Shown: piece after piece, positions 1-64,000 of the stretch
How positions within the stretch are numbered: the first letter of the stretch is position 1
How the letters are laid out: each line of letters starts with the position of its first letter
Source: Candidatus Nomurabacteria bacterium RIFCSPLOWO2_01_FULL_39_18
Lineage (GTDB): Bacteria; Patescibacteriota; Minisyncoccia; Phycocordibacterales; UBA9973
Direction of reading: 5' to 3'
Length of the DNA stretch: 64,000 nucleotides
Assembly: GCA_001787005.1 (NCBI GenBank)
Contig: MFUV01000010.1
Coordinates: 73,955-137,954 of the forward strand
Made by a program: the position numbers and the translations under genes
Notes under the pieces: generated by a model
Database searches by the model: none
Seen by the model: the letters and a program-made list of their open reading frames with translations, nothing else
What the model was told of the DNA's origin: nothing

Positions 1-189
1 GTGTTCCTTGTGTATTTTTTGAAACTCTTCCGAAACTCCATTTCCATTTCTTGCATATTTTTTCCACATTTTATATTTATAAAAAAAGTGTGTGGCAATC
101 GGCGTCAAAAAAAGGCCTAAAAAGAAGGCAAAAGCGGTCGGAACAAAGATTTTAACCAAGTCTAAATACATCATTACAATATATCATTT

Positions 190-254
190 TTTGCCTTAAA
201 GTTCACCTCACCCCTTCGCCCCTCTCCTTGTCAAGGAGAGGGGTTGGGGAGAGG
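190..254. repeat. GC-rich imperfect hairpin (core cccctctccttg-tca-aggagagggg) immediately 3' of the minus-strand Cys-rich gene; no U-tract
   Basis: An 11-bp perfect inverted repeat with longer imperfect outer pairing. It is GC-rich in an AT-rich intergenic context. No T-run follows on either strand, so it is not a canonical intrinsic terminator. Confidence 0.4.
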
Positions 255-2012
255 TCAATACACTTCCGCCTGGTAACACTTTTCACAATAAACGATTTCC
301 GGGCGGTCTGGAGAATATGAAGTTTCGAATTCTACTTCGCACTTGCTTCCTCCATGAAAATGATTTGTTTTGCTTCGCCCGTCGTAGCTTTGCGAAGTCG
401 GGTCGCACATACAAGTACGGTGCCAAAGCTTAAAAGGATTTCTGCGTTTTAATCTAGCCTCGTGACGACAATAAAAACATCGTCTTGGAATCGGAATACT
501 CATTTTTCTGTAGAATATTAATTCATTGGGAATGATCTTGTAATTTCTTTTACAATTTATGCAAACTAAAATTTCTTCGAGAATGCTGTCTGTCACTTCG
601 GTGATTGAATCAGGAATATCTTCTGGCAATAGTGTTTCCTTCCCCACCGTCCGTTGTAAATTATTTTGCCAGTTAAATCCTTTTTTGAAAGCTTCTTCCC
701 TAGAAAGTGGAAAGTGTTCTTGTGCTTCTGTTTCATTGTAGCCAAATGGAGATAGTTCTGCAGGATAAAATTCGCCAAATTTGTAACCGTTTTCCTTCTT
801 GTCTTTGTAGGGTATCTTGTTCATCTGCTCTATAATTTTCGGCACAAGTTTTTCGTATTCCTCTTTTGTATATTGTTTATTGAAAATACAATATTTGGCA
901 TTACGAAGACCTATACAACCAAAACAGTATTGGCAATTATGACAATGCTGGGTATATTCAATGTCCTGGCTTTTCCAGGAATAAATCCCGAACAAATTCC
1001 TGTTTGATTGATCGCAAGTAACACTTTCATAACATTCACTAAGTTCTCCTCCTCCCGCCATGTCATATGAATCTTTCATATTAGTACCAAAATCACAATA
1101 TTTACAATTCTCTGAATTTTTGGCAAAAAAAGAATTTTTTACATTCTTACAGCCCGAAATAACATCACCACTAACATTGACATTATGAATTCCATCCACA
1201 AAACGCCTCGGGTATTTTAAAATAAATTCATCGTACTCTTTCTGTGCTCTTTCTACTCCAGAAAATGTATCGAGCTTATAACTTGCTAAAATCTTCTCAT
1301 ATTCTTCTTTACTATATTGCTCGTTTTTAAAACAATACTTTTTACCAACCAATTCAGCACACATAAAGCAATTAGAGCAGTCTTTGCACCGATATAAAAA
1401 TTGTGAGTCAATGCAAGCTATATTTAACCGAGAATATTTAAGTTGATATGAGTTTCGAGCATTAAAACATTCATAAAGCCATTCACTTTTTGATCTGATA
1501 TTGATGCAATCCATCATATCTCGCCCTTCTAGAATAAAATAACTATACATCACATTTTCAATTCTCCACGCAATAAAAACCATGTAGCAATTTTTACCAA
1601 ATGCAAAGTCTTGTGTATATTCACAATTGACACTCCCAATTCCATCATCATTTACCAGCGCCATGTGCGGTACTTTTAATACAAGTTCTTTAAATTGTTC
1701 AAAGAATGACCGCGAGAAATCATAATCTTGCCCATAATCTTTTGGATCCCACTTATCGCTCCACCAGCATTTATTACAATAAATAACGGCACTGGACTCT
1801 TTAGAATAAATAGTTACCACAGATTTTTTACATAAATCACAAGTTCTGTTATATAGAGATGTGTTGTTTTTCCAAGCCCATCTCCTTTGCCTTCTGCAAT
1901 CCGGACAAAATGTCGGCGGAGGAACTTTGATCTTTTCATAAAACCCAAAGTCATCAGGCTCGATGGTGAAGTTTTGTTTACAATTTTGACAATTTTTTGT
2001 TTCGCTTTTCAT
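255..2012 (-). CDS. Cysteine-rich paralog A (585 aa), unknown family
   Basis: The N-terminus (CQNCKQNFTIEPDDFGFYEKIKVPPPTFCPDCRRQRR) and C-terminus (IVYCEKCYQAEVY) are shared with ORFs 2057..3751 and 43057..44766. Internal repeated modules are present: CxxCxxCxxC and KYC(I/F)xN(E/K)QYSKEEYEK. N- and C-terminal Zn-ribbon-like FY-K-I-VP-P-xCPxCRxxRR units occur. Confidence 0.75.
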   Translation of the reverse strand: MKSETKNCQNCKQNFTIEPDDFGFYEKIKVPPPTFCPDCRRQRRWAWKNNTSLYNRTCDLCKKSVVTIYSKESSAVIYCNKCWWSDKWDPKDYGQDYDFSRSFFEQFKELVLKVPHMALVNDDGIGSVNCEYTQDFAFGKNCYMVFIAWRIENVMYSYFILEGRDMMDCINIRSKSEWLYECFNARNSYQLKYSRLNIACIDSQFLYRCKDCSNCFMCAELVGKKYCFKNEQYSKEEYEKILASYKLDTFSGVERAQKEYDEFILKYPRRFVDGIHNVNVSGDVISGCKNVKNSFFAKNSENCKYCDFGTNMKDSYDMAGGGELSECYESVTCDQSNRNLFGIYSWKSQDIEYTQHCHNCQYCFGCIGLRNAKYCIFNKQYTKEEYEKLVPKIIEQMNKIPYKDKKENGYKFGEFYPAELSPFGYNETEAQEHFPLSREEAFKKGFNWQNNLQRTVGKETLLPEDIPDSITEVTDSILEEILVCINCKRNYKIIPNELIFYRKMSIPIPRRCFYCRHEARLKRRNPFKLWHRTCMCDPTSQSYDGRSKTNHFHGGSKCEVEFETSYSPDRPEIVYCEKCYQAEVY

Positions 2013-2056
2013 AATTTTAACATTCTCACATTCTTAAGAATGTCGGAATGTTATCT

Positions 2057-3751
2057 TCAATACACCTCCGCTTGGTAACATTTTTCGCAATACACTATCT
2101 CAGGTTTGTCTGCAGACCAAGAAGTTTTTATGTCTTTGCCACACTTGGCGCATTTGCGATCGTGGATTTCAATAGGATTTAGAAGTTTCGTGCGCGCACG
2201 ATCACGACAAAGTGGACAGTTGTGCGGAATGGGAAGATTGAAACGTCGATAGAAATCAATTTCCATTTTAATTAGCCGATAATTTTTACCGCACTTCTCG
2301 CATTTTAAGATTTCATTGACTATATCATCTTTCACATCTCTTATGTGTTTAGGTATTCTAATCGTTGCATCTTGATAATCTTTGGGTTCAACATCACGCC
2401 AGGCAAAACCTTCTTTTATCGCTTTTCCTTTCCCTAAAGGAAACCATTCCATACTTGTTGATTCATTGTAAGCCCAAGGGGAGATTTCTGAGGGCATCAT
2501 TTCGCCGTATTTATGAATTCTCCCAATTTTATCAATATAAGGAATCTCCATCATTTGTTTACGCAATTTTTCTGTGATCTTTAAATATTCTTCCTTTGAA
2601 TATCTTTTATTTAAAATACAGTACTCCCCTTTTTTAATGCCCACACAGCCAAACATATTATTGGACGAGTGACATCCAAAACAAAATTCGAGATTGCTAG
2701 CGTTGTAGTTCCAAACACTAAATTTTATATTAGACACTTGCAATCCAACCCAGCATGACTCATATATTAATTCTCCTCGCTCACCGAACTCGGTGTAATC
2801 ATAGCAATCAGCAATCGGTCCAGCTTTTAAAAACTGACAGTACCGACAGTCTTTCGCTTTGCGCACCATGTATGAATCGTGGACATTTTTAGAATTGTAA
2901 ACGTACTCCCCCGTTGTATTAACACTGTTTCTATCGTTGAATTGTTTGCGTGGTTGTGTGAGAAGAAATTCCATCGTAGATTTGCGAAATTTCTCCAGAC
3001 TTTCAACAGACCCAAAATCGTATTTTTTAAAAATTTTTTGAAATTCTTCTTTAGAATATGGTTCGTTGAAAATATGGTATTTCTTTTTTGTAAGATTGGC
3101 ACAGCCAACACAATCAGAACATCCTACACAACTACGGCAAAACCACATATTCATAGAACCGACGACATCTTCACAGAAAAAAGTTTGATAGCTGGAGTGG
3201 GTAATAACATTGCCATAGCCCATTTGATCATGGCGTGTCCAAGAACAGTCAATGGAGTCTTTAATGTCAGCAACTTCATTTAAATAAGCACAGTTTTCTG
3301 CATAATCAATTCTAAAACATAAATAACAATCTTTGCATTCTGCGGCAGCATTGCAATAATCACTCCGAACCATTGACGCATGTTCAGTATAGAGAGCAGG
3401 CAACGGTACGTCGCGCATAAGTTCACCAAACTGTTCTAGAAAAGATCGTGACCAATCAATTTCTCTGCCATGTTCCTTAGGATCCCACTTATCACTCCAC
3501 CAAATATCCTGACGATAGACTTTATAGGGTGAATCTTTGTGATGCGTCGTGATAACCTCCTCGCCAGTAAAATCGCATTTTCTTTTATATAAAATTTGAT
3601 AGCCCTGCCAAGAAAGCCTGCGCTTAAGTCGACATTCTGGACACCAAGTCGGTGGTGGCACTTTGATTTTCTCATAAAATCCAAAATCCGAAGCGTCTAT
3701 TGTAAAAGAATTTTTACAATTTTGACAAACCCTAGTTTCTTCCATATGCAT
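2057..3751 (-). CDS. Cysteine-rich paralog B (564 aa), tandem with paralog A
   Basis: Same architecture as paralog A: N-terminal CQNCKNSFTIDASDFGFYEKIKVPPPTWCPECRLKRR, internal CRSCVGCSDCVGC and YSKEEY modules, C-terminal IVYCEKCYQAEVY. Confidence 0.75.
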   Translation of the reverse strand: MHMEETRVCQNCKNSFTIDASDFGFYEKIKVPPPTWCPECRLKRRLSWQGYQILYKRKCDFTGEEVITTHHKDSPYKVYRQDIWWSDKWDPKEHGREIDWSRSFLEQFGELMRDVPLPALYTEHASMVRSDYCNAAAECKDCYLCFRIDYAENCAYLNEVADIKDSIDCSWTRHDQMGYGNVITHSSYQTFFCEDVVGSMNMWFCRSCVGCSDCVGCANLTKKKYHIFNEPYSKEEFQKIFKKYDFGSVESLEKFRKSTMEFLLTQPRKQFNDRNSVNTTGEYVYNSKNVHDSYMVRKAKDCRYCQFLKAGPIADCYDYTEFGERGELIYESCWVGLQVSNIKFSVWNYNASNLEFCFGCHSSNNMFGCVGIKKGEYCILNKRYSKEEYLKITEKLRKQMMEIPYIDKIGRIHKYGEMMPSEISPWAYNESTSMEWFPLGKGKAIKEGFAWRDVEPKDYQDATIRIPKHIRDVKDDIVNEILKCEKCGKNYRLIKMEIDFYRRFNLPIPHNCPLCRDRARTKLLNPIEIHDRKCAKCGKDIKTSWSADKPEIVYCEKCYQAEVY

Positions 3752-3797
3752 TTATATTATCACTAATCAGAGCGGAGTCCAGCACCAAGCTCCGGCT

Positions 3798-4691
3798 TTG
3801 GTGCTGCGGATCTGGCTCATTTTTTTGATTAAAATACATTGGTGTGCTATTGTTTTCAGGATGAATCCCCCAGAAATTACAATGAATAAAGACAATTCTT
3901 TACAATCCATTCCTCGCATAATTTTCTTTCTTTTGATGATTACATTGGTTGTTTATTCCTCGTCTTTAAGCATAAGATACAGACGAGAAGAACAAATCAA
4001 AAAAATTGAATCTGAAAAAAAAATCTATTTGACTGGAAAATTTGAGCCGAGCGAGCGAGAAGATTTTGTTTTGATTTCACCGGAAAATGCTTTCGGTGCG
4101 AACGATATGTATTTAAGGAAAGAAGCTTACGGAACATTTATTTTGATGCGCGAAGCCGCCAAAGAAGATGGAATTGATTTAAAGATAGCTTCAGCTACTA
4201 GGAATTTTGATTATCAAAAAAATATCTGGGATGAAAAATGGGCTGAGCTTGAAGTTGTTGATGGAAAAAATATAGATCAAGAAATTCCCGACGGATTAAG
4301 GCGATTTAAAAAAATATTAGAATTCAGTTCGGCTCCTGGCACATCCAGACACCATTGGGGCAGTGATATTGATATAAATAGAGTCAATCCTCTTTATGCT
4401 GGCAGCGCTAGAGATGAAATAGAAAGAGAAAAAATATATGCCTGGCTTGTTAAAAATGCCGCTCAATTTGGATTTTGCCAAACCTACACTCTCAAAAATG
4501 AAGCTAGAAAAACTGGGTACAAAGAAGAAAGGTGGCATTGGTCTTACCTGCCGCTCTCCAAAGCGCTGACGCAAGAATACAAAATTTTAGTAAAAAATGA
4601 AGATATCAAAGGATTTTCGGGCGACGAATTCGTTTCCACTTATGATCTCGTCAACAACTATGTGCTAGCCATCAACCCCGATTGTATCTAG
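3798..4691 (+). CDS. Peptidase M15 (VanY/D-Ala-D-Ala carboxypeptidase-like) with N-terminal TM segment
   Basis: SRHHWGSDIDIN matches the M15 S-x-H-x-x-G-x-A/D-x-D zinc-ligand motif, and the C-terminal EERWHWSY resembles the EPWHxRY motif. The true start is probably the Met at about 3882 (MNKDNSLQ...). Confidence 0.6.
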   Translation: MVLRIWLIFLIKIHWCAIVFRMNPPEITMNKDNSLQSIPRIIFFLLMITLVVYSSSLSIRYRREEQIKKIESEKKIYLTGKFEPSEREDFVLISPENAFGANDMYLRKEAYGTFILMREAAKEDGIDLKIASATRNFDYQKNIWDEKWAELEVVDGKNIDQEIPDGLRRFKKILEFSSAPGTSRHHWGSDIDINRVNPLYAGSARDEIEREKIYAWLVKNAAQFGFCQTYTLKNEARKTGYKEERWHWSYLPLSKALTQEYKILVKNEDIKGFSGDEFVSTYDLVNNYVLAINPDCI

Positions 4692-5213
4692 ATTCTCTGC
4701 TGCAATGTTCATAGAGTTATTGACTTCCCCATAATCTGGCAATTCTTCTACTGATTTTATGCCCATGAAAGATAGTGCTTCAAAACTTGGTTTGTAAATA
4801 TATCGTCTGCTGTCTTTTGCATCCGTAGATTTCTCTATAAGCCCGCGTACCGACAAAGCCCGCAAGGTGAAACTTGAATTTACTCCCCTGATATAATCAA
4901 TCTCTGCCCTACTCACCCCATTTTTATAAAGTATGATAGATAGTGTCTCTAGACTTGCTTTCGAAAGATCCTTGTTTAGTTCTTCCTTCTGTAAATCTTC
5001 AATAAGTTTGGAAAGTTCTGGCGCAGTTCCCAGAGAAATGTCATTTTCCTTTTCGAGCAGGACTATCCCCCGCCCCGCCAGATTTTCTTTCAGTTTTTCT
5101 ATACCTTCATTTATTTCACTTATTCCAACTCTCAAAACATCTCCGAGTTTTTTTCGCGATATTGGTTCTCCTTTCCAAAAAAGCACTGCCTCGATTTTTT
5201 TTTCCAAATCCAT
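4665..5213 (-). CDS. scpB: Segregation and condensation protein B
   Basis: N-terminal IEAVLFWKGEPISRKKL matches the ScpB winged-helix signature (IEALLF..GEP.S). Size is 182 aa. It lies directly downstream of scpA. Confidence 0.7.
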   Translation of the reverse strand: MDLEKKIEAVLFWKGEPISRKKLGDVLRVGISEINEGIEKLKENLAGRGIVLLEKENDISLGTAPELSKLIEDLQKEELNKDLSKASLETLSIILYKNGVSRAEIDYIRGVNSSFTLRALSVRGLIEKSTDAKDSRRYIYKPSFEALSFMGIKSVEELPDYGEVNNSMNIAAENLDTIGVDG

Positions 5214-5221
5214 AATTTTAA

Positions 5222-5974
5222 TTACTGTTTTGTTATGACAATATCTTCGAAGTGATTATTTTGCACCGCGTCCAGAATTCCATTTCTTACTAATTCCAGC
5301 ATTGCTAAAAATCCCACTATCACCGTCACCTTCTCTTCCCGCGTAGATACCTTGCCCGCAAATTCGGAAAAGTTCATCTTGAGAGCAGTTTGTATCCTTT
5401 GCGAAAGTCTATTAATCATTTCTTCTATGCTTATAACCTTTCTCACTTCCGCTTCCGGCAAAATTATTTTTTGGGGCATTCCTCCCAGAACCTCGCGCGC
5501 GAAAGTCATCATTGATTCTCTGGTAATCTGATTATCCGGCAAAAATACAAGAACTTGATTTTTCTGTTCCTGTGGCGCAAAAATTATTTTTTTTCCAAAA
5601 TTACTTTTTATATGTAGAGAAAGTTTCGTAAAAAGTTCATATAAACGCAATTGTTCCTCTAGGCTACGTATATCGCCTTCTTCTTCCGAAGTAAGATTTA
5701 AATTAGGAAGCAATGATTTTGATTTGATCAGAATAAGAGTTGATGCAACCAAAATAAAATTTGAAATTTCCTGTGGGGACAAACCTGCCTGCGCCCCGCC
5801 TGCGCGGGCAGGAGACAGGCCACCTAGTTTGTTCATGTACTCTAGGTAATCTTCCGTTACGGTAGCTAATGAAACATCATTAATAAAAAGTTTCCTTTTT
5901 TCTATGAGATCCAAAAGTAGCCCAAAGGGGCCCTCAAAGCCTGCAGTCTTTATTGTATAGGTATCTCTTTCCAC
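5222..5974 (-). CDS. scpA: Segregation and condensation protein A (kleisin) carrying a 12-aa GC-rich insertion
   Basis: FEGPFGLLLDLIEKRKLFINDVSLATVTEDYL is the canonical ScpA N-terminus. An insertion, LSPARAGGAQAG, is encoded by the 36-nt element at 5784..5819. Confidence 0.8.
   Translation of the reverse strand: MERDTYTIKTAGFEGPFGLLLDLIEKRKLFINDVSLATVTEDYLEYMNKLGGLSPARAGGAQAGLSPQEISNFILVASTLILIKSKSLLPNLNLTSEEEGDIRSLEEQLRLYELFTKLSLHIKSNFGKKIIFAPQEQKNQVLVFLPDNQITRESMMTFAREVLGGMPQKIILPEAEVRKVISIEEMINRLSQRIQTALKMNFSEFAGKVSTREEKVTVIVGFLAMLELVRNGILDAVQNNHFEDIVITKQ
5784..5819. repeat. 36-nt GC-rich palindromic element (cctgcctgcgccccgcctgcgcgggcaggagacagg), copy 1, in-frame in scpA
   Basis: Identical 36-mer also at 21456..21491 inside lepA. 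Both encode LSPARAGGAQAG in the host-gene frame. Contains the hairpin cctgc-gcgg-gcagg. Confidence 0.85.
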
Positions 5975-6019
5975 CTTTATATATTAGCATTTTTTGTAAA
6001 AAAAGATATACTGAAACCC

Positions 6020-8506
6020 ATGAAACCACAAAGCGTCCGCCTGTCGAAAAATGTCATTCCAGAGAGATACAATATAGAGCTTAAGCCTGATTTAAAGAAC
6101 TTTTCTTTCGAGGGTATTGAGACGGTAACTGTTTTAGTAAAAAAGCCGACCAAAATTCTCACCCTGCATTCCAAAGAAATAGAAATTGTCACAGCTGAAG
6201 TCTCCGGAACTTTTGCCAAAATTTCCTACAGCCAAAAATCTGAAACGGCAACTTTTGTTTTTCCTAAAAATATTTCTGCTAGCAAGACAAAGCTCACTAT
6301 CGTTTTCAAGGGAATCCTCAACGACAAAATGCGAGGATTTTACAAAAGCAGCTACCAAGTGGATGGCAAGGAGCGCCACATCGCCACCACCCAGTTCGAA
6401 GCCACCGATGCGCGCCGAGCTTTCCCTTGCTTCGATGAACCCGCCCACAAGGCTGTTTTCCATGTTCGGCTCATTGTACCCAAGGACATGAAGGCAATTT
6501 CAAATACTCTGCCTGTTTCGGTGACCGAACATGAAGCTGGTTTTGAAATTATAAAATTCGCCCCTACGCCAAAAATGTCTACTTACCTCCTCGCATTTAT
6601 AGTAGGTGATTTCGAGTACATAGAAAAAAAGTCCTCTCGTGGCGTCATCGTCCGCGTACACACTACTCCCGGGAAAAAACACCAGGCAAAGTTCGCTCTC
6701 GACGTAACAGTAAAAGTTTTAGAATTTTATGAAAAATATTTTGATATTCCATACCCCCTCAATACACTAGACATGATTGCTATTCCTGATTTTTCATCTC
6801 TCGCCATGGAAAACTGGGGAGCGATAACTTTCCGTGAGGTCGGACTTTTGGTGGATGAAAATCACACCTCGACTGCGTCAAAGGAATTAGTAGCGGAAGT
6901 AATTGCCCACGAACTTGCCCATCAATGGTTTGGCAATTTAGTAACGATGAAATGGTGGACACACTTGTGGTTGAACGAAGGCTTTGCTTCATATATTCCC
7001 TACTTGGTCATAGAAAAATTATTTCCAAAATGGAATATCTGGGAAAGGTTTACCACGCAAACACTAGGGATAGCATTAAAACTTGACGCGCTCCAAAATA
7101 CGCATCCTATTGAAATCGAAGTCCACCACCCGAATGAAATTGGAGAAATTTTCGACGCAGTTTCGTATTCTAAAGGAGCCTCCATCATCCGCATGCTGGC
7201 AGATTATTTGGGTGAAAAAGATTTTAGAGACGGTTTGCGATATTATTTAAAAAAGCACAGCTATAAAAACACCGAAACGATTCATCTCTGGCAAGCTTTT
7301 GAAAAGGTATCTAAAAAACCCGTCGCTAAAATGATGCATAACTGGACTTCTAAACCAGGCTATCCTGTGGTTCAGGCAAAGATGGTTAAAGGAAAAATTA
7401 ATTTCTCTCAAAGTAGATTTTTTGCCAACCCAATATCAGCGAAAAAAAAGAAAGATAAAACAAAATGGGAAATTCCAATAACTTTTAAAAAAAATAAAGT
7501 TAATTTTGGAGAAACCGGATTTTTTCGAACAGCTTACTCAAAAGAATTATTGGAAAAGCTTCGTAAACCTATACAAAATATGGCACTAGGCGCTAGTGAT
7601 AGACTTGGCGTCATACGAGATCTTTTTGCTCTTTCAGAGGCGGGAATAATCCCAACCACAGATGCACTGGAATTTTTATCAAGCTACAAGAGAGAAAATA
7701 ATTACACAGTATGGCTCGAGATTGCCGCAGGACTTGCCCAACTTGAGCAGATTTTAGCTAAAACTAAAAGTAGAGAAAATGTGAAAAGAATTGTCCTTAA
7801 TTTATTCTCCCCCTTAGCTAAAAGCCTAGGCTGGAATAAGAAAAAGAAGGAATCACACACCGATACTCTTCTTCGTTCTCTGGCAATTTCTCGCGCCGGA
7901 CGATCTGGTAACAAAGAAATAATAACTGAGGCTAGAAAAAAATTTATTGCAAAAAAAAGGGGTAAACATATATCCCCCGACATCCGTAGCGCAATATATG
8001 CCATCGTTGCCACTCATGGCAGTATGAAAGAATACCGAGTCCTTGTGGCGAGGTATAAAGAAGAAACACTCCATGAAGAAAAAAACAGGATAGGCAATGC
8101 GCTAGGAGACTTCGCTAGTCCGAAAATATTAAAAATGGCATGTGAATTTGCAATTTCTAAAAATGTCCGCCCCCAGGACACCGTTGGAATAATTTCCGGA
8201 GTTGGGATGAACCCTCTCGGTCGAGATATCTGGTGGAATTTTGTGAAGAAAAATTGGAAAATGTTGGTCTCCCGCTATGGCGACGGCGGACACACGCTCT
8301 CCAGACTTATCAAGGCTATCAACAGTAGTGCCGAAGATCGTCATCTAAACATGTTCAAGAAATTCTTCAAAACGCACGACGCCCCCGGAGCCAAACGCTC
8401 CGTAGAGCAAGTCATCGAGCGCCTCGAAGGCAACATCGCTTGGCTGAAAAGAGATGGGAAAAAGATAGAAAATTTTCTAAAACTCGCAGAGTCTGAAGTT
8501 CGATAA
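6020..8506 (+). CDS. pepN: Aminopeptidase N (M1 family)
   Basis: GAMEN-type motif SLAMENWG. HEXXH-(18)-E zinc site HELAHQWFGNLVTMKWWTHLWLNEGFASY. Size is 828 aa. Confidence 0.9.
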   Translation: MKPQSVRLSKNVIPERYNIELKPDLKNFSFEGIETVTVLVKKPTKILTLHSKEIEIVTAEVSGTFAKISYSQKSETATFVFPKNISASKTKLTIVFKGILNDKMRGFYKSSYQVDGKERHIATTQFEATDARRAFPCFDEPAHKAVFHVRLIVPKDMKAISNTLPVSVTEHEAGFEIIKFAPTPKMSTYLLAFIVGDFEYIEKKSSRGVIVRVHTTPGKKHQAKFALDVTVKVLEFYEKYFDIPYPLNTLDMIAIPDFSSLAMENWGAITFREVGLLVDENHTSTASKELVAEVIAHELAHQWFGNLVTMKWWTHLWLNEGFASYIPYLVIEKLFPKWNIWERFTTQTLGIALKLDALQNTHPIEIEVHHPNEIGEIFDAVSYSKGASIIRMLADYLGEKDFRDGLRYYLKKHSYKNTETIHLWQAFEKVSKKPVAKMMHNWTSKPGYPVVQAKMVKGKINFSQSRFFANPISAKKKKDKTKWEIPITFKKNKVNFGETGFFRTAYSKELLEKLRKPIQNMALGASDRLGVIRDLFALSEAGIIPTTDALEFLSSYKRENNYTVWLEIAAGLAQLEQILAKTKSRENVKRIVLNLFSPLAKSLGWNKKKKESHTDTLLRSLAISRAGRSGNKEIITEARKKFIAKKRGKHISPDIRSAIYAIVATHGSMKEYRVLVARYKEETLHEEKNRIGNALGDFASPKILKMACEFAISKNVRPQDTVGIISGVGMNPLGRDIWWNFVKKNWKMLVSRYGDGGHTLSRLIKAINSSAEDRHLNMFKKFFKTHDAPGAKRSVEQVIERLEGNIAWLKRDGKKIENFLKLAESEVR

Positions 8507-8627
8507 TTATCAAATTAAATAGGTAAAATAACTTATCCACAGTGTCACCCTTGAAGGGTAACTAAAGGAGATATTTCTCACTTAAGTAAAAATTCAAAGT
8601 CAAGAAAATATGATAAAATCTTAAGAA

Positions 8628-9215
8628 ATGAAAAAGATGGAGGAATTGCAAAATCTAAACAAGAAATGGATGGAGGAATGCCAGTGCGAGCTCAAAAAAA
8701 CGGCAACGCAGGCTGTGCCTGGAGACGGTAGCGCGGATGCGGAGATTGTTTTCATCGGTGAAGCGCCGGGAAAGTCTGAAGACGCGCAAGGAAAACCTTT
8801 CGTCGGAGCGGCGGGGAAATTCTTGGCAGAAATGCTCTTCATAATAAATTTTAAAAGAGAAGATATCTATATCACCAACATCGTTAAATACCGCCCGCCG
8901 AATAATCGCGACCCTCTCCCCGAAGAAAAGTCTGCCTGCAGAGAATGGCTTCTTGAAGAATTGAAAATAATTGAGCCGAAACTCATTGTGTTCCTCGGTC
9001 GCCACGCTATGAACAATTTCTTCCCCGCCCTTCAAATTTCGCAAGCACATGGAAAGCTACTGATCAAACCCTTCAAGGGCATGTCCACCAAATATTTCTT
9101 CCCTCTTTACCATCCGGCGGCAGCGCTGTATGACGGCTCGATGCGAGAAGTTCTGATAGAAGATTTTAAAAAAATCCCAAAAGTTTTAAAAGAAATTGCC
9201 AAAAGAGAAATTTAA
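8628..9215 (+). CDS. Uracil-DNA glycosylase, family 4
   Basis: The GEAPGKSED...GKPFVGAAGKFL motif (GEAPG..E / PFVG.AG) is typical of family-4 UDG. Size is 195 aa. Confidence 0.85.
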   Translation: MKKMEELQNLNKKWMEECQCELKKTATQAVPGDGSADAEIVFIGEAPGKSEDAQGKPFVGAAGKFLAEMLFIINFKREDIYITNIVKYRPPNNRDPLPEEKSACREWLLEELKIIEPKLIVFLGRHAMNNFFPALQISQAHGKLLIKPFKGMSTKYFFPLYHPAAALYDGSMREVLIEDFKKIPKVLKEIAKREI

Positions 9216-9233
9216 TTCTATTATATAGTCCTT

Positions 9234-9989
9234 ATGAAAGGAAAAATACAAGTTGTCATATTGGCGGCCGGTCATGGTAAAAGAATGCAATCAGAACTAC
9301 CGAAGGTTTTAATCCCGCTTCATGGTAAGCCGCTTGTCGCGCATGTGCTTGATGCGGTAAGGGAGTCTGGCATCTGTAACAGGCCTGTAGTCATCGTGGG
9401 TCAACAGCGAGAGCTAGTCATGCAAACACTTGGGAGTGATTATGAATACATAGTTCAAGAAGAACAGCTTGGCACTGGACATGCTGTCCGATCTACAAAG
9501 AAAATTCTGGAAGAAAAAGCAGACCATGTGATGGTACTTTATGGCGATCACCCCTTCATCAGCCCAGAAACCATAAAGAAACTGGCAGAGAAACATTTAC
9601 AATCCGACGCAAAGATAACCATGGCAATAGTGAAGCTCATAGATTTCTTAGAATGGAAATCAATTTTTTACACTAATTTTGGACGGGTAGTTAGAAATAG
9701 TAATGGAGAAATTTCAAAAATAATCGAGTTCAAAGACACAAGCAACGACGACGAGAGAAAGATAAAAGAAGTTAATCCTTCTTATTTTTGCTTCGAATCG
9801 AAGTGGCTTTGGAAAAATCTAGAAAAACTCAAAACCGACAACGTTCAGAAGGAATATTATTTAACTGACCTGGTAAAAATAGCCATGCAAGATAAAGAGA
9901 AAATAGAATCCGTAGATATTGATCCGCAAGAAGCATTGGGGGTAAATTCAAGAGCGGAGCTTGAGATATTGGAGAAGCTTGGTGCATAG
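9234..9989 (+). CDS. GlmU-like N-terminal nucleotidyltransferase domain (UDP-GlcNAc pyrophosphorylase-like), no LbH acetyltransferase domain
   Basis: [36 protein letters not shown] is near-identical in pattern to E. coli GlmU [47 protein letters not shown] and YGDHPFIS are conserved. Only 251 aa. Confidence 0.8.
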   Translation: [251 protein letters not shown]

Positions 9990-10045
9990 TCCGGTAGTAA
10001 ATTTTGCCAAAATTTTACTACGGGATATAATGTACAATCAAACGT

Positions 10046-11269
10046 ATGCAAAACCCATTTCAAAACGCAATGGCACAGCTCGACAAAGTCGCCAAAATCA
10101 AAGATTTTGGCGATGAGTTTATCGCGTGCCTCCGACAGCCCGACCGAGATATTAGAATTACAATACCGGTCAAAATGGATGACGGTTCTATGAAAGTTTT
10201 TGAAGGATACCGAGTGGAATATAACAATACTCTGGGTCCCTATAAGGGCGGAATTAGATACCATCCAAACACGGAAATAAACGAGGTGAAAGCATTAGGT
10301 TTCTGGATGATGCTCAAATGCGCCGTAGCTGGAATCCCCATGGGCGGAGGCAAGGGCGGTGTAACTGTCGAGCCAAAAGATTTGTCCAAAAAAGAATCAG
10401 AAAGACTTTCTCGCGGATGGATACAAAAACTTTCTGATGTCTTGGGACCATACAAAGATGTCCCTGCGCCGGATGTAAATACCACGCCCGAGATAATGGA
10501 ATGGATGGCGGACGAATACGGAAAAATAACTGGCGATAAAACCGGAGCAGTAATAACGGGCAAGCCATTGGATAAAGGTGGCTCCGAAGGGCGAAATATA
10601 TCCACAGCACAGGGCGGATTTTATGTCTTTGAGACACTTCGTAGAGAGCTTGGATTGCCAGAGAAATGCAAAGTAGTAATTCAGGGATTTGGAAATGTGG
10701 GAAATAACGCCGCAGATATTTGGAGCAAGGCAGGACATGTAGTAATAGCGGTTTCAGATTCCAAAGGAGGAATTTATAAAGCAGACGGGATTGATATAAA
10801 AAAGCTCGCTGAGCATAAAAAAAATACTGGTTCACTTTCTGGCTTTGAAGGAAGCTCAAATATTACCAATCAAGAATTACTGGAGATAGAGTGTGATTTA
10901 TTAATTCCTGCTGCTTTTGAAAATGTCGTCACCGAAGCCAATGCAGGAAAAATTAAGGCAAAGATCGTCCTAGAGCTCGCCAATGGACCCACAACTCCAG
11001 AAGCGGATGAAATTTTGTTTAAAAAAAACATTCCCGTAATTCCAGATATCTTGGCAAATTCTGGAGGCGTTGTAGTTTCCTATTTTGAATGGGATCAAAA
11101 TTTGAAACAGGAGCACTGGAGTGAAAAAGAAGTCTTCGAAAAATTACGTCCGATGCTTGAAGATGCTTCAAAAAAAATATTAGAAAAGGCAAGAGAGGCA
11201 AACACCTCTCTCCGCATGGGCGCCTTCATCTTGGCACTTGAGAGAATAAAAGAAAAAATGCGCGGTTAG
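10046..11269 (+). CDS. gdhA: Glutamate dehydrogenase
   Basis: Catalytic lysine motif GIPMGGGKGGVTVEP. Rossmann motif GFGNVGNNAA. Size is 407 aa. Confidence 0.9.
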   Translation: MQNPFQNAMAQLDKVAKIKDFGDEFIACLRQPDRDIRITIPVKMDDGSMKVFEGYRVEYNNTLGPYKGGIRYHPNTEINEVKALGFWMMLKCAVAGIPMGGGKGGVTVEPKDLSKKESERLSRGWIQKLSDVLGPYKDVPAPDVNTTPEIMEWMADEYGKITGDKTGAVITGKPLDKGGSEGRNISTAQGGFYVFETLRRELGLPEKCKVVIQGFGNVGNNAADIWSKAGHVVIAVSDSKGGIYKADGIDIKKLAEHKKNTGSLSGFEGSSNITNQELLEIECDLLIPAAFENVVTEANAGKIKAKIVLELANGPTTPEADEILFKKNIPVIPDILANSGGVVVSYFEWDQNLKQEHWSEKEVFEKLRPMLEDASKKILEKAREANTSLRMGAFILALERIKEKMRG

Positions 11270-11331
11270 CTCAGTGGTAGAGCGACCCCTTGACGTGGGG
11301 TAGGCCGGGGGTTCAATCCCCTCACCGCGCA
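11260..11331 (+). tRNA. tRNA-Val (anticodon GAC)
   Basis: Cloverleaf: acceptor gcgcggt/accgcgc; D-arm gctc-agtggta-gagc; anticodon stem acccc/ggggt with loop ttGACgt; T-arm ggggg-ttcaatc-ccctc. Its first 10 nt overlap the gdhA stop region. Confidence 0.85.
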
Positions 11332-11332
11332 C

Positions 11333-12631
11333 ATGAGAATCTTGAGCATCGAGACATCTTGCGATGATACGGCAATAAGCATTATGGAGGCAAAGGGGGG
11401 TGTTACGAACGCCTCCTTCGGCGTATTGGCAAACACTTCAAATTCACAAATAAAAGTCCATATCCCGTACGGTGGAGTTTATCCAGTGCTGGCAAAACGG
11501 GAACATACTAAAAATCTGCCAATCCTTCTAGAACAAGCATTAAAGGAAGCAAAACTAGAGAAAGAAAATAGTCCTGTGGATGTTATTGCTGTCACTTACG
11601 GTCCGGGGCTGGAGATGTGTTTGTGGGAGGGAATAATTTTCGCACAAAAATTAGCGAAAAAGTGGGAAGTGCCGTTAATCCCCGTAAACCATATGGAGGG
11701 GCATGTGTTGTCAGTATTCGGGAAAGATAAAGGGAAGTTTAAAATCCCTAAAATAAAATTTCCCATGCTTTCCTTGCTCGTTTCCGGCAGACATACGCAG
11801 TTAGTACTGTCTAAAAAACCCGCCCGACCGGACGCTAGCCCGACAAGGTCATTCTGGCGGGGTCGTTCGGGCGGGTGGTTGCAATACGAAATTATCGGTA
11901 CAACCTTAGATGACGCAGTTGGTGAAGCTTTCGACAAAGTTGCCAGAATGCTCGATCTTCCCTACCCGGGCGGACCGGAGATTTCTAAACTGGCAGAAGA
12001 AGCCAGAATCTTGCGCAAGGGAAGCATTGCGCAAGCTGGCGACAGGAAAAGAGGGGCTTTGCTCTTACAGAGACTTGGGAGCGCGTCGTCTGCTTTCCAG
12101 CAGACCCCCGCACGAGGAATTTTTCAGCAGAAAAATATCCGTGCTCTGGAAGAGCAAAGCCCCTCTTTAAAGCTTCCTCGCCCAATGCTTCACAGTAAAA
12201 ATTTTGATTTCTCTTTCGCAGGATTGAAAACCGCTGTGCTTTACCTCATACATGATCTGAAAAAAGAACATTCCAACATTTTGCAAAATAACCAAATGAA
12301 AATGCAGATTGCTTTAGAGTTTGAGAATGCGGCGATAGAGTGCCTTACACACAAAACAAAAAAGGCTATAGAAAAATATAAAATCAAAACACTCATCGTG
12401 GCTGGCGGGGTGGCCGCGAATAAACATTTAAGAAATGAGATGCAAAAAATCACCACCCCAGACCCCTCCTCAAAAAGGAGGGGAGGAATTAAACTCCTCT
12501 TCCCCACCAGAGAACTCTCGGGGGACAATTCTCTGATGATCGGCATCGCCGGATACCTAAATTATCTAAAAAATAAGAAGAAAGTTCCCAAACTAGAGAG
12601 CATCAAAGCGACTGGTAATTTAAGGCTCTAA
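11333..12631 (+). CDS. tsaD: tRNA N6-threonylcarbamoyladenosine synthase TsaD (Kae1/Gcp family) with two GC-rich insertions
   Basis: MRILSIETSCDDTAISI, HMEGHVL, GRHTQLVL...YEIIGTTLDDAVGEAFDKVARML, FSFAGLKTAV. Insertions lie at about 11816..11881 and 12010..12170 relative to the TsaD consensus. Confidence 0.85.
   Translation: MRILSIETSCDDTAISIMEAKGGVTNASFGVLANTSNSQIKVHIPYGGVYPVLAKREHTKNLPILLEQALKEAKLEKENSPVDVIAVTYGPGLEMCLWEGIIFAQKLAKKWEVPLIPVNHMEGHVLSVFGKDKGKFKIPKIKFPMLSLLVSGRHTQLVLSKKPARPDASPTRSFWRGRSGGWLQYEIIGTTLDDAVGEAFDKVARMLDLPYPGGPEISKLAEEARILRKGSIAQAGDRKRGALLLQRLGSASSAFQQTPARGIFQQKNIRALEEQSPSLKLPRPMLHSKNFDFSFAGLKTAVLYLIHDLKKEHSNILQNNQMKMQIALEFENAAIECLTHKTKKAIEKYKIKTLIVAGGVAANKHLRNEMQKITTPDPSSKRRGGIKLLFPTRELSGDNSLMIGIAGYLNYLKNKKKVPKLESIKATGNLRL
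11816..11881. repeat. GC-rich hairpin element in-frame in tsaD (cccgcccgac ... gtcgttcgggcggg)
   Basis: An imperfect inverted repeat encodes SKKPARPDASPTRSFWRGRSGGW between the conserved HTQLVL and YEIIGTT segments. It shares a cccgac-aaggtc core with the valS 3' hairpins. Confidence 0.7.
12010..12170. repeat. Composite palindromic element in-frame in tsaD: 25-bp arms aaagaggggctttgctcttacagag / ctctggaagagcaaagcccctcttt (1 mismatch) plus cttgcgcaag palindromes
   Basis: The arms at 12048..12072 and 12144..12168 are reverse complements. The interior has nested hairpins (ctgct-ttcc-agcag). Encodes about 55 extra residues before the FSFAGLKT motif. Confidence 0.7.
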
Positions 12632-12642
12632 TATGATATTAT

Positions 12643-14829
12643 TTGTCTATGGATAGTAGATTACTCAAACCCTATAACCCGAAAGAAACAGAAGAAAGAA
12701 TCTACAAGCTATGGGAAGATAGCGGTTTTTTTAACCCAGACAAGAATACTAATCCAGACGCCGAGCCTTTCACCCTAATAATGCCTCCCGTCAATGCAAA
12801 TGGTTCTCTACACGCGGGACATGGCCTGATACTGACCATCGAAGATGTAATGGTGCGCTACAAAAGGATGCGCGGATTCAAAACGCTCTGGCTTCCAGGA
12901 CTAGACCATGCCGGCTTTGAAACACAAGTCGTTTATGAAAAGAAGTTAGAAAAAGAAGGACGAAGCAGATTCGAGATAGAACCAAAACAACTTTATAAGG
13001 AAATTCTGGACTTTACTCTAGCCAACTCGACTAATATAAAATCTCAGATAAGAAAAATGGGAGCTTCGTGCGATTGGGGACGAGAAAAATTTACACTAGA
13101 CCCAGATGTGGTGAAAACTGTCCATCAAACATTCGAGAGAATGTATGACGATGATTTGATTTATCGAGGAAAACGAATCATCAGCTGGTGTTCCAAGCAT
13201 CAAACATCATTTTCCGATTTAGAAATAAAAGACGAAGAACGCACAGACGATTTTTATTATCTCAAATATGGACCTTTCACTATCGGCACAGCTAGGCCAG
13301 AAACTAAATTTGGTGATAAATATGTAGTTATGCACCCGGATGACGAACGTTATAAAGAATACAAAGAAGGCCAAAAAATAAATTTAGAATGGATAAATGG
13401 TCCCATAGAAGCCACTGTTGTAAAAGATGACTCCATAGATAAGGAATTCGGAACCGGAGTCATGACGATAACTCCCTGGCACGACACTCTAGACTTTGAG
13501 ATCGCAGAGCGACACAAGCTAGACAAAGAACAAGTCATCGACGAAAACGGAAAATTGCTACCCATCGCGGGAGAATTTGCCGGACAACATATCAAAAAAG
13601 CACGACCACTCATAATCGAAAAATTGCAAAAGAAGGGTTTGGTGGAAAAAATAGATACAAGCTACAAGCATGTCGTTCGTACTTGCTATAAATGCGGGAC
13701 AATTATTGAACCTCAAATCAAAAGTCAGTGGTTTGTGAAAATGAAACCTTTGGCCGAGAAAGCCTTGGAGAAAATTGAGAATGGAGAAATAGTTTATATT
13801 CCCGAACATTATAAAAAAATTACGGTTCATTGGTTAGGGAACATAATGGACTGGAATATCTCCCGGCAGATAGTCTGGGGGATCCCCATTCCCGCAAAGA
13901 TATGTAAAGAATGCAGTCACGGAATGGTAGATATAGGGGAGAAAATTACAAAGTGTAAAAAGTGTGATGGCGAAGTTGAAAAAGACAATGACACCTTTGA
14001 TACTTGGTTCTCGTCTGGACAGTGGCCGTTTGTAACACTTGGTTATCCAGATTCTCCTGATTTTAAAAAATTTTATCCCACGGACGTTATGGAAACTGGG
14101 GGCGACATTATATTCTTTTGGATTTCTCGTATGATTATGCTGGGCCTCTATGTGACCGGAAAAATTCCCTTCAAGACGGTATATTTAAATGGCATGGTTC
14201 TCGACGCTAAAAGCCAAAAAATGAGTAAAAGTAAAGGAAATGTTATCGATCCGCTTGTCCTGACAGAAAAATACGGCACCGATGCCTTCAGAATGGGAAT
14301 GGTTGTGGGCAACACGCCAGGGACCTCGCTCGCACTTGCCGAGGAGCGGATTAGAGGATATAAAAATTTCGCAAATAAAATCTGGAATGCTGCACGCTTC
14401 GTGCTCGACAATACGAAAGATTTTAAAATACCGACAACGCCGCCCTATGACGAAGAAGATAAGAAATCAGACGAAGAACTGAAAAATTTAATAACCGAAA
14501 TCACGACAGAAATAGATGAATACAAGTTCTACATTGTCGCAGAAAAACTTTACCACTACTTTTGGCACACTTTTGCTGATATTATTATTGAGAGGTCAAA
14601 AAAGAAAATTGCCGAGAACAAAAATGCAGATGGAGCAAAGGCGCTTTTGTATACACACCTCGAAACATTGCTTGGGGCTTTGCACCCCTTCATGCCATTT
14701 ATTACTGAAGAAATTTGGCAAATTATAAAATCCCGACGCAAGGTCGGGACCCCGACTGAAACGTCGGGGTTACTTATGGTAGAACAATGGCCCTTTGACT
14801 CTGCTCAGGGCAAGCCAAAATCGATATGA
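12643..14829 (+). CDS. valS: Valyl-tRNA synthetase (short form, lacks C-terminal coiled-coil)
   Basis: HIGH region PPVNANGSLHAGHGL. KMSKS motif KMSKSKGN. Anticodon-binding region LHPFMPFITEEIWQ. Size is 728 aa. The last 25 aa are encoded by tandem GC hairpins. Confidence 0.9.
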   Translation: MSMDSRLLKPYNPKETEERIYKLWEDSGFFNPDKNTNPDAEPFTLIMPPVNANGSLHAGHGLILTIEDVMVRYKRMRGFKTLWLPGLDHAGFETQVVYEKKLEKEGRSRFEIEPKQLYKEILDFTLANSTNIKSQIRKMGASCDWGREKFTLDPDVVKTVHQTFERMYDDDLIYRGKRIISWCSKHQTSFSDLEIKDEERTDDFYYLKYGPFTIGTARPETKFGDKYVVMHPDDERYKEYKEGQKINLEWINGPIEATVVKDDSIDKEFGTGVMTITPWHDTLDFEIAERHKLDKEQVIDENGKLLPIAGEFAGQHIKKARPLIIEKLQKKGLVEKIDTSYKHVVRTCYKCGTIIEPQIKSQWFVKMKPLAEKALEKIENGEIVYIPEHYKKITVHWLGNIMDWNISRQIVWGIPIPAKICKECSHGMVDIGEKITKCKKCDGEVEKDNDTFDTWFSSGQWPFVTLGYPDSPDFKKFYPTDVMETGGDIIFFWISRMIMLGLYVTGKIPFKTVYLNGMVLDAKSQKMSKSKGNVIDPLVLTEKYGTDAFRMGMVVGNTPGTSLALAEERIRGYKNFANKIWNAARFVLDNTKDFKIPTTPPYDEEDKKSDEELKNLITEITTEIDEYKFYIVAEKLYHYFWHTFADIIIERSKKKIAENKNADGAKALLYTHLETLLGALHPFMPFITEEIWQIIKSRRKVGTPTETSGLLMVEQWPFDSAQGKPKSI
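14735..14790. repeat. Tandem GC-rich hairpins (cccgac-gcaag-gtcggg; accccgac-tgaaac-gtcggggt) forming the valS 3' coding end
   Basis: Perfect short inverted repeats. They encode the SRRKVGTPTETSGLL tail in place of the usual ValS coiled-coil. Confidence 0.6.
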
Positions 14830-15515
14830 TGACCAGTGATCCAAAAATTTTGTTTCTAGCATTTGTTGGCGGAATCATCCCTGCCCTATTGTGGCTGTGG
14901 TTTTGGCTGAAAGAAGACAAGCAGAAGCCCGAACCGAAGGGGCTACTTTCTGTGATTTTCATAATGGGCGTGATAGCTGTTATTTTCGTTCTGCCAATTC
15001 AAAAGTTTATCCAGGCTCATGTGGTCTCGCATGGATGGGAGCTAGTTTTATGGGCGACAGCAGAAGAAATAATGAAATATCTGGCTGTGATGATTGTACT
15101 TTATAAAACAAATTTTGCTGATGAGCCCGTAGACTGGCCAATATATATGATTACGGGGGCTTTGGGTTTCGCGGCGCTCGAGAATGCTCTATTTTTGATT
15201 AAACCGCTCTCTTTAGGCGCAACTGCGGTGGGTCTCTTAACGGGTCAATTAAGATTCCTCGGATCGACTCTTCTTCATACAGTTTCAAGCGCCATAGTGG
15301 GTATTGCGGTGGGAATCTCGCTCCACATGGGTGGATTTGCTAGAAAATGGCACTTTTTGGTAGGGCTTTTTCTGGCCAGCGCCTTGCATAGTATCTTTAA
15401 TTTCTTTATAATAAAGAACAATGGCAGTGACTTTCTAAAAGTGTTTGCTTTCTTGTGGGTCGTCACCATTATTGTCATGTTACTTTTCGAAAAAATAAGA
15501 AGAATGAATTACTAG
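14826..15515 (+). CDS. PrsW-like intramembrane protease family membrane protein
   Basis: Multi-TM 229-aa protein with EExxK (ATAEEIMKYLAV) and conserved His segments, as in PrsW (PF13367). Tentative. Confidence 0.45.
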   Translation: MMTSDPKILFLAFVGGIIPALLWLWFWLKEDKQKPEPKGLLSVIFIMGVIAVIFVLPIQKFIQAHVVSHGWELVLWATAEEIMKYLAVMIVLYKTNFADEPVDWPIYMITGALGFAALENALFLIKPLSLGATAVGLLTGQLRFLGSTLLHTVSSAIVGIAVGISLHMGGFARKWHFLVGLFLASALHSIFNFFIIKNNGSDFLKVFAFLWVVTIIVMLLFEKIRRMNY

Positions 15516-15532
15516 ATTAATTAACAAAAAAT

Positions 15533-16012
15533 ATGGAACCAAAAAAGAGGGGTTTTTTTGAAAGATTGGCTGGAAGCGTTAGAATGGAAGAAGAACCGGA
15601 AGAGGGAAAGAAAAAATTTACGGGAATGGGTAATGGAGAAAAAGGCAGTAGAAAAAATAATTGGATTGAGGAAGAAAGCGAAGATGCAGAACTGGCCGTC
15701 GATGTTTACCAGACCGAAGGAGACATCATTATACAAACAATGGTTGCTGGGGTGAAGCCGGAAGATTTAGAGCTATCGATTGCCAGAGACATCGTAACTA
15801 TTTCGGGCAAGCGCGAAGAATCTAGAAACGTAGATGAAGAAAATTATTTTGTCAAAGAGCTTTATTGGGGCAAATTTTCTCGCACCATCTCGCTTCCCCA
15901 AGAAATTGAACCGGAAGAAGTTGACGCAACAGAGCGCCACGGACTTGTTACCATCAAACTTCAGAAAGTGGATAAAGAAAAGAAAAACACCATAAAAGTC
16001 AGATCAATCTAG
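15533..16012 (+). CDS. Small heat-shock protein (Hsp20/alpha-crystallin)
   Basis: Alpha-crystallin domain LAVDVYQTEGDIIIQTMVAGVKPEDLELSI...GKFSRTISLP...VDATERHGLVTIKL. Confidence 0.8.
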   Translation: MEPKKRGFFERLAGSVRMEEEPEEGKKKFTGMGNGEKGSRKNNWIEEESEDAELAVDVYQTEGDIIIQTMVAGVKPEDLELSIARDIVTISGKREESRNVDEENYFVKELYWGKFSRTISLPQEIEPEEVDATERHGLVTIKLQKVDKEKKNTIKVRSI

Positions 16013-17259
16013 GAGATCAAATCTGCTTTTTCTTTTATTTCAACTTTTCTCACAAAATAAAAGCCGATGGCCACAAATACTGCCATGGTTATCATGGCAA
16101 TACGGTATCGTACTACTCCAAAATTAATAAAAATATAAGTTATCATCCCCCAAAATAGTGGTCCTATCAGAGTTGATGTTCGCTCTGCTAATGTGTAAAA
16201 ACTAAAACCGAAATTTAGCTTCTCTTTCGGAGTAAGCGCTGTCATAGCAGTTCGACTCACAGTCCATATAGCTCCAAAAAGAAAACCGACCAAAATACAC
16301 AAAACAGTGAATAACTTGAAGTTTGTGTTTAAACCAAGTACGGGTATGAATACGACCCAAACACCAATCACAATCAAGAGAGATTTCTTGAGCCCAATTT
16401 TATCTATAATAAAACCGGAAGAAACAGCTCCGATGATGGAAGTAAGCAAAGCTCCGCCCAGAAGAATTGTTTTTAATTTGTCAGAGACGCCAAAGACATT
16501 CTGGAGGTAAATGGGAAAATTATTAGAAACGGTAAGAATAGCGTCATTGAAAAAGAAATAGGCTAAAAGAAACATTTTCATGTTTCTATCAGAAACTAGG
16601 CTTTTGAATTGCTGCCATAGGCTTCTGTATTCTTCTTTAAAATTAATTTTGTAATCTGGATTTTGTTGCATTTGTAATTTGAAAAACAAAAGCATCGGCA
16701 ACGCAAGAATAAAAAATAAAATAGTTGCGGGCAAGAAAGTCTGTGCGCGACCAGTTTCGCCTATGAGATAAATAGCCCCGCCAGCAAGGGGTAAGGTAAT
16801 TAATAGCCCAGCGATTTGCCCCAGGTAGTTGGCTCCGATACCGATACCGGACACTCTCCCCCATTTTTCTCTAGGGGCAATATGATGCAAGAATGCATTA
16901 TAAAAAACAAAGGAAAATTGGTAAAAATAATTCGCAAGAAGAAAGAATAATGCCGCTAAAAATATTTGATGAGAAAAAAACAAGGCTACCAGAGAAACAC
17001 CAAGAAAGAAGAGGAGTGAAAGCATAGTGATCTTATTGAAATAACTTTGTTGTCTTCCTGTCTTGTCGGCAATGCTTCCTAAAATAGGAGCTGTAAAAAG
17101 AAGCATGGCTGATCCAATTGTAAAAATCATGTTAAACCAAAAATCTGCTATCCCCTTGTCAATTACCAGCCATTGAGAAAAATATAAAAAGAAAACAATG
17201 AAGACCATCGAGTTCGCAAAATCATAGAGAGTCCAGAAAAAAATATTTTTCTTGTTCAT
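16009..17259 (-). CDS. MFS transporter
   Basis: About 12 predicted TM helices and a GxLaDrxGrkx-like loop (GSIADKTGRQQ). The ORF-track start at 17283 overlaps tRNA-Phe, so the start was moved to the Met at 17259 (MNKKNIFF). Confidence 0.7.
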   Translation of the reverse strand: MNKKNIFFWTLYDFANSMVFIVFFLYFSQWLVIDKGIADFWFNMIFTIGSAMLLFTAPILGSIADKTGRQQSYFNKITMLSLLFFLGVSLVALFFSHQIFLAALFFLLANYFYQFSFVFYNAFLHHIAPREKWGRVSGIGIGANYLGQIAGLLITLPLAGGAIYLIGETGRAQTFLPATILFFILALPMLLFFKLQMQQNPDYKINFKEEYRSLWQQFKSLVSDRNMKMFLLAYFFFNDAILTVSNNFPIYLQNVFGVSDKLKTILLGGALLTSIIGAVSSGFIIDKIGLKKSLLIVIGVWVVFIPVLGLNTNFKLFTVLCILVGFLFGAIWTVSRTAMTALTPKEKLNFGFSFYTLAERTSTLIGPLFWGMITYIFINFGVVRYRIAMITMAVFVAIGFYFVRKVEIKEKADLIS

Positions 17260-17262
17260 TTG

Positions 17263-17334
17263 TGCCTGGGGGGTGAATCGCACACCCGGCCACTTCCTCT
17301 TCAGGGAAATGCTCTACTACTGAGCTACCCAGGC
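17263..17334 (-). tRNA. tRNA-Phe (anticodon GAA)
   Basis: Minus-strand cloverleaf: gcctggg-ta-gctc-agtagta-gagc-a-tttcc-ctGAAga-ggaag-tggcc-gggtg-tgcgatt-caccc-cccaggc-a. Confidence 0.85.
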
Positions 17335-17354
17335 ATAATTGTTTTCAATAAAAA

Positions 17355-17600
17355 TTACTGACCGAACTGTTTTATATTATTTAACACATCACCTGCTCCG
17401 CTATATACGCCTATTAATTGCTCTATATACGGCTGGATAAAATAATAAGCGCCAAGAGCAGAGCCTATAATAAGGACCCAATACAATATGGTCATCATCC
17501 TCTGAAAGCGCATTGAGCGCCTCATGGAGTGCAGTATACTATTATTCTCCTTTGCCAGCGCTAGAGTCTCCTCTAAAAGCTTTTTGGATTCGGGATCCAT
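17355..17600 (-). CDS. Small membrane protein, unknown
   Basis: 81-aa ORF with one hydrophobic helix. No recognisable motif. Confidence 0.35.
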   Translation of the reverse strand: MDPESKKLLEETLALAKENNSILHSMRRSMRFQRMMTILYWVLIIGSALGAYYFIQPYIEQLIGVYSGAGDVLNNIKQFGQ

Positions 17601-17730
17601 CCCGTACGAAATTTCATTAAATTAATAAAATGACCAATCCCATATACGAAACTTTATTAGCAAGATTTCGTACGGGATCCATAGCTACAATTTAGCATAA
17701 TAATTAAAGAAATAAAAGGTTACAGGAAAC

Positions 17731-18567
17731 TTATTGAGTAAGAATTGAAGGATTGTTATATCTTGATATTCTGGCTCGTTTTACTTCTTCTTTTTTGTCT
17801 TTTAATTGATTCGTATCAGATGCCCTAACCAATTCACCCGCTAGCTGTTCTGCTTTAATTTTACTAGATTTATTTCTTCCTAGAATTGCGTAGCCCATAG
17901 CTATTGTAATTTTAAAAGAAAAAGGTTCGCCCGAAAAACTCTCGTCCTCATTTATCTTTACGCCTTTAACAATCAAATTGGTATTTACTTTATCTTGAAT
18001 TCTTGTAAAAATTTTTTTCAACTTTACATCATCTAAATTACCTCTAATCGACAATACCATCCGGAATTCATCGCCATGGGGATGAAATACTAGATCCCCT
18101 CCAAGTTCTTTTACTGCTTCCTGCAACCTTTGGGCGACAGCTTTGATTGCTTGATCGCCCACAGGATGACCATGCCTATCATTTATTACCTTAAAATCAT
18201 CTATGTCCGCAGCAATTGCCATGATGGAGTCTGGAGTAGACTCGCTCTTGGGATTCTGATTTAATTGCTTAATCAATGCAGGCAGTTTTCTTTCTAAACC
18301 AAGACGGTTGTAGCAACCAGTAAAGGTATCAATGCCTTGGTTCGTTTCTAGAGAAGAAATTATTCCTTCTTGCTTTCTCGCAAGCACAGTAATTAATTCA
18401 ATATATTGATCTTTTGTTATTGCTTCTCTCGCGAGAGCGCCACTTATCATATTCACCGTGCAAACACCTCTTGCCAACAAATCCTTTAAATCTTTAAGGG
18501 TCTTCGGGTTCTCCATTATTGCTGTTTTTTCTGGAGTATATGGTGGCTTTCTTGGTATCCATTCCAT
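17731..18567 (-). CDS. GGDEF-domain protein (signature reads HGDEF)
   Basis: GCYNRLGLERKL, IAADIDDFKVINDRHGHPVGDQAI and HPHGDEFRMVL are GGDEF-domain landmarks. The first Gly of GG(D/E)EF is replaced by His. Confidence 0.7.
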   Translation of the reverse strand: MEWIPRKPPYTPEKTAIMENPKTLKDLKDLLARGVCTVNMISGALAREAITKDQYIELITVLARKQEGIISSLETNQGIDTFTGCYNRLGLERKLPALIKQLNQNPKSESTPDSIMAIAADIDDFKVINDRHGHPVGDQAIKAVAQRLQEAVKELGGDLVFHPHGDEFRMVLSIRGNLDDVKLKKIFTRIQDKVNTNLIVKGVKINEDESFSGEPFSFKITIAMGYAILGRNKSSKIKAEQLAGELVRASDTNQLKDKKEEVKRARISRYNNPSILTQ

Positions 18568-18616
18568 CTAAAAATCATAACACAAGCCACCATGAAATCC
18601 AATTTTGTAAAATTTG

Positions 18617-18691
18617 TGGTGCCCCCGGCAGGAATTGAACCTACATCTATCCCTTAGGACGGGACTGTTCTATCCGTTGAACTACGAGGAC
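18617..18691 (-). tRNA. tRNA-Arg (anticodon CCT) with encoded CCA
   Basis: Minus strand: gtcctcg-ta-gttc-aacggata-gaac-a-gtccc-gtCCTaa-gggat-agat-gtagg-ttcaatt-cctgc-cgggggc-a-cca. The acceptor stem has two G-U pairs. The anticodon assignment is moderately confident. Confidence 0.65.
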
Positions 18692-18817
18692 ATATATATT
18701 GTTTGTTCCAATCAAATTTAGCATATTTATAATAAACTTGAAATGCTATGTTGATTTTCTTTTTCAAATTTATTAAAGTTTTTTGCGAAAGAGGTGCGCA
18801 ACGTTTCCCTTTTTTAT

Positions 18818-19063
18818 TTAAACTCCAAGCAGTTTAGAAATTAAAGGCTTGCTGAAGCCCACTACGAGATCATTCCCAATGATTATTACCGGCACGCCCA
18901 TTTGCTTGCTTTTTTCTATCATTTCCTTTCTTTTTTCGGCATCGCTCGCTACATCATATTCCGTATAAGGTACGTTTTTTTCCTTGAAAAACTCTTTAGC
19001 CATATGGCAGAAATGGCAGGACGGGGTAGTATAAATTGTTACCTCTGGTGTTATATTTGGCAT
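18818..19063 (-). CDS. Glutaredoxin-like protein (CxxC = CHFC)
   Basis: 81 aa. TIYTTPSCHFCHMAKEFF followed by GVPVIIIGNDLVVGF is a thioredoxin-fold glutaredoxin/NrdH pattern. Confidence 0.7.
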   Translation of the reverse strand: MPNITPEVTIYTTPSCHFCHMAKEFFKEKNVPYTEYDVASDAEKRKEMIEKSKQMGVPVIIIGNDLVVGFSKPLISKLLGV

Positions 19064-19126
19064 TTGATTTTCTGAAATTATCTTCTAATCCTTCTATTGT
19101 ATCATACTTGTCAAGTAAATAAAAAA

Positions 19127-19182
19127 TGTTCAGTGTTAAACACTGTTAAACACTCAGTGTTGAACATTTCGATGTTGAACAT
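19127..19182. repeat. REP-like hairpin repeats, family A (units gtgttgaacac / tgttgaacatttcg), 5' flank of RAYT-1
   Basis: Tandem imperfect palindromes: cagtgttaaacactgttaaacactcagtgttgaacatttcgatgttgaacat. Confidence 0.7.
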
Positions 19183-19573
19183 TTTTATGGCAGTTTTTCA
19201 ATCATTTGTTGGATCGAACATTCACCAGGAAAATCAAAGTTAGGGACATCCCCATACCCAGTAGTGCCACCAATAAGAGCATGCCATAATCGATACTTTT
19301 GTCTTTCTAGGGGGTTGGGATAAGATTGATTGATAATATCTAGGCACCGCTCTTTCCATTTTTGAAACTCGGTAACTCCTATTTTTTCTTGAAAAACAAG
19401 CATCTTTTGCTTAAGTCTAATAATTAACTCTCTCTCTCTGCCGAAGTCTGTAATAATTTTGTACTTTTTTCATCCCTGGATTGTACACCCTCAGCTCCTT
19501 GGGAAAATTTATCTGGTTTTGACATAATATTTGATTTTATCACACCAACAACCCTTTTCCCAATACCCACACT

Positions 19574-19612
19574 AATGTTGAACAATGTTAAACACCGAGT
19601 GTTGAACATTTT
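19574..19612. repeat. REP-like family A copy immediately upstream of RAYT-1 start
   Basis: atgttgaacaatgttaaacaccgagtgttgaacattttt. Confidence 0.7.
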
Positions 19613-19635
19613 TCATAAAGGTATATAATACGGTT

Positions 19636-20301
19636 ATGAGAAATATAAAAATAGCACCCGGAGAATATTATCATATTCTTAATCGTGGAATGAGTAAGCA
19701 ACTAATTTTTCATGACAATAGAGATAGAACAAGATTCCTCTTTCTAATTTTATACTTTCAATCCCCTGTTACAATTCAAAATATACATCGTCCAGTAAAG
19801 TCATTTGTTGAACACTCGGTGTTTAACATTGATAAAGAGATTGAGCAAGAAATTGTTACAAGGAAGTTCGTAGAACTCGTCTCCTTTTGCTTAATGCCAA
19901 ATCATTTTCACTTAATCGTCAAAGAAATCGAGGAAAATGGTATGGCTAGATACATGCAAAGAGTCTTGAATGGTTATACCAAATACTGTAATACAAAATA
20001 CAATAAATCGGGACATCTTTTTCAGGGACCATATAAAGCAGTACATATAAGGAGTAACGAGCAACTTTTATATTTATCTTCATATGTCCACAGGAATCCG
20101 AGAGAACTGAAAGAGTGGTTAAATAAAGAAAGTAGTTATCCATGGTCAAGTTACCAAGATTTTATAAAGAAGAATAGGTTTAAAGAATTACTTGTTCTTG
20201 ATATAATCAGTGGACAATTCAAAAATAAAGACAAGTATAATAAATTTATAAAGGAGAGTACGGCAAAATTATTAAAGGAAGAACTGGATTGGATAGACTA
20301 G
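19636..20301 (+). CDS. REP-associated tyrosine transposase-like (IS200/IS605 Y1 HuH transposase family), RAYT-1
   Basis: GEYYHILNRG near the N-terminus, the HuH motif CLMPNHFHLIV, and the downstream QGPYK with Tyr. Size is 221 aa. A REP-A copy (tgttgaacactcggtgtttaacat, 19806..19829) lies inside the ORF, in-frame. Confidence 0.75.
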   Translation: MRNIKIAPGEYYHILNRGMSKQLIFHDNRDRTRFLFLILYFQSPVTIQNIHRPVKSFVEHSVFNIDKEIEQEIVTRKFVELVSFCLMPNHFHLIVKEIEENGMARYMQRVLNGYTKYCNTKYNKSGHLFQGPYKAVHIRSNEQLLYLSSYVHRNPRELKEWLNKESSYPWSSYQDFIKKNRFKELLVLDIISGQFKNKDKYNKFIKESTAKLLKEELDWID

Positions 20302-20304
20302 TAA

Positions 20305-20351
20305 GTGTTCAGTGTTCAACACCGAGTGTTGAACACTCGGTGTTGAACAAT
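20305..20351. repeat. REP-like family A, 3' flank of RAYT-1 (perfect hairpin gtgttcaacac-cga-gtgttgaacac, then a second overlapping hairpin)
   Basis: The 11-bp stems are exact reverse complements. It sits in inverted orientation relative to the upstream copies, a REPIN-like arrangement. Confidence 0.8.
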
Positions 20352-20428
20352 ATGCGGGATTAGTTTAGTGGCAGAATGAGTCCTTCCCAAGGATTAGACG
20401 GGGTTTCGATTACCCCATCCCGCACCAG

Positions 20429-20803
20429 CTACTTAAATAAATTCCTAAAAAAATTAAAGAACCCACCAGAAGATTCATCCTCTACTTCCACCTTCTCTTT
20501 ATCTTCCACCACTACGATCAGACCCTCTCCTTCCTTCGCCAAACCAAATTTATCCCGAATATTCTCCTCAATCCCGCTCTCTGTCTCTAGTCTGGCTATA
20601 TCGGATGAGAGTTTTGCTTTTTCCCCCTCTAGCTCTGCCACTTTATTCCCTATTATTTTTCTATTTTCCCTTGTTGTTCTCATCTTAACCGTCAGGTCAA
20701 TGACCCCCCAGGCAAAAATCAATACCAAAATCCCCAGAAATAACAAAACTGGCCACGATTCCATGATATTTCTCCATCCTCTCTTTTGTTGAAAACTTCT
20801 CAT
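20429..20803 (-). CDS. FtsB/DivIC-like septum formation initiator
   Basis: N-terminal TM, then a coiled coil (KVAELEGEKAKLSSDIARLE), then IRDKFGLAKEGEGLIVV. This matches the FtsB ARE.LG...GE.V motif. The overlapping plus-strand ORF 20376..20792 is low-complexity. Confidence 0.6.
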   Translation of the reverse strand: MRSFQQKRGWRNIMESWPVLLFLGILVLIFAWGVIDLTVKMRTTRENRKIIGNKVAELEGEKAKLSSDIARLETESGIEENIRDKFGLAKEGEGLIVVVEDKEKVEVEDESSGGFFNFFRNLFK

Positions 20804-20971
20804 GATATGTTATATTACCATATATGCTTTTCAATAAAAAACATCAAAAAAAGATACAGGTGATTTGGGCGGTCGTGAGTATTCTGATTATCGTTAGCAT
20901 GATTTTGCTGTATTCGCCGATTTTTAGACTGGGATAAAACTCGTCGCAGGCGTACTTCCAAGAAAGAGTTT

Positions 20972-22858
20972 TTATTCCACGCTTTTCATCATTTTCAAAA
21001 ATACATCTTGGGGGATGTTCACTCGCCCCCTTTCCTTCATTTTCTTTTTGCCCTTCTTTTGCTTCTCACGAAGTTTCATTTTGCGAGTGATGTCTCCGCC
21101 ATACATGTGCTGAGTAACATCCTTCTTCATGCCAGAGAGAGTGCGTGATGAGATGATGCGCCCTAGCGCACGACCTTGAATTTTCAAAGTGAACATTTGC
21201 CGTGGAAGCAGGCTCTCTAATTTAAGAACAGTTTTTTCAGCTTCAATTTCCACTCTTTTCCTGGAAACCACCTTAGAAAAAGCAGGAACTACTTCATCGG
21301 CAACCAGCACATCAAGTCTAGTAACATTCGCCATCCTCATATCATCTATCTGGTAAGAGATGGAACCATAGCCAGATGATGCGCTTTTCAATTCATCGAA
21401 AAAGTTGCGCATCAGCTCGCGAAGCGGCATTTTCACGGACAAAATAAAACGATTGCCTGCCTGCGCCCCGCCTGCGCGGGCAGGAGACAGGTCGCCGAAG
21501 TTTTCTGTCTCTCCAATCTCGGCTTCGTGGTCAAATAAAATTTGCATAATAGAACCCAGATATTTTGCAGGAGTTATGATCTTAGCTACCACCCACGGTT
21601 CAAAAACAGTTTCAATATTACTATCGTCTGGGAAAAAATATGGAGAATACACTTTTTCCTTTTTACTATTCTTCATTAACACTTCATAGGTGATAGACGG
21701 AGTGGTAATGATTAATTCTAAATTAAATTCCCGCCTTAACCTCTCGGTAATAATCTCCAAATGTAACATTCCCAAAAATCCGCACCGGAAACCGCGACCA
21801 AGAGAGCCGGAAGACTCTTCTTCATAAGAAAAAGCCGAATCTGAGAGTTTAAGCTTTCCAAGGGCTAATTTAAGTTCGGCAAAATCGTCTGCGTCTTCGG
21901 GAAAAACTGAAGCCCAGACCACGGGCATCGGCTGCATATAGCCAGGCAGAGCCGGCAAGGGATTTCTAAGCATCGTAATGGTATCTCCGACAGATGCAAT
22001 TCCGGGTTTCTTAATACCGGTAACAATGTATCCTGTATCACCGGCAGAAAGATGCTCCCGCGGAGTTTCTTCGGGCGAGAAAGTGCCCACCTCGAGAGAG
22101 TTGAATTTCTCGCCCGATATTGCAAAAACTAAATTTTCGCCTTTCTTGATTTTGCCGTCAAGCACTCGTATAAAAACAATTACCCCCCTATGATTGGAAT
22201 ATTTGAAATCAAAGACAAGAGCGCGCAAGCTGTCATCCCCTTTATACGTTTCTTTGGGCTCTGGAACGCGTTTGATTATCTCCTGTAAGAGATTCTCCAC
22301 TCCCTCGCCCGTACGGCCAGAAACCAATAGTATTTCTTCGGGATCACAATTTAAAAGCTTTATAACTTCTTCTCTAACTTCGGATACCCTAGCAAGTGGT
22401 GAATCAATCTTCGAAAGCACAGGAATGATTTGCCTGCCTCCTTCTTTGCCCCCCTCGCGCGCCATATTGAGCGTAGTCAGCGTTTGAGCCTGCACACCCT
22501 GAGTGGAGTCGACTAGTAAAATAGAGCCTTCTACGGCCTTTAGAGCGCGAGAAACTTCATAAGAAAAATCTATGTGCCCAGGGGTATCAATCAGGTTCAG
22601 TACATACTTAGTGGTCGAAGCACCACTTGGTGCTTCGACCACTAAGTCATATTCCATCCTGACTGGCTGCATTTTGATGGTGATCCCCCGCTCGCGCTCA
22701 AGCTCCATGACGTCGAGCACTTGCTCTCTCATTTTGCGAGTCTCGATGGTATGAGTAATCTCGAGCATTCTGTCCGCCAAGGTGCTCTTGCCATGATCAA
22801 TGTGCGCGATGATTGAAAAGTTTCGTATGTGTTTTAAATCCATTTTTTTGTGTGTCAA
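20972..22858 (-). CDS. lepA: Elongation factor 4 (LepA) carrying the 36-nt element insertion
   Basis: G1 motif NFSIIAHIDHGKSTLADR. DTPGHIDF. The LepA-specific C-terminal domain is present. It carries the LSPARAGGAQAG insertion encoded by 21456..21491. Confidence 0.9.
   Translation of the reverse strand: MTHKKMDLKHIRNFSIIAHIDHGKSTLADRMLEITHTIETRKMREQVLDVMELERERGITIKMQPVRMEYDLVVEAPSGASTTKYVLNLIDTPGHIDFSYEVSRALKAVEGSILLVDSTQGVQAQTLTTLNMAREGGKEGGRQIIPVLSKIDSPLARVSEVREEVIKLLNCDPEEILLVSGRTGEGVENLLQEIIKRVPEPKETYKGDDSLRALVFDFKYSNHRGVIVFIRVLDGKIKKGENLVFAISGEKFNSLEVGTFSPEETPREHLSAGDTGYIVTGIKKPGIASVGDTITMLRNPLPALPGYMQPMPVVWASVFPEDADDFAELKLALGKLKLSDSAFSYEEESSGSLGRGFRCGFLGMLHLEIITERLRREFNLELIITTPSITYEVLMKNSKKEKVYSPYFFPDDSNIETVFEPWVVAKIITPAKYLGSIMQILFDHEAEIGETENFGDLSPARAGGAQAGNRFILSVKMPLRELMRNFFDELKSASSGYGSISYQIDDMRMANVTRLDVLVADEVVPAFSKVVSRKRVEIEAEKTVLKLESLLPRQMFTLKIQGRALGRIISSRTLSGMKKDVTQHMYGGDITRKMKLREKQKKGKKKMKERGRVNIPQDVFLKMMKSVE
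21456..21491. repeat. 36-nt GC-rich palindromic element, copy 2, in-frame in lepA
   Basis: Identical to 5784..5819. Same orientation relative to its minus-strand host gene. Confidence 0.85.
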
Positions 22859-22873
22859 AGAGACACTTTGACA

Positions 22874-24637
22874 TTATTCCAAAAATCCTCCAGTTTGGTG
22901 GCTCCAAAGTTCCGCATACACACCATTTTTCCCCAATAATTCTTTATGTGTTCCCCCCTCCACAATTTTCCCCTTGTCTAATACAATAATTCTATCCATT
23001 TTTTGAATAGTGGAAAGTCGGTGAGCAATGACTATCGTGGTTTTCCCTTTCATTAATTCACCGAAGGCTTCTTGAATAAAAGATTCGCTGACGCTATCAA
23101 GTGAACTTGTGGCTTCATCAAGCATCAGTATTGGAGAGTTTTTCAGCATCGCCCGAGCTATCGCCACCCTTTGTCGTTCCCCACCTGAGAGCTTAACTCC
23201 CCGTTCACCAACAAGCGTATCATAACCATGGGGCAGTTTAGAAACGAAGTCATTAGCATGAGCCTTTTTTGCAACGACGATAATTTCTTCATCGCTTGCA
23301 TTCGGCTTGCCGTATGAAATATTCTCTCTAATTGGTCGATGAAAAAGTATCGGCTCCTGCGGAACATACGATATGACACTGCGCAAGTCATCTTGAGTAA
23401 TGTTCCTAATGTCTTGACCATCGATGGTAATCTGTCCAGAAGTCACGTCGTTAAACCGTAAAAGAAGTTTGGTGATAGTAGATTTGCCTGCGCCCGAATG
23501 CCCGACAATACCCACTCGCTCTCCGGATCTAATGTCGAGATTAAAATCTGATAAAACTTCTTGACTCATGTCGTACTTGAAAGAAACATTTTGAAAAACA
23601 ATATTACCTTCTTTTATTTTGAGAATTTCAGGATTTTTGGGATCCAATATATCCGGTGTTATCTCGAAGATATCAACCATTTCTTTCATATCAGAAGCCG
23701 ATTTCATAAATCTAGTCAAAGAATTGCCAAATTCCCATAAATCATTAGAAACCATCACCATGTATGTTTCAATAAGCACGATTGTTCCAGTAGAAATCTT
23801 ACCCTGGAGCCATAGCATTATCATAAGATAAAGGGTGACGCTTTGAACGATTATGATCAGAATGTGCTGGATGAGATCTATTTTGCCTCCCATAAACCAA
23901 GCCTTTTTACTCCTCTTCGCTCCCTCATCAGCATATTTACCAAAAGAAACTATTTCCTGGTTGCGAGCAGAGAAAAATTTTACCGCTAGGATATTAGAAA
24001 AAACATCCGCCAGCCGCCCGCTTATCCTTGAATCTTGCTCGGCTTCAGAGAGATCATAGGCGACTTTTCTTTTGACAAAAAATGATACTATCGTAACATG
24101 TACGACTATCCAGATGCCAAAAACTAAGCTGATGACGGGAGACTGGTAAATAAGCACCGCGAATACGCCTGCCAGAATTACAAAAAATTTTAAAAAGCTG
24201 TAGAGAAATATGTCGAATGTAATTTCGAAGCCTCCAATAAAACGCCTAGCTTTTGTCACTAAGCTTCCGGCAAAAGTATTAGCGAAAAAAGTTTGCGAAT
24301 TCTGCTCAATTTTCTGAAAAGTGTAATTACGAAGGTCACGGATAACATTAACACTAAATTGCAATATGGTAAATTTTACAGTTCTGGCTACAAATAAAAC
24401 AAAAATATGTATTCCAATAATAATAAAAAATAATTGAAAAATGTCTTGCGTTGTCGTCGCCAGATCTCCAATTCCCGTCGTAAAAATATCGATAATTTTC
24501 TTAAAATAGAGTGGAACTACGATTCTGTCTAGAAATGTCCTCAAGCTGAAGCCTACCAGAATAAAGAAAAAAACCCACTTCCGTTTGCGCATTTGGGGCC
24601 ACACATATTTCAATATTCTGGAAAAAAACGAAAACAT
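22874..24637 (-). CDS. ABC transporter, fused permease/ATPase (exporter type)
   Basis: N-terminal 6-TM domain. Walker A GHSGAGKST. ABC signature LSGGERQRVAIARAML. Walker B ILMLDEATS. Confidence 0.85.
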   Translation of the reverse strand: MFSFFSRILKYVWPQMRKRKWVFFFILVGFSLRTFLDRIVVPLYFKKIIDIFTTGIGDLATTTQDIFQLFFIIIGIHIFVLFVARTVKFTILQFSVNVIRDLRNYTFQKIEQNSQTFFANTFAGSLVTKARRFIGGFEITFDIFLYSFLKFFVILAGVFAVLIYQSPVISLVFGIWIVVHVTIVSFFVKRKVAYDLSEAEQDSRISGRLADVFSNILAVKFFSARNQEIVSFGKYADEGAKRSKKAWFMGGKIDLIQHILIIIVQSVTLYLMIMLWLQGKISTGTIVLIETYMVMVSNDLWEFGNSLTRFMKSASDMKEMVDIFEITPDILDPKNPEILKIKEGNIVFQNVSFKYDMSQEVLSDFNLDIRSGERVGIVGHSGAGKSTITKLLLRFNDVTSGQITIDGQDIRNITQDDLRSVISYVPQEPILFHRPIRENISYGKPNASDEEIIVVAKKAHANDFVSKLPHGYDTLVGERGVKLSGGERQRVAIARAMLKNSPILMLDEATSSLDSVSESFIQEAFGELMKGKTTIVIAHRLSTIQKMDRIIVLDKGKIVEGGTHKELLGKNGVYAELWSHQTGGFLE

Positions 24638-24787
24638 CTCGCCATTTTACCAGAAAAAACCTATATTTCAAAGTCTTTTGGGATTTTTGATTTTGGCACA
24701 AAAAAATTGTACTAAACCACGCTATAGCGTATTTTTGTACAATAACCTAAATAACCCATTGATTTGATAGCTGATAAATTAATAAAA

Positions 24788-26467
24788 TCAAAGCCCTTCT
24801 TGAGGAGGTGCGACGACTTTTGCCCTCCAGAATTTGGTTTTGAAAGTTTTTATTATTTCTTTCAATTCTTCATTTCCCAGAAGATGCAAGACCAAAATTG
24901 CCGCCCAAATACCCAGGATGCCAGAGATAAAGCCCTGCAGAAAAACTCCCCAGAATGTGGTGGTGCCAAAAATTGGTGAAAATATATTCAAAGATAGATA
25001 CGCCACAAGTCCCAGAAAAAATGCGGCGCCCAAACTTTGGAAAAAAGTCTTGGTAATGAAGGAATCCCCTTTCATAAAGTCACGCCTCACGAAAAACCAA
25101 AGAATAATTGAATTCAAAATGGTGCCGGAAGAATACGCAAGCGGAAGCATTAATACTTCTGTGCCGGGAATATCCGTGACCTTCAGCATCGACTCAATAA
25201 AATAATGAAAGATTGGAATATTTTTAAATATATATATAAATAAATAAGATAAAATTATAATAAAAATGGAACAGAAGAAATTAGTCGAAAGCGGCCTTCT
25301 GGTATTGCCCTTGGCATAGTAAGCTCGAGACAAAAGAGCAATCATTCCTTGAGCAACAACTGAAATAGAAAAGATGGCGAGCGATGCTGCTACTAGACGG
25401 GTATTTTCCCAAGAAAAAGATCCAGAACCAAGGATTACTCGAACGATCTGCGCTCGAACCACAATAAACAGAAATACTACGGGGAGCGACCAAAACACGA
25501 TGGCACGCGCGGCTTCTTTAAGATGACTTTTAAATTCATCCATTTTTCCAAGAGAGATAGACTTCGCCAGGGTGGGAAAGGCAGCCACTGCATAGGATAT
25601 ACCGATGATGTTAAGAGGCACCGATTGAAGATTGAAGGAAAGGTTGAATATTGAAATGGAACCACTCTCTAGATATGAAGCAAGGGCGATGATAGAAATC
25701 AAAGCCACGTTGTTAAAAGCCAGGCCTAGGGTACGAGGTAGTGAAGTCATCGCTACTTGTTTGACATCTTTAAAATTAATAGGAAAAGAAAATTTAAACG
25801 TAAACCCGAGAGTTTTGGATGCGAATGTTTGAACCAAAAAATGCATCAAGGCACCCAGGACTACCCCCATGGCCAACCCATAAATACCAAAGCGGGGATA
25901 GAAAAATATAACACCAGAAATAATCCCCAAATTATAAAAAACCGGACTTAAGGAATAAATAAAAAACTTCCGAAAAAGCTGGGTAAGGCTCCCAAAAAGA
26001 TTCGAAAGTCCCATTAAAATAGGTGAGAGCAACATTATGCGCGAAAGCATAACTACTTTTGTTTGCATTATCGCAGTAAAACCCGGCGCAATGAAAGACA
26101 CTAAATATGGCATTAGTAAATAGGCTATTAGGGAAACGAGTATCATTACAAGAAAAAAAACAGTAAAAACATTACTTAAGAATTTGCGCGCTTCTTCGCT
26201 TATTTTTTCGCCTGGTATTTTTGACGCTATAAATGGTATTAGCACTGTGACAGAAACCAGAGAAGCAATAGATATGAAGATGAGATCAGGAATTCTAAAC
26301 GCCGCATAATAGGCATCTAGCGTCGCCCCCGGCCCGATGAAGTGCGCAAAAGCGCGGTCACGAAATAACGCCAAAATTTGCGAAAGAAAAGCAAAAGACC
26401 CCAGAAGAAGCGCCGCTTGATTTATGTTCACATATTCCTTGCTGAAAATTTTAAAAATCCTATCCAT
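24788..26467 (-). CDS. murJ: Lipid II flippase MurJ (MviN) family
   Basis: FRDRAFAHFIGPGATLDAYYAAFRIPDLIF matches the MurJ N-terminal signature. About 14 TM helices. Size is 559 aa. Confidence 0.8.
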   Translation of the reverse strand: MDRIFKIFSKEYVNINQAALLLGSFAFLSQILALFRDRAFAHFIGPGATLDAYYAAFRIPDLIFISIASLVSVTVLIPFIASKIPGEKISEEARKFLSNVFTVFFLVMILVSLIAYLLMPYLVSFIAPGFTAIMQTKVVMLSRIMLLSPILMGLSNLFGSLTQLFRKFFIYSLSPVFYNLGIISGVIFFYPRFGIYGLAMGVVLGALMHFLVQTFASKTLGFTFKFSFPINFKDVKQVAMTSLPRTLGLAFNNVALISIIALASYLESGSISIFNLSFNLQSVPLNIIGISYAVAAFPTLAKSISLGKMDEFKSHLKEAARAIVFWSLPVVFLFIVVRAQIVRVILGSGSFSWENTRLVAASLAIFSISVVAQGMIALLSRAYYAKGNTRRPLSTNFFCSIFIIILSYLFIYIFKNIPIFHYFIESMLKVTDIPGTEVLMLPLAYSSGTILNSIILWFFVRRDFMKGDSFITKTFFQSLGAAFFLGLVAYLSLNIFSPIFGTTTFWGVFLQGFISGILGIWAAILVLHLLGNEELKEIIKTFKTKFWRAKVVAPPQEGL

Positions 26468-26471
26468 CCCG

Positions 26472-29390
26472 TTACATTACTATGTTGATCAATCTATTTT
26501 TTATATAAATAAATTTTTTAATTTCTTTGCCCGCTGTATGCCTTGCGATAACCTCGTTGGCAAGAGATTTTTTTTTTACACTTTCTTCATTTTCGTCTGC
26601 CTGTACCATAATCTCCGCCCTGACTTTGCCATTTATCTGCACAACAATTTTGACCTCATCATCTTTAATTTTTTCCTTATCATATTCCGGCCATGAAGAG
26701 AGATGAACGGATTTCTTTTCTCCAAGCATACTCCAAAGCTCTTCAGTGATATGCGGCGCAAAAGGAGAAAGAATCTGTAGAAACTTCTTGAGGTCTTCTA
26801 GGCTGACGCCGCTCTTTTCCATTTCATTTAGAAGTATCATAAGTGAGGACACTGCAGTATTAAAGCGCATACTATCAATGTCTTCACTGACTTTCTTGAT
26901 GGTTTTATGAAGAAGTTTTGCAAGCGAAGCCGGAGAAGATTTCTGAGTCGCGTAAGTCCCACCCGGTACTCCGGGAAGGGTAAAGCGCGAAGAAATCTTC
27001 TCCGGCGAAGCTATTTTATGTCCAATCTTCCAAACTCTTTCTATAAACCTCCTCGGCCCCATTAGGCTGTCTGTGCTCCATGACACTGATTGATCAAATG
27101 GCCCCATAAACATTTCATATAAGCGGAGTGTATCCGCGCCGTATGTAGAAACTATACTATCTGGATTTATAATATTTCCAAACCTTTTCGACATTTTCCT
27201 GCCATCGGAAGCAATAATCAGCCCTACGTGTTGAAGTTTCTTAAAAGGCTCTTTGTTCACCACCACGCCTATGTCGTAAAGGAATTTGTGCCAGAACCTC
27301 GCATATATCAAGTGTCTGGTCGCATGTTCTGCTCCGCCAACATATAAATCCACCTCATTCCAATATTTTTCTATATTTTTATCCACCAGAGCTTTGTTAT
27401 TGTCTGGGTCCATGTAGCGAAGATAGTACCAAGAAGAACCGGCCCATTGGGGCATAGTATTGCTCTCTCTTCTTAAAACTTTTTGGCCAACTTTCACATT
27501 TATCCAGTTTGGCACGTTCGCTAAAGGCGATTCTGCGGTTCCAGTCGGCTTATAAGACTTAACTTTTGGCAATTTCACTGGCAAATCTTTTTCTTTAACT
27601 GGGATAACTTTAGTGCCGTCGCGCAAAACCGGTATCGGTTCGCCCCAATAACGTTGGCGAGAAAATACCCAGTCGTGAAGTTTGTAAGTTACTTTTCTAT
27701 AACCAAATCCTTTTTTCACAATGTAATCAATGATATCTTCGCGTACTTCCCCCCATTCCCTGCCCTTGAATTCTACTGGTTCGGTAAGAATGCCATTTTT
27801 GATGATTGGTTGATTAATTCCGAGATACCTCTTCCAAATCACTTTCATATCTTCTCTGCTTACAAAATCCAAAACTTCTTTTTCGGAAACCCAATGCATA
27901 TCGTAAAAATCTTTTTGTTTCTGTTCTATCTCTCCTTGTTCATTGTTTTGGAGTTTAAAGTAAAGAGGAGTAAAATGCGCAAAACGGTTTTGCTTTTTTA
28001 TATCCTGCCAAAATTTGGAATGAACTACCCCACCTAATTGTTTTACAAATTTTATATTTTTATATCCCGTTTCTTCAGTTATCTCTCGGATTCCGGTTTC
28101 AACTGGATCTTCCCCATCTTCCACCCCTCCTACTACAAAACCCCGCCAATCTGTATTTTTTACGCTATGACAAAGAAATTTATTCTCTGACCAGTGCTTG
28201 ATAATGCAAACAACTGCATTTCTTTCGATAAAAGGTTCGCTCTCTCTCGCCTTATCTAAGCCTTCACTTCTCACCACCAAGGGCTCGACAACTTCTCGAA
28301 GAGGAATGTTATATTTTTTCGCGAAGGCAAAATCTCGCTCGTCATGCACACTTGAATTAACAATACCCGTCCCATAGTCCGCAATAACAAAAGTTGCAAT
28401 CCAAACAGGCAAATCGCCTGTGCCGAAAGGATTGTCCACATATCGCCCAGTAAAAATTCCTTCAATTTCTTTTTCTGTTTCAAACCCTTTTTTTATTTTT
28501 CTTTGTTTGAATTTCTCAACAAAATCTAAAACGGGTTCCTCATATTTTGTTCTCTTTATTAACTTTTTTACCAACGGATGCTCCGGCGCAATAACACAAA
28601 AGGTCTGTGCCATGAAAGTTTGCGGAATAGAATCATAGGCTTCAATTTTAATTCCTAAGTCCTTTACCTTCTGTTTGTACATGATGCCCTCGCTTCGTCC
28701 GATCCAATTTCTTTGACTTTCCTTTATGGATTCCGGCCAGTCTAGGGCGTCTAAATCCGCCAAGAGTCTGTCAGCATAGTCAGTAATCTTCAAAACCCAT
28801 TGGCGAATAGGCTTTTTTTCAACGACGGCTCCGCACCTTTCGCACTTTCCGTCTTCCACATCTTCATTGGCCAGGATAGTCATATCCCTAGGACACCAAT
28901 TCACCGGTTCGTTAGACTCATAAGCAAATCCACGTTCTAGCAATTTTAAAAATATCCACTGAGTCCATTTGTAAAATTTCGGATCTGAAGTATTCACCTC
29001 TCGAGACCAATCATAATCAAATCCGATAATTTCTAATTGTTTTTTAAATCGAGCAATATTTTTTGCCACCGACACGACGGGATTGGTTTTTGTTTTAATG
29101 GCATAATTTTCAGTAGGCAATCCGAAAGAATCAAACCCCATGGGGTGCAGAACATTAAACCCCTGCATTCTTTTTTTCCTAGAGACTACGTCTGTGGCAA
29201 TGTAGCCCTTCGGATGGCCAACATGGATGCCTTCCCCCGAGACATAGGGAAACATATCTAAAATATAGAATTTCCCTTGCCCCGCCGTAGCTTTATGCGA
29301 AGGTGGGTTTTTTGTTTGGTAGATTTTTTTCTTAGCCCATTCTTTCTGCCATTTTTTCTCAATCTTCTTGTGGTCGTATTCCTTCTTCAT
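26472..29390 (-). CDS. leuS: Leucyl-tRNA synthetase with an inserted NUDIX hydrolase domain and a palindromic insertion
   Basis: HIGH region FPYVSGEGIHVGHPKGY. KMSKS motif KMSKRFGN. Editing-domain landmarks GTGIVNSSVHDERDFAFAKKYNIP. The 972-aa length exceeds typical bacterial LeuS because of a Nudix insert of about 155 aa. Confidence 0.9.
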   Translation of the reverse strand: MKKEYDHKKIEKKWQKEWAKKKIYQTKNPPSHKATAGQGKFYILDMFPYVSGEGIHVGHPKGYIATDVVSRKKRMQGFNVLHPMGFDSFGLPTENYAIKTKTNPVVSVAKNIARFKKQLEIIGFDYDWSREVNTSDPKFYKWTQWIFLKLLERGFAYESNEPVNWCPRDMTILANEDVEDGKCERCGAVVEKKPIRQWVLKITDYADRLLADLDALDWPESIKESQRNWIGRSEGIMYKQKVKDLGIKIEAYDSIPQTFMAQTFCVIAPEHPLVKKLIKRTKYEEPVLDFVEKFKQRKIKKGFETEKEIEGIFTGRYVDNPFGTGDLPVWIATFVIADYGTGIVNSSVHDERDFAFAKKYNIPLREVVEPLVVRSEGLDKARESEPFIERNAVVCIIKHWSENKFLCHSVKNTDWRGFVVGGVEDGEDPVETGIREITEETGYKNIKFVKQLGGVVHSKFWQDIKKQNRFAHFTPLYFKLQNNEQGEIEQKQKDFYDMHWVSEKEVLDFVSREDMKVIWKRYLGINQPIIKNGILTEPVEFKGREWGEVREDIIDYIVKKGFGYRKVTYKLHDWVFSRQRYWGEPIPVLRDGTKVIPVKEKDLPVKLPKVKSYKPTGTAESPLANVPNWINVKVGQKVLRRESNTMPQWAGSSWYYLRYMDPDNNKALVDKNIEKYWNEVDLYVGGAEHATRHLIYARFWHKFLYDIGVVVNKEPFKKLQHVGLIIASDGRKMSKRFGNIINPDSIVSTYGADTLRLYEMFMGPFDQSVSWSTDSLMGPRRFIERVWKIGHKIASPEKISSRFTLPGVPGGTYATQKSSPASLAKLLHKTIKKVSEDIDSMRFNTAVSSLMILLNEMEKSGVSLEDLKKFLQILSPFAPHITEELWSMLGEKKSVHLSSWPEYDKEKIKDDEVKIVVQINGKVRAEIMVQADENEESVKKKSLANEVIARHTAGKEIKKFIYIKNRLINIVM
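26930..27005. repeat. Palindromic element in-frame in leuS: perfect 15-bp arms ccggagaagatttct / agaaatcttctccgg with inner hairpin cccgg-tact-ccggg
   Basis: Arms at 26930..26944 and 26991..27005 are exact reverse complements. Encodes the ...LPGVPGGTYATQKSSPASLAK... segment. Confidence 0.75.
27810..28286 (-). other. NUDIX hydrolase domain embedded in LeuS (about aa 369-527)
   Basis: Complete Nudix box GGVEDGEDPVETGIREITEETGY (Gx5Ex7REUxEExGU). It is inserted between the end of the CP1 editing domain (KKYNIPLREVV) and the conserved linker that precedes KLHDWVFSRQRYWGEPIP. Confidence 0.85.
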
Positions 29391-29470
29391 CCCGTTTAGA
29401 AGCAGGTCGCGGTCAAACCGTAACTACTTAATTTAGTCTTATAATTTTTGCGACCGCGGCTTCTAACGGG
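29391..29470 (-). promoter_or_regulatory. Long imperfect inverted repeat abutting the leuS start codon (5' leader hairpin)
   Basis: cccgtttagaagcaggtcgcggtc (29391..29414) pairs with gaccgcggcttctaacggg (29452..29470). On the minus strand the 3' arm ends directly at the ATG. Confidence 0.4.
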
Positions 29471-29517
29471 ACTCATACTCCCATAATACCTAAAAGGTGG
29501 CTTATTTGCAAAAGGAT

Positions 29518-30591
29518 TTAGTACATCGGTACTGGCTTTGGATAGATATTGGGATTATAAGGATTTGGATTTACGGTTTGCTTAAAACAATATTCATCGG
29601 CTGGATGTGTCCACGAGAAACTGTTATAGGAATACAAGCCTCTGTAAGGATCGGAAGTATTTTTGTCGTCTGAAGCTTTATTGAATTCTGCGCAAAGATT
29701 ATATTCAGTGTTACTTATCTTTTCATACTCGTATGGCTTTTCCGTTTGAGGATCCACTTGAGCAATATAATAATTTCCTTTTGCCATTTCCTCAAGAGTA
29801 TTCGGCAAGATTCCTTTATTTGTGTAATAATTTATGATTTGATTGTTTATGTTTGAAAGATCATTTACTTTCTGCTCATCATATTTATAAAGCCTCTGCG
29901 TACGAGGAGAACCCAAAACAGAGAAACCCCAAATAATTGAAGCTAGAATTAAAAGTCCTGAAATTATTCTCCAAATTTTTCTAGATTTTGATGTTAACTT
30001 GTTTCTGAGGTCAGAAATAAAGTAAATAAATATACCAGAAGCAACAACAAGCAAGACCAGAACCTTCAAAAGGAATCCCGTAGTCAATTCTTGTCCATCA
30101 ATAAAGAAGTAGATCACCGTTATTAAATCCCCGGCGATAGCAAGACCAGCAACAAACAAAGTAATGTAAGTGAATCCTCTGTGAGTAAAACTACTCTGTC
30201 TTTCCGGCTCAACCCGATATTCCCTTTCTAAAAACCACATCAGTAAAACGAAGATTGGGAAAAGTACAACCAGAATAGCGACAGGCCAACTTATAGACTG
30301 ACTGCCCCCCGAATAATTGTATCCATTTGTAATTTGCGGATAAGCTGTGTTGATAACATTAAATAATAAACTTAAAAGACTGCCCACTAATGTATATAAT
30401 GCAGTGAAGGCCCCCAAATTTAAGAAAAAATCTTTGGCGCTAGCTTTTGGTTTTATTTGATTTGGATCCATGTTGTTTATACTACGATTACGATTAATAA
30501 AAAATACGACGATGCCAACCACTATAATAATAAATATGACCGGAGAAACAAGTGAATATAAAATATATGGAAAATAATCAAAATTAAACAT
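29518..30591 (-). CDS. Membrane protein, unknown function
   Basis: 357 aa. N-terminal TM helices and a C-terminal soluble Tyr/Asn-rich region. No motif recognised. Confidence 0.5.
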   Translation of the reverse strand: MFNFDYFPYILYSLVSPVIFIIIVVGIVVFFINRNRSINNMDPNQIKPKASAKDFFLNLGAFTALYTLVGSLLSLLFNVINTAYPQITNGYNYSGGSQSISWPVAILVVLFPIFVLLMWFLEREYRVEPERQSSFTHRGFTYITLFVAGLAIAGDLITVIYFFIDGQELTTGFLLKVLVLLVVASGIFIYFISDLRNKLTSKSRKIWRIISGLLILASIIWGFSVLGSPRTQRLYKYDEQKVNDLSNINNQIINYYTNKGILPNTLEEMAKGNYYIAQVDPQTEKPYEYEKISNTEYNLCAEFNKASDDKNTSDPYRGLYSYNSFSWTHPADEYCFKQTVNPNPYNPNIYPKPVPMY

Positions 30592-30629
30592 ACTGATAAA
30601 TTATGTTTATGAATAAAATTACACCGTAA

Positions 30630-31520
30630 TTATATACCCCACACAGCAGTATTGGCAAGTGAAACAAGGCGATTATTCGACTTTTCCAAGACACAGAGCT
30701 CCCCGGCTTCTGTTTGACCCTTAAAATCTTTCATTATTTCAGCAAGCGCATAACTAAGTGAAAGCGCAGAAGAATCGGTAGCATAAGAAGTCAAAATCAC
30801 AAAAAGGGGCTTGTCGGTTAGAACCCTCCCGACCAAAGAAAGCAGTTTCGGCAACATTTCTTCTATCTTCCATACTTCCCCCCTGGGACCACGGCCGTAC
30901 TTGGGCGGATCCATAATCACAGCGTCATACTTATTGCCTCGTTTTATTTCTCGCTCTAGAAATTTTGTGGCGTCATCTTCTATCACCCGCATTGGCATTT
31001 TATCAAGGCTAGATAATTTTTGATTTTCTTTCGTCCAATTTAATACTTGCTTCGAGGCATCCACATGCGTCACATCTCCACCAGCCCTGAGAGCAAATAG
31101 GCTCGCCACACCGGTGTAGCCGAATAAATTAAGAAATTTTATTTTCTTGCCGGAGTTTTTTATTTTATTCTCTATGTAATCCCAGTGATTTGCCTGCTCC
31201 GGGAAAAATCCCAAATGTCTAAATGGTGTGGGAGAAACAAAAAATTTAATTCCCCTGTATTCCATCTCCCACTTCGTGTCAAGGTTCAACCTTGACATTT
31301 GCCACCCGGCTTTGGCACCAACTTTCGAGCTCCAGAATTTTCCATCAACATTTGTCCACTGTTGTTGAACACTCGGTGTTGAACATTTCGGCCAGACAGC
31401 ATCTTCATAAGGACGAATAAAAGTGTATTTCCCGAATCGCTCCAGCTTCTCTCCACCACCCGTATCTAGAAGCTCGTAGTCCACCCAATCCTTTGAACAA
31501 AAAATTTTTATCTGGTTCAT
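30630..31520 (-). CDS. Class I SAM-dependent RNA methyltransferase, RlmI/RlmK-like
   Basis: LNLFGYTGVASLFALRAGGDVTHVDASKQVLNW is SAM-binding motif I with a post-I acidic residue. Motif IV is VIMDPPKYGRG. It parallels E. coli RlmI (VLNVFSYTGGF...VIVMDPPKF). It hosts a REP-A insertion. Confidence 0.65.
   Translation of the reverse strand: MNQIKIFCSKDWVDYELLDTGGGEKLERFGKYTFIRPYEDAVWPKCSTPSVQQQWTNVDGKFWSSKVGAKAGWQMSRLNLDTKWEMEYRGIKFFVSPTPFRHLGFFPEQANHWDYIENKIKNSGKKIKFLNLFGYTGVASLFALRAGGDVTHVDASKQVLNWTKENQKLSSLDKMPMRVIEDDATKFLEREIKRGNKYDAVIMDPPKYGRGPRGEVWKIEEMLPKLLSLVGRVLTDKPLFVILTSYATDSSALSLSYALAEIMKDFKGQTEAGELCVLEKSNNRLVSLANTAVWGI
31361..31392. repeat. REP-like family A copy inserted in-frame within the methyltransferase gene
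   Basis: tgttgttgaacactcggtgttgaacatttcgg encodes ...PKCSTPSVQQQW... on the minus strand. It is identical in core to the RAYT-1 flanking repeats. Confidence 0.75.
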
Positions 31521-31523
31521 TTT

Positions 31524-32351
31524 TTATATCAAAAATTCTATCACATCTCCGTCTTTTACAATGTATTCTTTGCCTTCGGTGCGAACCAAGCCTTTCGAGC
31601 GAGCAGCAACATGTGAACCACAATCTAATAAATCTTTCCAATTTACTACTTCCGCGCGGATAAATTTTTCTTTGAAATCATTGTGTATCGCTTTACCCGC
31701 TTCCGGCGTCGTAGAACCTCTGCGAGTTGTCCAGGCGCGAGTTTCATCTTCGCCAGTGGTTAAAAAGGTAATTAGGTTGAGCAAATCATAGCTTGCCTTG
31801 ATGAGACTATCGAGTCCAGTGCCAAAAACTGGATCAACTTCTATGTACGGACCAGGAATTTTATCTGCCACTTCCCGCATATTTTTCTCGCTAGCTTCCG
31901 ACATATTAAGAACATAAAGAATCGGTTTTCTAATTCCTGCTTGTTCTAGCTCAAAATTTATTACTTCAATATCAAAAAGCGGGTCAATTTTATTATGCAC
32001 ATGGATTGTATTTGCATCCTCGAAAATCCGCACCATTTCGATAATCGCATCCACTTCACGAATGTGGGAAAGGAATTTATTACCGAGCCCGGCGCCCTCG
32101 CTTGCCCCCTTGACCAATCCTGCAATGTCCACAAACTCAACTACCGCCGGAATAACTTTTTTAGATTTGCTCATCGCCGCAAGCTTCTCTAATCTCTCGT
32201 CTGGCACCGGAACAATACCCACCGACGGGTCAATGGTACAAAAAGGATAATTCTCCGCAGGTACGCCTTTCTTCGTCAGCGCATTAAAAAGCGTGGACTT
32301 ACCCACGTTCGGTAAACCGACAATCCCTATTTTCAGAGAAGAACTTGACAT
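31524..32351 (-). CDS. ychF: Ribosome-binding ATPase YchF (Obg-family), compact form
   Basis: IGIVGLPNVGKSTLFNALTK and NYPFCTIDPSVGIVPVPDERL match the YchF N-terminus. The TGS-like C-terminus is EYIVKDGDVIEFLI. At 275 aa it lacks the usual helical insert. Confidence 0.85.
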   Translation of the reverse strand: MSSSSLKIGIVGLPNVGKSTLFNALTKKGVPAENYPFCTIDPSVGIVPVPDERLEKLAAMSKSKKVIPAVVEFVDIAGLVKGASEGAGLGNKFLSHIREVDAIIEMVRIFEDANTIHVHNKIDPLFDIEVINFELEQAGIRKPILYVLNMSEASEKNMREVADKIPGPYIEVDPVFGTGLDSLIKASYDLLNLITFLTTGEDETRAWTTRRGSTTPEAGKAIHNDFKEKFIRAEVVNWKDLLDCGSHVAARSKGLVRTEGKEYIVKDGDVIEFLI

Positions 32352-33954
32352 ATATATCGCTTAGACTAAGTATACCCTCAACTTGTAATGATTTTTGACT
32401 AGCAATGGAAAACGAAAGACACTCGCTTATAACCTTCTGTCGAGCCTGAAAATCAAAGTTTTTGAGGCATTCGGCTGCAGCTGCGGTGAATTCTTTAATT
32501 TCATCCTTGCCGGGGAGTATTATGTCATTTTTAGATGTTTTTTCCAAATCAGCCTGGATTATTTGATCTTCCAACTTTCTTATCTCTTCCCTTATGGGTG
32601 CGACATACTCCTTGAACTTTTCAAGCGAAAAAGCTTCTTTAGAGAATGCGTTAGCAAGACGATCCTCTCTTACTTGCAGTTTTTCTATTTCCTTAAGAGT
32701 GCCTTCAGCACTGATAGCTGACTCTGATTTATAACCTTTATGATTTTCAATCCACCTTTCGGTGTATCTTTGCAGAAGTTCTGGTGAGCTCATTATTTCT
32801 TTCACTCTTCCCCATAATACTTTATCCGCTATTCTTGCGTTGATGCCACGCTCTCTGCAATCAGGTTCAAGTGGAAAACTATAAACGCGATCAGTGCAGC
32901 GATAATATAAATACTTTCCTCGTTGAGGACCCTCACCTGCTCTTCTTTTTCCGCAAGTACACCAAATTTTGCCAGCCAATAAATAATCATTCTTTTTATT
33001 TCGACCTAGAGTTGCAAAATTCTTTTTCAATCGCGCTCCGGCTTGTTTAAAAAGATTATTGTCAGTAATAATCACTGGAACTGTTATCTTATACCACTCA
33101 TCTTTCGGCTTCATCTTTCTGCTAGTTTTTTCTATTTTTTTATACTTTTCATTTTTAAGAGGCTTTTTGGGAACTACTGCAAATGAAGCACCCCAATGCG
33201 TTACTCCAATGTATACCTCGTGGCGCAAAAGAGTACTTAAGGTGCTTGTATTCCAAACTCCCCTTTTACTTTTTCTTGGATAGATTTTTTGTTCATGTAA
33301 TTTTCTAACAACTGCACGGAGAGTCAAACCATCATTAGCAACCCAGGAAAAAATATTTCTAACGATTTCGGCTTCACGATCGTTTATCTTATAATGTCCG
33401 GGATCGTAGTCGCCTGCGCTCTTTTTACCTTTATTGGGAATATAAGTATATCCATAAGGCGCTACGGTGGTAAGAACTTGATTGTTTTTTACACGATTTA
33501 CCTTGCCTATTCTAAAGCGTTCAGCAATTTTAGCCTTTTCATATGCAGCAAATAAACCTCTCACGCCAAATAGCAGCTTGTCTGTAGCGCTTTCTACCGG
33601 TAACATCGTCACAAATAAAATTTCTATACCTAGTTTTTTCAACTCGTTTATTACAATCTGCTGAAGAAAGAGTTCCCGGCCTAGACGGTCAGGATCATAA
33701 ATAACAACCGCATCCCAAATTTTATTTGTTGCATCGTGTCGTAATTGATCTAGTTGGGGCCTAGCAAGAATATCTCCGCTCCAGCCCTCATCTTTGTAGG
33801 TTTTAACGACAACTAACTCATTCTCTTTAATATACTTATCCACTTCAGACAACTGAGCGTCAATGGTTTTCTGATCTTCCTGATTTGAAGTGGAAACACG
33901 AGCATATACTGATACATGCTTTATTCCCATTTTTGCTATATTTTCATTTTTCAT
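32299..33954 (-). mobile_element. Large serine recombinase (resolvase/invertase catalytic domain + recombinase domain + zinc-ribbon)
   Basis: N-terminal VSVYARVSTSNQEDQ carries the catalytic Ser. YDPDRLGRE and the downstream recombinase domain follow. CTCGKRRAGEG...YYRCTDR is a Zn-ribbon. Size is 551 aa. Confidence 0.85.
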
Positions 33955-33961
33955 GTTTTCA

Positions 33962-34201
33962 TTATTTTAATTTATAATAATTATTTTTAATTGTTTCTTT
34001 AAAGAGAACATCGAAGATAGAGTCTAGTTTCCCATCAATATCTTCAGAATCCTCCATCCAGAAAGTGACCTGAACCCCGTCGACTACACAGGAATCAAAG
34101 GTCACCCTGGCACATACATCCAATGAATCAGAACACGACACGAAAAGAGTTTTCTCTAAGTCATTTTCCGATTCTTTAAGATAGTTGTTTGCTTTTTTCA
34201 T
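33962..34201 (-). CDS. Hypothetical small acidic protein
   Basis: 79-aa ORF. A further unlisted ORF of about 52 aa (MEKTKEGKIKIEVEID..., roughly 34208..34366, minus strand) lies adjacent. Confidence 0.3.
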   Translation of the reverse strand: MKKANNYLKESENDLEKTLFVSCSDSLDVCARVTFDSCVVDGVQVTFWMEDSEDIDGKLDSIFDVLFKETIKNNYYKLK

Positions 34202-34660
34202 AACTTTTTAATAATCTTCAGGCCGTAAAAGCCAGTTCATGAGTATCAGATGAAGCGCGCGTGAAATTGATATATTGTCTTGCTTAGCACCAAATTCTAA
34301 TTCACTATAAATTACTTCATCGATTTCAACTTCTATCTTTATTTTACCTTCTTTTGTTTTTTCCATGATATTTTAAATTAAAACTAGTAATAGTTTTAAA
34401 AAACAAACGAAAAACCTCGCTATTACGTAGTGGAGTATTCTTTAAGTACGACCACCACGCAAAAGCGAGGCTTTAAAGAATACTTTCAATCCAAAGAGAT
34501 TTATCGTTATTTTTAAAACGAGGTTGGCGCAGAAGACTAGATTGTCTTACTGAAACCACATAACATAACCTTACACATAGCCAGATACCTTATACGAAAA
34601 ATATAATATTGGATCAATTATACGCCAGTCCCATAATCTGTGAAGTGTGGATAACGAAAA

Positions 34661-34701
34661 AACGGTCCTGCCACGAAATGTAGCAGAACCGTTTTCTTTT
34701 A
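34661..34701. terminator. Bidirectional rho-independent terminator (aacggtcctgc...gcagaaccgtt hairpin flanked by A6 / TTCTTTT)
   Basis: 11-bp stem with 1 mismatch and a 9-nt loop. It has a T-run on the plus strand and an A-run on the minus strand. Lies just 3' of the 34699..35566 minus-strand operon. Confidence 0.6.
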
Positions 34702-35250
34702 CCGAACTGGCACCAAACTTGCAATCAAATCACTCGCATCCTGCCTAGAAAGTCCAGAATTGATTTGATTTAGGTATCGTTCTCGATCCTCTGGATCATC
34801 TAGTTCTAGAACCAGCCTATCTAGGTACTGGCGCTGCTTCTCGGTCATTTCTGGTTCTTCAAATCCTTCCATCTCTTCACTTCCATTAGCTCGAATTGAT
34901 TCCAAGATTTTTACCGCATTGTTTGTTGCAGATAAAAAACTTCCGTTGATACTGGAGGAAATGGTTCTGTCTAAGTATTTATTTAACTTCGAAAATACGG
35001 ATACGCTTCTTCCGAAAGCGATCAAGCTTCCATTTAATTTAAGAGTGCAAAGAACGCCAACCAGTCCAGGAATGTTGAGATTTTTTAACGTCTCTGTGTC
35101 TTCCTGGAAACTGACCTCAAGAGTAAATGGATTTCCACATAATCTTTTAACTTCTTCTCTAACAGGATGATTCTCACCCCTAACATCTATCACCGGCTTA
35201 ACCTTGGGTTGAAGCGGAGACAGTATTCTTTTGTTTAATGTATTATTCAT
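34699..35250 (-). CDS. Hypothetical protein (183 aa), co-transcribed with the ArdC-N-like gene
   Basis: Overlaps the upstream ORF by 8 nt. No motif recognised. Confidence 0.45.
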   Translation of the reverse strand: MNNTLNKRILSPLQPKVKPVIDVRGENHPVREEVKRLCGNPFTLEVSFQEDTETLKNLNIPGLVGVLCTLKLNGSLIAFGRSVSVFSKLNKYLDRTISSSINGSFLSATNNAVKILESIRANGSEEMEGFEEPEMTEKQRQYLDRLVLELDDPEDRERYLNQINSGLSRQDASDLIASLVPVR

Positions 35251-35566
35251 GTTTTTTATATTCTTGAACCTGTCTATAGTAGAACAGGTAGATACTTTTA
35301 ATGCGCTTGGTAATTTTCTTCGGATCTTTCTTGTCTTTAGTTTCTAAGACAACAAAGGAACGAATAGCTTTTTCACCCTTCTTTGGAACCATCCCAAGCT
35401 GAATCCAATTCCTAAAGGTAAGCGCGGACCTCAATGGATCATAGTTTTTTAATTCACTCTGGCCCCAGCGACGGACTATCTCTTCCTCTACAAGAGCACG
35501 AGTTTTATCTGAACCCATGTAATTAGAGACTTCCGGACCTTTTAATATTTCACCTATAGATTTCAT
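35243..35566 (-). CDS. ArdC-N-like (DUF1738) ssDNA-binding domain protein
   Basis: LTFRNWIQLGMVPKKGEKAIRSFVV matches the ArdC N-terminal signature (FxxxxQWxxLGxxVxKGEKgI). 107 aa, with no metalloprotease domain. Confidence 0.55.
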   Translation of the reverse strand: MKSIGEILKGPEVSNYMGSDKTRALVEEEIVRRWGQSELKNYDPLRSALTFRNWIQLGMVPKKGEKAIRSFVVLETKDKKDPKKITKRIKSIYLFYYRQVQEYKKHE

Positions 35567-36048
35567 AATAATTTACTTAACGAGTAATTTGTTCACAAGG
35601 GACTAGCTTGTGCTTAGAAGACCTACATCGACCTTGTCTTCTTAACAAAATAATTGTTGGTATTTTATGGAGTTGAGATAAAGAGGTGCCGGGGGGTTGT
35701 TGGTTTGACTCCCTATAAGTTCGAACGCTGTGGGGTAAACGTACCCATTTATGGTTTTGGAAAAAATCGTCAATTTAGAATTAAGGGCCTTAAAAAAATT
35801 TCTAAAAATTTTACAGAAAAATGGCCTTTGATTTCGGCCGCCGAATTTGATCGATTTGCGAGTGACTTAAAAGGGTTGTATGATAGAGGTATAACTAAAT
35901 AAGAAGTAACCTAAACCAGAAATGGCATGGTGAAAAATCGCAGTGAACAATAAAAAACCCGTTATCAGGGGCGTTCACTGCGTTATGTGGGGAAACCTAC
36001 ATAAGAGCTTCGGCTCTCCTTGGTATCGGGCTTTTTGTTTGGGAAATT

Positions 36049-36333
36049 ATGAAAAATTTTAATAAAAAAGAAATAGATACAGGAGAACCTGCCAAGTGGA
36101 CCGGCTACTGGTTTGGACTGTGTTTAGTTATAGGGGTTTTGTTAACATTAATGGTTGAGAATTATAACGAAAAATTTGTAGATACTGGCTATGTATATAT
36201 TATGATTTTAATAGCTGGTGGGCCGTATATTATTTCTTTATGTTGGCCATTGATTAAAGAAAAATTATTTAGTCGTGAAGGTAAAACAGAAGAAGAGGAA
36301 ACAGAAAGCGAAATAAATTTTTATGGAAAATAA
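36049..36333 (+). CDS. Small membrane protein
   Basis: 94 aa, two TM helices. Confidence 0.4.
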   Translation: MKNFNKKEIDTGEPAKWTGYWFGLCLVIGVLLTLMVENYNEKFVDTGYVYIMILIAGGPYIISLCWPLIKEKLFSREGKTEEEETESEINFYGK

Positions 36334-36904
36334 ACAAAAAGTAATAATAGCATTAATAGTGAGTGCCTTTTTAATTGTTATGGCTATTTCTTATGCCGGT
36401 AAAAAATCAGAGGAAAACATTACCTCACCCCCCATAGCTGTTAATTCCAATTTTAGTGAGATTAGCCAAGCAGATCAAGAAAAAATAAGAGAGATAATGC
36501 TAGGGGTGATGCAAGATACTATTCAAGTTACTCCAGCGGTAAAACAGGAATTTATCTCAATATTTAAAAAATATAATGCGACGAATGAAGAAATAGAAGA
36601 TTTTGGAATGTATGGACCTGCGTTAGCGGTAAATTATCAAAAGATGTTTTTTACTGATGCCTTACAATCTGTGCAGAGTAGTTCTTCTGTTAAAAGCCAA
36701 GAAAGAGCTGATTATGAAGTTGAATTACTTCAGAAAGGTTTGATTACTCAAGAAAGAATAGATCAAAATGATGCAGAGATGTATAAGATTGCAAACCATC
36801 AGCTTAGTAGTAATGGGCAGGTTCTGGTAATTGAAGATATTAAGCAAACTCTAAATGGTATTGATATTGTTGGTGGGCGTATTAAAAGTTTATTTAGCAG
36901 GTAA
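36323..36904 (+). CDS. Membrane-anchored/secreted hypothetical protein
   Basis: 193 aa, N-terminal TM/signal. Start overlaps the previous gene. Confidence 0.45.
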   Translation: MENKQKVIIALIVSAFLIVMAISYAGKKSEENITSPPIAVNSNFSEISQADQEKIREIMLGVMQDTIQVTPAVKQEFISIFKKYNATNEEIEDFGMYGPALAVNYQKMFFTDALQSVQSSSSVKSQERADYEVELLQKGLITQERIDQNDAEMYKIANHQLSSNGQVLVIEDIKQTLNGIDIVGGRIKSLFSR

Positions 36905-36914
36905 TTAAAAATAT

Positions 36915-37232
36915 ATGGAAAATCAAAACAAGTGGAATAAAGAGCTGTTATACTCCGTGATCTTTCTCGTAGCTGCTTTTTTATGGTTTACCTTTAACCC
37001 CTTTTCGCAAATAAGAGATCTAACGAATGGTATTTACAGCGTTTTGAGCGTAATGGCGGTAGGATTTTATGTCTTTACTTTACTTTCCCTCTATTGTGGT
37101 TTAAAAGCTGCTAGGAGAGCCACAAGAGAGCACAGAAGGGATTTATTGGTGTTTTCTTCTATTGTTGTTTTGGCTTCTGCTGCTCTGGCGATTTTCATTA
37201 CTTTGTTCTTAACTGGGGCGATTAAGTATTAG
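36915..37232 (+). CDS. Small membrane protein
   Basis: 105 aa, three hydrophobic helices. Confidence 0.4.
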   Translation: MENQNKWNKELLYSVIFLVAAFLWFTFNPFSQIRDLTNGIYSVLSVMAVGFYVFTLLSLYCGLKAARRATREHRRDLLVFSSIVVLASAALAIFITLFLTGAIKY

Positions 37233-37260
37233 TGGAGAGCTAATCAATAGCAGACATAAA

Positions 37261-37310
37261 TTACCGAATATTCGGTAAAATTGGCACCAAATATGCCGAA
37301 TATTCGGTAA
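37261..37310. promoter_or_regulatory. Tandem operator-like palindromes ttaccgaatattcggtaa (perfect 18-mer) and tgccgaatattcggtaaaa, centres about 31 bp apart
   Basis: Exact dyad symmetry, read directly. They sit at the start of a roughly 750-bp ORF-free region (37233..37988). Confidence 0.5.
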
Positions 37311-37988
37311 AACTAACTGGACGTGCATCCAGAGTTTTGGCGTTGGAGTTATCCACGTTGACAGGGATACGTGGGACTGTGAAATAATGAACTTATTATG
37401 ATATGGAAAAAAGTTATTTTTTCAAAGAACTGACTTCTCTAGTTTAAGTTACGGGAATCCTGAGGGGTTATGGGAGCATTTGCTTAATTGCGGAGTCAAC
37501 CCATCCCTTGGATGCTATTAAAATGACTCCCCCTGATGCGACTTCGACAGCATTCGAAGTTCGAAGGGACTAGTTTATTACTATGCAATGTAGTGAATTA
37601 ATCCCTTCGACAGGTAGCACCTTGAAGGAACTTAACGCAGTATCGTGGCCGACCCTTCTCGTAGAACAGATGCCCCTATCAAAAGACTTGAAAACTACAG
37701 TCTGGCGCCTGGGAAACACATAACATTGATACAGTATCTTCCCATAGAAGTAAAAAGGGATCAAAGATATGAGAAACTTCCGCAGGCAATACGCCATAGG
37801 ATATAAAGCGTAAAAAAATATAGCAATTCCCATTCTTGTCTCAGGGAGAAGTTTTAAATAAAATCTAAACAATATGCACGAATACAGAACACCGAAGTTA
37901 GAAGTTTATAAATTCTGAACTTCGAATATTTGATTAAAAGTGAAAATAATAAGTTTATTGATGGTGAGTTCAATTTTAATAAAAATAA

Positions 37989-38897
37989 CTATTCCTCTGA
38001 GAAATAATCAGAATCTACTTTTTTTATTTCATAAGTAGTGATTGTTGAAACACCAATATTATATTCCACCATCAATTTCGCTAGCTGGATTCCATCAATA
38101 AGAATAACTTTGCTGTCTAATCGCTGGGCATATTCAATTGCGTCTTTAGTAAAATTAGAAGTTGTGATAAAAATTCCTTTTTTCGCAAATTTGCCGTTCA
38201 GCGCACCTACAAAACTTTGTACTTCTGGACGACCCACGCTATTATCATTCCATCTTTTGGCCTGAACATATATTAGATCAAGTCCAAGTTTATCTTCCTT
38301 AATAACCCCATCTATTCCACCGTCCCCAGATCTTCCTATGGCTTGCCCTGCATCTTTCCTAGAACCACCATATCCCATACCCAACAATAGATCTATGACA
38401 GATTGCTCAAAAAAGGCAGGAGAGCTAGATTTAAGACTATTAAGCAGTTCTGCATATAATTCTTTTACGATACTTTGATATCCAGCTTCCATTGTTTCTT
38501 CCGGAGTATTTTCTTCTAAATCTTCTACTTCGTTAGATTTTTCTAGGGTATCAGCTCCGCCTTGAAACTCATTAAAAGACGAAAATTTTCTTAGAAAACT
38601 TGGATCAATTATTTCTGGTTTTTGTGCTAAAACTTTTTGTCCTTGCGGTGTAATTTTAAATAAAGCTTTTTTGGGCGCATCAACTAAACCTGCTTTTTTA
38701 AGATACGTTTTCGCCCACCCTACTCTATTGCTAAAAATAGTCATTCTTCCACTTGGAGTCATCTGACTAAGATCACTTTCTTTTAGATTAAATTTAATCG
38801 CCAAAGAACTTTCGGCTTCTTTCAAGGAGTGCTCTTGGCCATCCGCTAAATATTCCAATAAAGGTTTTATAACGTATTTAAATTGTGGTATTGGCAT
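37989..38897 (-). CDS. Mrr-like restriction endonuclease (type IV)
   Basis: Collinear with E. coli Mrr: N-terminal winged helix (FKYVIKPLLEYL..NRVGWAKTYLKKAGL) and catalytic core GDGGIDGVIKEDKLGLDLIYVQAKRW (D-(E/Q)xK). Confidence 0.85.
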   Translation of the reverse strand: MPIPQFKYVIKPLLEYLADGQEHSLKEAESSLAIKFNLKESDLSQMTPSGRMTIFSNRVGWAKTYLKKAGLVDAPKKALFKITPQGQKVLAQKPEIIDPSFLRKFSSFNEFQGGADTLEKSNEVEDLEENTPEETMEAGYQSIVKELYAELLNSLKSSSPAFFEQSVIDLLLGMGYGGSRKDAGQAIGRSGDGGIDGVIKEDKLGLDLIYVQAKRWNDNSVGRPEVQSFVGALNGKFAKKGIFITTSNFTKDAIEYAQRLDSKVILIDGIQLAKLMVEYNIGVSTITTYEIKKVDSDYFSEE

Positions 38898-38905
38898 TTA
38901 TAATT

Positions 38906-40795
38906 TTATTTTAGCTGATAGTAAAAATAGGTACCGTCAGGGAATTTAATGTTTGGTACCCAGAGAGGTCTTCCTTCCCATCCTTTATTAGTCTCTCCAT
39001 TGAGCCGGTAAAGGGTTAGGACCACTCTATCGTTAAAGTGATTACCGAGGTCTCGGTCTGTCGGAGATAACAGTGTGCCTGTCCCCTTACTTATACTTCT
39101 ACCTGTTCGAATAATCATACGACATTGATATTTTGCACCTTTTTTAAGCGTCCCAACACAGTCAGCAAAAGAATGCTGGTTCCATAAATCAGTTTTCTCC
39201 ACGCTTATTAAATGCAGTATTTTTTCAGTCTCCGCTAAAGATATGTCATCCTCACGATCTTTTGAACCGAGTATTCTATCTAAAGAAGAAAGACCTAAGT
39301 GTGTTGGATTAAGGGGAAAATAATTCACTCCTCCAGCAATAATCATAAGTTCTTCTTTTAAGACCACGCTTAGACGAGTTGGACGAGCTCCTTTTGGAGT
39401 CAAAAGACTAACTGCTTGTGGACCTTTCTTTTGAAGAGTATCAAAAAGCGCATTGTTAGCGTCATTCAATTCACGAAAAAGTTTTATGAGGGGTTGCGGA
39501 CTAAATATGCGACATAATTCACGATCTCTGTCATATCCAAATATACGGGCATGTTGCCACGAGGTATCTGCTTGGGGTGTTTTAGCGCTTCTGCAATAAT
39601 AAACTATTTGCAGACCTGGAAATGTCACCCCTCTTCCCAAAGTATTACCACCTATAACTATGTTGAGGCCTTCATCGTATGCTGTACCTTCTGGCGCCTT
39701 TGAGTTTAGAACTGTAATATTAACTCCGGGCATGTCTGCGCGAAGAAAATCCAAAATAGCTTTGAACGGCTTTATCCTGCTTTTAGTTTTTGATAGTTCT
39801 TCCCATGCATCACGAAGGTCCAGTTCAAGTAAAGTTGAAGAGTCTGCGACTAGATCAGTCTTCAAACCTTCAAGAAATTTTTCCACCTTTGTCCTTACGG
39901 TTGTATGTTCACTTATTTTTGACCCTGGGTGAATTAACATCGTACAAACAGATTTATGGTCACCTAAAAGTAAATCGGATGCTGCGATAAGAAAATGCAA
40001 GACAGCTTTACGAAGCCCTACGGGAATATGTTCCGCCTTTAGTAAATCATCCCGCTCATTGTCCTCTGTCTCTATTAGATTTTTTGAGTCCTCTCCATAA
40101 AAAAAATCCCCTCCCAGATAACCCTTACCGGGCGGAAGATAAAATGAGTATTGAGGTTTCCACCCTGACATTTCTATTTGTAGCACAAGAGACTGAGGAG
40201 TTGCTGTAACATGGAGGTATATTGAAGAAGGCGCCTGTTTATTTATCTTTTCAAGTAGCTTGTTAATTGTACTCTGATCATTCTGGTTAACCCTTGTATT
40301 TAAACTAGATGCATCTGCTTCATCATCCAGTAGAAAAAGTGGCTCTTCTTTGTAAATTGGATTGGAAGCTATGTTATTCGCCCATGTTTTTAGAACGTTA
40401 GGATCTTTCTTAAGAACAATCATAGTCGGCATCTGTAAACCTCTATTTAAAAAAGCTGCCTCATCCGTTTCTCCAAATACATTGAATCCAGCCATGAATC
40501 CTCCTAGAGAATTTTTTGCTCTTTCAAGTGTCTGCTTGTGCAAAATTACATTGCTTGTGGTAACTAGGATAAAAAATTTAAATCCTCTATCGGCAGCTGC
40601 AGCAGCGATAGCAAGCATTTGTCCTGTTTTTCCACTTTGCACATGGCCATATAATAAACCGGATACATGACTATTGTGGTCAAAATTATCTATATGTTTT
40701 TTAGCAAAATCTTCTGCTGTTTTTTCCAACATAGGAACAAGACCCGGGTTAGATGCTCCGGCACGTTTTAAATAATTGTCCAAAAATTTTCTCAT
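38906..40795 (-). CDS. P-loop NTPase (Walker A GHVQSGKTG, Walker B LLDDEAD), possibly Z1-domain family
   Basis: 629 aa. Walker A near the N-terminus is followed by an FFILVTTSN strand and DDEAD, with a long C-terminal region without recognised motifs. The Z1 assignment is from memory of the family pattern, not a search. Confidence 0.5.
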   Translation of the reverse strand: MRKFLDNYLKRAGASNPGLVPMLEKTAEDFAKKHIDNFDHNSHVSGLLYGHVQSGKTGQMLAIAAAAADRGFKFFILVTTSNVILHKQTLERAKNSLGGFMAGFNVFGETDEAAFLNRGLQMPTMIVLKKDPNVLKTWANNIASNPIYKEEPLFLLDDEADASSLNTRVNQNDQSTINKLLEKINKQAPSSIYLHVTATPQSLVLQIEMSGWKPQYSFYLPPGKGYLGGDFFYGEDSKNLIETEDNERDDLLKAEHIPVGLRKAVLHFLIAASDLLLGDHKSVCTMLIHPGSKISEHTTVRTKVEKFLEGLKTDLVADSSTLLELDLRDAWEELSKTKSRIKPFKAILDFLRADMPGVNITVLNSKAPEGTAYDEGLNIVIGGNTLGRGVTFPGLQIVYYCRSAKTPQADTSWQHARIFGYDRDRELCRIFSPQPLIKLFRELNDANNALFDTLQKKGPQAVSLLTPKGARPTRLSVVLKEELMIIAGGVNYFPLNPTHLGLSSLDRILGSKDREDDISLAETEKILHLISVEKTDLWNQHSFADCVGTLKKGAKYQCRMIIRTGRSISKGTGTLLSPTDRDLGNHFNDRVVLTLYRLNGETNKGWEGRPLWVPNIKFPDGTYFYYQLK

Positions 40796-40798
40796 AAT

Positions 40799-41851
40799 TT
40801 ATCTAGAAAAATCTAACAACCATACTTTAGGATCAGCTGTTTCTTTTAGTGATATGGTAGTGCGTCCATATTTTTGTAGAACCTCCGGCGTAACTGGCTG
40901 ACCCACCTTAAGACACCCTGCCCTTTCGAGCCTTCCCTTAATCCACCGACCTAGGGTCCTCAAATCACCCTCTGATCTAAAATTCTTACCATAATCTCCC
41001 TGTATTTTGCAATTAAACTGCCATCCATCATCGGTATAAACACGAATGATTGAATCCTGCTCCGGATAACCGTCTGCCTGGGTTATCTCTATTGGAACAA
41101 TAAGCTCTACTTCATACCAATGTCTAGGACGTATCGCCCCTGTTTTGGTAGCAAGTCTTCCTTTTCCAAAGTAAGCATTAAGATTGCTCTTTGCTTCTGT
41201 TTTAAGAGGAAGATCGAACACTCGGTCAGTTAAAGTACTTTCTATTTTACGATACTCCTCCTCATCTGCTTTGTCTACATCAATTCTATCCTTCAGTAGA
41301 TCGGGTGTTTCAATAAAAGATTCTGGTTTAGGCCAATTAAGAATATCTTTTGATGCTTTTTTAATTAATTCTTCGTGTAACGTATTAAGTTCTGATAAAA
41401 TATTTTCTTCTTTAAAAAGAGCGTCCACTTCCCACTGTCTACTATCAAGAATGTTCCCCAGATTAGATGACCCCATCATTCCAGACACGGGAATAGGTTT
41501 TTCCGCCTTACTGAATAGGTAAGTTTTTCCATGAAATTTAAATGCTGTAGAAACATGAACGCTTCCTATACCTTTATCTTTTAAGAAAGTTGCAAGATCT
41601 ATGGCTGCCTCATATTGCGCTTGTGTAAATCCTTCCCTCCCATGCATTCCAATTACAAGACTACATGTTTTAGTTTGATTTTCTTCACTATAAAAAAGTA
41701 GCACCGCTTTTAGTTCCAGCAGCGACTCTTCAGTAATGTAACCTGTAGCTATTTTTATATTGTCAGAATTTACAACACCATACTCAAAAGCCTCACTAAA
41801 GGAAGAATTGTCGTACTCGCAAGGTTTGATTTTTGAGTAAAGAAGTTCCAT
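40799..41851 (-). CDS. PLD-family nuclease-like protein (NgoFVII/BfiI-like restriction endonuclease candidate)
   Basis: FHGKTYLFS...GSSN approximates the HxK(x)4D(x)6GSxN motif, with Ser at the Asp position. 350 aa with a distinct C-terminal domain. Tentative. Confidence 0.45.
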   Translation of the reverse strand: MELLYSKIKPCEYDNSSFSEAFEYGVVNSDNIKIATGYITEESLLELKAVLLFYSEENQTKTCSLVIGMHGREGFTQAQYEAAIDLATFLKDKGIGSVHVSTAFKFHGKTYLFSKAEKPIPVSGMMGSSNLGNILDSRQWEVDALFKEENILSELNTLHEELIKKASKDILNWPKPESFIETPDLLKDRIDVDKADEEEYRKIESTLTDRVFDLPLKTEAKSNLNAYFGKGRLATKTGAIRPRHWYEVELIVPIEITQADGYPEQDSIIRVYTDDGWQFNCKIQGDYGKNFRSEGDLRTLGRWIKGRLERAGCLKVGQPVTPEVLQKYGRTTISLKETADPKVWLLDFSR

Positions 41852-41875
41852 GCAAGTTTGGCTTATAAATCATCA

Positions 41876-42931
41876 TTATAATTCATCTAAAAATTTCTTA
41901 ATTGCCCTAGCTATTGGCTTAATCCCAGCTGGAGGGACAGAATTACCTATTTGTCTTCTAACTTCAGCTATGGACCCCACAAACTCAAAATCATCAGGAT
42001 AGCCAAAGAGGCGGGCACGTTCCCGGTTGGTAAGAGGCCTATTTTCCTTATAGTGATACCCCCAAGTACCGCCGCCGCCACCTGCAATGATAGTAGTCGA
42101 TGGTTTGTCTGGATGCAAGCGACGATAGACGTGAGATATCATTCCTTTTACATAGTGGGGAGAGTTTTTTGGTATGTCGGTAAAATTTCCGCCAGGGGGT
42201 ATCAGTCGTAATTTTGCTACTGTACTTGGCGCAATATTTTGATTTTCATTATTAAAACTAATTTTCTCTACTCCTTTTAGGGCTTCCCTTGCGGTAATAT
42301 AATTTTCTGGTGTATGAGTTGGAGCTGGCAACTTGAATTCTTTATTTAGATCATTGCGAACACCGATTATTAGCACACGTTGACGAAGCTGAGGAGCACC
42401 GTAATCAGCAAAATTTATAGGATATACATCTACCCTATATCCCGCTTCTCCAAAATCGTTTACAATCTGAGTTACTGCTTTACCTTTATTAGCGCTAAGA
42501 AGACCTCTGACATTTTCAGCCACGAACATCTTGGGCTGTTTCGCAAGAACAACACGAACAAATTGTCGGTATAAATTTCCACGATCTGTTTTAAGACCCA
42601 TGCGCTTCCATATCATTGAAAAGTCCTGACATGGAAAACCACCCAGAATTATTTCACAATCTGGAACATCTTCATCCTTAACAGCTGTAATACTTCCCTC
42701 TACAATATGGTCACCAAAGTTTTTTTTAAATGTTTCGCAAGCCCAGTGGTTTACATCATTTGCCCAAATTATTTCGAACCCAGCATCTTTAAAACCCAAA
42801 TCCATCCCTCCAGATCCAGAGAAAAGTGATGCTATCCTGTAAACTCTTTTTTTTAGGTTCTTCATATCTGCTTTGTCTACTTTAGAATTTACTATATTTA
42901 TATTTGGTTTTCGCAAAGCAGCTATTGGCAT
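41876..42931 (-). CDS. DNA (cytosine-5)-methyltransferase
   Basis: Motif I LFSGSGGMDLGF. Motif IV GGFPCQDFS. Motif VI ENVRGL. Size is 351 aa. Confidence 0.9.
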   Translation of the reverse strand: MPIAALRKPNINIVNSKVDKADMKNLKKRVYRIASLFSGSGGMDLGFKDAGFEIIWANDVNHWACETFKKNFGDHIVEGSITAVKDEDVPDCEIILGGFPCQDFSMIWKRMGLKTDRGNLYRQFVRVVLAKQPKMFVAENVRGLLSANKGKAVTQIVNDFGEAGYRVDVYPINFADYGAPQLRQRVLIIGVRNDLNKEFKLPAPTHTPENYITAREALKGVEKISFNNENQNIAPSTVAKLRLIPPGGNFTDIPKNSPHYVKGMISHVYRRLHPDKPSTTIIAGGGGGTWGYHYKENRPLTNRERARLFGYPDDFEFVGSIAEVRRQIGNSVPPAGIKPIARAIKKFLDEL

Positions 42932-43056
42932 ACATTCATTATACCTTAATAAGTTCTAAAAAGCCGCTATTTGAGAACGCAGAAAAGCACCAATTCTCAA
43001 TCGCGGCTTATTTTAAGCGGCAATTTTGGAAAAAGTTTTCCACAGCTATTGCTTAT

Positions 43057-44766
43057 TTAATACACCTCCTGCTGATAGCATTTTTCACAATATATTATGG
43101 GTGCGTATTTTTCGGGATATACCGTCTCTACCTCTGTGCTGCATTTAGAGCAATTGCGGTTGATAATTTGCAAAGGTGGACGCTTATCCATCCGCCGTAT
43201 ATGCCTGATATCAAAACACACTCGCGGTAGTGGTAAATTCATTCTTCTGTAAAAAGATAATTCATTTTCAGTAATTCTATAGGCTCCTACAGAGTTGGGG
43301 TTGTCTTTTTCGGCACACTCAATAACCTCGTTTAAAATCGAATCACTTACCTCCTTGATGGTTTCAGGCAATTCCGAGGCCTTAAGGGTGACTTTGTAAT
43401 TTTTCTTACCTTTATCTATCCAGCGATAACCATTTTTAATTGCCTCTTCTTTAGTGAGGGGATAATAATAATTCGCAATTGTTTCATTGTAAGCAAAATC
43501 AGAAAAATTGGCCGGAAAGTTCTCTCCAAATCGATACTCCAGACCTCTATTATCTATATAAGGTACTTTTTTCATAGAATCAATGATTTCATTTTTAAGC
43601 TTTTCATACTCTTCCTTGGAATATTCTTTATTTAGAATGGAATATTTCCCTTTTTTCAAACCCACACAACCGAAGCAATCATGAGCGCCTGGACAATTAT
43701 TGCAGTAGTATAAGTCGTGCGCACCCATCCAGCACTGATTACAAAAATAAAGGCGAGCAATATCAATGCCACAATTCTGGGATTCGTAGATTTGCTCCGC
43801 CTTATTGCCCCATTCAAAATAATCCATACAATCCTCAGCGTTGAAAACCATAAATAGGTACTTACCGTCTCTTACGCTTTCGCAGTCGAAAGATTCCTTA
43901 ACGTTTTTACTATTCATAAACCAGTTACCTGAAACACTCTCAGACTTAATAGACATTATGGCCCTCTGTGGAAATTTCTTCCTAAATTCTTCAAATTCAA
44001 CCTTCATTTTTTCAATTCCAAGAAAAGTATCTAGTCTCATTTCTTCCAGCTTTTTGAAATATTCCTCTTTTGAATACTTTTTGTTCCAAATACAGTACTC
44101 CGCATTAACCAAATTCACGCAACCCACACAATTCGAAGAATTTCTGCATGCGTAAATAAAAGAACAATCACGGGAATCCTTACTCTCTTGGCCAAATTTC
44201 ACATTGTAGCAGTTCGCGCAATTAACACACTCATAACACAGCTCGCATTCGAAAAGCCATGAGCCATCACAACAATCAAGAATATGTTTTTTGCCGTTGT
44301 AAAGATATAAAGAATTTTCTGGATAAGAACTACGAAAAACCATATAAGAATTTTTAGGATCGGTGACGCGATGAGCATAGGGGCTGTTTATGGCAAACCC
44401 TTGCCGAACTATAGACATTCTAGGCACTTTATTTTGAAGTTCTAAAAATTGTTCGAAGAAAGATCGGCTTGGGTCATAGTCCATGCCGTAGGAATAGGGG
44501 TCCCAAACATCGGAGTACCAAATATCAGTTTCGTAAACAGGAAACTGGGTGTCCTCCGAATACATGCTAAAAATCTCTTTACCGGAAAAACTGCATTTTC
44601 TTTTATATAAAACAGTCTCGCTTGTATGTATAAAGCGCCGAAGCAGTCTACATCCTGGGCAAAAAGTCGGAGGAGGTACTTTTATTTTTTTATAAAATCC
44701 GAAATCATCAACTTCAATAGTAAAGTCCTTTTTGCAGTTTTGACAGACCTTGGTTTCAGCTTCCAT
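43057..44766 (-). CDS. Cysteine-rich paralog C (569 aa)
   Basis: Same N-terminal (CQNCKKDFTIEVDDFGFYKKIKVPPPTFCPGCRLLRR) and C-terminal (IIYCEKCYQQEVY) ends and internal YSKEEY/CxxC modules as ORFs 255..2012 and 2057..3751. Confidence 0.75.
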   Translation of the reverse strand: MEAETKVCQNCKKDFTIEVDDFGFYKKIKVPPPTFCPGCRLLRRFIHTSETVLYKRKCSFSGKEIFSMYSEDTQFPVYETDIWYSDVWDPYSYGMDYDPSRSFFEQFLELQNKVPRMSIVRQGFAINSPYAHRVTDPKNSYMVFRSSYPENSLYLYNGKKHILDCCDGSWLFECELCYECVNCANCYNVKFGQESKDSRDCSFIYACRNSSNCVGCVNLVNAEYCIWNKKYSKEEYFKKLEEMRLDTFLGIEKMKVEFEEFRKKFPQRAIMSIKSESVSGNWFMNSKNVKESFDCESVRDGKYLFMVFNAEDCMDYFEWGNKAEQIYESQNCGIDIARLYFCNQCWMGAHDLYYCNNCPGAHDCFGCVGLKKGKYSILNKEYSKEEYEKLKNEIIDSMKKVPYIDNRGLEYRFGENFPANFSDFAYNETIANYYYPLTKEEAIKNGYRWIDKGKKNYKVTLKASELPETIKEVSDSILNEVIECAEKDNPNSVGAYRITENELSFYRRMNLPLPRVCFDIRHIRRMDKRPPLQIINRNCSKCSTEVETVYPEKYAPIIYCEKCYQQEVY

Positions 44767-45024
44767 AAGAGCATTATACTCGTTTTAGTGGCTTAAAACC
44801 ATAATTTACACACCTTCAGGCTCCGGCGCTGCGGATTTTAAAATCCTCCCTTGTTTATCCCGACTTATAATATTCCGCTGATAACGAGGTGCTGGAAGCT
44901 TTATCGTAAATTCGAACGGGACTTGTTTTGTGGCAATATTAGTGTTAAAAAGTTGGGTTGCATTCGTGGTATTCCGACGGAAATACTCATAATTGGCAGA
45001 TTATATCATAAGATAGAGCAAAAT

Positions 45025-47460
45025 CTATTCAGTATTAGTTTGTTTATTATTTTTTCCAAGCGCCAAGATAGTTTTAATAACTGTATCGGGGTTAAGAGAT
45101 ATGCTTTCTATCCCCTCGGATAACAGAAAGTCCGCAAAGTCCGGATAATCCGAAGGCGCTTGACCGCAAATGCCAATGTATTTGTTTTTCTCTTTGCATT
45201 TGTGAATAATCTCGGTAATTAATTTTTTTACCGAAAGATTGTTTTCATTTGCAATATGGGTCACGATGCCGGAATCACGATCAAGCCCAAGGATAAGCTG
45301 GGTTAAATCATTAGAACCGATTGACATTCCATCGAAGATCTCAAGAAACTCATCGGCCAAAATTATATTCGATGGAATCTCGCACATTACATAAACTTTA
45401 AGCGATTTATCTTTTCCGCGGTCAAGCCCGTTTTCAGCCATCACTTCCATCACCTTTTTCCCCTCTTCTGGCGTCCGGCAAAATGGAATCATGCCAACGA
45501 CATTTGTAAGACCCATTTCTTCACGCACGCGCTTCAATGCCTTGCACTCTAGACCAAAAGCGGCTTTAAATTTCGGATCATAATAACGAGACGCCCCGCG
45601 CCATCCCAGCATCGGATTTTCTTCATGCGGTTCATAAAGTTCACCGCCGACAAGGGTGCGATATTCGTTTGTTTTAAAATCAGAAAAGCGAGTGATAACT
45701 TCATGGGGATAAAATGTTGCAGCAATTTTAGCAATGCCAAAAGCAAGTTCATCCACATAAAATTGCGTTTTGTCTTTATAAAGGGGAGCTAGTTTATCAA
45801 TTTCTTTAATTGTTTTTCGGATATACGCGCTTTTTGCGCTCGAAGCAGATAATTTCTTATAATCAATCAAGGCATTGGGATGCACGCGGATGTGCGAGGC
45901 GATAATAAATTCTAGACGCCCCAATCCGACCCCTTCTACTGGAAGATAATGATTCTTAAACGCCTCATTGGGAGAACCGATATTGACCATGATTTTTGTA
46001 CCTATTTTGGGAATTTTATCTAAGCGATGCTCTTTTACCTCAAATGGCAAAATACCTTTAAACACATTTCCTGTCTCGCCAGACGAACAATCCACCGTCA
46101 CCTCTTCTCCATTTTTCAAAATTTTCGTGGAATTACCCGTTCCAACGATACAAGGAATGCCGAGTTCGCGCGACACAATTGCCGCATGCGAAGTGCGCCC
46201 GCCCTTGTCCGTTACAATCGCTCCCGCAATTTTCATAATCGGCTCCCAGTCTGGATCAGTAATTTCCGTTACCAGCACTTCTCCCTTTTTAAAAGCAATA
46301 ATATTTTTCGCATTTTTAAAAATATGAACTTTGCCCATGCCTATTTTTGCGCCAACTGGAATGCCCGTTACCCGCACATCGCTTCGCCCCTTGAGCTGAT
46401 ATTCTTTCAGCACATTTTTGTCCTCGCTGGAGTGAACCGTCTCAGGGCGCGCCTGCACAATGAAAAGCTTTCCGGTCTTGCCGTCTTTTGCCCACTCAAT
46501 ATCCATTGGTTGATAGTGATTATGTTTTTGGGAAAAATATTTTTCTATTTCCAAACACCACTTAGCAAGTTTCGTAATTTCAGCATCAGTCAAACAAAAT
46601 TTCTGCTGGTCAAGATTCGAGACAGGTTTTTGCTTGGTGTTTTGCGTCGCATACACGAGTTTTATATTTTTTTTGCCAAGATTCTTGGTGATAATCGCAT
46701 TATGCCCATTTTCTAAAGTGGGTTTAAAAATTATAAATTCATCTGGAATAACTTTCCCTTGCACAATGAATTCGCCCAAGCCGTATATGCCATTTATAAC
46801 TATGACTTTGTCAAAACCAGTTTCTGTATCAAGAGTAAAAGCAACCCCAGAAGAAGCGAGGTCCGAGCGAACCATCACCTGCACCCCCACCGAGAGAGCC
46901 GCATCAAAATGGGAAAATCCTTTATCCTTGCGATAAGAAATAGCCCGATCGGTAAAAAGAGAGGCTATGCACTTCTTTGTCGCAATGAGCACATCGTCAA
47001 TACCACGCACATTAAGATAAGTCTCCTGCTGTCCGGCAAAAGAGGCGCCCGGCAAGTCTTCGGCGGTCGCTGAAGAACGCACTGCCACATCCACATTTTC
47101 ACCATATTTTTTCGCCAATTCTTTATATGCTTCCGAAATGGCATTTTGCAGAGATTCCGGTAAAATCGCTTTTAGAATCGCTTCGCGCACTTTTCTTGCC
47201 CTGCTTTGAAGATTGCGAATATCGCTAGTATTAAGATCGGCCAGAATAATTCGAATCTCAGAGCCCAGCCCGGTTTCCTTGAAAAAAAATCTATAAGCTT
47301 GGGCTGTGATAGCGAAACCGTCCGGAACATTCACACCAAGTGGCACTAAGTTAGAATACATTTCCCCGAGCGCGGCATTTTTCCCGCCCACGGACAGAAC
47401 ATCGGCAATGCCTACCTCGCTATACCATTTAATGAAATCTTGTTCTTTTTCTTCTGTCAT
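45025..47460 (-). CDS. ppsA: Phosphoenolpyruvate synthase (pyruvate, water dikinase)
   Basis: Phospho-His motif GGRTSHAAIVSRELGIPCIVG. N-terminal ATP-grasp. C-terminal PEP-utilising domain. Size is 811 aa. Confidence 0.9.
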   Translation of the reverse strand: MTEEKEQDFIKWYSEVGIADVLSVGGKNAALGEMYSNLVPLGVNVPDGFAITAQAYRFFFKETGLGSEIRIILADLNTSDIRNLQSRARKVREAILKAILPESLQNAISEAYKELAKKYGENVDVAVRSSATAEDLPGASFAGQQETYLNVRGIDDVLIATKKCIASLFTDRAISYRKDKGFSHFDAALSVGVQVMVRSDLASSGVAFTLDTETGFDKVIVINGIYGLGEFIVQGKVIPDEFIIFKPTLENGHNAIITKNLGKKNIKLVYATQNTKQKPVSNLDQQKFCLTDAEITKLAKWCLEIEKYFSQKHNHYQPMDIEWAKDGKTGKLFIVQARPETVHSSEDKNVLKEYQLKGRSDVRVTGIPVGAKIGMGKVHIFKNAKNIIAFKKGEVLVTEITDPDWEPIMKIAGAIVTDKGGRTSHAAIVSRELGIPCIVGTGNSTKILKNGEEVTVDCSSGETGNVFKGILPFEVKEHRLDKIPKIGTKIMVNIGSPNEAFKNHYLPVEGVGLGRLEFIIASHIRVHPNALIDYKKLSASSAKSAYIRKTIKEIDKLAPLYKDKTQFYVDELAFGIAKIAATFYPHEVITRFSDFKTNEYRTLVGGELYEPHEENPMLGWRGASRYYDPKFKAAFGLECKALKRVREEMGLTNVVGMIPFCRTPEEGKKVMEVMAENGLDRGKDKSLKVYVMCEIPSNIILADEFLEIFDGMSIGSNDLTQLILGLDRDSGIVTHIANENNLSVKKLITEIIHKCKEKNKYIGICGQAPSDYPDFADFLLSEGIESISLNPDTVIKTILALGKNNKQTNTE

Positions 47461-47475
47461 AATTTGAATTATTTT

Positions 47476-48723
47476 TTAGGCTGATAATTCCGCTATCTTT
47501 ATCAGTCTTTGATATTTTACCATTCTTTCAGGCCTAGTGGGAGCGCCAGCCTTAAAACCAAAACAGCCGAAGGCATAAGCAAGATCGGCGATAAAATCAT
47601 CCTCGGTTTCTTTGCCTCGATGGCTTACAATTATCTCAATATTGTTTTCCCTCGCTAATTGCATTGTTTCAAGAGTTTCAGTCAAGGTGCCGATTTGATT
47701 CGGCTTGATAATTATCGCGTTAATACTCCTCCGGTCTATCGCTTTTTGTAAAAGCATCTTGTTTGAAACAGTCAGGTCATCCCCCACTATCAAAAGACCT
47801 TCGTGATTTTCTTTTAATTCTCGAAAACTGTCGAAATCTTCCTGTTCGAAAGGGTCTTCAATGGAAAATAAATTAAATTCTTTGATTAAAGAATAATAAA
47901 TACCCATAAGCTCTGCTCTGGAAATATTTTTGTCATTAATTTTATATGAATTAGATTCAAAAAATGATGATGCCGCCACGTCTAAAGACAATCTTGCCTT
48001 ATCCTTTAAATTATTCTGCTTTATGGCTTGATTAAGATAAAAAAGCGGTTTTTTTACATCGCTTGTTTCTGGCATAAAACCTCCTTCATCGCCCAGAACA
48101 ACCGAGTTTGCGCTCAACTCTTTTTTTATTATTTCTTTTAAAGTATTGTCTATGCCTATGCCGATTTCGACTGCTTCTCTGATATTCTCCGTTTGGGGCA
48201 CAATATGATATTCTTGAAAAGCTAATTTATTTTTTGCATGCTTGCCGCCTTCAAGTAAATTCAAAAAAAGAAACGGCACTTTGCGCGATGATTTTATTTT
48301 TGCTTGCGCCTGACCTGAACCCAGTCGAAGGGTTCGCAAATATTGATAAGTTTCGACGCCAGACGCTTTGGCGGCTAATTTAGCGCAGGCAATACTTACG
48401 CCAACCATCGCGTTCCCGCCTAGATTATCCTTATTAGGTGTTCCATCCAATTTAATCATTGTTCTATCTATCTTGCCCTGATTAAAAATATTCTGACCAA
48501 CCAAAGCCTTCGCGATAACATTATTTATTTTTTTCACGACATTTCTGACGCCCTTTCCATCGCCATCCCGCAACTCATGCGCCTCGCGCAAACCGGTACT
48601 TGCTCCGGACGGCACGGCAAAACTGTCGAATATATCATTGCTCCATACTGTCACTTTTATGGTTGGATCCCCGCAAGAATCCTTTATTTCCTCGGCTAAA
48701 ATTTTATCAATTTTATTGTTCAT
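47476..48723 (-). CDS. eno: Enolase
   Basis: SGASTGLREAHELRDGD. IVSHRGKETEDDFIADLAYA (SHRSGETED motif). Size is 415 aa. Confidence 0.9.
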   Translation of the reverse strand: MNNKIDKILAEEIKDSCGDPTIKVTVWSNDIFDSFAVPSGASTGLREAHELRDGDGKGVRNVVKKINNVIAKALVGQNIFNQGKIDRTMIKLDGTPNKDNLGGNAMVGVSIACAKLAAKASGVETYQYLRTLRLGSGQAQAKIKSSRKVPFLFLNLLEGGKHAKNKLAFQEYHIVPQTENIREAVEIGIGIDNTLKEIIKKELSANSVVLGDEGGFMPETSDVKKPLFYLNQAIKQNNLKDKARLSLDVAASSFFESNSYKINDKNISRAELMGIYYSLIKEFNLFSIEDPFEQEDFDSFRELKENHEGLLIVGDDLTVSNKMLLQKAIDRRSINAIIIKPNQIGTLTETLETMQLARENNIEIIVSHRGKETEDDFIADLAYAFGCFGFKAGAPTRPERMVKYQRLIKIAELSA

Positions 48724-49993
48724 TTTTAGTCAATAAAATCATTAAATCAGAGACGTTCGCGCCGGTCGGACCAGTCATAATCATATCGCCCGTTTTTTCG
48801 AAAACTGAATACGAATCAAAACGATTTAAATAATCGCCAATATTCAGGCCTATTTTTTTTATCTTTTCTATTGTATTTTTATCCACTATCGCCCCAGCCC
48901 CATCGGTATTATCCAAACCATCGGAAGCAAAAGATATAAAAACAGAATTTTGATCAATTAAATTCATTCTAACCGCTTCTAGCCCCGCGTGCATATTTCT
49001 CCCGCCTTTTCCTTCTTTATTTTTTATATCTATTCCGGGCTCACCGGCGCCCAAGACCACTGTATTTTCCGCTCGGGCTGAAAAAATTTTCTTTAGCACT
49101 TCATCGATTTCATCATAAAATTCCGTGGAGATAATATCGGCTTTAAAACCAAGTTCTTCGGACTTTTTCTTCATTCCCTCCATGGCATTTTTGTTAGAAA
49201 CCAAGATAAAATTATGAACTTTTTCAAAATATTTATCTTCCTTGGGAGTTTCATTTAAAATAAAAGCGCCTAGGTTGTGCTCTTTTATTATCCTCTCTGC
49301 ATCATGAACGGTCGTCTCGTCTTTATAGGTTGGTCCAGACGCCACATCCTCGAAATTATTCCCCGGCACATCAGAAAAAATTAATCCAATAACGGTTGCC
49401 GGATATGCAATTTTAGCTAAACCGCCGCCCTTGAGCAAAGATAAATGTTTTCTGATTGTATTTAATTCAGTTATTTTTTCCCCGCATTGTATTGATAAAT
49501 CATAGAGCTTTATTCCCTGTTCGCATTCAGCATTGGTGGGACAAAGCAACGCTGAGCCCCCGCCAGAGACAATCGCAATAATTAAATCATCTTCTTTCGA
49601 CTGATTGGCAATATCATATATTTTTTTACCTGCCGCAATATTCATCGTTGAGGGTCTGGGGTGAGAACCAGCAAAAGTTTGGACTCTTTCGCAAACAGTT
49701 TTTTCTAATCCTATAACAACCCCTTCTTCAATTTTATTGCCTAGAATCCTCTCCAAAGCCATAGCGGCCTGGCACGAAGCCTTACCAAAACCAACAATCT
49801 TTATTCTCTTGAATTTCGATAAATCAAAGTTTTCTTCGTGGATACTGAGAATATTATCTTTCAACTTTATGGAATTAAAAACAACTTTTTCCGTATCAAT
49901 AAAGTCGAGTCCCGCCTCGACAATAGAAAGAATGGACTTGCGATTATCATTTATTGCAAGCTCGTTGAAATTTTTTATCCGCCCCTTTTTCAT
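48713..49993 (-). CDS. Glycerate kinase, MOFRL/GckA-type (glycerate 2-kinase)
   Basis: IVGFGKASCQAAMALERILG and the C-terminal GGRNMHAGLEA pattern are as in DUF4147/MOFRL glycerate kinases. Context with eno and a hydroxyacid dehydrogenase supports this. Confidence 0.65.
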   Translation of the reverse strand: MKKGRIKNFNELAINDNRKSILSIVEAGLDFIDTEKVVFNSIKLKDNILSIHEENFDLSKFKRIKIVGFGKASCQAAMALERILGNKIEEGVVIGLEKTVCERVQTFAGSHPRPSTMNIAAGKKIYDIANQSKEDDLIIAIVSGGGSALLCPTNAECEQGIKLYDLSIQCGEKITELNTIRKHLSLLKGGGLAKIAYPATVIGLIFSDVPGNNFEDVASGPTYKDETTVHDAERIIKEHNLGAFILNETPKEDKYFEKVHNFILVSNKNAMEGMKKKSEELGFKADIISTEFYDEIDEVLKKIFSARAENTVVLGAGEPGIDIKNKEGKGGRNMHAGLEAVRMNLIDQNSVFISFASDGLDNTDGAGAIVDKNTIEKIKKIGLNIGDYLNRFDSYSVFEKTGDMIMTGPTGANVSDLMILLTKNEQ

Positions 49994-51006
49994 TTTATAA
50001 TGTTAGTTAAATTGTTATTCAAAAAACCATTAATATTAGCAACAGTGGTTTTCATAATTTCTTTTTCTGCTTCTTTAGAATAAAAAGCAATGTGCGGAGT
50101 AACAATAACATTCGGCATATCTATCAGGGCTCGATCTTCGAGAAGTGTTTTGTAATCTCTAATCCTTTCAGACTTTGAAGGAGAGGAGAGAATTTCGATT
50201 TCTTCCTTCAGTTCGCGTTCTCCTTCCAGAACATCCAGTCCAGCCCCGGCGATAACCCCCTCTTTAAGCGCGCCGATAAGCGCGTCAGTGTCAACAAGTT
50301 CTCCGCGAGCAGTATTTATCAGGTAAATACCTCTTTTCATTTGAGAAATATTATCTTTATTGATTAAATGATGATTCTCTTTATTATAAGGGGTATGCAA
50401 AGTTAAAATATCGGATTGCGATAGAAGTTCCGGTAGATTTTTATATTCAAAATTATTTTCTTTGGCAAATGGAATATCTGGATGCAAGTCGCAGGCAATG
50501 ACATTCATTCTGAAACTTTTTGCAATTTTGATTACATTTCTCCCTATTTTCCCCGTACCGACAACTCCGAGAATTTTTTCTTTTAAATCAAAACCTTTAA
50601 GTTTTGAAATCGAAAAATCACCCCCTTCTTTTAATTGATGGCTGGCATCAAAAATTTTCCGTGAAAGATTCAAAATAAGAGCAAAAGTAAATTCAGCAAC
50701 TGTGTAAGAGCCGTAGGCTGGAACATTGGAAACATTTATTCCTTTGGAATTGCAGTAAGAAACATCAATATGGTCAAAACCGGTCGAACGGGTACAAATT
50801 AGCTTTAAGTTCGGCAAGGCATCAATAACATTTTTCTTCAGCTCGGAATTAATGAAAACGGAAACAATTTTAGCATCTTTGGCCAAATTAGCATTCTCTT
50901 CATTCAATTTTTCTTCAGAGAAAAAAACTTCCAAACCGCCAAACAACTTACGAAATATCTCTTGCTCATCTTTTGAAACCTCAAACAATGCGACTTTCAT
51001 AGCCAA
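49990..51006 (-). CDS. D-isomer-specific 2-hydroxyacid dehydrogenase (hydroxypyruvate/glycerate dehydrogenase candidate)
   Basis: NAD-binding site GVVGTGKIGRNV. Catalytic region INTARGELVD..DVLEGE..TPHIAFYS (Arg-Glu-His triad). Confidence 0.8.
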   Translation of the reverse strand: MAMKVALFEVSKDEQEIFRKLFGGLEVFFSEEKLNEENANLAKDAKIVSVFINSELKKNVIDALPNLKLICTRSTGFDHIDVSYCNSKGINVSNVPAYGSYTVAEFTFALILNLSRKIFDASHQLKEGGDFSISKLKGFDLKEKILGVVGTGKIGRNVIKIAKSFRMNVIACDLHPDIPFAKENNFEYKNLPELLSQSDILTLHTPYNKENHHLINKDNISQMKRGIYLINTARGELVDTDALIGALKEGVIAGAGLDVLEGERELKEEIEILSSPSKSERIRDYKTLLEDRALIDMPNVIVTPHIAFYSKEAEKEIMKTTVANINGFLNNNLTNIIK

Positions 51007-51020
51007 ATTATACCATGAAA

Positions 51021-52403
51021 CTAGTGGATGCGGTCTATGTAGTTATTAGGATTATCGTTGTTTTCAGATAACGGTTTTTCCATGTCTCCCACTTTTTCTC
51101 CGTTTTGGGGAATGTCGTCTGTTTGCGGAAACATTTTTTCTTCTTCGGCTACCTCTTCCTTCGCTAGCATTTGTCTCACCCGGCGAATAGAACGAATGAT
51201 GTGGTGCCCTACAAGATAGTGCAGAATCAGAATAATCAAGCCCAGCAGGATAATTCCAATCAATATATAAACCAAGTAATCCTGAATAAACTTCGTGATA
51301 GAGGAAGGCACTTTTACGTCAATGGATTCGTCGCGTGCATTACCGGCGCGGTCGAGAGCTCGCACGACAACTTCCAACCTCCCGCCGGCGGAAAGCGGAA
51401 CTTGAAATGGACTTTCAGCTTGGACGAACGCCGGAGACTCTGTCGGAGGCTGATCTTTGTCTATGATGCCGACTTCATAATGATCAATGCCAGAGAGATT
51501 GTCAGTGGTAAAAAAGGAAACCAGCACCCTCTCGGTTTCAACAACGGCCGCAACTAGATAATTTACTTCCGGTTTGAATTCTGCCGGTGGCGCCGTGTCT
51601 ATTCGTAAGAGAAAATTGCCAGTGGTGCTCCACACATTATTTCTACTTCCCTTGATGTGAAAATACCAAAGCCCGTCAGTAAGATTTTCGAAGCTTTTTG
51701 TTGTTTCATCTCCATCGGCTATATTGTCCGGTATGGTATTGGGCTTGTTGTCTAGTTCGAAACTGAAACCGGCAACGCCGGGATCTCTTATCCAGGAGAG
51801 AGTTGGGCTATTGTTATTATACCAGTCTGATTGGATGGGATGAGTCTCTGAGAAAATCTGGACGCCTCCGGGCGCTTTGGTTAAAATAGTATAATTCGCC
51901 CTGCCCAAACCTACGATCGTCTCCGTTCCCAGCCCGTCGTTTAATAAAATTTTTGAATTGGAAGCGGTGCTGACAACTGCCTGGCCGGCAGATTTAGCTT
52001 TGAAAGTAATTGTACCCACAAGCCCGGCCTCAGTGATGATACCACCAGGAATCACGCCGACATAGCTCGCCGTACCGCGCGTATTGTCATATCGAGGCGG
52101 CTCAACCCAGACGCCGATGATAGAAGTGCCGCCAGTCTGATTGATGATTGAAAGCCTGTCTTTGTCGAAATTAATTCTTACCTCAATCCCATTAATACTT
52201 TTTCCTCTCGTATTAACAAGGATTGAAACCTGAAAAACAGAATCTTCCTCGAAACTTCCGAAGCGCGGGGAAAATGAAATATCAGTATGAGAAAGAAGTT
52301 TAGAAGCATCAACATTGACCGTCTCCGCATAGAGAAAAATGGGAGCAGAAAAAGATATGAATATAAACGGTAAAATCAGAAGTTTTTTAATTGAAAAATT
52401 CAT
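51021..52403 (-). CDS. Cohesin-like domain surface protein, C-terminal TM anchor (paralog 1)
   Basis: Signal peptide. An N-terminal domain shared with 52405..53760 (VSFFTTDNLSGIDHYEVGIIDK). A C-terminal TM (ILIGIILLGLIILILHYLV) plus an acidic cytoplasmic tail. Confidence 0.6.
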   Translation of the reverse strand: MNFSIKKLLILPFIFISFSAPIFLYAETVNVDASKLLSHTDISFSPRFGSFEEDSVFQVSILVNTRGKSINGIEVRINFDKDRLSIINQTGGTSIIGVWVEPPRYDNTRGTASYVGVIPGGIITEAGLVGTITFKAKSAGQAVVSTASNSKILLNDGLGTETIVGLGRANYTILTKAPGGVQIFSETHPIQSDWYNNNSPTLSWIRDPGVAGFSFELDNKPNTIPDNIADGDETTKSFENLTDGLWYFHIKGSRNNVWSTTGNFLLRIDTAPPAEFKPEVNYLVAAVVETERVLVSFFTTDNLSGIDHYEVGIIDKDQPPTESPAFVQAESPFQVPLSAGGRLEVVVRALDRAGNARDESIDVKVPSSITKFIQDYLVYILIGIILLGLIILILHYLVGHHIIRSIRRVRQMLAKEEVAEEEKMFPQTDDIPQNGEKVGDMEKPLSENNDNPNNYIDRIH

Positions 52404-52404
52404 T

Positions 52405-53760
52405 TTATGGTTGATTCTCTATTTGTTTTTCTATTTCCGCTTTGACATTTTCCAGACCTTTTTCTAAAGCTGCTATTTTTTCTCTTTCGAGAATATTTTC
52501 TTCATTCGTTTTTTCTTTTACTTGGAGATAATCTGCAATTTCATGTTCGATGATATCAAGAGTATTTTTGCGTCTGAAAGGATTAATTCTTCTATTCTTA
52601 ACCAAGAAATACCCTAAATAAACCGCTATAAGAACGATTATCGCAGTCAATGCGATGTTATTTTCGATTAATTCCCAAATTATAAAGGGGGGATCAGTGT
52701 TAATGAAACTCTCTTGTATATTACCGGCTTTATCAATAGCGCGTACTATCACTTTTAAAGTACTATTTTCTAAAAGGGGAACTTGAAAAGGGCTACTGTT
52801 TTCAATAAATACTGGCGCTTCTGAAATTGGTTGATTTTTATCTATGCTACCTATCTCATAATGATCCACGCCAGAAAGATTGTCCACGGTAAAAAAAGAG
52901 ACTAGGGTTCTTCCGGCCAAAAGAACGCTGGCAGGAAAATGATTAACCTTTAGTTGGAATGGAGCAGGTGGTATAGTATCAATTCGCAAGAGAAAATGAC
53001 CTGTTGCTCCCCACGCACCATTTTTGATAGCTTTTATATGAAAATACCACAAACCGTCAGTAAGATTTTCAAAAGATTTAGTGTTTTCGTTGGAATCTGT
53101 AATATTATCCGGTATTGTAAACGGCTTATTGTCTAAAATAAAACTAAAACCACTCGCGCCATTAACTTCTTGCCAGGACAATATCGGACTGTTGTTATTG
53201 TACCATTTTCCTTCTGATGGATGAGTTTCGGAAAAAACTGACACGCCTTCAGAAATCTTTTTTAAAATACTATATTCTGCCCTACCTAAATCAAGTACCG
53301 CGCTAGTTTCAAGTCCGTCGTTTAAAAGTATTTCTGAAGTAAAACTTACGCTGATTGTGGCTTGACCGTAACTAATGGCATTAAAGGTAATGGTTGCTAC
53401 CAATCCTGACTCCGTAACAATACCATCAGCAATCGTGCCGACATAGCTTACTGTGCCTAAGGTATTATCATAACTTGGTGATTCAGACCATAGTCCGACA
53501 ATCGATTTACCGCCAGAAGGTTGCACAATTGCGAGTTTGTCTTTATCAAAATTAATTTTTATTTTTATTGCTTCGACACTATTATTGTTAGTATTTATGA
53601 GAATAGGAACGTCAAAAGTAGTCCCCTCTACAAAACTTCCCGAACGGGGCGATAAAAAAACTTCCACGCGATTTTCATTATTTTGAGCTTGAGCAAATGG
53701 AGAAGTAAAAAAAACCAAAAATATAATTCCTAAAAAAATATTTTTAATTTGTGTTTTCAT
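52405..53760 (-). CDS. Cohesin-like domain surface protein, C-terminal TM anchor (paralog 2)
   Basis: Collinear with 51021..52403. FLSPRSGSFVEGTTFDVPILINT...IKIKINFDKDKLAIVQPSGG is cohesin-like. Confidence 0.6.
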   Translation of the reverse strand: MKTQIKNIFLGIIFLVFFTSPFAQAQNNENRVEVFLSPRSGSFVEGTTFDVPILINTNNNSVEAIKIKINFDKDKLAIVQPSGGKSIVGLWSESPSYDNTLGTVSYVGTIADGIVTESGLVATITFNAISYGQATISVSFTSEILLNDGLETSAVLDLGRAEYSILKKISEGVSVFSETHPSEGKWYNNNSPILSWQEVNGASGFSFILDNKPFTIPDNITDSNENTKSFENLTDGLWYFHIKAIKNGAWGATGHFLLRIDTIPPAPFQLKVNHFPASVLLAGRTLVSFFTVDNLSGVDHYEIGSIDKNQPISEAPVFIENSSPFQVPLLENSTLKVIVRAIDKAGNIQESFINTDPPFIIWELIENNIALTAIIVLIAVYLGYFLVKNRRINPFRRKNTLDIIEHEIADYLQVKEKTNEENILEREKIAALEKGLENVKAEIEKQIENQP

Positions 53761-54902
53761 TAAAATCCAATATTTTTAATTTTCTTATCGATTATCTTTT
53801 CTGCTTCAGAAATATCTTTTTTGATACCCGTCATCCTTTTGTGCTCAGCAAGGGGTAATTTCTGATTATCATAATCAATAATATCTTCGCGCAGAATATC
53901 AAAGGACTTATGCACAACATTCTCAGCATCGTGGATTTCATGTTTTATATTTTTATCTAAATCTTGACCCAGGTGGAAGTGAATGCGTAGCAGTAAGTAA
54001 AGTATTAAAAGTATCAGAAGCAAGATGAGCAGAGATATCTCCCAGCCGACATCGTCTAATATGTTGCCAATCTTTACAATAATCATATTTGATGTCTCGC
54101 TGTTCGTCTTGTCCGCCTTGACCAACACTGCCGTTACATTATAGGTGCCACGCCTGAGTGACGAGGGAACCAGAAGGGTAAACTCTCCCTCCAGGTCAGC
54201 CTCACCGAGAATGAAAATTTTTGTTCCGTCTGTTGCGACAAAGGTCAGAAGCGCTTGCGCCCCCGGATACTCTGACGTACCGACTATAGCCTGTGCGCCA
54301 TACTTAGCGCCAAGCGCAATTTCTGGCGCCCGGAGAGTAGGTTCTGGCTGTATTTCTTCCGGAATTACCTCGGGCTTGGGTTCTGGCGTTTTTGGTTTAA
54401 CTGTCGCCTGTTGAACAGAAAAAGTCGCGCCGATTAAATTGCCTGTGATGTCGGTGCCTTCTCCGTCATTGGCGAGAATTTGCCCTGATTGAAAAGAAAA
54501 ATTACCAGTCCCAGGATTAATTGCGCGTAAATTTATTGTAACGACAGCGCCAGAGGAACCGGGGAAACCACCCAATGCCACACCTTCAAACCTGATTGTG
54601 TTCGCAGTTTTTGAAACAGTCGGTTGAGTAACCCAAAAATCAAGAATGGAGCCTGCCTTTGACACAGATTCTACGGAAAAAACCGCGGATGGAAACGATA
54701 ATAATCCAGAAACGGCATTGAAAGGGGTATTAGAAGTGGCTATGACTTTAACCACCACGCGATTCCCTACTTCAAAATTCCCAGATGAGGGACTAATGGA
54801 TAACGCGGCGGCATTGGCCACAAGCGGTCCTAAAACGAATAGCAAAAAAGGTACTACCGTTTTAAAAACTTTGACAATATTTTCCCTAGAAAAAAGACGC
54901 AT
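53760..54902 (-). CDS. Cohesin-like domain surface protein with Pro-rich linker and C-terminal TM
   Basis: LSISPSSGNFEVGNRVVVKVIATSNTPFNAVSGLLSFPSAVF is cohesin-like. A PKTPEPKPEVIPEE linker and a TM helix near the C-terminus follow. Confidence 0.55.
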   Translation of the reverse strand: MRLFSRENIVKVFKTVVPFLLFVLGPLVANAAALSISPSSGNFEVGNRVVVKVIATSNTPFNAVSGLLSFPSAVFSVESVSKAGSILDFWVTQPTVSKTANTIRFEGVALGGFPGSSGAVVTINLRAINPGTGNFSFQSGQILANDGEGTDITGNLIGATFSVQQATVKPKTPEPKPEVIPEEIQPEPTLRAPEIALGAKYGAQAIVGTSEYPGAQALLTFVATDGTKIFILGEADLEGEFTLLVPSSLRRGTYNVTAVLVKADKTNSETSNMIIVKIGNILDDVGWEISLLILLLILLILYLLLRIHFHLGQDLDKNIKHEIHDAENVVHKSFDILREDIIDYDNQKLPLAEHKRMTGIKKDISEAEKIIDKKIKNIGF

Positions 54903-55726
54903 ATAACTAGAAGTATACCAAGAATTAAGTTGACTGGGAAGCGTAATAATGAATTTTGCGCTTTGATTTTTACTGTTCTTTCATTGCCAGACTTATCAAT
55001 TGCTCTGATATATAGATTTTTACTTAAAGATTGGTCTTTCAAGAGATATGGACTCTCGGCCACAACATATTCCCCCCAGAAACTCCAGAAGTTTCTTTCG
55101 CGTATTTCGTAGTGGTCAATCCCTCCCCCCTTATCCACTGTGCTAAAGGCGATAAAATACTTGCCGTCAAACAAAGAAGGATCGCTCCCCACAATAGGCT
55201 TGAAGTCTTCTGGAGGATCGATGTCCCTTATTGTTAAATCAAACTGTAAACCATCAGAACTTTGGGAAATATAGAGAGAGAGAGGAATTTCTTTGGTGGA
55301 AATTTTGGTACCCAAGCCATCGTTTTGTAAAACTTGAATATCACCAAAGCGGATTAGGCTACGCCCTGATCTCTTGGAATGAAAGACTAATTCAAACAAA
55401 AAAACTTTTTCCCCAGAAAGTCCTCCGGTAATTATTCCAGAAAAGGCAACTTGTCCATTCTCGACATCATGTGGTTTTTCTATCCAAAAATTGATAGACG
55501 AATTACCATCTCTAATTTCTTTTAATTCTAGAAGCTCGCTAGGGAATAAGACTGTTCCTCCAATAGCATTGACTGCCAGATCTTCGGTGTTCATCAATAC
55601 TCGCACTAAAAAATCTTCATTGGGAGCAAAGCTACCCTTGTCAACACCAAAAAATATTTCAGCCGCAAAAGAAACAGTCGGTGTGAAAATTAATAAAAGT
55701 AAAATTGGAATTAATATTTTTTTCAT
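54854..55726 (-). CDS. Cohesin-like domain surface protein with C-terminal TM
   Basis: GVDKGSFAPNEDFLVRVLMNTEDLAVNAIGGTVLFPSELLEL is cohesin-like. C-terminal TM LILGILLVICVFFLG. Confidence 0.55.
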   Translation of the reverse strand: MKKILIPILLLLIFTPTVSFAAEIFFGVDKGSFAPNEDFLVRVLMNTEDLAVNAIGGTVLFPSELLELKEIRDGNSSINFWIEKPHDVENGQVAFSGIITGGLSGEKVFLFELVFHSKRSGRSLIRFGDIQVLQNDGLGTKISTKEIPLSLYISQSSDGLQFDLTIRDIDPPEDFKPIVGSDPSLFDGKYFIAFSTVDKGGGIDHYEIRERNFWSFWGEYVVAESPYLLKDQSLSKNLYIRAIDKSGNERTVKIKAQNSLLRFPVNLILGILLVICVFFLGKILSKFLKR

Positions 55727-55784
55727 AATTTTTCCCCAGATAGAGCTTTAGACTCTATCTAGAGTCTAAAGCTCTATCTGGCTA

Positions 55785-56843
55785 CTACCCCGTCCAATAA
55801 AAGGCCATGATACTAAAATCAACCAAATCAACTTTGCCATCCCCGTTTAAATGCTTGATTTCTCTTGGTATAAATTCGGCGCTAAGCGGACGCTTGTACC
55901 AGAATGCGGCGATGGAAAAATCTACCAAGTTACAGCGACCATCTTCATTCAAATCGCATTTTGCGGATTTTGCCGTCGGATCTACGAGCACATTTTCTGT
56001 ACCAACAAGAAAACCGACGGTATTGCTGAAAGAGCTGATTTCGTTTCCTTTCTGCGCTTTGGATTTGGTAGAGTGAGATCCTAACTCAAGAAGTGAAGTG
56101 TCAAAATTGTGCAAATAGATGCCGTTCGTGTCAGATAGTGTATTTTCGAAAAATTCTTGCGCAGAATTAACGCTGATAATGACACTGGCAGTTTGAGCGC
56201 TTTGTCCAAAAATGGCTATATTGTCTCCGCGCTTGACCACGCTCTTGTCAACCGCAATGGTCGGAGCAATAAATATACCGCTTATATTCGTGATTATGTT
56301 GGCAGTTATAAAAATCTGGAAGGTGAACGGACTTGAGCGCAAACCGTTCTTGTCTTCGCCATAGACAGAAAATGTATAATTACCGGAAGCGAGATTGGTC
56401 AAAGACGCAGAGAAGTTGCTGTCCGGACCCGCTATGGTTGAGAGCACCAATTGTCCATCCTTGAGAATACTTACTTTAGACAATGGATATGCTCTTCCAG
56501 AAAAATTAACTCCAGTATTTGTGGATCCGCCACTTCCGCTACTTCCACCACCCCCGCCGCTACCGGGTGAAGATTCCTCTTCTACGAATGGAAAATAAAG
56601 AAATCCGAAACGGCCGAGAAAAGTGCTTGACGAAGAAGCGCCGATAACCGACTCATCTAGAGACTGGAACACTCGAAAACTCCCAGAGGTTCCATATCCC
56701 CCGCCAACACCTACCACTGGATCACGGATGATAAAGCTGGGACTGGTTAAATCAGAAGCAAGAGCAGTAGATACCCATAGTGTAAAAGTTAGAAGTAAAA
56801 AAAACAAACAGGAAAAAAGATTAAAGTATATTTTCTTTTTCAT
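55785..56843 (-). CDS. Secreted protein with C-terminal dockerin (two Ca-binding repeats)
   Basis: DLNEDGRCNLVDFSI and LNGDGKVDLVDFSIMA match the dockerin D-x-N/D-x-D-G-x-V-x-x-x-D duplicated repeat. Signal peptide and Gly/Ser linker present. Confidence 0.65.
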   Translation of the reverse strand: MKKKIYFNLFSCLFFLLLTFTLWVSTALASDLTSPSFIIRDPVVGVGGGYGTSGSFRVFQSLDESVIGASSSSTFLGRFGFLYFPFVEEESSPGSGGGGGSSGSGGSTNTGVNFSGRAYPLSKVSILKDGQLVLSTIAGPDSNFSASLTNLASGNYTFSVYGEDKNGLRSSPFTFQIFITANIITNISGIFIAPTIAVDKSVVKRGDNIAIFGQSAQTASVIISVNSAQEFFENTLSDTNGIYLHNFDTSLLELGSHSTKSKAQKGNEISSFSNTVGFLVGTENVLVDPTAKSAKCDLNEDGRCNLVDFSIAAFWYKRPLSAEFIPREIKHLNGDGKVDLVDFSIMAFYWTG

Positions 56844-56890
56844 ATACTATGCAATATATCGAACAGAGCACAAGTTACTATTTTTTACTT

Positions 56891-57280
56891 TTACGGAGTA
56901 GCTGGTGCGGAGGAAGTTTTCTGACTTTCTCCAATATTCAGAGGCGCTACTTCGATAATTTTGTTCATTGATACACTGTAAAGAAAAGCCTTCTTGGCAG
57001 TGGTATAAATAAGTACCTTATCTCCCTTTGCCGCCCCCGCAAAAAAGGCTTGGCTTTTTAACGCCTCGGGATCAGCTACAGTGGCCACTGTCGGCACCTC
57101 ACCTTCAGGCAGAATCACTAAACGACCCACTTTCGCCACTAGATCGGCTGTTTCTTTTTGAGTTACTGCTTGAGGATTTTGTTTAATTAAACTCCACTGA
57201 TAATAAAAGTATGCAGCGAAAATCACCGCAACGACTGCAATCAACAAAACTACCCTATCTATCATTTTTTGTCTATCCAT
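56891..57280 (-). CDS. Small N-terminally anchored protein (paralog family, member 1)
   Basis: 129 aa. N-terminal TM. Collinear with 57787..58188: (D/A)xxKxxxxLxxLxxLPxxVPTxATVxDP...QAFFA.A.G.KVL. Confidence 0.5.
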   Translation of the reverse strand: MDRQKMIDRVVLLIAVVAVIFAAYFYYQWSLIKQNPQAVTQKETADLVAKVGRLVILPEGEVPTVATVADPEALKSQAFFAGAAKGDKVLIYTTAKKAFLYSVSMNKIIEVAPLNIGESQKTSSAPATP

Positions 57281-57372
57281 AATAATTATGATATTAACTT
57301 ATAATAAAACTAATGCTAATGTTCAGTATATAACAAGGCAGTATGAAGCGCAATGTTTAAAAACTCCCAAAT

Positions 57373-57768
57373 CTACGGGGACTTATATTTCTTTATCGCC
57401 TCCACGACCTTGCCATTATCTTTCATATTTTCCCAAAATAAAATTTTATCTTTCTCGATGTACATAGCGTCGGTTGGCCCATGGAGCTCTGATCCTAGCT
57501 TGATTAGCTGAAGTTTTTGGTTGGGATCACTTGACGAAATTTTGCTTCCAGCTTGTTGAAGCAAGTCGGTAGCTTGTAAATAATAAACATCAGTTAATTT
57601 AATAAAGCGGCCGCTAGCAGAAATCTTGCCAAAATACACTTGGCCGTTATCAAGGAAAACTGCCTGGTATCCCTCGGCATTAATCTTGAACCAGATATTT
57701 TGCCCATAAAAATAGCAAACAACGGCTCCAACTAATAAAACTGAAAAAAATATTTTCCTTATATCCAT
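57373..57768 (-). CDS. Small N-terminally anchored protein (related architecture)
   Basis: 131 aa. N-terminal TM. Weak similarity to the neighbours. Confidence 0.45.
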   Translation of the reverse strand: MDIRKIFFSVLLVGAVVCYFYGQNIWFKINAEGYQAVFLDNGQVYFGKISASGRFIKLTDVYYLQATDLLQQAGSKISSSDPNQKLQLIKLGSELHGPTDAMYIEKDKILFWENMKDNGKVVEAIKKYKSP

Positions 57769-57786
57769 AAATGTTTTACAAATAAA

Positions 57787-58188
57787 TTATTCATTTATTT
57801 TCTCTATGTTGGGAGTTATTGCGCTGCCCCCTTCCTCTTCTGTCAGGTTAACGGGGCCGACTTCAATGACTTTATGTGTAAATGGGTCGTAGAGAATAGC
57901 TTTCTTGGCAATCGAAAAAACTAAAACTTTGTAGCCAACCTTTGCATTAGCAAAAAAAGCTTGATCAGAAAGTTTAGACGGATCTGTAACTGTCGCGATA
58001 GTTGGCACTTCATCCGGCAGTAAAATTAATTTGCTCAAGTCTCTAATCAGTTTTTTATTTTCATCTTCTGTCGCAATTCCCGGATTGTTTTTAAGAGTGT
58101 TCCACTGCCAGTAGAAATATCCCCCTGCAAGGAGACTGCCCACAAACAATATTATAAAAGACAATATAAGTATTTTTATTTTTCTCAT
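57787..58188 (-). CDS. Small N-terminally anchored protein (paralog family, member 2)
   Basis: 133 aa. Clear paralog of 56891..57280. Confidence 0.5.
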   Translation of the reverse strand: MRKIKILILSFIILFVGSLLAGGYFYWQWNTLKNNPGIATEDENKKLIRDLSKLILLPDEVPTIATVTDPSKLSDQAFFANAKVGYKVLVFSIAKKAILYDPFTHKVIEVGPVNLTEEEGGSAITPNIEKINE

Positions 58189-58230
58189 GGTTCCATAATT
58201 ATAACAAATTCTAATTTGGAAGCCAATCCT

Positions 58231-58292
58231 ACCAAGGATTTACCAAGGGGAACCCTTGGTAAATTTAGTTGCTACCAAGGGGAACCCTTGGT
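58231..58292. repeat. REP-like hairpin repeats, family B (taccaaggggaacccttggta), two copies 5' of RAYT-2
   Basis: Stem ccaaggg/cccttgg with loop gaa. The copies are 20 bp apart. Confidence 0.75.
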
Positions 58293-58303
58293 ATGATGAC
58301 TAG

Positions 58304-58960
58304 ATGCAACGAAAAACAAAATTTGTGATCGGAGAGTTTTATCATATTTACAATCGTGGAGTAGAAAAAAGAATTATTTTCCCAAATATATCTGATTATA
58401 AAAGATTTCTAGCTCTTTTATATCTTGCAAACAGTAATGAAATAATACAATTCCGAAATGATTTTTCTAGAACTTTCCTTGAGAAAATTTTCGAGAAAGA
58501 TCGAGGCGAGCCGTTAGTTGCCATTGGAGCATATTGCTTAATGCCAAACCATTTTCATTTATTACTCACTCCCCTGGTGGAGGGAGGGATATCAAAATTC
58601 ATGTTAAAGCTTCAGACTGGGTATTCTATGTATTTCAATAAAAAGAATGATCGGGTTGGGGGGCTTTTCCAGGGAGTTTTTAAATCACAACATATAGATA
58701 AAAATGAATATTTAATGTATATTTATGCGTATATTCATTTAAATCCAACGAAGTTAAAAAATTCAGAATGGAAAACACAACCAAAAAGTTTTTTAAATAA
58801 ACTAAAAAAATTTATTGCTGAATATCCATATTCTAGCTTGCAAGAATATTTATCTGGAAATTATAGAATACTAAACCCTAAGCCATTCCCGATGGAGAAA
58901 AAAGATCTTATTGACCACGATTCTATGATAGATGATTTTAGCGAGGTATTACCAAGGTGA
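58304..58960 (+). CDS. REP-associated tyrosine transposase-like (IS200/IS605 Y1 HuH family), RAYT-2
   Basis: GEFYHIYNRG. HuH motif AYCLMPNHFHLLLTP. Downstream catalytic Tyr region GGLFQGVFKSQHI. Collinear with RAYT-1 and about 30% identical by eye. Confidence 0.8.
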   Translation: MQRKTKFVIGEFYHIYNRGVEKRIIFPNISDYKRFLALLYLANSNEIIQFRNDFSRTFLEKIFEKDRGEPLVAIGAYCLMPNHFHLLLTPLVEGGISKFMLKLQTGYSMYFNKKNDRVGGLFQGVFKSQHIDKNEYLMYIYAYIHLNPTKLKNSEWKTQPKSFLNKLKKFIAEYPYSSLQEYLSGNYRILNPKPFPMEKKDLIDHDSMIDDFSEVLPR

Positions 58961-58986
58961 ACCCTTGGTAAATTAGTAAATTAGTG
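58950..58986. repeat. REP-like family B copy (taccaaggtgaacccttggta) overlapping the RAYT-2 stop, followed by a direct repeat aaattagtaaattagt
   Basis: Same stem as the upstream copies. Located between RAYT-2 and the end of the giant surface-protein gene. Confidence 0.7.
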
Positions 58987-61900
58987 AAGAAGCCAATTCC
59001 AAAGTCTCTGTAGCCAATCCGGGGCGGCATTGATAACTGAAGCTCCTCCGCCACCGCCACCGCCACCCTGAGAAGACAAGCTACCAGCATAGAAATCATC
59101 ACCTCTAGTGTCCGTGAGGTTGCCATATCCAACCAATCCCGGTCGCCCGCTTGAATATGTAGAATCAGACACATTCGTTACTGTTGTGCCATTTTGTTTG
59201 AGAGTCAAATTAGTTCCAGAAATTTCCAAACGCAACACATCGCCTGGAGAAAACGCAGTGCCAGTATAGTGCGTAGTCGGAGTACCCGCATTCCATTCAA
59301 TTATTTTTACCGCGGTATTGCTATCTGAATAAGCTCCGTACCCGCTTTGGTCAGACTGAAGTCTGACTCCCCCACCTATATAGCCACCAGAAGCCAAAGC
59401 TCCCAGGGTAATTTCTATATATTGATTATCATTGAAACTGCCAATATTCCATTTCGCCATTGTGTCTGTGGCACTGGCATTACTGTGAATGGCATTGGTG
59501 TTTATAGCAAAGGCGGAACTTCCGCCAAGCAATGCCCAATTGGAATCATATGTGGTCAAAGCTGTGGCATCGCTGCCCGTAAATGCTTGGGGCAATGTTC
59601 CCCCGCCACCGCCAGAGATTTCCCCGCCGCTTCCGCTACCACTGTTTCCGCCACCGCTCTGAGGAGTTCCTGCTCCTGAAACATTTTCCGCGCCGGGAGC
59701 AACAATACCCTGTAAAACAAATGCCCAACAACTGCCGTTGTTGCCGCCGTTTAGGATTGTTATGCTTTTGGGAACTGACTGCGTACTTGGAGCGCAGGCG
59801 GAATTTCGCACAACTATATAGCTCAAACTAATGGTGGCGCCCGCATCAATATAAACCGTCCATTGACTGGTCCCATCTATAGAATCCAAAACAATATTAC
59901 CACTTTCCGAAGAACCAGTCAGAGTTATATCATTGTAAAAGCCGAAGGTCGAGCCTTGATTGAAACTGATTTTTTTGTTAGGACTGGTGGATGTAAAATT
60001 ATGAAAATCCGTCGAACTGGTTCCTTGGAAGTTGATGTTTTCAACTTGTACACCATTTACTGAGGCGGGCGCAACCACCACCGTGCTAGTTCCTTTATTA
60101 AATGTGCCGTCGTTTGTAAAAGTGGCTCCGACATCAGAACCCGCGATAGTGATAGTGGAATTGTTGGCAGTCAAGGTTCCTTTGCTTGTAATTGTGATAG
60201 AGCCAACGGTGAGGGGGAAATTGCTCGCGGCGGAAGTATTTAAAATATCGGCATTGGTAGAACCAGTGTTACCGATAGTCAAGGCATTTGTAGTTGTAGT
60301 CGCCGCTCCTAGAGTAAAAGTAGAAGCCGCATTACTATCAGAAGTAGTGCCAACGCCAAGATTATAATAATCAGCTGGTGTCACGGTGATACTACCAGCT
60401 CCAGTGGGATAAGTATAATTAAACGTAGAAGTATTCGTAGGGCAAGTAGCAAATGAACAAATCGTGCTAGAAGCGTTGAAAACCAGCGGGGTGCCGTTGG
60501 CTGATAAGCTCCAGACAATATCTCCGGGATCTAATACGGTTGCGGCGCCATCACCTGCTTTACCAATGTTGAGTGTTCCAGAAATAGTAACATTGCCCGT
60601 ACCGCCTACTTGGGTGGTAATCGTTGGAGTAACGGCAGTTCTGCCGAAAGTCAGGTTAACAAAATTCCAATCATTAGAACCAGTAGGTCCGAAATTTTGA
60701 TTGGCGCCCACCAGCTGTTCAAAAGTCCCGGCAGTGGTTAAGTTAACAGTTCCAGTTCCTGTAACATCCCCCGCTCCGGTTATCGTACCGTTGGCAGTTC
60801 CAGACAGAGTACCCGTTACAACCAAGCTACCGGTCTGAGTCCAAGCCCCCGTTCCTGTGGTAGCTGTCGCGCCAGTTGAAATAGTAGTCATCCCACCAAC
60901 CACAATGGCAGAAGAAGGCATAGTATAAGTACCTGTTCCACCCAAGGTAAGATCATTAAATGTTGTGGCCGTAACATTCGCAGTGGTGCCAGAATATGTA
61001 ACCGTACTGCCAGTTACTGTAAATGTATTGGATCCAGACAAGGTAAGTGGTGAAGAAGTTCCTGTTAATTCTAAAGTATCGCCACTAATATTTAAATTCT
61101 GTGAATCGTCAACTGTTATGGAAGTGGCTTTAACATTCGATGAGGTTGAAAGGGTGGTCGCACCGACATTGGCGGAAACTTGCACAATTCCGATACTTTT
61201 TGATGTTACGTTATCATCCGTCCAAGTTTGAGTACCGCCACCCCCTTTGGCGAATACAACAATTCCAGCGCCGGTAGTAATTTCTGCCCCAGAAGTAATG
61301 ACCAAATTCCCTCGCAAGGTTGTATTCGTAGCTGGCATGGTATAAGTGCCGGTGCCGCCTAAAGTTAAATTATTATATGTGGTAGCGGTAACATTAGAAG
61401 TGGTGCCGGTATATTCCACTGTCGAGGTACTCGCGGTAAATGTGCCTCCTGCCGTGATATTGAGAGGAGTAGCACCGCTTCCGGCGGATAGGGTCAAAGT
61501 TCTAGTTGATAAATCTAAAATATCTTTGAAAGAACCATCGGAGGCATGACCAATGTTTATGCCTCCCGCAGCTGTAGCGTCCCCAGCCAGGGTATATGTG
61601 ACTGCCGTGCTGTCGGATGTCGAGCCGACACCCAGATTATTATAAGTAGCGACCGCAACATTGGTCGCAGTCGTGCCGATGTAATTCATCGTATGCGTGC
61701 CACTGCCTGTAAAAGTTCCGGAATTTACGAACGGCGTACCTGATGCGGAAAGAGTGATGCTGCCGGAGCTTGGAGCAATAGTGCAAGTCGCGCCATTAGT
61801 CAAAGTTCCCGCCACCGTGAAAGAAGTGTTGGCAGTAACAGAAGTAGATGAACAAGCAGTGGTCAAATTTTGAAATGTCAGAGTGCCGGAATTTGTAATC

Positions 61901-64000
61901 GCTCCGCCGCCGTTCACCGTGATCGTGCCGGCCCCCGGTGTGAAAGTTCCCGTAACATTGAAAGTCCCGCCCACTATCGCAGTCTGCGTGCCACTACTGA
62001 TTGTTCCGCTAATTGTTAAATTATTAAACGTAGTATTGGCAATGGTAGGACTCGAAGCGCTTGAATAATCCACCGTGCTTCCTGTTACCGTAAAGGTATT
62101 GCTTCCGGATAAAGTCAGGCCGGTCCCAGTCAATGTTAAAGTATCAGAACTGATGTCAAGATTCTGGCTGGTATCAACTGTGACAGATGAGGCTTTAACA
62201 TTCGAAGAAGTTGAAAGAGTCGTGGGCGTGCCATTTACTGAAACTTGAACCGTTCCAATATCTTGCACTCCAGCTGTACTATCCGTCCAAGTTTGCGTCC
62301 CACCTTTGGCAAAGATAATCGTCCCGGCTCCGGTGGTTACAGTTGTGTTTACGCCGATAGCAAGATTCCCGCGCAAAGTTAAATTAGACCCAGGAAGTGT
62401 GTATGTCGCGGAACTGCTAGGCGCAAATGTCAGATTGTCGTAGGTTGCGGCCGTAATGTTCGTGGCGCTCGTCCCAGTATAGGATATGGTATTGCCGGCT
62501 GTTGGAGTAAAGGTTCCAGTTTTAACAAAAGGCGTCCCCGAACCAGAGAGAGTAATGGTCCCCGTGCCAGTGGCAAGAGTCGCGCCACTGGCAATAGTCA
62601 AAACTCCAGCCACTCCGAAGCTCGGGTTGTTCGCAGTGCCTGTCGCTCCGGCATTGGTACTATCGCCAATGGTAAGATTCCCGGCAATATCGCTAAGAGT
62701 TCCCGGTAAAACTAAGGGCGTAACATCAGCTGGTTTTAAATTCAAGTGTCCATAAGTGGCGTTCGTAATTGTGAGACCATTGGTTTGAAAATAAGAGACC
62801 GTGCTAGTGGCCCCATAAGTATAAGTAGAGAAGCTTGCCGGATATGCCGAGGCTCCGGACATTTCAAAAAATGCGCCGTTGGAAACTGAAAAGGTGTCCG
62901 ACGCTCCATTGCCGGTAATAGAAAATCCTCCGTTTTTCAAAGTACCTAGAGAGACGGAAAGAGCTGTGGCGCTAGCTTTGTCTGTCTCAAGATTAGCTCC
63001 AAGCGTCCACTCTCCATTCGAACCATTAAAATTTAAAGCGCTAAAATCAGAAGTTCCGGATAAAGTTCCGCCCAAAGTATTGCCTGTGTCCGTCGCGGTA
63101 AAGGCGACCGTCCCGCCATTGTTGGCAAAAGTTCCAGAGTTTGAATAATTGCCGCTCAACGTGAGCGTACCGGAAGTCGAAGTAAATGTGCCGGAAGTAA
63201 TAGCGAGGTCTACCCCGCTTATTGCTCCGCTTCCGCCGTTAAATGTTCCAGTTTGAGTTATATTTCCGCTGGCTGTGATTATCCCAGTGGTTGTTTGGGT
63301 AAGTGTTCCAGTGATAACTGCATTGTCCGTAGTCAGAGTTTCATCCGAGTCAACGGTCAAAGTGTCTCCGGATTCGACTTGAATAGTTTCATCCGAGTAA
63401 GAATTGGAACAACCCTGGACATCGAGCGCTGTAACCGAACCAGCGTACATAATATCTTCATCAGCATTGCAATCATACAGATCTAGATCCGCCACTGTCA
63501 GACTTTTGTCGTCCACCGAACCGACCGATAGAACATTTGTATTGAGAACAATTCCAGTCATGTCTCCTGTGCCGTCATATTTTGCCACAGCGGTCGCTTC
63601 CGAAGAATCGGCAATGTCTCCGTCTCCATCGGTCAGGAAAACCGTGATGGCTTGGTCGGACTGCACGCTTACGCTTGAAATGGACCAAATGCCACCACTG
63701 GTCGTGCCGGTTTGAGCCGCTAGCGATCCATTGACTGCCACTCGCACCGTTAGAGAGTCAGCCGCATTGGTAGTGCCGGAAACCGTAGCGGCCGCTGGAA
63801 AGATCCAGCAAGTTCCATTATTGCCTCCATTAGTGGAAGTCGCATCGAGAGTCACATTCTCCGAAGTAGAGCAAGCTCCGTAAGCAATACTGGCATAGGT
63901 AACGGATGATGGCTGAGCCACGGCAAAATCCGCCAGCCACGGATTGGCCCCGTCGTCCGAGGTGATGGTAATTAAATTGCCCGATGTCCCGGTGATTGTA
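58981..64000 (-). CDS. Giant Thr/Gly/Ser-rich beta-repeat surface protein (adhesin-like), 5'-partial: continues beyond the window end
   Basis: At least 1670 aa. Repeated about 75-aa units (…TLSTSSNVKASS(V/I)TVDxSQNL(D/N)ISxDTL(T/E)LTG…SGSNTFTVTGSTV…). Gly-rich tail GGGGGGGGASVINAAPDWLQRLWNWLLH. The reading frame stays open upstream of the GTG at 63921 to position 64000. Confidence 0.7.
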   Translation of the reverse strand, partial: TITGTSGNLITITSDDGANPWLADFAVAQPSSVTYASIAYGACSTSENVTLDATSTNGGNNGTCWIFPAAATVSGTTNAADSLTVRVAVNGSLAAQTGTTSGGIWSISSVSVQSDQAITVFLTDGDGDIADSSEATAVAKYDGTGDMTGIVLNTNVLSVGSVDDKSLTVADLDLYDCNADEDIMYAGSVTALDVQGCSNSYSDETIQVESGDTLTVDSDETLTTDNAVITGTLTQTTTGIITASGNITQTGTFNGGSGAISGVDLAITSGTFTSTSGTLTLSGNYSNSGTFANNGGTVAFTATDTGNTLGGTLSGTSDFSALNFNGSNGEWTLGANLETDKASATALSVSLGTLKNGGFSITGNGASDTFSVSNGAFFEMSGASAYPASFSTYTYGATSTVSYFQTNGLTITNATYGHLNLKPADVTPLVLPGTLSDIAGNLTIGDSTNAGATGTANNPSFGVAGVLTIASGATLATGTGTITLSGSGTPFVKTGTFTPTAGNTISYTGTSATNITAATYDNLTFAPSSSATYTLPGSNLTLRGNLAIGVNTTVTTGAGTIIFAKGGTQTWTDSTAGVQDIGTVQVSVNGTPTTLSTSSNVKASSVTVDTSQNLDISSDTLTLTGTGLTLSGSNTFTVTGSTVDYSSASSPTIANTTFNNLTISGTISSGTQTAIVGGTFNVTGTFTPGAGTITVNGGGAITNSGTLTFQNLTTACSSTSVTANTSFTVAGTLTNGATCTIAPSSGSITLSASGTPFVNSGTFTGSGTHTMNYIGTTATNVAVATYNNLGVGSTSDSTAVTYTLAGDATAAGGINIGHASDGSFKDILDLSTRTLTLSAGSGATPLNITAGGTFTASTSTVEYTGTTSNVTATTYNNLTLGGTGTYTMPATNTTLRGNLVITSGAEITTGAGIVVFAKGGGGTQTWTDDNVTSKSIGIVQVSANVGATTLSTSSNVKATSITVDDSQNLNISGDTLELTGTSSPLTLSGSNTFTVTGSTVTYSGTTANVTATTFNDLTLGGTGTYTMPSSAIVVGGMTTISTGATATTGTGAWTQTGSLVVTGTLSGTANGTITGAGDVTGTGTVNLTTAGTFEQLVGANQNFGPTGSNDWNFVNLTFGRTAVTPTITTQVGGTGNVTISGTLNIGKAGDGAATVLDPGDIVWSLSANGTPLVFNASSTICSFATCPTNTSTFNYTYPTGAGSITVTPADYYNLGVGTTSDSNAASTFTLGAATTTTNALTIGNTGSTNADILNTSAASNFPLTVGSITITSKGTLTANNSTITIAGSDVGATFTNDGTFNKGTSTVVVAPASVNGVQVENINFQGTSSTDFHNFTSTSPNKKISFNQGSTFGFYNDITLTGSSESGNIVLDSIDGTSQWTVYIDAGATISLSYIVVRNSACAPSTQSVPKSITILNGGNNGSCWAFVLQGIVAPGAENVSGAGTPQSGGGNSGSGSGGEISGGGGGTLPQAFTGSDATALTTYDSNWALLGGSSAFAINTNAIHSNASATDTMAKWNIGSFNDNQYIEITLGALASGGYIGGGVRLQSDQSGYGAYSDSNTAVKIIEWNAGTPTTHYTGTAFSPGDVLRLEISGTNLTLKQNGTTVTNVSDSTYSSGRPGLVGYGNLTDTRGDDFYAGSLSSQGGGGGGGGASVINAAPDWLQRLWNWLLH

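Follow-up and report, generated by a model that had tools for sequence, protein, structure and literature searches.

A 36-nt GC-rich palindromic element inserted in frame in lepA of a Nomurabacteria genome and its relatives in other genes

The lepA gene (EF4) at positions 20972..22858 on the minus strand of a 64,000-nt window (the whole stretch of Nomurabacteria DNA that was analysed) carries a 36-nt GC-rich palindromic segment at 21456..21491, likewise on the minus strand, which recurs unchanged in a second gene of the window. We asked whether this segment is an inserted element or ordinary variation of a LepA loop, and by which route one and the same sequence could have reached two unrelated genes.

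A repeated element in lepA and scpA

The host gene was recognised as lepA by its open reading frame, by homologue matches, the best of which are of the Patescibacteria/Nomurabacteria type, and by alignment to EF4. On the plus strand the sequence at 21456..21491 is CCTGCCTGCGCCCCGCCTGCGCGGGCAGGAGACAGG, which corresponds to CCTGTCTCCTGCCCGCGCAGGCGGGGCGCAGGCAGG in the mRNA sense. The first-pass annotation had described it as the second copy of a 36-nt element located inside lepA, and both the repeat and the LepA context were confirmed: the sister copy lies at 5784..5819 on the same strand within scpA (5222..5974, minus strand, recognised by a PF02616 match), and all 36 of 36 positions are identical. 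With up to three mismatches allowed, the 36-mer has two sites within the 64-kb window, while 0.00 sites were expected from 100 shuffles. The element has a GC content of 81%, compared to 36–49% in the surrounding window and approximately 40% in the genome. Three stretches of 30 nt with at least 77% GC were detected in the 64 kb, two of them being the copies of the 36-mer. The third GC island (32083..32112) was rejected as a copy of the element; it represents a conserved coding motif, KGASEGAGLGN, which is also present in L004 (examined loci are given as L numbers).

In lepA the element splits an Asp codon between GA and C, and in scpA a Gly codon between GG and T. Both copies are read in the same frame and code for LSPARAGGAQAG; across the insert LepA reads ...ETENFGD-LSPARAGGAQAG-NRFILSVKMP... 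No stop codon is present in any of the six frames of the element.

The 36 nt form a discrete element that is repeated and has been inserted in frame. The nearest lepA relative without the insert (L001/P0002), which shares approximately 95% protein and 87% nucleotide identity, shows a clean empty site: its GGCGA-TAATCGC corresponds to GGCGA-(36 nt)-CAATCGT in the window. Comparisons of filled and empty lepA alleles (window versus L001, and L048 versus L049) revealed no duplication of the target. The insert is absent in 106 of 120 LepA relatives, which read GD-NRSS with nothing in between, and its 12 residues are absent in all 150 representative ScpA homologues, the nearest of which read KLG-GLTP and KLGGLSPA at the position of the insert.

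An independent ENA contig of 14 kb (L002), 99.986% identical to positions 11153..25308 of the window, contains the identical insert. Assembly noise, the alternative against which a stable element had been weighed in the first-pass annotation, is thereby ruled out. In a wider form of this explanation, the segment would be ordinary length variation of a LepA loop or an artefact of sequencing or assembly, and the match in scpA a coincidence. LepA loops, including this one, do differ in length among bacteria. However, the 36/36 identity with zero chance expectation, the preserved reading frames and the occurrence of the same sequence in ENA, JGI and NCBI assemblies produced by different groups effectively refute it.

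Alignment to a solved EF4 structure (5imq) locates the insert in domain V, in a turn between two strands, and the loop is shorter in 5imq. The AlphaFold model of LepA is poor (mean pLDDT 58) and was for this reason used for secondary structure only; it predicts strands at residues 442–449 and 465–473 flanking a coil with a pLDDT below 50. In alignments to solved EF4 and BipA structures, the inserts are located in gaps or loops.

Relatives in other genes, codon phase and hairpin

The element family was found by using the 3' part of the 36-mer as a query against public genome and metagenome sequences. Copies of the 36-mer with 0–3 mismatches are present in topA of a Jorgensenbacteria genome (L006/L008/L014, the identity of the gene being assigned by reading the sequence), in a gene for a 906-aa membrane protein (L009), in a DUF4015 glycosyl hydrolase gene (L010), in both a nifS-like gene and typA of a single locus (L013), and in ddl (L015), where the element has the opposite orientation and reads LPAPRLRGQETG. 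The sole intergenic copy of the 36-mer lies in the rpsT-ruvA spacer (L003), which brings the sites of the family to nine coding versus one intergenic. The genomes hosting the 36-mer range from 37% to 56% GC. While the window holds two exact copies within 16 kb, L013 holds three family members within 12 kb, including an 18-nt perfect palindrome, CCTGCCTGCGCAGGCAGG, in typA.

Members of the family have lengths of 18, 21 and 36 nt and share their ends, CCTG(T/C)CT...GCAGGCAGG. At the lepA site an 18-mer, CCTGTCTGCGCAGGCAGG (coding for LSAQAG), is found in L017 and a 21-mer, CCTGTCTGGCCGGCAGGCAGG (LSGRQAG), in L016, both with ends as in the 36-mer. The outer halves of the 36-mer equal the lepA insert of L017, and the 36-mer can be written as CCTGTCT-CCTGCCCGCGCAGGCGGG-GCGCAGGCAGG, that is as an 18-mer nested in the 18-mer of L017. 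On a Chloroflexota contig (L005), four short relatives of 18, 18, 19 and 25 nt lie within 430 bp around a spacer, and this cluster resembles a REP cluster.

In viral contigs no match to the 36-mer was obtained. The 18-mer was found in 29 viral contigs, mostly with 58–67% GC, a composition at which such a palindrome is uninformative; the only AT-rich viral contigs with the 18-mer were L029 and L035/L038, and these contain it in frame as LSAQAG/LPAQAG. A profile of the 12-residue peptide, padded with random flanks and used in a word-index protein search, gave no matches.

At all nine distinct coding sites the element is in frame and begins at codon position 3 (phase 2). The first-pass annotation had suggested that copies of an RPE-like element would always be in frame and a multiple of 3 in length, and this applies to all coding copies found, which measure 18, 21 or 36 nt; the 19- and 25-nt forms are confined to the non-coding L005 cluster. 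Eight of the nine coding sites read L(S/P)PARA(G/D)GAQ(A/T)G or the short 18-nt form LPAQAG, and the remaining frames of the element yield Cys- and Arg-rich peptides. The insert is preceded by two purines at 10 of 12 instances and followed by a pyrimidine at 12 of 12; thus, the split codon is usually GGY, GAY or AAY. In 42 genes of the window, 43% of the RRY triplets and 49% of the GGY triplets are in phase 2. Under target bias alone, nine of nine sites in this phase would have a probability of approximately 0.45^9 = 8e-4, and a DNA target preference was rejected as the sole cause of the codon phase. From this value we infer that selection on the translated frame probably acts besides the target bias. 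The strictness of the phase could also have a cause other than peptide-level selection.

It is likely, in our judgement, that the 36-nt insert belongs to a miniature GC-rich palindromic family without coding capacity of its own, dispersed in Paceibacteria (Patescibacteria/CPR), which is tolerated as an RPE-like passenger and was spread in trans as well as by recombination. Nevertheless, a passive passenger alone does not account for a 36-mer that is nearly identical across lineages of 37% to 56% GC. The hairpin, as mRNA or DNA, or the Gly/Ala-rich peptide might instead be kept as a selected functional module, for example for translational pausing, as a binding site for a protein or nuclease, or as a signal for DNA uptake or recombination. 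Such a function would agree with the near-invariance of the 36-mer in distant lineages, with the strict frame and phase and with the stability of the hairpin, which has an 11-bp stem and a folding energy of −12.9 kcal/mol as DNA and −22.8 kcal/mol as RNA. Yet most orthologues work without the insert, including relatives at approximately 95% protein identity, the host genes are functionally unrelated, and the density of 2 copies per 64 kb is low, unlike that of uptake signals. Furthermore, diverged or truncated copies persist (L004, L013, L048), no Rfam family matches the element, and folding of the element together with its flanks gives modest z-scores (−2.3 and −0.8). A selected module is hence an improbable explanation, and the insert is treated below as a tolerated passenger.

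The lepA hot spot and its downstream patch

Short inserts are present at exactly this lepA codon in 14 of 121 sequences, the window included. The peptides they encode include LSGRQAG, LPGRQAG, LSAQAG, PSASLRAG and PEGKRASYGAG. A rough NJ tree scatters the filled lepA alleles over about 12 positions, and each of these adjoins empty relatives. At the same codon, Nomurabacteria RIFCSPHIGHO2_01_FULL_36_23 (L004/L011) carries a 36-nt relative of the element in the opposite orientation with 83% identity.

Comparison with the empty allele revealed a diverged patch of 16 nt directly downstream of the insert (21440..21455, minus strand; CAATCGTTTTATTTTG, coding for NRFIL), in which 8 of 16 nt differ between the window and L001, synonymous positions included. 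Every filled allele reads NRx(I/V) after the insert, whereas empty alleles read NRS(S/A/T). In three close pairs of filled and empty LepA (95–96% protein identity), the insert and NRx(I/V) are the only nearby differences. The hot spot provides a natural replicate experiment, with about 12 independent filled alleles showing the same neighbouring change from Ser/Thr to Ile/Val. An independent pair of lepA genes, L048 and L049, shows the same pattern: more than 170 nt are identical except for a stretch in which 7 of 10 nt differ. The two genes form a mosaic in which mismatch-free runs of 143, 104, 103 and 98 nt alternate with patches of 30 nt containing 13 mismatches. This pair also has another palindromic insert of 30 nt, unrelated to the first and likewise located at the edge of a diverged patch.

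An origin of the patch by template switching (quasi-palindrome correction) was rejected because the native patch neither extends nor stabilises the hairpin (−39.7 kcal/mol for the native versus −43.9 kcal/mol for the ancestral sequence). The diverged sequence beside the insert, together with the mosaic of L048 and L049, points to short-patch homologous recombination, by which filled alleles may have been imported.

Homologous recombination or gene conversion might even be the only process involved. Each gene would then have been colonised once, long ago, by a rare illegitimate event, and filled alleles and copies would have been exchanged since without active transposition. The mosaic of L048 and L049, with both palindromic inserts at the edges of diverged patches, and the linkage of the NRxI patch to the insert in all filled lineages are in line with this. 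It fails, however, to account for 36-mers with 0–3 mismatches in nine coding sites and one spacer, amid unrelated flanks and at 37–56% GC, as well as for the two exact copies in the window and the three members in L013. Non-homologous insertion must have taken place repeatedly, and so recently that only 0–3 mismatches have accumulated. We therefore regard recombination as the exclusive process as unlikely, and prefer a family that spreads in trans and by recombination together.

The first-pass annotation had also pointed to an extra GC-rich segment of lepA at about 22420..22475 and had taken it as a hint that the gene was repeatedly colonised by GC-rich insertions. An extra segment does exist. 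Alignment to relatives delimits it as an in-frame loop expansion of 12 nt within EGGKEGGRQ (22430..22456, minus strand); the window reads MAREGGKEGGRQ versus MAREGGLK in most relatives and MALEHGHV in Thermus EF4, and is 4 residues longer. Its assignment as another GC-rich insertion could not be maintained: the segment contains no palindrome and does not match the 36-mer as a copy would, and the nearest relative, which lacks the 36-mer, has an expansion of equal length at this site. The DNA of the segment resembles a 12-nt tandem duplication (GAGGGGGGCAAA followed by GAAGGAGGCAGG, coding for EGGK and EGGR), and the expansion probably arose in this way. The flanks of the segment have approximately 63% GC, also in those relatives that lack the additional residues. 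Since 22430..22456 is not an element insertion, one colonisation and not two is left for this lepA, and repeated colonisation applies to the lepA genes of relatives, in which short GC-rich palindromes were seen at several hot spots. In lepA of L016, a true palindromic insert is located at the loop of this second segment.

Proposed spread and comparison with known small repeats

If the insert is a tolerated passenger of a dispersed family, as we favour, its history may have been as follows. A copy would have entered lepA directly after the second position of the Asp codon, in the turn of a beta-hairpin of domain V. We assume that the insert is simply transcribed and translated into a Gly/Ala-rich loop of 12 residues and behaves as a passenger like RPEs; its translation would be passive because its length is a multiple of three and none of its six frames contains a stop. 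A DNA process that recognises the hairpin in trans would carry copies to new, non-homologous sites, and a single-strand transposase of the HUH/Y1 type is the leading candidate enzyme for it. Selection may then eliminate all copies except those that lie in loops and are read in the mild frame. Finally, the filled allele would spread between lineages by short-patch homologous recombination, which would explain the use of the same lepA codon in about 12 scattered lineages and the adjoining patch.

Two genes for Y1 (IS200-like) transposases (PF01797) are located in the window, at 19636..20301 and 58310..58861. Each is flanked by its own AT-rich palindrome, TGTTGAACACTCGGTGTTGAACA in the case of the former and TACCAAGGGGAACCCTTGGTA in the case of the latter. 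The Y1 transposase adjoining lepA is unsupported as the cognate enzyme, as the palindromes beside it are different ones and its occurrence among relatives does not follow that of filled lepA alleles. Among the examined loci, which represent partial genomes, no Y1_Tnp genes were found except in L002, L016 and L018. No conserved target of 4–5 nt, as typical for the IS200/IS605 type, was found at the insertion sites, the only pattern there being RR before and Y after the insert.

There is some chance, and we put this forward tentatively, that Paceibacteria carry undescribed hairpin elements of 18–36 nt which are actively copied by a putative single-strand DNA enzyme and exchanged as short recombination patches. 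The loops of LepA, TypA, TopA, ScpA, Ddl, NifS and other essential proteins would then be continually remodelled, and a mechanism or an epistatic rule, beyond a selective sieve, would underlie the strict codon phase and the obligatory joint change of the two residues that follow the lepA insert. Should the overall interpretation hold, the smallest and most streamlined bacterial genomes would still host mobile DNA, in the form of loops of 6–12 residues in essential genes. Alignment and annotation of CPR proteins would be affected, with many unexplained short inserts being repeats, and the elements would bear on how recombination and DNA uptake shape CPR genomes as well as on the minimum size of a mobile element.

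A search of the available literature yielded no paper containing the element sequence or its peptide, and none on such elements in Patescibacteria. The family is best regarded as a new variant among RPE/REP-like miniature repeats, and its phylum is a new one for them. Its behaviour matches that of RPEs and of intragenic REPs, but membership in either group fails on size, the GTAG/CGTC tag, extragenic location and a cognate RAYT.

RPEs (Ogata et al. 2000 Science 290:347) are palindromic repeats scattered over a small genome, and they sit in frame within housekeeping genes that are unrelated to each other. Translation turns them into additional stretches of peptide where the fold can accommodate these, and a clade has several families (summarised in PMC10969869). 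The element shares with them its nature as a palindromic repeat in frame in unrelated protein genes, here at nine coding sites. In contrast, RPEs measure approximately 100–150 bp (30–50 residues) and the elements described here 18–36 nt (6–12 residues). RPEs carry a CGTC tag (PMC3733652), whereas CGTC/GACG is present in neither strand of the 36-mer. The hosts differ as well, being Alphaproteobacteria for RPEs and Patescibacteria here. To our knowledge, neither a strict codon phase nor recurrence at one codon in both orientations has been described for RPEs. Two features thus make the family unusual, namely the strictness of its codon phase and a lepA hot spot that is probably linked to recombination.

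REPs are imperfect GC-rich palindromes of 20–40 nt with many copies and without target duplication; some are intragenic, in loops or linkers, and approximately the same site of recB is used in two Xanthomonas species (PMC3733652, PMC3116915). The elements resemble the REP/REPIN-RAYT system in being imperfect palindromes of this size range that form a stem-loop and lack a target duplication, and in the presence of Y1 transposase genes in the window. They differ in that GTAG/CGTC occurs at none of the sites, neither in the element nor in the adjacent flanks. Moreover, a RAYT gene is flanked by its REPs, whereas the two Y1_Tnp genes of the window are flanked by other palindromes, and REPs are mostly extragenic, whereas the elements found here are mostly intragenic. 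Inverted dimers (REPINs) were not seen in the CPR loci.

With MITEs the element shares terminal inverted repeats, but it shows no target duplication and is smaller (18–36 nt versus 50–500 bp). The lack of a target duplication is common to elements of the IS200/IS605 type (PATE-like), but a fixed tetranucleotide is missing here. Cyanobacterial SDRs, attributed to Elhai and colleagues (Genome Research, 2008), are reportedly mobile, hairpin-forming repeats of approximately 21–27 nt with nested elements and no known transposase. Their copies are said to be found largely outside coding sequence and within further repeats. The very small size, the hairpin and the nesting are features in common, whereas sequence and phylum differ and the present elements lie in frame in conserved genes. 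Comparable elements are also said to exist in yeast mitochondria, namely the GC clusters associated with Weiller and colleagues (1989) and the 'byp' elements associated with Lang and colleagues (PNAS, 2014). Both are short GC-rich palindromes that invade an AT-rich organelle genome, coding regions included; the length of a byp is not divisible by three, and the ribosome skips it. In contrast to the organellar byps, the coding copies found here all keep the frame and contain no stop codon, so that no bypass is needed.

Besides the family described here, several loops of LepA and TypA in Paceibacteria repeatedly carry further short palindromic inserts rich in GC, such as PxRNATHSVAGG, P(E/K)GK(R/Q)..AS.GAG and PLLSEEGVGG. 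The peptide LPAQAG was observed at two different sites of TypA in different genomes.

Relatives of the element outside CPR bacteria

On a Chloroflexota MAG contig with 60% GC (L005), the segment 4031-4458 carries four short relatives of the 36-nt element, which are 18, 18, 19 and 25 nt long, occur in both orientations and are grouped around a single intergenic region. The core palindrome of the element is thus not restricted to CPR bacteria.

Insert peptides and mosaic structure of lepA

Several further short insert peptides recur at loops of different genes and lineages in the LepA and TypA alignments (P0001-P0120 and P0271-P0390). Among them, P(A/T)RNATHSVAGG and P(E/K)GK(R/Q)(E)AS(Y/D)GAG, are common to LepA and TypA, and PLLSEEGVGG and LPLNKGEVPKA are two more recurrent loop inserts from these alignments. 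Probably, such peptides represent additional families of in-frame palindromic repeats.

The lepA genes of two close Paceibacteria (L048, 1450-3327; L049, 2814-4631) share 91.8% nucleotide identity. Stretches of 100-143 nt without a single mismatch alternate with patches that differ at up to 13 positions in 30 nt, a mosaic pattern that indicates frequent short-patch recombination. L048 also contains a separate palindromic insert of 30 nt with a perfect stem, ATTTACCCGCACACTATTGGTAATAGTGTGCGGGTT (IYPHTIGNSVRV).

Y1_Tnp genes and their flanking palindromes

An IS200-like Y1_Tnp gene (PF01797) is located at 19636-20301, in the region 19134-20364. Inverted copies of the AT-rich palindrome TGTTGAACACTCGGTGTTGAACA lie on both sides of the gene, additional copies are found at 19134-19169, 19805-19830 and 31353-31388, and a tRNA gene (20354-20424) adjoins the right arm. 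The gene and its bracketing palindromes look like a REPtron or an IS200-type unit. The Y1_Tnp gene itself occupies the same place, after divIC, in two relatives (L016 and L018) and is absent from the nearest relative, L001.

A second Y1_Tnp paralogue (58310-58861, within 58230-58974) shows 37% identity to the first and is flanked on both sides (58230-58297 and 58939-58974) by TACCAAGGGGAACCCTTGGTA, a palindrome different from that of the first gene.

Other features of the window

Positions 35908-36017 match the LOOT RNA family of Rfam (RF03000) with 68 bits, compared to a gathering score of 46. Diverged paralogous gene segments, detected as repeats of 66-84% identity, are present near both window ends (listed at 254-3740 and 43056-44757). 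The GC-richer 60-64 kb region contains internal repeats spaced by approximately 1 kb (listed at 60935-62260), which probably belong to a large repetitive surface protein.

Follow-up and report, generated by a model that had tools for sequence, protein, structure and literature searches.

The window, by which we mean the whole 64-kb stretch of DNA that was analysed, carries the gene leuS on its minus strand at 26472–29390. The open reading frame translates into a protein of 972 residues, in which Pfam identifies tRNA-synt_1, editing and Anticodon_1 domains. It matches the LeuS of Candidatus Nomurabacteria bacterium RIFCSPLOWO2_01_FULL_39_18 at 100% identity, and the identical protein is present on 7 contigs. 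It also bears a NUDIX-domain insert, at residues 405–508.

Within leuS there is a palindromic element of 78 nt (26929–27006, minus strand), which is read in frame as codons 795–821 and encodes the peptide SPEKISSRFTLPGVPGGTYATQKSSPA. A sequence-only reading of this DNA had described a perfect 15-bp inverted repeat with halves 46 nt apart, and had correctly quoted part of the peptide (...GVPGGTYATQKSSPASLAK...). A repeat search of the window shows that the repeat is real and perfect and that the gap is 46 nt, but the arms are one nucleotide longer, at 16 nt with 100% complementarity (26929–26944, GCCGGAGAAGATTTCT, and 26991–27006, AGAAATCTTCTCCGGC, in the order of the window). In the sense of the mRNA, 26991–27006 is the 5′ arm and reads GCCGGAGAAGATTTCT, and 26929–26944 is the 3′ arm, its perfect complement, and reads AGAAATCTTCTCCGGC.

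Further stems are nested between the arms. The inner hairpin noted earlier is indeed present at 26962–26975, and consists of cccgg (26962–26966), tact (26967–26970) and ccggg (26971–26975). Outside it are the stems ccc/ggg (26958–26960 and 26978–26980) and tcgcg/cgcga (26948–26952 and 26986–26990). The ccc/ggg stem and the inner hairpin together make up an apical nested hairpin at 26958–26980 on the minus strand (CCCTTCCCGGAGTACCGGGTGGG), which encodes LPGVPGG. A 7-nt direct repeat, GCGAAGC, was read from the sequence at 26924–26930, where it overlaps the end of the palindrome, and again at 27005–27011.

The GC content of the element is 57.7%, compared to 39.8% for the window. Given the base composition of the window, chance alone would produce only about 0.003 perfect inverted repeats per 64 kb with arms of 16 nt or more and a span of up to 120 nt. 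RNA structure prediction, which the sequence-only reading had proposed, gives −52.4 kcal/mol for the mRNA strand, against −25.1 ± 3.2 kcal/mol for 200 shuffled sequences (z −8.58, with none of the 200 as stable).

Position of the element in LeuS

An alignment of 120 LeuS orthologues places the insert in a hypervariable linker between the motifs RFxERVWK and LHKTIKKV. The length of this linker ranges from several to about 45 residues, and many of the orthologues have a gap here. Compared to E. coli LeuRS, the insert occupies a gap-rich loop. The alignment had been named beforehand as the check that could refute an in-frame palindromic insertion, by matching the segment without a gap to conserved LeuS residues. 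Since the linker is variable and often gapped, there is no such match, and the segment is an insertion, not conserved LeuS sequence. The closest LeuS relatives have other palindromes, or diverged members of the family described below, at the same position.

The AlphaFold model agrees with this. Residues 795–820 are predicted to be a coil between the helices at 773–794 and 821–839, with pLDDT below 50 at residues 799–804 and 809–816. This is the lowest-confidence coil of the model, the rest of which is confidently predicted. The element would thus be translated as a disordered loop of 26 residues that links two helices in the anticodon-binding domain, presumably with no LeuS-specific role.

A dispersed family of hairpin elements

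The sequence-only reading had suggested a search for further copies. In the window there is only the leuS copy, no second one being found with the arm sequence, with the core at up to 3 mismatches or with an nhmmer profile. Elsewhere, a core of about 60 nt was found in approximately 130 copies in genomes of the ultra-small Nomurabacteria and of Paceibacteria and in metagenomes. Matches to the core pattern came from 52 loci among species-representative genomes and from 81 loci among metagenomes. Almost all belong to Nomurabacteria/Paceibacteria, and about 2 chance matches are expected per scan. A profile built from 50 copies locates the core of the leuS copy at 26934–27001 on the minus strand (E 4.5e-21). 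The inner bases of the 5′ outer arm overlap the core, while its outermost 12 nt or so are specific to the site. No matches to the core were found in viral contigs, and a scan of 26000–28000 against Rfam 15 gave no hit to the element at E ≤ 10.

The core is centred around a consensus nested hairpin, CCCTTCCCGGAGTACCGGGyGGG, and the apical hairpin is the best-conserved segment of the family. The elements are 56–100 nt long overall, and those examined form long hairpins when folded, with energies of −32 to −67 kcal/mol. There are 1–3 exact-core copies per genome, well short of the usual bursts of REPs or RPEs; several genomes hold two or three, each on a separate contig. One copy (L027) adjoins the end of a contig.

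The copies are mostly intragenic, and are found in at least 17 unrelated host genes. The hosts confirmed by Pfam are LeuS, the delta′ subunit of polymerase III, an FAD-linked oxidase (two sites), UvrA, UvrB, UvrC (two sites), UvrD, LigA (two sites), Pol I, RecJ, a pseudouridine synthase, a SAM methyltransferase, a NusB-NUDIX protein and a class-V aminotransferase. Genes of nucleotide-excision repair (NER) and replication account for 8 of the approximately 17 hosts. At least one copy is intergenic, with stop codons in all frames. The element does lie in an aminoacyl-tRNA synthetase gene, as had been remarked, but in view of the other hosts and the intergenic DNA this association is incidental.

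One common reading frame is used in 116 of 137 copies, giving the conserved peptide (K/E)xSS(R/G)(F/L)TLPGVPGGT(Y/H)xxQ(K/N)S. The core is also found inverted at the same host site, in the HolB, RluD-like and aminotransferase genes, where it encodes SHPVLREG, and it is read in another frame in UvrD and at UvrC site 2; in frame 2 the peptide is RPSRSTGWDP. The dominant frame is used at about 16 of some 20 sites, although the other two are free of stops in 64–74% of copies. This bias is greater than avoidance of stop codons would produce, and some selection on the encoded peptide is therefore likely.

Conservation of the core and covariation of the arms

The stems of the family are strongly maintained. 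In the family alignment, 91.2% of cells are paired, compared to 66.2% in shuffled alignments (0/500 reaching the observed value) and 35–53% when the pairing is slid. Double-sided changes number 402, where shuffling gives about 134, and the covariation score is 0.59 against 0.14. The middle stem, which spans 26948–26990 on the minus strand in leuS and corresponds to alignment columns 29–31 paired with 67–69, covaries among the copies (CAG/CTG, TGG/CCA and others). In diverged copies the hairpin is preserved by compensatory changes such as CCCCG/CGGGG and CCTCG/CGAGG. One-sided changes, of the kind that pass through G·U, are rare. The outer arms are perfect in 32 of 50 copies, and the wobble signature of a sense RNA was looked for in them and is absent, the mismatches being A·C in 12 cases and G·U in 3.

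Core and arms behave differently. The outer arms in leuS bear no relation to the arms of other copies, from which they differ at 14–27 of 36 arm and flank positions, and in three of five site groups the arms evolve at about the rate of the flanks. By contrast, identity at third codon positions, compared in register and leaving out the positions of the search pattern, is 68–87% in the core against 39–55% in the host flanks, and the synonymous positions of the core are as conserved as the remaining positions. The core is thus conserved above the synonymous rate. Stems that are Watson-Crick only, cores that occur inverted or in other frames, and intergenic copies all indicate an element maintained at the level of DNA.

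Occupied and empty sites

Cores in different genes of the same genome differ at 8.1 of 60 positions on average, compared to 12.8 of 60 in unrelated pairs (p 0.005). The core of the window is an example: it is 2 of 58 nt from a copy in LigA (L036) and 3 of 58 from a methyltransferase copy, but at least 6 of 58 from the other LeuS copies. Cores are therefore more similar within genomes than between them, and they have been inverted in situ.

Presence is patchy even among close relatives, and every host gene has many orthologues without the element. The methyltransferase gene of the window lacks the 27 codons present in L021, and site 3 of the FAD oxidase is empty in L025, L042 and L051. None of these empty alleles is palindromic, which leaves the idea that the core inserts into pre-existing palindromes without support. 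Deletion remnants are seen in L013 and P0010, and unrelated palindromes take the place of the element at the same host sites; there may be turnover at hot spots. The same sites recur across genomes whose LeuS proteins share only 47–67% identity. Purifying selection on a functional motif might account for this recurrence, and for the conservation of the core, just as well as mobility.

No general target-site duplication was found, there being none in 50 of 86 unique copies. A 3-nt direct repeat, TTC, flanks 9 of the 86, among them the window copy, which has the 7-nt GCGAAGC. In L021 the arm CAGAAGAAAATT nearly matches GAGAAGAAAATT, which lies 27 nt upstream. This single case is suggestive of arms that copy local host sequence, and is a lead only.

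Candidate mobilising enzymes

Two RAYT-like Y1_Tnp genes lie in the window, at 19636–20301 and 58304–58960. Each is bordered by its own REP, and one of these REPs also occurs in frame within the methyltransferase gene. These two Y1 transposases are only candidates for the mobilising enzyme. A tblastn search with three Y1 proteins found no Y1 gene adjoining a core copy at any of 140 loci, and none of about 135 copies has a transposase gene next to it; the search covered 2–15 kb around each copy, and a cognate RAYT may lie further away. Four RAYT-like genes were examined (the two of the window, and those of L004 and L039), all of which have different REPs and none of which is flanked by the core; that of L039 is distant from the core. 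No parent insertion sequence was found around the copies.

Comparison with known elements

In-frame palindromic repeats are known mainly from Rickettsia, together with scattered intragenic REPs. The literature on Patescibacteria/CPR was searched for reports of palindromic elements, MITEs or RAYTs, and yielded nothing pertinent. The present hairpin family has not previously been described, and resembles the known in-frame palindromic elements.

The Rickettsia elements RPE-1 to RPE-10 are in-frame palindromic repeats in housekeeping genes (Ogata et al., 2000, via PMC10969869 and PMC3733652). The resemblance is considerable: both are small palindromes in frame in many unrelated housekeeping genes (here at least 17), with a peptide typical of the family, in positions compatible with the fold, at sites common to several species and with no transposase alongside. 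Even the hosts overlap (uvr genes, pseudouridine synthase and polymerases). However, the likeness is one of description, with no evident sequence similarity, and the RPE hosts are Alphaproteobacteria whereas those here belong to the CPR, which makes homology by descent unlikely. RPE-1 is about 100–150 bp, longer than the elements described here, and 44 insertions are reported in R. conorii compared to 1–3 copies per genome. A conserved apex combined with site-specific, co-evolving basal arms is undescribed for RPEs. The terminal CGTC tag, an RPE trait (PMC3733652), is present in only 7 of 50 copies and in inconsistent columns.

REPs and REPINs are likewise hairpin-forming, non-autonomous repeats (PMC3116915, PMC3337134, PMC3733652). 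Further likenesses are the RAYT-like genes of the window with their own REPs, one of them in frame within a gene, and the similarity of copies within a genome, which suggests replication within genomes. Intragenic REPs and RPEs of other phyla are found in the same hosts, namely NER genes, ligase, Pol I, tRNA synthetases and pseudouridine synthases (PMC3733652). Unlike the present family, REPs are overwhelmingly extragenic and number tens to hundreds per genome. REPs are moreover conserved at the base of the hairpin with a variable spacer or loop in the REPIN, whereas here the apex is conserved and the base varies. The terminal unpaired GTAG of the REP superfamily is present in 1 of 50 aligned copies, and the REPtron arrangement, a RAYT flanked by copies of the core, was not found within 2–15 kb of the copies.

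Bacterial MITEs (Correia/NEMIS, ERIC, Chunjie and QMITE; PMC10969869) are also small, non-coding, dispersed and stem-loop-forming, with occasional in-frame fusions to host ORFs. They differ in having conserved terminal inverted repeats that match a parent IS, while the termini here differ at every site; in their target-site duplications, which have no general counterpart here; and in being AT-rich with a preference for intergenic DNA, compared to elements that are GC-rich and mostly intragenic.

Discussion

On the basis of these observations, we consider it probable that the leuS palindrome is a member of a dispersed family of GC-rich hairpin DNA in Nomurabacteria/Paceibacteria, which is non-autonomously mobile in the manner of REPs and RPEs and is tolerated in loops. 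Within genomes, cores would spread or become homogenised through transposition or through gene conversion, and the mobilising enzyme may be a Y1/HUH (RAYT-like) transposase that acts on hairpins in single-stranded DNA. The complementarity of the arms may arise by intrastrand template switching or hairpin-directed repair, and not by selection on RNA. Copies would persist where the host frame stays open and a permissive surface loop receives the element.

It was suggested from the sequence that the hairpin might act as a translational pause. More broadly, it could be a cis-acting RNA: a pause, a site for processing by RNase III or another enzyme, or a binding site that co-regulates repair and replication genes. 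The very stable RNA fold, the conservation of the core above the synonymous rate, the enrichment of NER and replication hosts and the sense orientation of most copies would all suit this. However, the near absence of G·U, and the excess of A·C over G·U in the outer arms, is the opposite of what a sense RNA should show, and the core also lies between genes, in other frames and, within the same sites, in the opposite orientation, so that the pause finds no support. With 1–3 copies, no genome has the element across a whole pathway. Many orthologues of each host manage without it and Rfam has no match, and a role as RNA is quite unlikely. A functional DNA motif would accommodate the Watson-Crick pairing and the conserved synonymous sites, with the apical hairpin as a protein-binding or cruciform site or as a modulator of repair-gene activity. 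Some REPs have been proposed to bind gyrase, IHF or Pol I. A mutator hypothesis, in which intragenic repeats modulate the activity of repair genes, is reportedly due to Di Nocera et al. The same host loops are occupied over long divergence, and intragenic REPs of other phyla show the same unexplained bias to repair genes (PMC3733652). Against this, presence is patchy among close relatives, remnants occur, unrelated palindromes replace the element, copy number is very low and there is no known candidate for a binding protein; we regard such a motif as improbable.

Selection on the loop as a protein module, for example as an interaction or localisation signal, seems very improbable. The peptide is conserved across host proteins, and one frame is used at most sites despite the stop-free alternatives, but the same core is tolerated as quite different peptides (SHPVLREG and RPSRSTGWDP), its synonymous positions are equally conserved, and it is modelled as a low-confidence coil. 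The hosts also have no function in common, and the element is inserted in loops whose length varies. Finally, the perfect arms, whose sequence is found nowhere else in the window, might suggest a palindrome formed de novo in this leuS by a template switch, or an artefact of assembly or amplification. This is extremely improbable: the core recurs in many genes and in approximately 130 independent assemblies, which many different studies produced, and this refutes the view that the palindrome is unique to this leuS, and the identical LeuS on 7 contigs also speaks against an artefact.

Beyond the REP/RPE-like mobility that we favour, there is a small chance of an undescribed mode of mobility or maintenance of hairpin DNA, in which the apex is repeatedly delivered to the same permissive loops, flipped within them and exchanged among them, and the basal stem is built from local sequence or templated on it. 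Fold-back synthesis or template switching would make the stem, in effect duplicating the target in inverted form, and complementary site-specific arms would be a product of the mechanism and not of selection. The loops concerned would notably span the whole nucleotide-excision-repair pathway. In a stronger version, occupancy of repair and replication genes would itself be functional, for example by tuning repair capacity or mutation rate, and would, if true, explain the host bias shared with intragenic REPs and RPEs in other phyla.

The family has practical consequences. CPR marker genes that contain such inserts give inflated and distorted protein alignments and phylogenies, and, judging from the copy that adjoins a contig end, the inserts probably also break metagenome assemblies. 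The split behaviour of the element, with a core conserved above the synonymous rate and arms that drift almost neutrally yet remain Watson-Crick complementary, is a compact natural case of a DNA hairpin evolving in concert. Among the copies, single sites are represented by filled, empty, inverted and remnant alleles, and this clean data set allows one to ask by what means the elements move when no transposase adjoins them, and what makes repair genes the favoured hosts. That the Candidate Phyla Radiation has an independent family of its own shows the insertion of palindromic repeats in frame to be a general phenomenon; oddly, the hosts of this family too are preferentially NER and replication genes, tRNA synthetases and pseudouridine synthases.

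The leuS palindrome and its host gene

The element lies in leuS (26472-29390, minus strand), whose 972-aa product matches LeuS of Candidatus Nomurabacteria bacterium RIFCSPLOWO2_01_FULL_39_18 at 100% identity. The perfect inverted repeat noticed in the sequence-only reading is real, with arms of 16 nt, GCCGGAGAAGATTTCT at 26929-26944 and AGAAATCTTCTCCGGC at 26991-27006, separated by 46 nt. Between them is the inner hairpin of that reading, cccgg-tact-ccggg (26962-26975), and two further nested stems can be read from the window sequence, tcgcg/cgcga (26948-26952 and 26986-26990) and ccc/ggg (26958-26960 and 26978-26980). At the composition of the window, perfect inverted repeats this large are expected by chance about 0.003 times per 64 kb. 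The GC content of the element is 57.7%, compared with 39.8% for the window, and it is flanked by a direct repeat, GCGAAGC (26924-26930 and 27005-27011). RNA structure prediction, which had been proposed as a check, gave a stable hairpin on the mRNA strand, at -52.4 kcal/mol vs -25.1 ± 3.2 for shuffles (z -8.6).

The 78 nt of the element are exactly leuS codons 795-821 (peptide SPEKISSRFTLPGVPGGTYATQKSSPA). In a MAFFT alignment of 120 homologues this segment is within a hypervariable linker, RFxERVWK to LHKTIKKV, which is gapped in many orthologues, in agreement with the proposal of an in-frame palindromic element. Comparison with E. coli LeuRS places it in a gap-rich loop between two helices. 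In an AlphaFold2 model (60-sequence alignment as input, mean pLDDT 86.4), residues 795-820 are coil between helices 773-794 and 821-839, and two of the three stretches with pLDDT <50 are inside the element (799-804 and 809-816). Given the gap-rich linker and the low-pLDDT coil, the element fills a permissive loop of the anticodon-binding domain.

LeuS also contains a NUDIX hydrolase domain (residues 405-508, window 27867-28178), directly after the editing-domain match, with its Nudix box (GGVEDGEDPVETGIREITEETGY) and a confidently predicted fold. This domain is common to most Paceibacteria LeuS matches; some homologues have additional HAD or alpha/beta-hydrolase domains (1100-1550 aa).

At this site, more distant LeuS orthologues (57-62% identity) have an insert that is clearly related in both peptide and DNA. 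The LeuS proteins closest to that of the window among those with long inserts (homologues P0116, 74%, and P0004, 72%) carry a diverged branch of the family, one insert being forward with 22-nt perfect arms and one inverted. In L004 (L-numbers denote loci or contig pieces from other genomes or metagenomes), the site holds the MSKAAFD palindrome, which is unrelated to the family. Because diverged family members and other palindromes are both found there, the loop has been persistently occupied, with turnover of its occupants. The MSKAAFD palindrome, ATGTCAAAGGCCGCCTTTGACA...TGTCAAAGACGGCCTTTGACAT (L004:12300-12500, in the LeuS linker of P0002, the closest orthologue), encodes MSKAAFDKKSVSKTAFD; the unit is self-complementary, giving an identical peptide from both strands, and is found again in LeuS P0015, P0079 and P0090.

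A dispersed family in unrelated genes

The apical hairpin was searched for with a degenerate 22-nt pattern (CCYTTCCCGGRGTAYCGGGNGG; about 2 chance matches expected), which matched 52 loci in species-representative genomes and 81 in metagenomes, with 0 matches in the viral contigs scanned. A profile search added more diverged copies, one of them intergenic with stops in every frame. The sequence-only reading had suggested looking for further copies: the profile search found none in the window beyond that in leuS, but there are many in other genomes and metagenomes. Named records with the core are almost all Nomurabacteria, Paceibacteria or Minisyncoccia, and several genomes have 2-3 copies, on separate contigs. 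The copies examined fold into long hairpins (-32 to -67 kcal/mol).

According to Pfam, the hosts are LeuS, DNA pol III delta', UvrA, UvrB, UvrD, Pol I and RecJ, FAD-linked oxidase, UvrC and LigA (two sites each), and RluA-type pseudouridine synthase, SAM methyltransferase, NusB-NUDIX and class-V aminotransferase; SpoU and KhpA genes have copies at their 5' ends. Repair or replication genes make up 8 of about 17 hosts, including all six NER components. The element is thus a dispersed family and not a leuS-specific feature, nor is it tied to aminoacyl-tRNA synthetases.

Some hosts have more than one copy. LigA in L036 has two (2675-2741 and 2028-2094), one of which, by reading of the sequence, appears to be inside the zinc-finger loop; the second, about 650 nt upstream, has a compensated apex, CCCCG/CGGGG. 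In L107 both UvrC sites are filled (2072-2134 and 2514-2567), with one copy read in frame 1 and the other in frame 2. In L027 and L129 the element at oxidase site 3 is partly duplicated in tandem (…KNFPGFTLPGVPGGTYAVSNSSSASYFTDKNFPGFNFF…), and that in L027 adjoins the contig end, suggesting that such repeats break assemblies.

Base pairing, frame and orientation

An essentially ungapped alignment of 50 copies defines a core of about 60 nt, rAATTyTTC-nnG-CTTwACCCTTCCCGGAGTACCGGGyGGGACyyACrC-Cnn-TCAGAATTyTT. The 8-25 nt beyond it are different at each site, yet those on one side pair with those on the other. On the RNAalifold consensus, standard pairs occupy 91.2% of cells, compared with 66.2% when shuffled (0/500) and 35-53% with slid partners. 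Double-sided changes number 402 cells (about 134 shuffled, about 100 slid), and the covariation score is 0.59 vs 0.14. The apical hairpin covaries in diverged copies (CCCGG/CCGGG, CCCCG/CGGGG, CCTCG/CGAGG). One-sided (G·U) changes in the stems are rare; the outer arms are perfect in 32 of the 50 copies, and their few mismatches are more often A·C (12) than G·U (3). A pattern of this kind is the signature of a Watson-Crick DNA palindrome, and not of a strand-specific RNA structure.

The main orientation and frame are used by 116 of 137 copies. The core is inverted at the identical host site in pol III delta', pseudouridine synthase and aminotransferase, and is in another frame in UvrD and UvrC site 2. 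The three frames in use are those that most often lack stop codons (49/50, 37/50 and 32/50). The element therefore looks like an entity at the level of nucleotides rather than of peptide, with the excess of the main frame suggesting an extra filter on the peptide.

These observations bear on the alternative readings. Despite the stability of its fold, the hairpin has no support as a translational pause element of leuS, the role raised in the sequence-only reading: pairing that is Watson-Crick only, and inverted and other-frame copies, argue against it. The evidence here likewise argues against an RNA regulon element, a DNA-binding site and a functional peptide, conserved as the core is, and we regard each of the four as improbable.

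Spread of the core, and a possible mechanism

Conservation was compared in in-register alignments of five host-site groups, with search-pattern positions left out. Between genomes, third codon positions are 68-87% identical in the core vs 39-55% in flanking host codons; the outer arms are at about the flank rate in three site groups (39-53%) and higher in two. Cores from different genes of one genome differ at a mean of 8.1/60 positions, compared with 12.8/60 for different genomes and different sites (permutation p 0.005) and 8.9/60 for the same site in different genomes. The window core differs at 2/58 nt from a LigA-borne copy of another Rifle Nomurabacteria genome, at 3 nt from the methyltransferase copies, at 5 nt from the inverted pseudouridine synthase copy, and at ≥6 nt from other LeuS copies; none of these comparisons shows related arms. 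Together the comparisons suggest that what copies share is the core, which spreads or is homogenised within genomes, and that the arms are local.

Sites exist as both filled and empty alleles. The window methyltransferase gene (30630-31520, minus strand) lacks the 27 codons found in L021, L126 and L137, and L025, L042 and L051 have no insert at oxidase site 3. Remnants are present at oxidase site 4 in L013, where AAAAATTCT alone is kept, and in P0010/L138, where the 5' arm and the edge of the core are left; the L003 copy, with perfect arms of 21 nt, is deleted internally. Oxidase site 4 holds other, unrelated palindromes in L026, L029, L038 and L048.

The evidence best supports a non-autonomous palindromic DNA element of REP/RPE-like type. 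The core of such an element would be copied or converted between sites of one genome, and the element would survive only where a tolerant loop accepts it and the frame is kept. That the arms stay strictly Watson-Crick complementary, though they otherwise drift at a neutral rate, would be explained most simply by concerted evolution of both arms, via intrastrand template switching or repair of an extruded hairpin, processes known from quasipalindrome correction. Repeated in-situ inversion fits recombination between arms. Given the RAYT genes in the window, a Y1/HUH enzyme that acts on single-stranded hairpins could plausibly mobilise the element. In the 2-15 kb around each copy, no Y1 gene was found beside a leuS-type core, and none of the four RAYT-like genes examined is flanked by the core. 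A general target-site duplication was not found; a TTC repeat occurs at 9 of 86 unique copies, including that in the window.

Other palindromes and Y1 transposases in the window

The window contains 21 perfect inverted repeats of ≥12 nt, compared with about 7 expected. The TsaD gene (11333-12631, plus strand) has an in-frame hairpin at 12048-12168, with 25-nt arms that are 96% complementary (-68.9 kcal/mol, z -6.5). TsaD is 432 aa long, and the split of its Pfam match into three stretches suggests that it has several lineage-specific inserts, such as KKPARPDASPTRSFWRGRSGG and TTPDPSSKRRGG. A LepA loop (gene 20972-22858, minus strand) carries a palindrome with perfect 20-nt arms at 22606-22647, encoding DLVVEAPSGASTT; the loop lacks an insert in the orthologue of L002, and in that of L004 it holds another palindrome (SPPRLIEEGVGGG...GTPPPQGGEG). 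The latter resembles inserts in the L029 oxidase and LeuS P0013, and thus marks a second in-frame family with dispersed copies. Intergenic DNA has further long palindromes, perfect or nearly so, at 55736-55781 (22-nt arms), 37261-37310 (24-nt) and 17599-17678 (14-nt), which may be terminators or further repeat families.

Two RAYT-like transposases match Pfam Y1_Tnp, both on the plus strand. That at 58304-58960 is 51% identical to the one in L004, and its REPs (palindrome TACCAAGGGGAACCCTTGGTA) are upstream at 58241-58261 and 58273-58293 and overlapping its 3' end at 58950-58970. That at 19636-20301 has REPs (palindrome GTTGAACACTCGGTGTTCAAC) at 19145, 19587, 19807 (inside its own coding sequence) and 20314/20328. 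The latter REP is also in frame within the SAM-methyltransferase gene (31364-31384), encoding KCSTPSVQQQW vs the shorter KTL----KNEW of orthologues; this gene is the empty allele of the site that holds the leuS-type element in other genomes.

Comparison with known elements

In behaviour, the element most resembles the Rickettsia palindromic element, which is found in frame in many unrelated genes and encodes a conserved, fold-compatible peptide (PMC10969869); the leuS-type family is alike in all these respects. According to Di Nocera et al. (PMC3733652), intragenic REPs and RPEs of several phyla favour the genes for UvrABC, UvrD, Pol I, ligase and RecBCD, and also occur in those for tRNA synthetases and tRNA pseudouridine synthases; this is essentially the host spectrum seen here. 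Membership in the REP, RPE or MITE families nevertheless fails on defining features. The family has neither the GTAG tag of REPs nor the CGTC tag of RPEs. In contrast to MITEs, it has no terminal inverted repeats, and no general target-site duplication was seen. Unlike in REP/RAYT systems, no cognate RAYT was found, most copies are within genes, and each genome has few. Compared with REPINs the arrangement is turned round: the apex is conserved and the base variable.

As the host spectrum matches that of Di Nocera et al. (PMC3733652), the bias of intragenic palindromic repeats towards repair genes is already known. Our literature search found no description of such elements in CPR/Patescibacteria. 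What is new is that elements of a known kind occur in a phylum for which we found no earlier description, and that they have an unusual architecture of core and arms.

Follow-up and report, generated by a model that had tools for sequence, protein, structure and literature searches.

We found that the leuS gene of Candidatus Nomurabacteria bacterium RIFCSPLOWO2_01_FULL_39_18 encodes a bacterial-type leucyl-tRNA synthetase (LeuRS) with a complete, in-frame Nudix hydrolase domain nested inside its CP1 editing domain. The gene lies on the minus strand of the 64,000-nucleotide stretch of DNA analyzed here (the window), and all coordinates refer to that stretch. On balance, we favor the reading that the insert is an autonomous nucleoside-polyphosphate (Ap4A-type) hydrolase that rides on LeuRS, and not a new editing step. 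The architecture appears to be previously undescribed. As the first-pass annotation of this DNA had supposed, no description of it was found in a full-text search of open-access papers and preprints. The features of the gene are as follows, from the N-terminus of the protein to its C-terminus.

26472..29390, minus strand: leuS, bacterial-type leucyl-tRNA synthetase with nested Nudix domain; single open reading frame, 972 aa
28713..29390, minus strand: catalytic (Rossmann) domain, N-terminal half, aa 1-226 (Pfam tRNA-synt_1 and tRNA-synt_1g)
29214-29225, minus strand: HIGH motif, present as HVGH, aa 56-59
28281..28712, minus strand: CP1 editing domain, N-terminal part, aa 227-370 (Pfam PF13603 and alignment with relatives)
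27798..28280, minus strand: inserted Nudix domain, aa 371-531, 161 aa, in frame
28062..28130, minus strand: Nudix box GGVEDGEDPVETGIREITEETGY, aa 421-443, of the form GX5EX7REUXEEXGU
27972..28022, minus strand: family motifs 3' of the box, HSKFW and KKQNRFAHF
27693..27797, minus strand: CP1 editing domain, C-terminal part, aa 532-566, up to the beta-strand linker before KLHDWVFSRQRYWGEPIP (aligns with Thermus thermophilus LeuRS from residue 380)
26475..27692, minus strand: C-terminal half of the catalytic domain, anticodon-binding domain and C-terminal domain (Pfam tRNA-synt_1 and Anticodon_1)
27183-27197, minus strand: KMSKS motif, present as KMSKR, aa 732-736

Outside the insert, the protein is collinear with the bacterial enzyme, as had been noted at first reading. 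It scored 922 bits against TIGR00396 (cut-off 548.4) in three stretches broken by the insert, and both class I signature motifs were found. Residues 4-386 aligned with residues 3-380 of T. thermophilus LeuRS, and residues 532-727 with residues 380-579. Because the two segments abut at residue 380, the T. thermophilus enzyme has no residues at the position of the insert. The leucine-specific domain is absent from the window LeuRS, which showed a gap in the alignment opposite T. thermophilus residues 580-636. The product is 100% identical to P0281, leucine--tRNA ligase [Candidatus Nomurabacteria bacterium RIFCSPLOWO2_01_FULL_39_18].

We observed that the insert interrupts CP1 itself. PF13603 covered aa 227-372, corresponding to profile positions 1-144 of 185 (136.6 bits), and the insert falls between positions 144 and 145. 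A Nudix-less relative (P0384) served as the reference that places the downstream segment in CP1. In this protein, the segment homologous to that downstream of the insertion site was covered by PF13603 without a break (positions 1-184). When the insert was deleted in silico from the window protein, the HMMER alignment to PF13603 still stopped at position 144. The first-pass annotation had placed the Nudix domain beyond CP1, ahead of the following linker, at 27810-28286 (aa 369-527). The domain is there, but it is nested within CP1, and comparison with Nudix-less close relatives refined its limits to aa 371-531. The insertion point is a variable surface loop of the editing domain. CP1 is a classic inserted domain, itself placed within the Rossmann fold, and the architecture is doubly nested, with Nudix in CP1 and CP1 in the catalytic domain (A1-B1-C-B2-A2).

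The insert matched the Pfam NUDIX profile PF00293 over aa 405-508 (42.9 bits, gathering score 21.1, E = 6e-11) and scored 250 bits with a profile of its own family. The box GGVEDGEDPVETGIREITEETGY fits the canonical pattern with all glutamates and the arginine present, so the catalytic glutamates that had appeared intact are so; the last U position is a tyrosine. Across 67 LeuRS that carry the domain at the site designated B, E440, G422 and G442 were invariant, and E436 and E439 were at least 90% conserved. Downstream of the box, HSKFW puts F460 and W461, both aromatic, in the X-loop at a distance of 17-18 residues from the box. In KKQNRFAHF, K465 was invariant and N468, R469 and F473 were each at least 90% conserved. 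AlphaFold2 predicted an alpha/beta/alpha Nudix fold for the domain alone (pLDDT 95.2). In the full-length model (pTM 0.78), every ten-residue pLDDT block across residues 361-540 was at least 85; the module and both of its CP1 junctions are thus predicted with high per-residue confidence. A six-frame search of the window with the family profile found the copy in leuS and no second copy.

We next consider the relatives. Nudix-bearing LeuRS is the normal state within this clade and is near-universal among the closest relatives: at least one copy of the family was present in 113 of the 118 LeuRS clusters closest to the window protein. When near-full-length copies were required, 90 of 119 close clusters had one copy, 13 had two, 11 had three and 5 had none. 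The survey of related enzymes thus showed that the insert is no singular oddity, with up to three copies per LeuRS at three or more insertion sites. A profile search blind to the host, run over 1.84 billion proteins, found the family embedded in LeuRS in 100 of the best 150 representatives, and one prolyl-tRNA synthetase (ProRS) also hosts a member. The largest LeuRS examples reach ~1,500 residues. Other LeuRS loops in relatives carry Ham1/ITPase (197 bits), HAD or serine-hydrolase domains, and one relative has a DUF559 endonuclease-like insert. A word-index search with the insert only returned 5 proteins and no full-length LeuRS; the wider picture came from the profile and full-length searches. 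The cluster that contains P0069 was heterogeneous and included GNAT proteins.

The strict Nudix box was kept in 209 of 273 embedded copies. Two relatives (P0308 and P0311) have lost the catalytic EE pair (REIKNNIGY) and retain the domain. Many second copies, and about half of the free-standing members of the family, have a box that departs from the canonical form (E7 to Q, R15 to A); the box of the window protein is canonical. In the word-index search, free-standing proteins were the commonest form of the family. These proteins (154-165 aa) match the insert from end to end, N-terminal extension included, and occur in the same lineages as the embedded copies. Free-standing Nudix proteins of Paceibacteria/Parcubacteria (P0022, P0002 and P0040, ‘NUDIX hydrolase [Candidatus Paceibacterota bacterium]’) were 30-42% identical to the insert and share with it the extension (G-x-D-A-P-R ... 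ERNAV), the Nudix box, KxxNRFAHF and the W motifs. They are encoded by ordinary genes on 0.2-0.7 Mb CPR contigs, unlinked to leuS. Fusion of neighboring genes was ruled out, as the free-standing homologs do not lie beside leuS and have no conserved neighborhood.

We infer from these data that the module is probably catalytic, that its substrates belong to the nucleoside polyphosphates, and that it may work independently of the LeuRS reaction cycle. A normally free-standing Paceibacteria (Parcubacteria) enzyme of ~160 aa would have been spliced in frame into a CP1 loop. The Nudix module keeps its metal-binding and catalytic glutamates, and LeuRS the motifs of its synthetic site. Putative substrates are Ap4A and other dinucleoside polyphosphates, or NTPs that are non-canonical or in surplus. 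Acting on its own, the module would serve in house-cleaning, co-expressed one-to-one with a synthetase that is essential for translation, and would add no new step to leucylation or editing. The co-inserted Ham1, HAD and serine-hydrolase domains, together with a Ham1-like::Nudix two-domain protein whose Nudix domain is 51% identical to the window insert, point to general nucleotide house-cleaning over LeuRS chemistry. Several observations count against this reading. Hitch-hiking by itself does not explain why the family has so strongly and repeatedly settled in LeuRS, at three sites and in up to three copies, and in one ProRS; this hints at a functional tie to aminoacyl-tRNA synthetases (aaRSs). 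Retention of the domain in some lineages after loss of the EE pair suggests that it has a structural role as well, or instead. The non-canonical boxes of many second copies and of about half of the free-standing members also weigh against it, as does an X-loop with Trp/Phe in place of the signature tyrosine of ApnA hydrolases.

A bolder version of house-cleaning, conceivable but doubtful in our judgment, makes the LeuRS of Paceibacteria a multi-enzyme hub. Here the CP1-nested Nudix domain would specifically degrade the Ap4A/ApnA that the synthetase makes, forming a self-contained make-and-break unit for a signaling nucleotide; aaRSs are a classic source of Ap4A. Surface loops bearing one to three Nudix domains, and in some lineages also Ham1/ITPase, HAD or serine-hydrolase domains, would couple nucleotide and alarmone clean-up to translation in organisms with minimal metabolism.

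Mechanistic coupling to the LeuRS reaction appears unlikely. The module would either destroy Ap4A/Ap3A made in side reactions or hydrolyze misactivated aminoacyl-adenylates in pre-transfer editing. Such coupling is consistent with a family found overwhelmingly in LeuRS and once in ProRS, and not in random hosts, with the three or more sites of entry into LeuRS, and with the Ap4A and Ap6A hydrolases among the nearest characterized structures. It is also consistent with the divergent CP1 of the window LeuRS. There, the T-rich editing motif TTRPDT has become DSIPQT (aa 253-258). GTGAVMAVPAHDxRD has become GTG-IVNSSVHDERD (aa 340-353), in which the GTGAVMAVPAHD stretch is changed and one residue shorter and HDERD is retained. 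However, relatives without Nudix (P0384 and P0393) have the degenerate CP1 type too, and a canonical CP1 is found together with Nudix in L002 and P0282; the two features are therefore not correlated. On the same grounds, compensation by the Nudix domain for a degenerate editing site was ruled out. An aminoacyl-AMP is a mixed anhydride without a pyrophosphate bond and lies outside Nudix chemistry. Nothing supports the hydrolysis of misactivated adenylates that was proposed at first reading. The predominance of free-standing members in the word-index search also argues against coupling, as does the co-insertion of Ham1 and HAD domains unrelated to aaRS by-products.

A mainly structural or selfish role is likewise improbable in our view. 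On that reading, the domain would be a passenger cassette that recombination carries from one leuS allele to another and that permissive loops accommodate, its catalysis dispensable. Movement of the cassette itself is evident. Identities over the N-terminal catalytic, N-terminal CP1, Nudix, C-terminal CP1 and C-terminal catalytic modules were 85/39/83/26/75% for P0282 and 56/87/51/89/59% for P0295. This module-by-module mosaic indicates that CP1 and Nudix segments have been exchanged as cassettes by recombination. GC3 was lower across the CP1-plus-Nudix stretch (0.32-0.36 vs 0.41-0.44). The decayed copies kept in P0308 and P0311 and the DUF559 insert also fit a passenger. A neighbor-joining tree required 57 site or state changes, which suits a mobile cassette, but 184 were required with shuffled labels; the site labels are thus far from random, and the domain has mainly been inherited vertically. 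It is missing from five close relatives, through loss or original absence, and so is not fixed by addiction; most copies examined keep their catalytic residues. The first-pass annotation had raised a domesticated remnant of a mobile insertion. The part of that idea that stands is the recombining cassette; an intein or homing element was ruled out. Pfam searches of the window protein found no intein, Hint, LAGLIDADG, HNH or other homing-endonuclease signature. Inteins begin with Cys or Ser and end with His-Asn followed by Cys, Ser or Thr, and the junctions here are unsuitable: the insert begins with Leu371 and ends in ...PIIK, followed by NGIL.

An RppH-like or decapping-like activity on RNA is quite improbable. 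Such an enzyme would take pyrophosphate or a nucleotide cap (NAD, Np4N) off the 5' ends of tRNA-Leu or further RNAs that come close to CP1 when bound to LeuRS. The best NCBIfam match of the insert was the RppH/NudH model (PRK00714 equivalogs), but its score is far below the cut-off (44.9 bits vs 118). E. coli RppH and two decapping effectors, AvrM14 and the WY-Nudix effector of an oomycete, were among the top sequence and structure matches. LeuRS CP1 binds the acceptor end of the tRNA, which also holds the 5' phosphate. That phosphate is normally a monophosphate left by RNase P, which argues against such a substrate. Relative to tRNA, the domain has no common position across sites A and C, the host ProRS and the free-standing genes, and RNA-binding features were not identified. 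An artefact (chimeric join, frameshift or chance motif) has a negligible probability given a continuous open reading frame, identical proteins on record from 7 contigs and several sources, more than 100 independent homologous clusters with the same architecture, and the E value and family-profile score above.

aaRSs are textbook cases of conserved modular architecture and, to our knowledge, extra catalytic domains in bacterial aaRSs are rare. Should the module cleave nucleotides of the Ap4A type, an aaRS would here, for the first time, be joined covalently to an enzyme that degrades Ap4A. A mere passenger would still show how small genomes that have undergone reduction fit accessory enzymes inside genes that are essential. 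The insertion sites are natural and well tolerated, and could be used for protein engineering.

Among known Nudix proteins, the closest solved structure was PDB 2AZW, followed by ApnA hydrolases (Ndx1, Rv2985), decapping Nudix effectors and DIPPs. 2AZW is a stand-alone Enterococcus faecalis MutT/nudix family protein, 17% identical to the insert, and gives no substrate because its function is uncharacterized. Foldseek matches included Aquifex and Chlamydia Ap4A hydrolases and RppH. The top-ranked characterized neighbors were Ap4A-type hydrolases and their relatives: T. thermophilus Ndx1, Mycobacterium tuberculosis Rv2985, the Aquifex and Chlamydia enzymes, E. coli RppH/NudH and human NUDT2. They share the fold and catalytic box with the insert and are 13-21% identical to it. 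Unlike the insert, none is embedded in an aaRS. From the spacing to the box, F460/W461 presumably occupy the position of the signature tyrosine of ApnA hydrolases. This tyrosine belongs to the X-loop, which follows the Nudix box (PMC5389931). The position is Trp/Phe in the window protein and F-Y in the consensus of most relatives. With these nearest structures and an aromatic X-loop residue, the Ap4A activity suggested at first reading would be compatible with sequence and model.

Among known synthetases, CP1 of LeuRS is generally inserted in the Rossmann fold, and the window protein keeps this arrangement. A survey from 2026 that covered 48,551 insertion events classed PF13603 as insertion-exclusive (213 events, ‘zero instances of host function’; PMC13114784). 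In contrast, the CP1 of the window protein hosts a further domain, and a whole clade of ultra-small bacteria breaks the rule that CP1 is only ever an insert. A parallel is NF040702 (‘isoleucine--tRNA ligase, N-acetyltransferase domain-containing’), which was among the NCBIfam matches listed for the window LeuRS. It is also a class Ia synthetase with an unrelated catalytic domain, in that case GNAT and not Nudix.

The window encodes a leucyl-tRNA synthetase (LeuRS), and we observed the following features within it:

26472-29390, minus strand: leuS, a single 972-aa ORF
aa 227-372, minus strand: LeuRS editing domain (CP1; PF13603), profile positions 1-144 of 185 (Pfam)
aa 371-531, window 27798-28280, minus strand: Nudix insert, bounded by alignment with close Nudix-less relatives
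aa 405-508, minus strand: NUDIX domain (Pfam, 42.9 bits vs a gathering score of 21.1)
aa 421-443, minus strand: Nudix box GGVEDGEDPVETGIREITEETGY, a full match to GX5EX7REUXEEXGU

The protein is a bacterial LeuRS by NCBIfam (TIGR00396, 922 bits vs 548, three matched stretches), and both the HIGH (HVGH) and KMSKS (KMSKR) motifs are present. Pfam recovered the class I synthetase core, the LeuRS editing domain, the anticodon-binding domain and the NUDIX domain. Upon alignment with T. thermophilus (Tt) LeuRS, residues 4-386 corresponded to Tt 3-380 and residues 532-727 to Tt 380-579, leaving ~145 residues without a Tt counterpart. The Pfam score, the full Nudix box and this gap bear out the Nudix domain that the first-pass annotation had reported in LeuRS. 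The 972-aa sequence matches, at 100% identity, ‘leucine--tRNA ligase [Candidatus Nomurabacteria bacterium RIFCSPLOWO2_01_FULL_39_18]’, found on 7 contigs. Around aa 727-732 the protein lacks the leucine-specific domain (Tt 580-636). A TTG-start 127-aa ORF on the plus strand (27654-28037) runs antisense to the part of leuS that codes for Nudix and, in this AT-rich sequence, has most likely arisen by chance. Directly downstream of leuS, and also on the minus strand, a 559-aa ORF (24788-26467) has a product that, by sequence alone, resembles a large multi-pass membrane protein. Four tRNA genes (Val-GAC, Phe-GAA, Arg-CCT and Gly-CCC) lie at 11260-20427.

The boundaries of the insert were set with Nudix-less close relatives of 801-828 aa (P0323, P0357, P0384, P0393 and P0394). 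In this alignment, the insert takes the place of a short loop of variable sequence, with ‘...KKYNIPLREVVEP’ before it and ‘NGILTEP...’ after it. The editing-domain profile of P0384 is unbroken (positions 1-184) across the stretch homologous to aa 532-566, so that by homology these residues, which follow the insert, are still CP1 and the Nudix domain is nested inside CP1. The first-pass annotation had placed it after CP1, which the P0384 profile shows to be wrong. CP1 is in turn inserted into the Rossmann fold, which makes Nudix a domain nested twice.

The fold of the insert was predicted with high confidence (AlphaFold2, 61 homologues; mean pLDDT 95.2). The full-length LeuRS model (pLDDT 86.6, pTM 0.78) gave no sign of a disordered tether at the Nudix domain, and all ten-residue pLDDT blocks over residues 361-540, covering the domain and both junctions, were at least 85. 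Conservation was assessed among 67 LeuRS with a Nudix domain at the window's site (site B), 55-74% identical overall. E440, G422, G442, K465 and W500 were invariant, and E436, E439, N468 and R469 were at least 90% conserved. The Nudix feature in LeuRS is real and conserved.

The Nudix family was present in 113 of the 118 closest LeuRS clusters and absent from 5. Near-full-length copies per cluster, counted in 119 close clusters, were one in 90, two in 13, three in 11 and none in 5. A host-blind HMMER search of 1.84 billion protein representatives with a profile of the insert returned 1,368 matches (102 at E <= 1e-30); the best 150 of these comprised 100 LeuRS-embedded domains, 34 free proteins of <200 aa and 16 of another kind. 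The architecture was confirmed at the DNA level in genomic loci of Parcubacteria, Paceibacterota and Kaiserbacteria. Nudix-in-LeuRS is therefore a clade-wide architecture and not a curiosity. Mapping each copy onto the window LeuRS numbering defined three insertion sites:

Site A: between DLDAL and DWPESIK, immediately ahead of CP1 (L001, P0137, P0153); copies often tandem
Site B: inside CP1, after about aa 372-386; the window's own site and the majority site
Site C: ~aa 633-639, second half of the catalytic domain (P0229, P0151, P0195)

The site C loop of the window LeuRS reads NVKVGQKV (aa 631-638, 27477-27500) where most close relatives have a CxxC zinc knuckle (CPKCK; Tt CPKCG). Relatives with further domains in other loops reach 1,558 aa. 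These domains include Ham1/ITPase (P0176, 197 bits), HAD_2 (P0180, P0310), a PF06821 serine hydrolase, sometimes twice (P0137, P0207, P0216, P0324, P0381), and a DUF559 endonuclease-like domain (P0344, 106.6 bits). The same Nudix family also lies between the anticodon-binding domain and ProRS-C_1 of a class II ProRS (P0264, 643 aa). In the two-domain protein P0028 (372 aa), a Ham1-like N-terminal part (29% identical over 69 aa to the P0176 insert, E = 4e-5) precedes a Nudix domain 51% identical to the window's.

Free-standing Nudix proteins of 154-165 aa from the same lineages aligned with the insert end to end, including its N-terminal extension; on long CPR contigs these occur as ordinary genes away from leuS. 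A neighbour-joining tree of 408 copies labelled A, B, C, free or other required 57 label changes vs 184 with shuffled labels, a count that is only rough because it rests on 144 columns, and which indicates mostly site-faithful inheritance with a number of moves. Identity to the window LeuRS differed strongly by module:

Identity of three LeuRS homologues to the window LeuRS (catN and catC, catalytic N and C halves; CP1n and CP1c, N and C parts of CP1)
P0282: catN 85%, CP1n 39%, Nudix 83%, CP1c 26%, catC 75%
P0295: catN 56%, CP1n 87%, Nudix 51%, CP1c 89%, catC 59%
P0289: catN 91%, CP1n 40%, Nudix 32%, CP1c 26%, catC 79%

The closest relatives were P0289 and P0282 for the catalytic body (85-91%), P0294 and P0295 for CP1 (86-89%) and P0282 for Nudix (83%). 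Differences in evolutionary rate cannot reverse the order of relatives like this. The discordant identities indicate that the window leuS is a mosaic, with CP1 and Nudix swapped between leuS alleles as cassettes. GC3 was 0.32-0.36 in CP1 plus Nudix vs 0.41-0.44 in the catalytic body, a drop that agrees with cassette exchange, with the caveat that the segments are short. The C-terminal half of CP1 also occurs, together with a site-B copy of this Nudix family, in stand-alone proteins of 280-293 aa (P0079, at 5001-5882 of L010 and L011; likewise P0065, P0069 and about 30 similar proteins). Their CP1 part spans PF13603 positions 78-185 and has lost the HDxRD aspartates (HIQEH). The neighbouring genes encode RF-1, PcrA and Coat_F (spore-coat), so these do not represent fragments of a split leuS, and Coat_F suggests a spore-forming Firmicute host.

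These sequences are public and carry stored Pfam annotations including PF00293, under the names ‘leucine--tRNA ligase’ or ‘class I tRNA ligase family protein’ only. Full-text searches of open-access papers and preprints found no description of the LeuRS-Nudix architecture; its parts are known, and the nesting and clade-wide multi-copy pattern are undescribed. In a 2026 domain-insertion survey (PMC13114784), the editing domain of LeuRS is classed as insertion-exclusive and credited with ‘zero instances of host function’, a claim that the Nudix-bearing CP1 of this clade contradicts.

A purely catalytic role for the Nudix domain is opposed by two sets of variant copies that have been kept. Site-B copies in P0308, P0311, P0314 and P0315 (LeuRS of 925-926 aa) have EE -> NN in the box (...REIKNNIGY) and a 10-residue deletion downstream of it, and score 24.3 bits in Pfam, barely over threshold. 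Roughly half of the free-standing proteins, along with many tandem second copies at site A, carry a variant box, GGIEeGQTaEEAArAEvrEETGY, in which E7 -> Q and R15 -> A co-vary (P0005, free-standing; P0138 381-533, a second site-A copy). These copies may reflect a structural contribution of the domain, or decay in progress.

Other observations speak against a role in LeuRS proofreading. CP1 of the window is divergent: TTRPDT is DSIPQT (aa 253-258, 28617-28634), and the GTGAVMAVPAHD stretch is altered, with GTGAVMAVPAHDxRD reading GTG-IVNSSVHDERD, one residue shorter (aa 340-353, 28332-28373). A subclade with some Nudix-less LeuRS (P0384, P0393) shares this CP1 type, so editing may be changed or missing for reasons unrelated to the insert; conversely, P0282 and L002 combine Nudix with a canonical CP1. 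As is established for the Nudix family, its enzymes cleave pyrophosphate bonds, which aminoacyl-adenylates lack.

The LeuRS Nudix domain is probably catalytic. Aromatic residues stand 17-18 positions after the Nudix box (F460 and W461 in the window, F-Y in most relatives). By the spacing in NUDT2, this would be the position of the X-loop tyrosine of ApnA hydrolases.

Follow-up and report, generated by a model that had tools for sequence, protein, structure and literature searches.

A REP-type palindrome shared across orthologues of a Patescibacteria methyltransferase appears to evolve as a DNA hairpin inside coding sequence

Results

Layout of the locus

The stretch of DNA analysed here (64,000 nucleotides, hereafter the window) carries a gene for a transposase-like protein, RAYT-1, that is accompanied by several short palindromic repeats of the REP type, and a methyltransferase gene with a further copy of this repeat inside its reading frame. 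The features of the two regions are as follows:

19134..19181, plus strand: distal cluster made up of one REP and four half-sites, placed about 440 nt before the proximal REP
19576..19608, plus strand: upstream REP in opposite loop orientation (copy at 19586, loop CGA) with an extra half-site; z = -4.5
19636..20301, plus strand: RAYT-1, 221 aa, Y1 HUH transposase-like, HFH at residues 90-92, YVHRNP
19806..19828, plus strand: internal REP within the reading frame of RAYT-1, translated as (F)VEHSVFN(I)
20313..20349, plus strand: double REP, two overlapping copies directly after the RAYT-1 stop codon
from 20354: tRNA-Gly, 3' of the double REP
30630..31520, minus strand: methyltransferase, intact, 296 aa, class-I SAM-dependent, PF10672, 2IGT-like
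31363..31385, plus strand: REP core of 23 nt, exact sequence TGTTGAACACTCGGTGTTGAACA

RAYT-1 matched PF01797 with E = 1e-8, and the profile of its orthologues recovered ISDra2 TnpA (2XM3, E = 4e-4) and E. coli TnpA-REP (4ER8, E = 0.07) from the PDB; this profile was required, as phmmer with the single RAYT-1 sequence gave no useful match in the same database. The NCBIfam model NF047646 (REP_Tyr_transpos) scored the protein at 40.1 bits, under its cut-off of 80, and RAYT-1 is a distant relative of the curated REP-associated tyrosine transposases and not a member of that group. Homologues are numerous (1707 at E <= 1e-20). The gene order GGDEF-glutaredoxin-RAYT-DivIC-LepA is conserved, and there is therefore no sign that the RAYT-1 gene itself has moved; RAYT-1 is a domesticated transposase. 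REP copies lie on both of its sides in inverted orientation (19586 versus 20313/20327), a layout also found in L209 and L211. The upstream REP lies 28 nt before the start codon, the double REP downstream of the gene can fold into a 17-bp hairpin (-20 kcal/mol, z = -7.6), and the position of the internal REP is kept across RAYT orthologues of 53-80% identity. A second RAYT, accompanied by a different palindrome, is located at 58304..58960 of the window.

The consensus of the REP family is TGTTNAACAC-NNN-GTGTTNAACA, a hairpin with a 10-bp stem. The core inside the methyltransferase gene has the layout TGTTGAACAC-TCG-GTGTTGAACA, which corresponds to two TGTTNAACA half-sites with a 14-nt period; pairing between them can give a 10-bp stem interrupted by a single mismatch at its centre. 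The first-pass annotation of this DNA had described a 32-mer, tgttgttgaacactcggtgttgaacatttcgg, at 31361-31392 as matching the repeat that flanks RAYT-1. The 32-mer is present once in the 64-kb window, one base earlier than given (31360-31391), and the match itself was borne out: its core is identical at 23 of 23 nucleotides to the copy at 20327-20349, just downstream of RAYT-1 and about 11 kb away. With up to three mismatches, the 22-nt core GTTGAACACTCGGTGTTGAACA was found six times, compared to 0.00 matches expected from shuffled sequences, namely at 19145, 19586, 19807, 20313 and 20328 within the RAYT-like locus (19.1-20.4 kb) and at the methyltransferase copy, while the half-site TGTTNAACA occurred 15 times in the window against 1.55 expected, with 14 of the 15 falling within known copies. 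Given that these counts lie far beyond chance, the match to the repeat family is real, and we consider 31363-31385, judged by its sequence, a genuine member of the RAYT-1-associated REP family. It is the sole solitary copy in the window, and its central G.G/C.C mismatch goes along with a weak predicted fold as single-stranded DNA (-5.3 kcal/mol, z = -0.86). No GTAG or CGTC tetranucleotide is present at the ends of any of the six copies in the window, and a permissive Rfam search of 18.5-32.5 kb returned tRNAs and noise only, with no Rfam family for the hairpin.

The methyltransferase gene that hosts the copy

On the minus strand, the core is read in-frame as codons 46-53, encoding C-S-T-P-S-V-Q-Q (the ORF 30630..31520 runs ...WPKCSTPSVQQQWTNV... 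/ ...AVWPKCSTPSVQQQWTNV... across the motif). The ORF is intact, as had been stated, and a true copy lying in-frame in an intact gene confirms that coding sequence tolerates this REP family. The proposed designation of the protein as an RlmI-like rRNA methyltransferase could be retained in part. It is a SAM-dependent methyltransferase, with 42 bits against PF10672 (cut-off 27), and its family profile aligned nearly full length (profile positions 10-281) with the Agrobacterium SAM methyltransferase 2IGT (E = 3.5e-82), the closest solved relative. The name RlmI fits only loosely, since the equivalog model NF011707 reached 46.9 bits, below its threshold of 712, and the RlmI structure 3C0K aligned in the catalytic domain only. 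The REP site coincides with a loop of the N-terminal domain that varies in length; the AlphaFold2 model, in which this domain has a pLDDT of 43-64, was left aside for this placement.

State of the site among orthologues

We compared the site in 117 orthologous methyltransferases from other Paceibacteria species (67-79% identity overall), scoring the interval between a conserved K and a conserved W. Four states were distinguished:

REP-encoded state, CSTPSV[Q/E/K]Q-x: 38/117
flipped-loop state, CQTLGVGQ-x: 2/117
LONG state, same length without hairpin, [T/A]LTKEV[Q/K]x-x: 16/117 (e.g. L207, K-TLTKEVQK-xW)
short state, three residues fewer, TLSxKE: 61/117 (K-TLSxKE-W)

Of the 117 orthologues, 40 (REP-encoded plus flipped; 65-80% identity) thus have a hairpin at these codons, which means that the copy long predates this genome, while the remaining 77 (16 LONG and 61 short) have no hairpin at the site. 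The short form is also that of distant homologues (40-47% identity) and of 2IGT, and it is hence the ancestral one.

These data speak against a recent, lineage-specific transposition into the methyltransferase gene of this genome by a family that is mobile now. Such an event would fit the 23-nt identity to the copy at 20327-20349, only 11 kb away, and the intact ORF, and the first-pass annotation had indeed regarded the copy as an extra segment inserted in this lineage and as direct evidence of mobility within this genome. However, the loops of the orthologues are of the same length or three residues shorter, so that the net difference amounts to 9 nt or zero and not to the length of the element (23 nt, or 32 nt for the 32-mer). 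Target-site signatures had been proposed as a further check, and no target duplication was visible in the orthologue comparison. In addition, a second genome shows the same arrangement of RAYT and methyltransferase copy, and six orthologues share every codon of the motif despite synonymous saturation elsewhere in the gene (see below). Together with the hairpin in 40 orthologues from other species, this makes recent transposition highly improbable and leaves the mobility claim without its basis. The encoded peptide, whose occurrence in other phyla had been named as contrary evidence, recurs in other species and in candidate phylum-level groups within Patescibacteria, not in unrelated phyla.

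All REP-type alleles have identical boundaries and an identical frame, with the entire K...W interval replaced, and no remnant of the short form (its conserved E-W) was visible in them. We also considered the LONG loop as a decayed REP; DNA identity judged by eye was at chance level (about 8 of 24-27 positions), a value that neither favours nor excludes such an origin. A different, perfect 9-bp hairpin is present at the methyltransferase site of L172. In one Nomurabacteria genome (L038), the syntenic methyltransferase is a remnant of 78 aa that has lost most of the gene through an in-frame deletion, which stops at the hairpin edge and has short imperfect microhomology at its junction. A deletion made by the transposase was considered and set aside, as the junction microhomology suffices for slippage.

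Evolution of the copy as a DNA hairpin

Across six REP-type orthologues with 66-82% local identity, the codons TGT TCA ACA CCG AGT GTT are identical at all six positions (6/6). Among the 155 columns elsewhere in the gene in which the residue is conserved, the same six sequences agree on one codon in only 20, and in 1 of 77 when residues are restricted to those at least 4-fold degenerate. As the synonymous sites of the core are invariant while those of the rest of the gene are saturated, the copy is both old and constrained at the DNA level.

The changes that did occur among the alleles show a similar pattern. The central base of the second half-site, which is unpaired, gives CAA, GAA or AAA and thereby Q, E or K. 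Within the stem, pair 4-20 is T-A, A-T (L205) or C-G (L206 and the flipped forms), pair 6-18 changed from A-T to G-C in L202, and pair 8-16 changed from C-G to A-T in L200 and L204; the loop is either CGA or TCG. An exception to the pairing is a T-to-C change at position 15 in L200, L202 and L204, which leaves pair 9-15 unpaired. In flipped orientation, the canonical element would introduce an in-frame TGA, and the flipped form observed, TGT CAA ... GGA CAA, has no stop and has its pairing restored. Over 15 sequences, 91% of cells were paired and 6 of 10 pairs had changed on both sides; none of 500 shuffles scored as well, and sliding the register lowered the paired fraction to about 30-44%. 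Most changes concern the central base of a half-site, compensatory stem pairs or the orientation of the loop, and the comparison suggests that the copy evolves as a DNA hairpin, unlike ordinary coding sequence.

The same observations bear on whether CSTPSVQQ might simply be a conserved peptide of this protein family whose resemblance to the REP is fortuitous. The peptide is indeed common to many orthologues, but invariance of codon choice is confined to the motif, the 23/23-nt match to a REP copy has an expectation of 0 by chance, the peptide varies in ways that track what the palindrome permits, and the same DNA is read in three other frames in unrelated genes. We therefore regard coincidence as a negligible explanation.

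Recurrence across Patescibacteria

In a scan of one genome per species, the palindrome was found at no fewer than 119 loci, with several loci per genome. By label, the carriers are Nomura-, Niyogi-, Zambryski-, Sung-, Kaiser-, Vogel-, Taylor- and Nealsonbacteria and Minisyncoccia, besides a few entries named just 'bacterium' and one under the name of a Methanosarcinales archaeon (L040). About 25 further Patescibacteria genomes have the unit REP-RAYT(internal REP)-REP, their RAYTs showing 53-80% identity. One further genome has the RAYT, the methyltransferase copy and a copy in TruB on a single contig; this is the genome mentioned above for its RAYT-to-methyltransferase arrangement.

About 22 of the 71 assessable solitary copies lie well within ORFs that are 150 aa or longer. 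In other genomes, in-frame palindromes with Pfam matches on both sides were found in MurB, PyrF, MetRS, TruB, Fmt, YchF, Alr, MurG, an RsmI-like methylase and MnmA, and several of these housekeeping-gene sites are identical in two genomes. MurC-, LigA- and SecA-like ORFs, these three identified by eye, carry it as well. The methyltransferase itself has a second, rarely occupied site around residue 78, where the palindrome is in another frame and occurs in both loop orientations, with the following peptides:

L129/P0075: NVKHSVFD
P0034: DVKHRVFD
L157: NVRHSVLD

The 3' end of this second-site hairpin overlaps native TTT GAC AAA, which is also present in hairpin-free relatives, and since the hairpin end coincides with native codons, the net gain at this site is smaller than the element. 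When the 2-10 kb flanks of the methyltransferase loci were inspected by site state, zero additional REP copies were found outside the gene. At the level of the clade, these comparisons indicate that REPs enter coding sequence recurrently and are tolerated there.

Number of origins

Neighbour-joining trees with bootstrap were built for the methyltransferase alone and for methyltransferase+YchF. The latter tree has a basal split with 100% support between a clade of 17 taxa, all short, and a clade of 30 taxa in which the hairpin and LONG forms, 13 in total and all of them in this clade, are interspersed with short ones. Most nodes within this mixed clade have less than 50% bootstrap, and with support for the basal split only, gains and losses are not countable. 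A permutation test on 111 proteins (the 117 minus six near-duplicates) gave no association between site state and protein phylogeny (distance 0.205 within versus 0.206 between states, p = 0.46), while the concatenated set showed borderline clustering of site state (p = 0.05).

Repeated colonisation of a hot spot has to be weighed at this point, that is, many independent entries at the same codons, each seeded by native sequence resembling a half-site, such as the V-Q-K of the LONG form (GTT CAA AAA). The lack of correlation between site state and protein phylogeny agrees with such recurrence, as do the presence of both loop orientations at the site, with a flipped and a REP form as sister taxa at 99% bootstrap, and the overlap of the second-site hairpin with pre-existing codons. 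Moreover, L206 has a hairpin that occurs in identical form in other genomes (L105, L108) as an ordinary REP, either RAYT-flanking or solitary. Against recurrence stand the same boundaries and frame of all REP-type alleles, with no E-W left behind; the LONG-form DNA retains no residual REP similarity; the concatenated set is weakly in favour of common ancestry; and the tree is too poorly resolved for event counts. Recurrence at a hot spot is accordingly a possibility that we rate as real but minor. The copy is old and orthologously shared, and may go back to one origin or to several.

Cause of the constraint

In the P0040 genome, the methyltransferase hairpin is the variant TGTTCAAAAC...GCTTTCAACA, while the upstream, internal and downstream REPs of its RAYT locus are canonical and perfect, a pattern that points to divergence in situ. 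It contradicts the idea that every variant hairpin has been re-copied from the REP pool of its own genome. L129, conversely, has two copies of its own TGTC...GACA variant in one gene, and this case, together with that of L206, suggests copying from a lineage-specific REP pool. Paired changes can also be produced without selection through template-switch correction of quasi-palindromes, and the compensatory pairs could stem from this process instead of selection. Finally, a RAYT-1 homologue on the same contig and a non-short state of the site were weakly linked (4/11 versus 0/12, p = 0.037, for contigs of at least 50 kb, paired by their lengths with RAYT matches among the best 120 listed). Taken together, the evidence on selection, homogenisation and mutation bias is mixed.

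The copy might also be an exapted element, kept for the host or the RAYT system as a DNA-binding or DNA-processing site or as an mRNA hairpin that tunes expression, with the intragenic copies forming a regulatory set. The invariance of synonymous sites, the compensatory pairs, including divergence in situ that preserved pairing beside canonical RAYT-flanking REPs, and the conserved copy inside the RAYT ORF of orthologues at 53-80% identity would all be expected of such an element. It is harder to reconcile with the 77 of 117 orthologues that do without a hairpin at the site, the genome that lost most of the gene, the weak fold of the window copy and the want of an Rfam family. The host genes and positions also differ widely, with a preference for linkers and loops, which is what one would expect of selfish insertions that are tolerated. 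We consider exaptation unlikely. It is equally doubtful that a RAYT-associated hairpin is kept long-term by selection inside Paceibacteria coding sequences (the RAYT gene, the methyltransferase and housekeeping genes) as a sequence-specific cis-element recognised by the RAYT or another factor.

Discussion

The reading that we favour, with a probability of roughly 0.65, is that the methyltransferase copy is an old, shared REP, constrained at the DNA level by recognition of the RAYT type and housed in a tolerant loop, and not the product of recent transposition. The element probably entered the gene within one Paceibacteria clade whose ancestor had a loop three residues shorter; many descendants still have the copy, which has decayed or is absent in others. 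RAYT-type HUH Y1 transposases probably bind to REP hairpins that have folded in single-stranded DNA and cut them, and copies may occasionally land, or be templated, beside native sequence resembling a half-site, which would leave a net gain of only 9-15 nt. Copies in tolerant loops with an open frame would persist, and sequence-specific recognition of the hairpin might then keep these persisting copies constrained, while the protein would filter merely for stop-free reading frames.

Judged by its organisation, the Patescibacteria locus is a REP/RAYT-type system. Like the REP/RAYT systems of Proteobacteria (REPtrons; REPINs), it has a Y1 HUH gene flanked by inverted, short, imperfect palindromes, the same palindromes are dispersed elsewhere in the genome, and gene and repeat family are conserved together across related genomes. 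It differs from them in its consensus, which lacks a GTAG or CGTC tag at either end, in its low copy number (at least a few to about 10 loci per genome), in the REP inside the RAYT ORF and the intragenic location of about one third of the solitary copies, and in a RAYT that scores under the NCBIfam REP_Tyr_transpos cut-off. Two earlier studies describe RAYTs as vertically inherited, with gene and REP family conserved together (PMC5581495, PMC3116915), and the literature portrays RAYTs as typically single-copy and REPIN-RAYT systems as mostly vertically inherited (PMC5581495, bioRxiv 10.1101/2022.05.22.493013). The transposases of IS200/IS605 elements are a further point of comparison: they share with RAYT-1 the PF01797 domain, hairpin DNA sites that flank the gene and, through ISDra2 TnpA, the profile match, whereas RAYT-1 sits in conserved synteny with no sign of movement and its hairpins are also solitary and dispersed.

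REPs are extragenic by definition. The in-frame position of the copies nevertheless has a precedent within protein-coding ORFs, in that GTAG/CGTC REPs located entirely within ORFs of known proteins have been described and are thought to be tolerated in linkers or loops (Di Nocera et al. 2013, PMC3733652); in Xanthomonas recB, intragenic REPs even lie near the same site in two species (PMC3733652). The present case differs in phylum and REP family, in a net length change far below the length of the element, and in the occupation of one site across dozens of species (65-80% protein identity) with synonymous invariance and stem covariation. In-frame palindromic elements of Rickettsia (RPEs), mentioned in the same source (PMC3733652), are the classic case. 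As with these, the palindrome studied here is in-frame and leaves the ORF intact. Ogata and colleagues reportedly found in 2000 that, in a reduced genome, housekeeping genes carry RPEs in-frame while the proteins stay functional. RPE-1 measures about 100-150 nt and adds 30-50 residues as clear insertions, and we know of no dedicated RAYT for RPEs. The element described here, by contrast, has 23 nt and adds three residues or none, and its element-free orthologues are not shorter by the length of the element, as they would be for RPE-like insertions, but of the same length or 9 nt shorter. Intragenic REPs are already known in other phyla; in the literature searched, we found nothing on RAYT/REP systems or in-frame palindromic elements in Patescibacteria (Candidate Phyla Radiation).

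The lineage studied here has very small genomes with scant intergenic space. The aligned sites offer a natural data set in which the effects of selection on a DNA hairpin might be told apart from those of selection on the peptide, and one that is useful for addressing RAYT recognition as a constraint on REPs and the reshaping of protein loops by selfish palindromes in reduced genomes. If the selection reading were true, the intragenic copies would be functional parts of the RAYT-host relationship and the RAYT-internal copy a candidate autoregulatory site, not tolerated junk. For annotation, it follows that VKHSVFN, LLNTECLT, CSTPSVQQ and similar peptides are repeat-encoded where they occur in proteins of Patescibacteria.

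In-frame REP copies in other housekeeping genes and in RAYT-1

The 23-nt palindrome was found in-frame in further genes of other Patescibacteria, comprising those for MurB, PyrF, MetRS, TruB, Fmt, YchF, Alr, MurG, an RsmI-like methylase and MnmA, whose identities were all confirmed by Pfam, as well as MurC-, LigA- and SecA-like ORFs, which were identified by eye (palindromes in housekeeping genes at loci L003, L005, L010, L020, L022, L027, L032, L039, L046, L054, L061, L067, L073, L082, L085, L086, L111, L115 and L119). For PyrF, MetRS, TruB and YchF, two genomes had the REP at a common site.

The transposase-like gene RAYT-1 itself also carries a copy:

19806-19828, in-frame REP within the RAYT-like ORF 19636..20301 (codons 57-64; peptide pattern across copies [F/Y]V[K/E/Q]H[S/R]V[F/L]N)

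Such RAYT-internal REPs recurred in L007, L009, L033, L036, L062, L099, L103, L107, L209 and L211, and their position was conserved among orthologues with 53-80% identity. They occur in two loop orientations, which are reflected in the peptide as S versus R. The RAYT-1 copy is separated from its neighbouring REPs by approximately 220 nt on the upstream side and approximately 500 nt on the downstream side.

The methyltransferase and its neighbours

Within the same methyltransferase, a second in-frame REP site is located around residue 78, where the peptide reads VKHSVFD or VRHSVLD:

L129 272-294, second methyltransferase REP site
L157 1098-1120, second methyltransferase REP site
Protein P0034, second methyltransferase REP site

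In L129 and the orthologous protein P0034, hairpins occupy both sites. In Nomurabacteria RIFCSPHIGHO2_02_FULL_42_19 (L038 4395-4631), an in-frame deletion spanning approximately 226 codons has left a syntenic methyltransferase of only 78 aa. One of the breakpoints falls where the embedded REP ends on its 3' side (...CSTPSVEQ|SNNRLVPLANTAVWSV), and the junction shows imperfect microhomology (GTGTT-GAAcAA vs GTGTTgGAAaAA).

The neighbouring YchF (31524-32351) is short, with 275 aa, whereas its Zambryskibacteria counterparts (L046, L073) comprise 343-344 aa; the additional length corresponds to a middle region, into which the embedded REP falls. A further gene immediately precedes YchF and the methyltransferase on their upstream side:

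32299-33954, minus strand, large serine recombinase (551 aa)

A Resolvase+Recombinase gene occupies the equivalent position in an unrelated metagenome contig (L202, 604-2298).

Other repeats in the window

Additional REP elements and two short ORFs were identified close to RAYT-1:

19134-19181, distal REP and half-site cluster
19185..19403, minus strand, short ORF
19424..19609, minus strand, short ORF
19576-19608, proximal REP

Within 19134-19609, the distal cluster and the proximal REP enclose approximately 390 nt containing the two short ORFs, neither of which had a Pfam match. The enclosed segment could be a REP-bounded remnant. A lone TGTTGAACA half-site, not part of any full REP copy, was present at 54409-54417.

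The window also contains a second RAYT-like gene:

58304..58960, second RAYT-like gene (218 aa), within 58230-58974

Its flanking palindrome, ACCAAGGGGAACCCTTGGT (at 58242, 58274 and 58951), differs from the RAYT-1 REP, and no further copies of it were found in the rest of the window.

Several direct-repeat families (36-107 nt, 66-84% identity) link 856-3739 with 43056-44757, and these common repeats suggest that the two regions are paralogous gene clusters. Lastly, contig CAZBFZ010000050.1 (L040), labelled 'Methanosarcinales archaeon', contains two overlapping copies of the Patescibacteria REP and is probably mis-binned.
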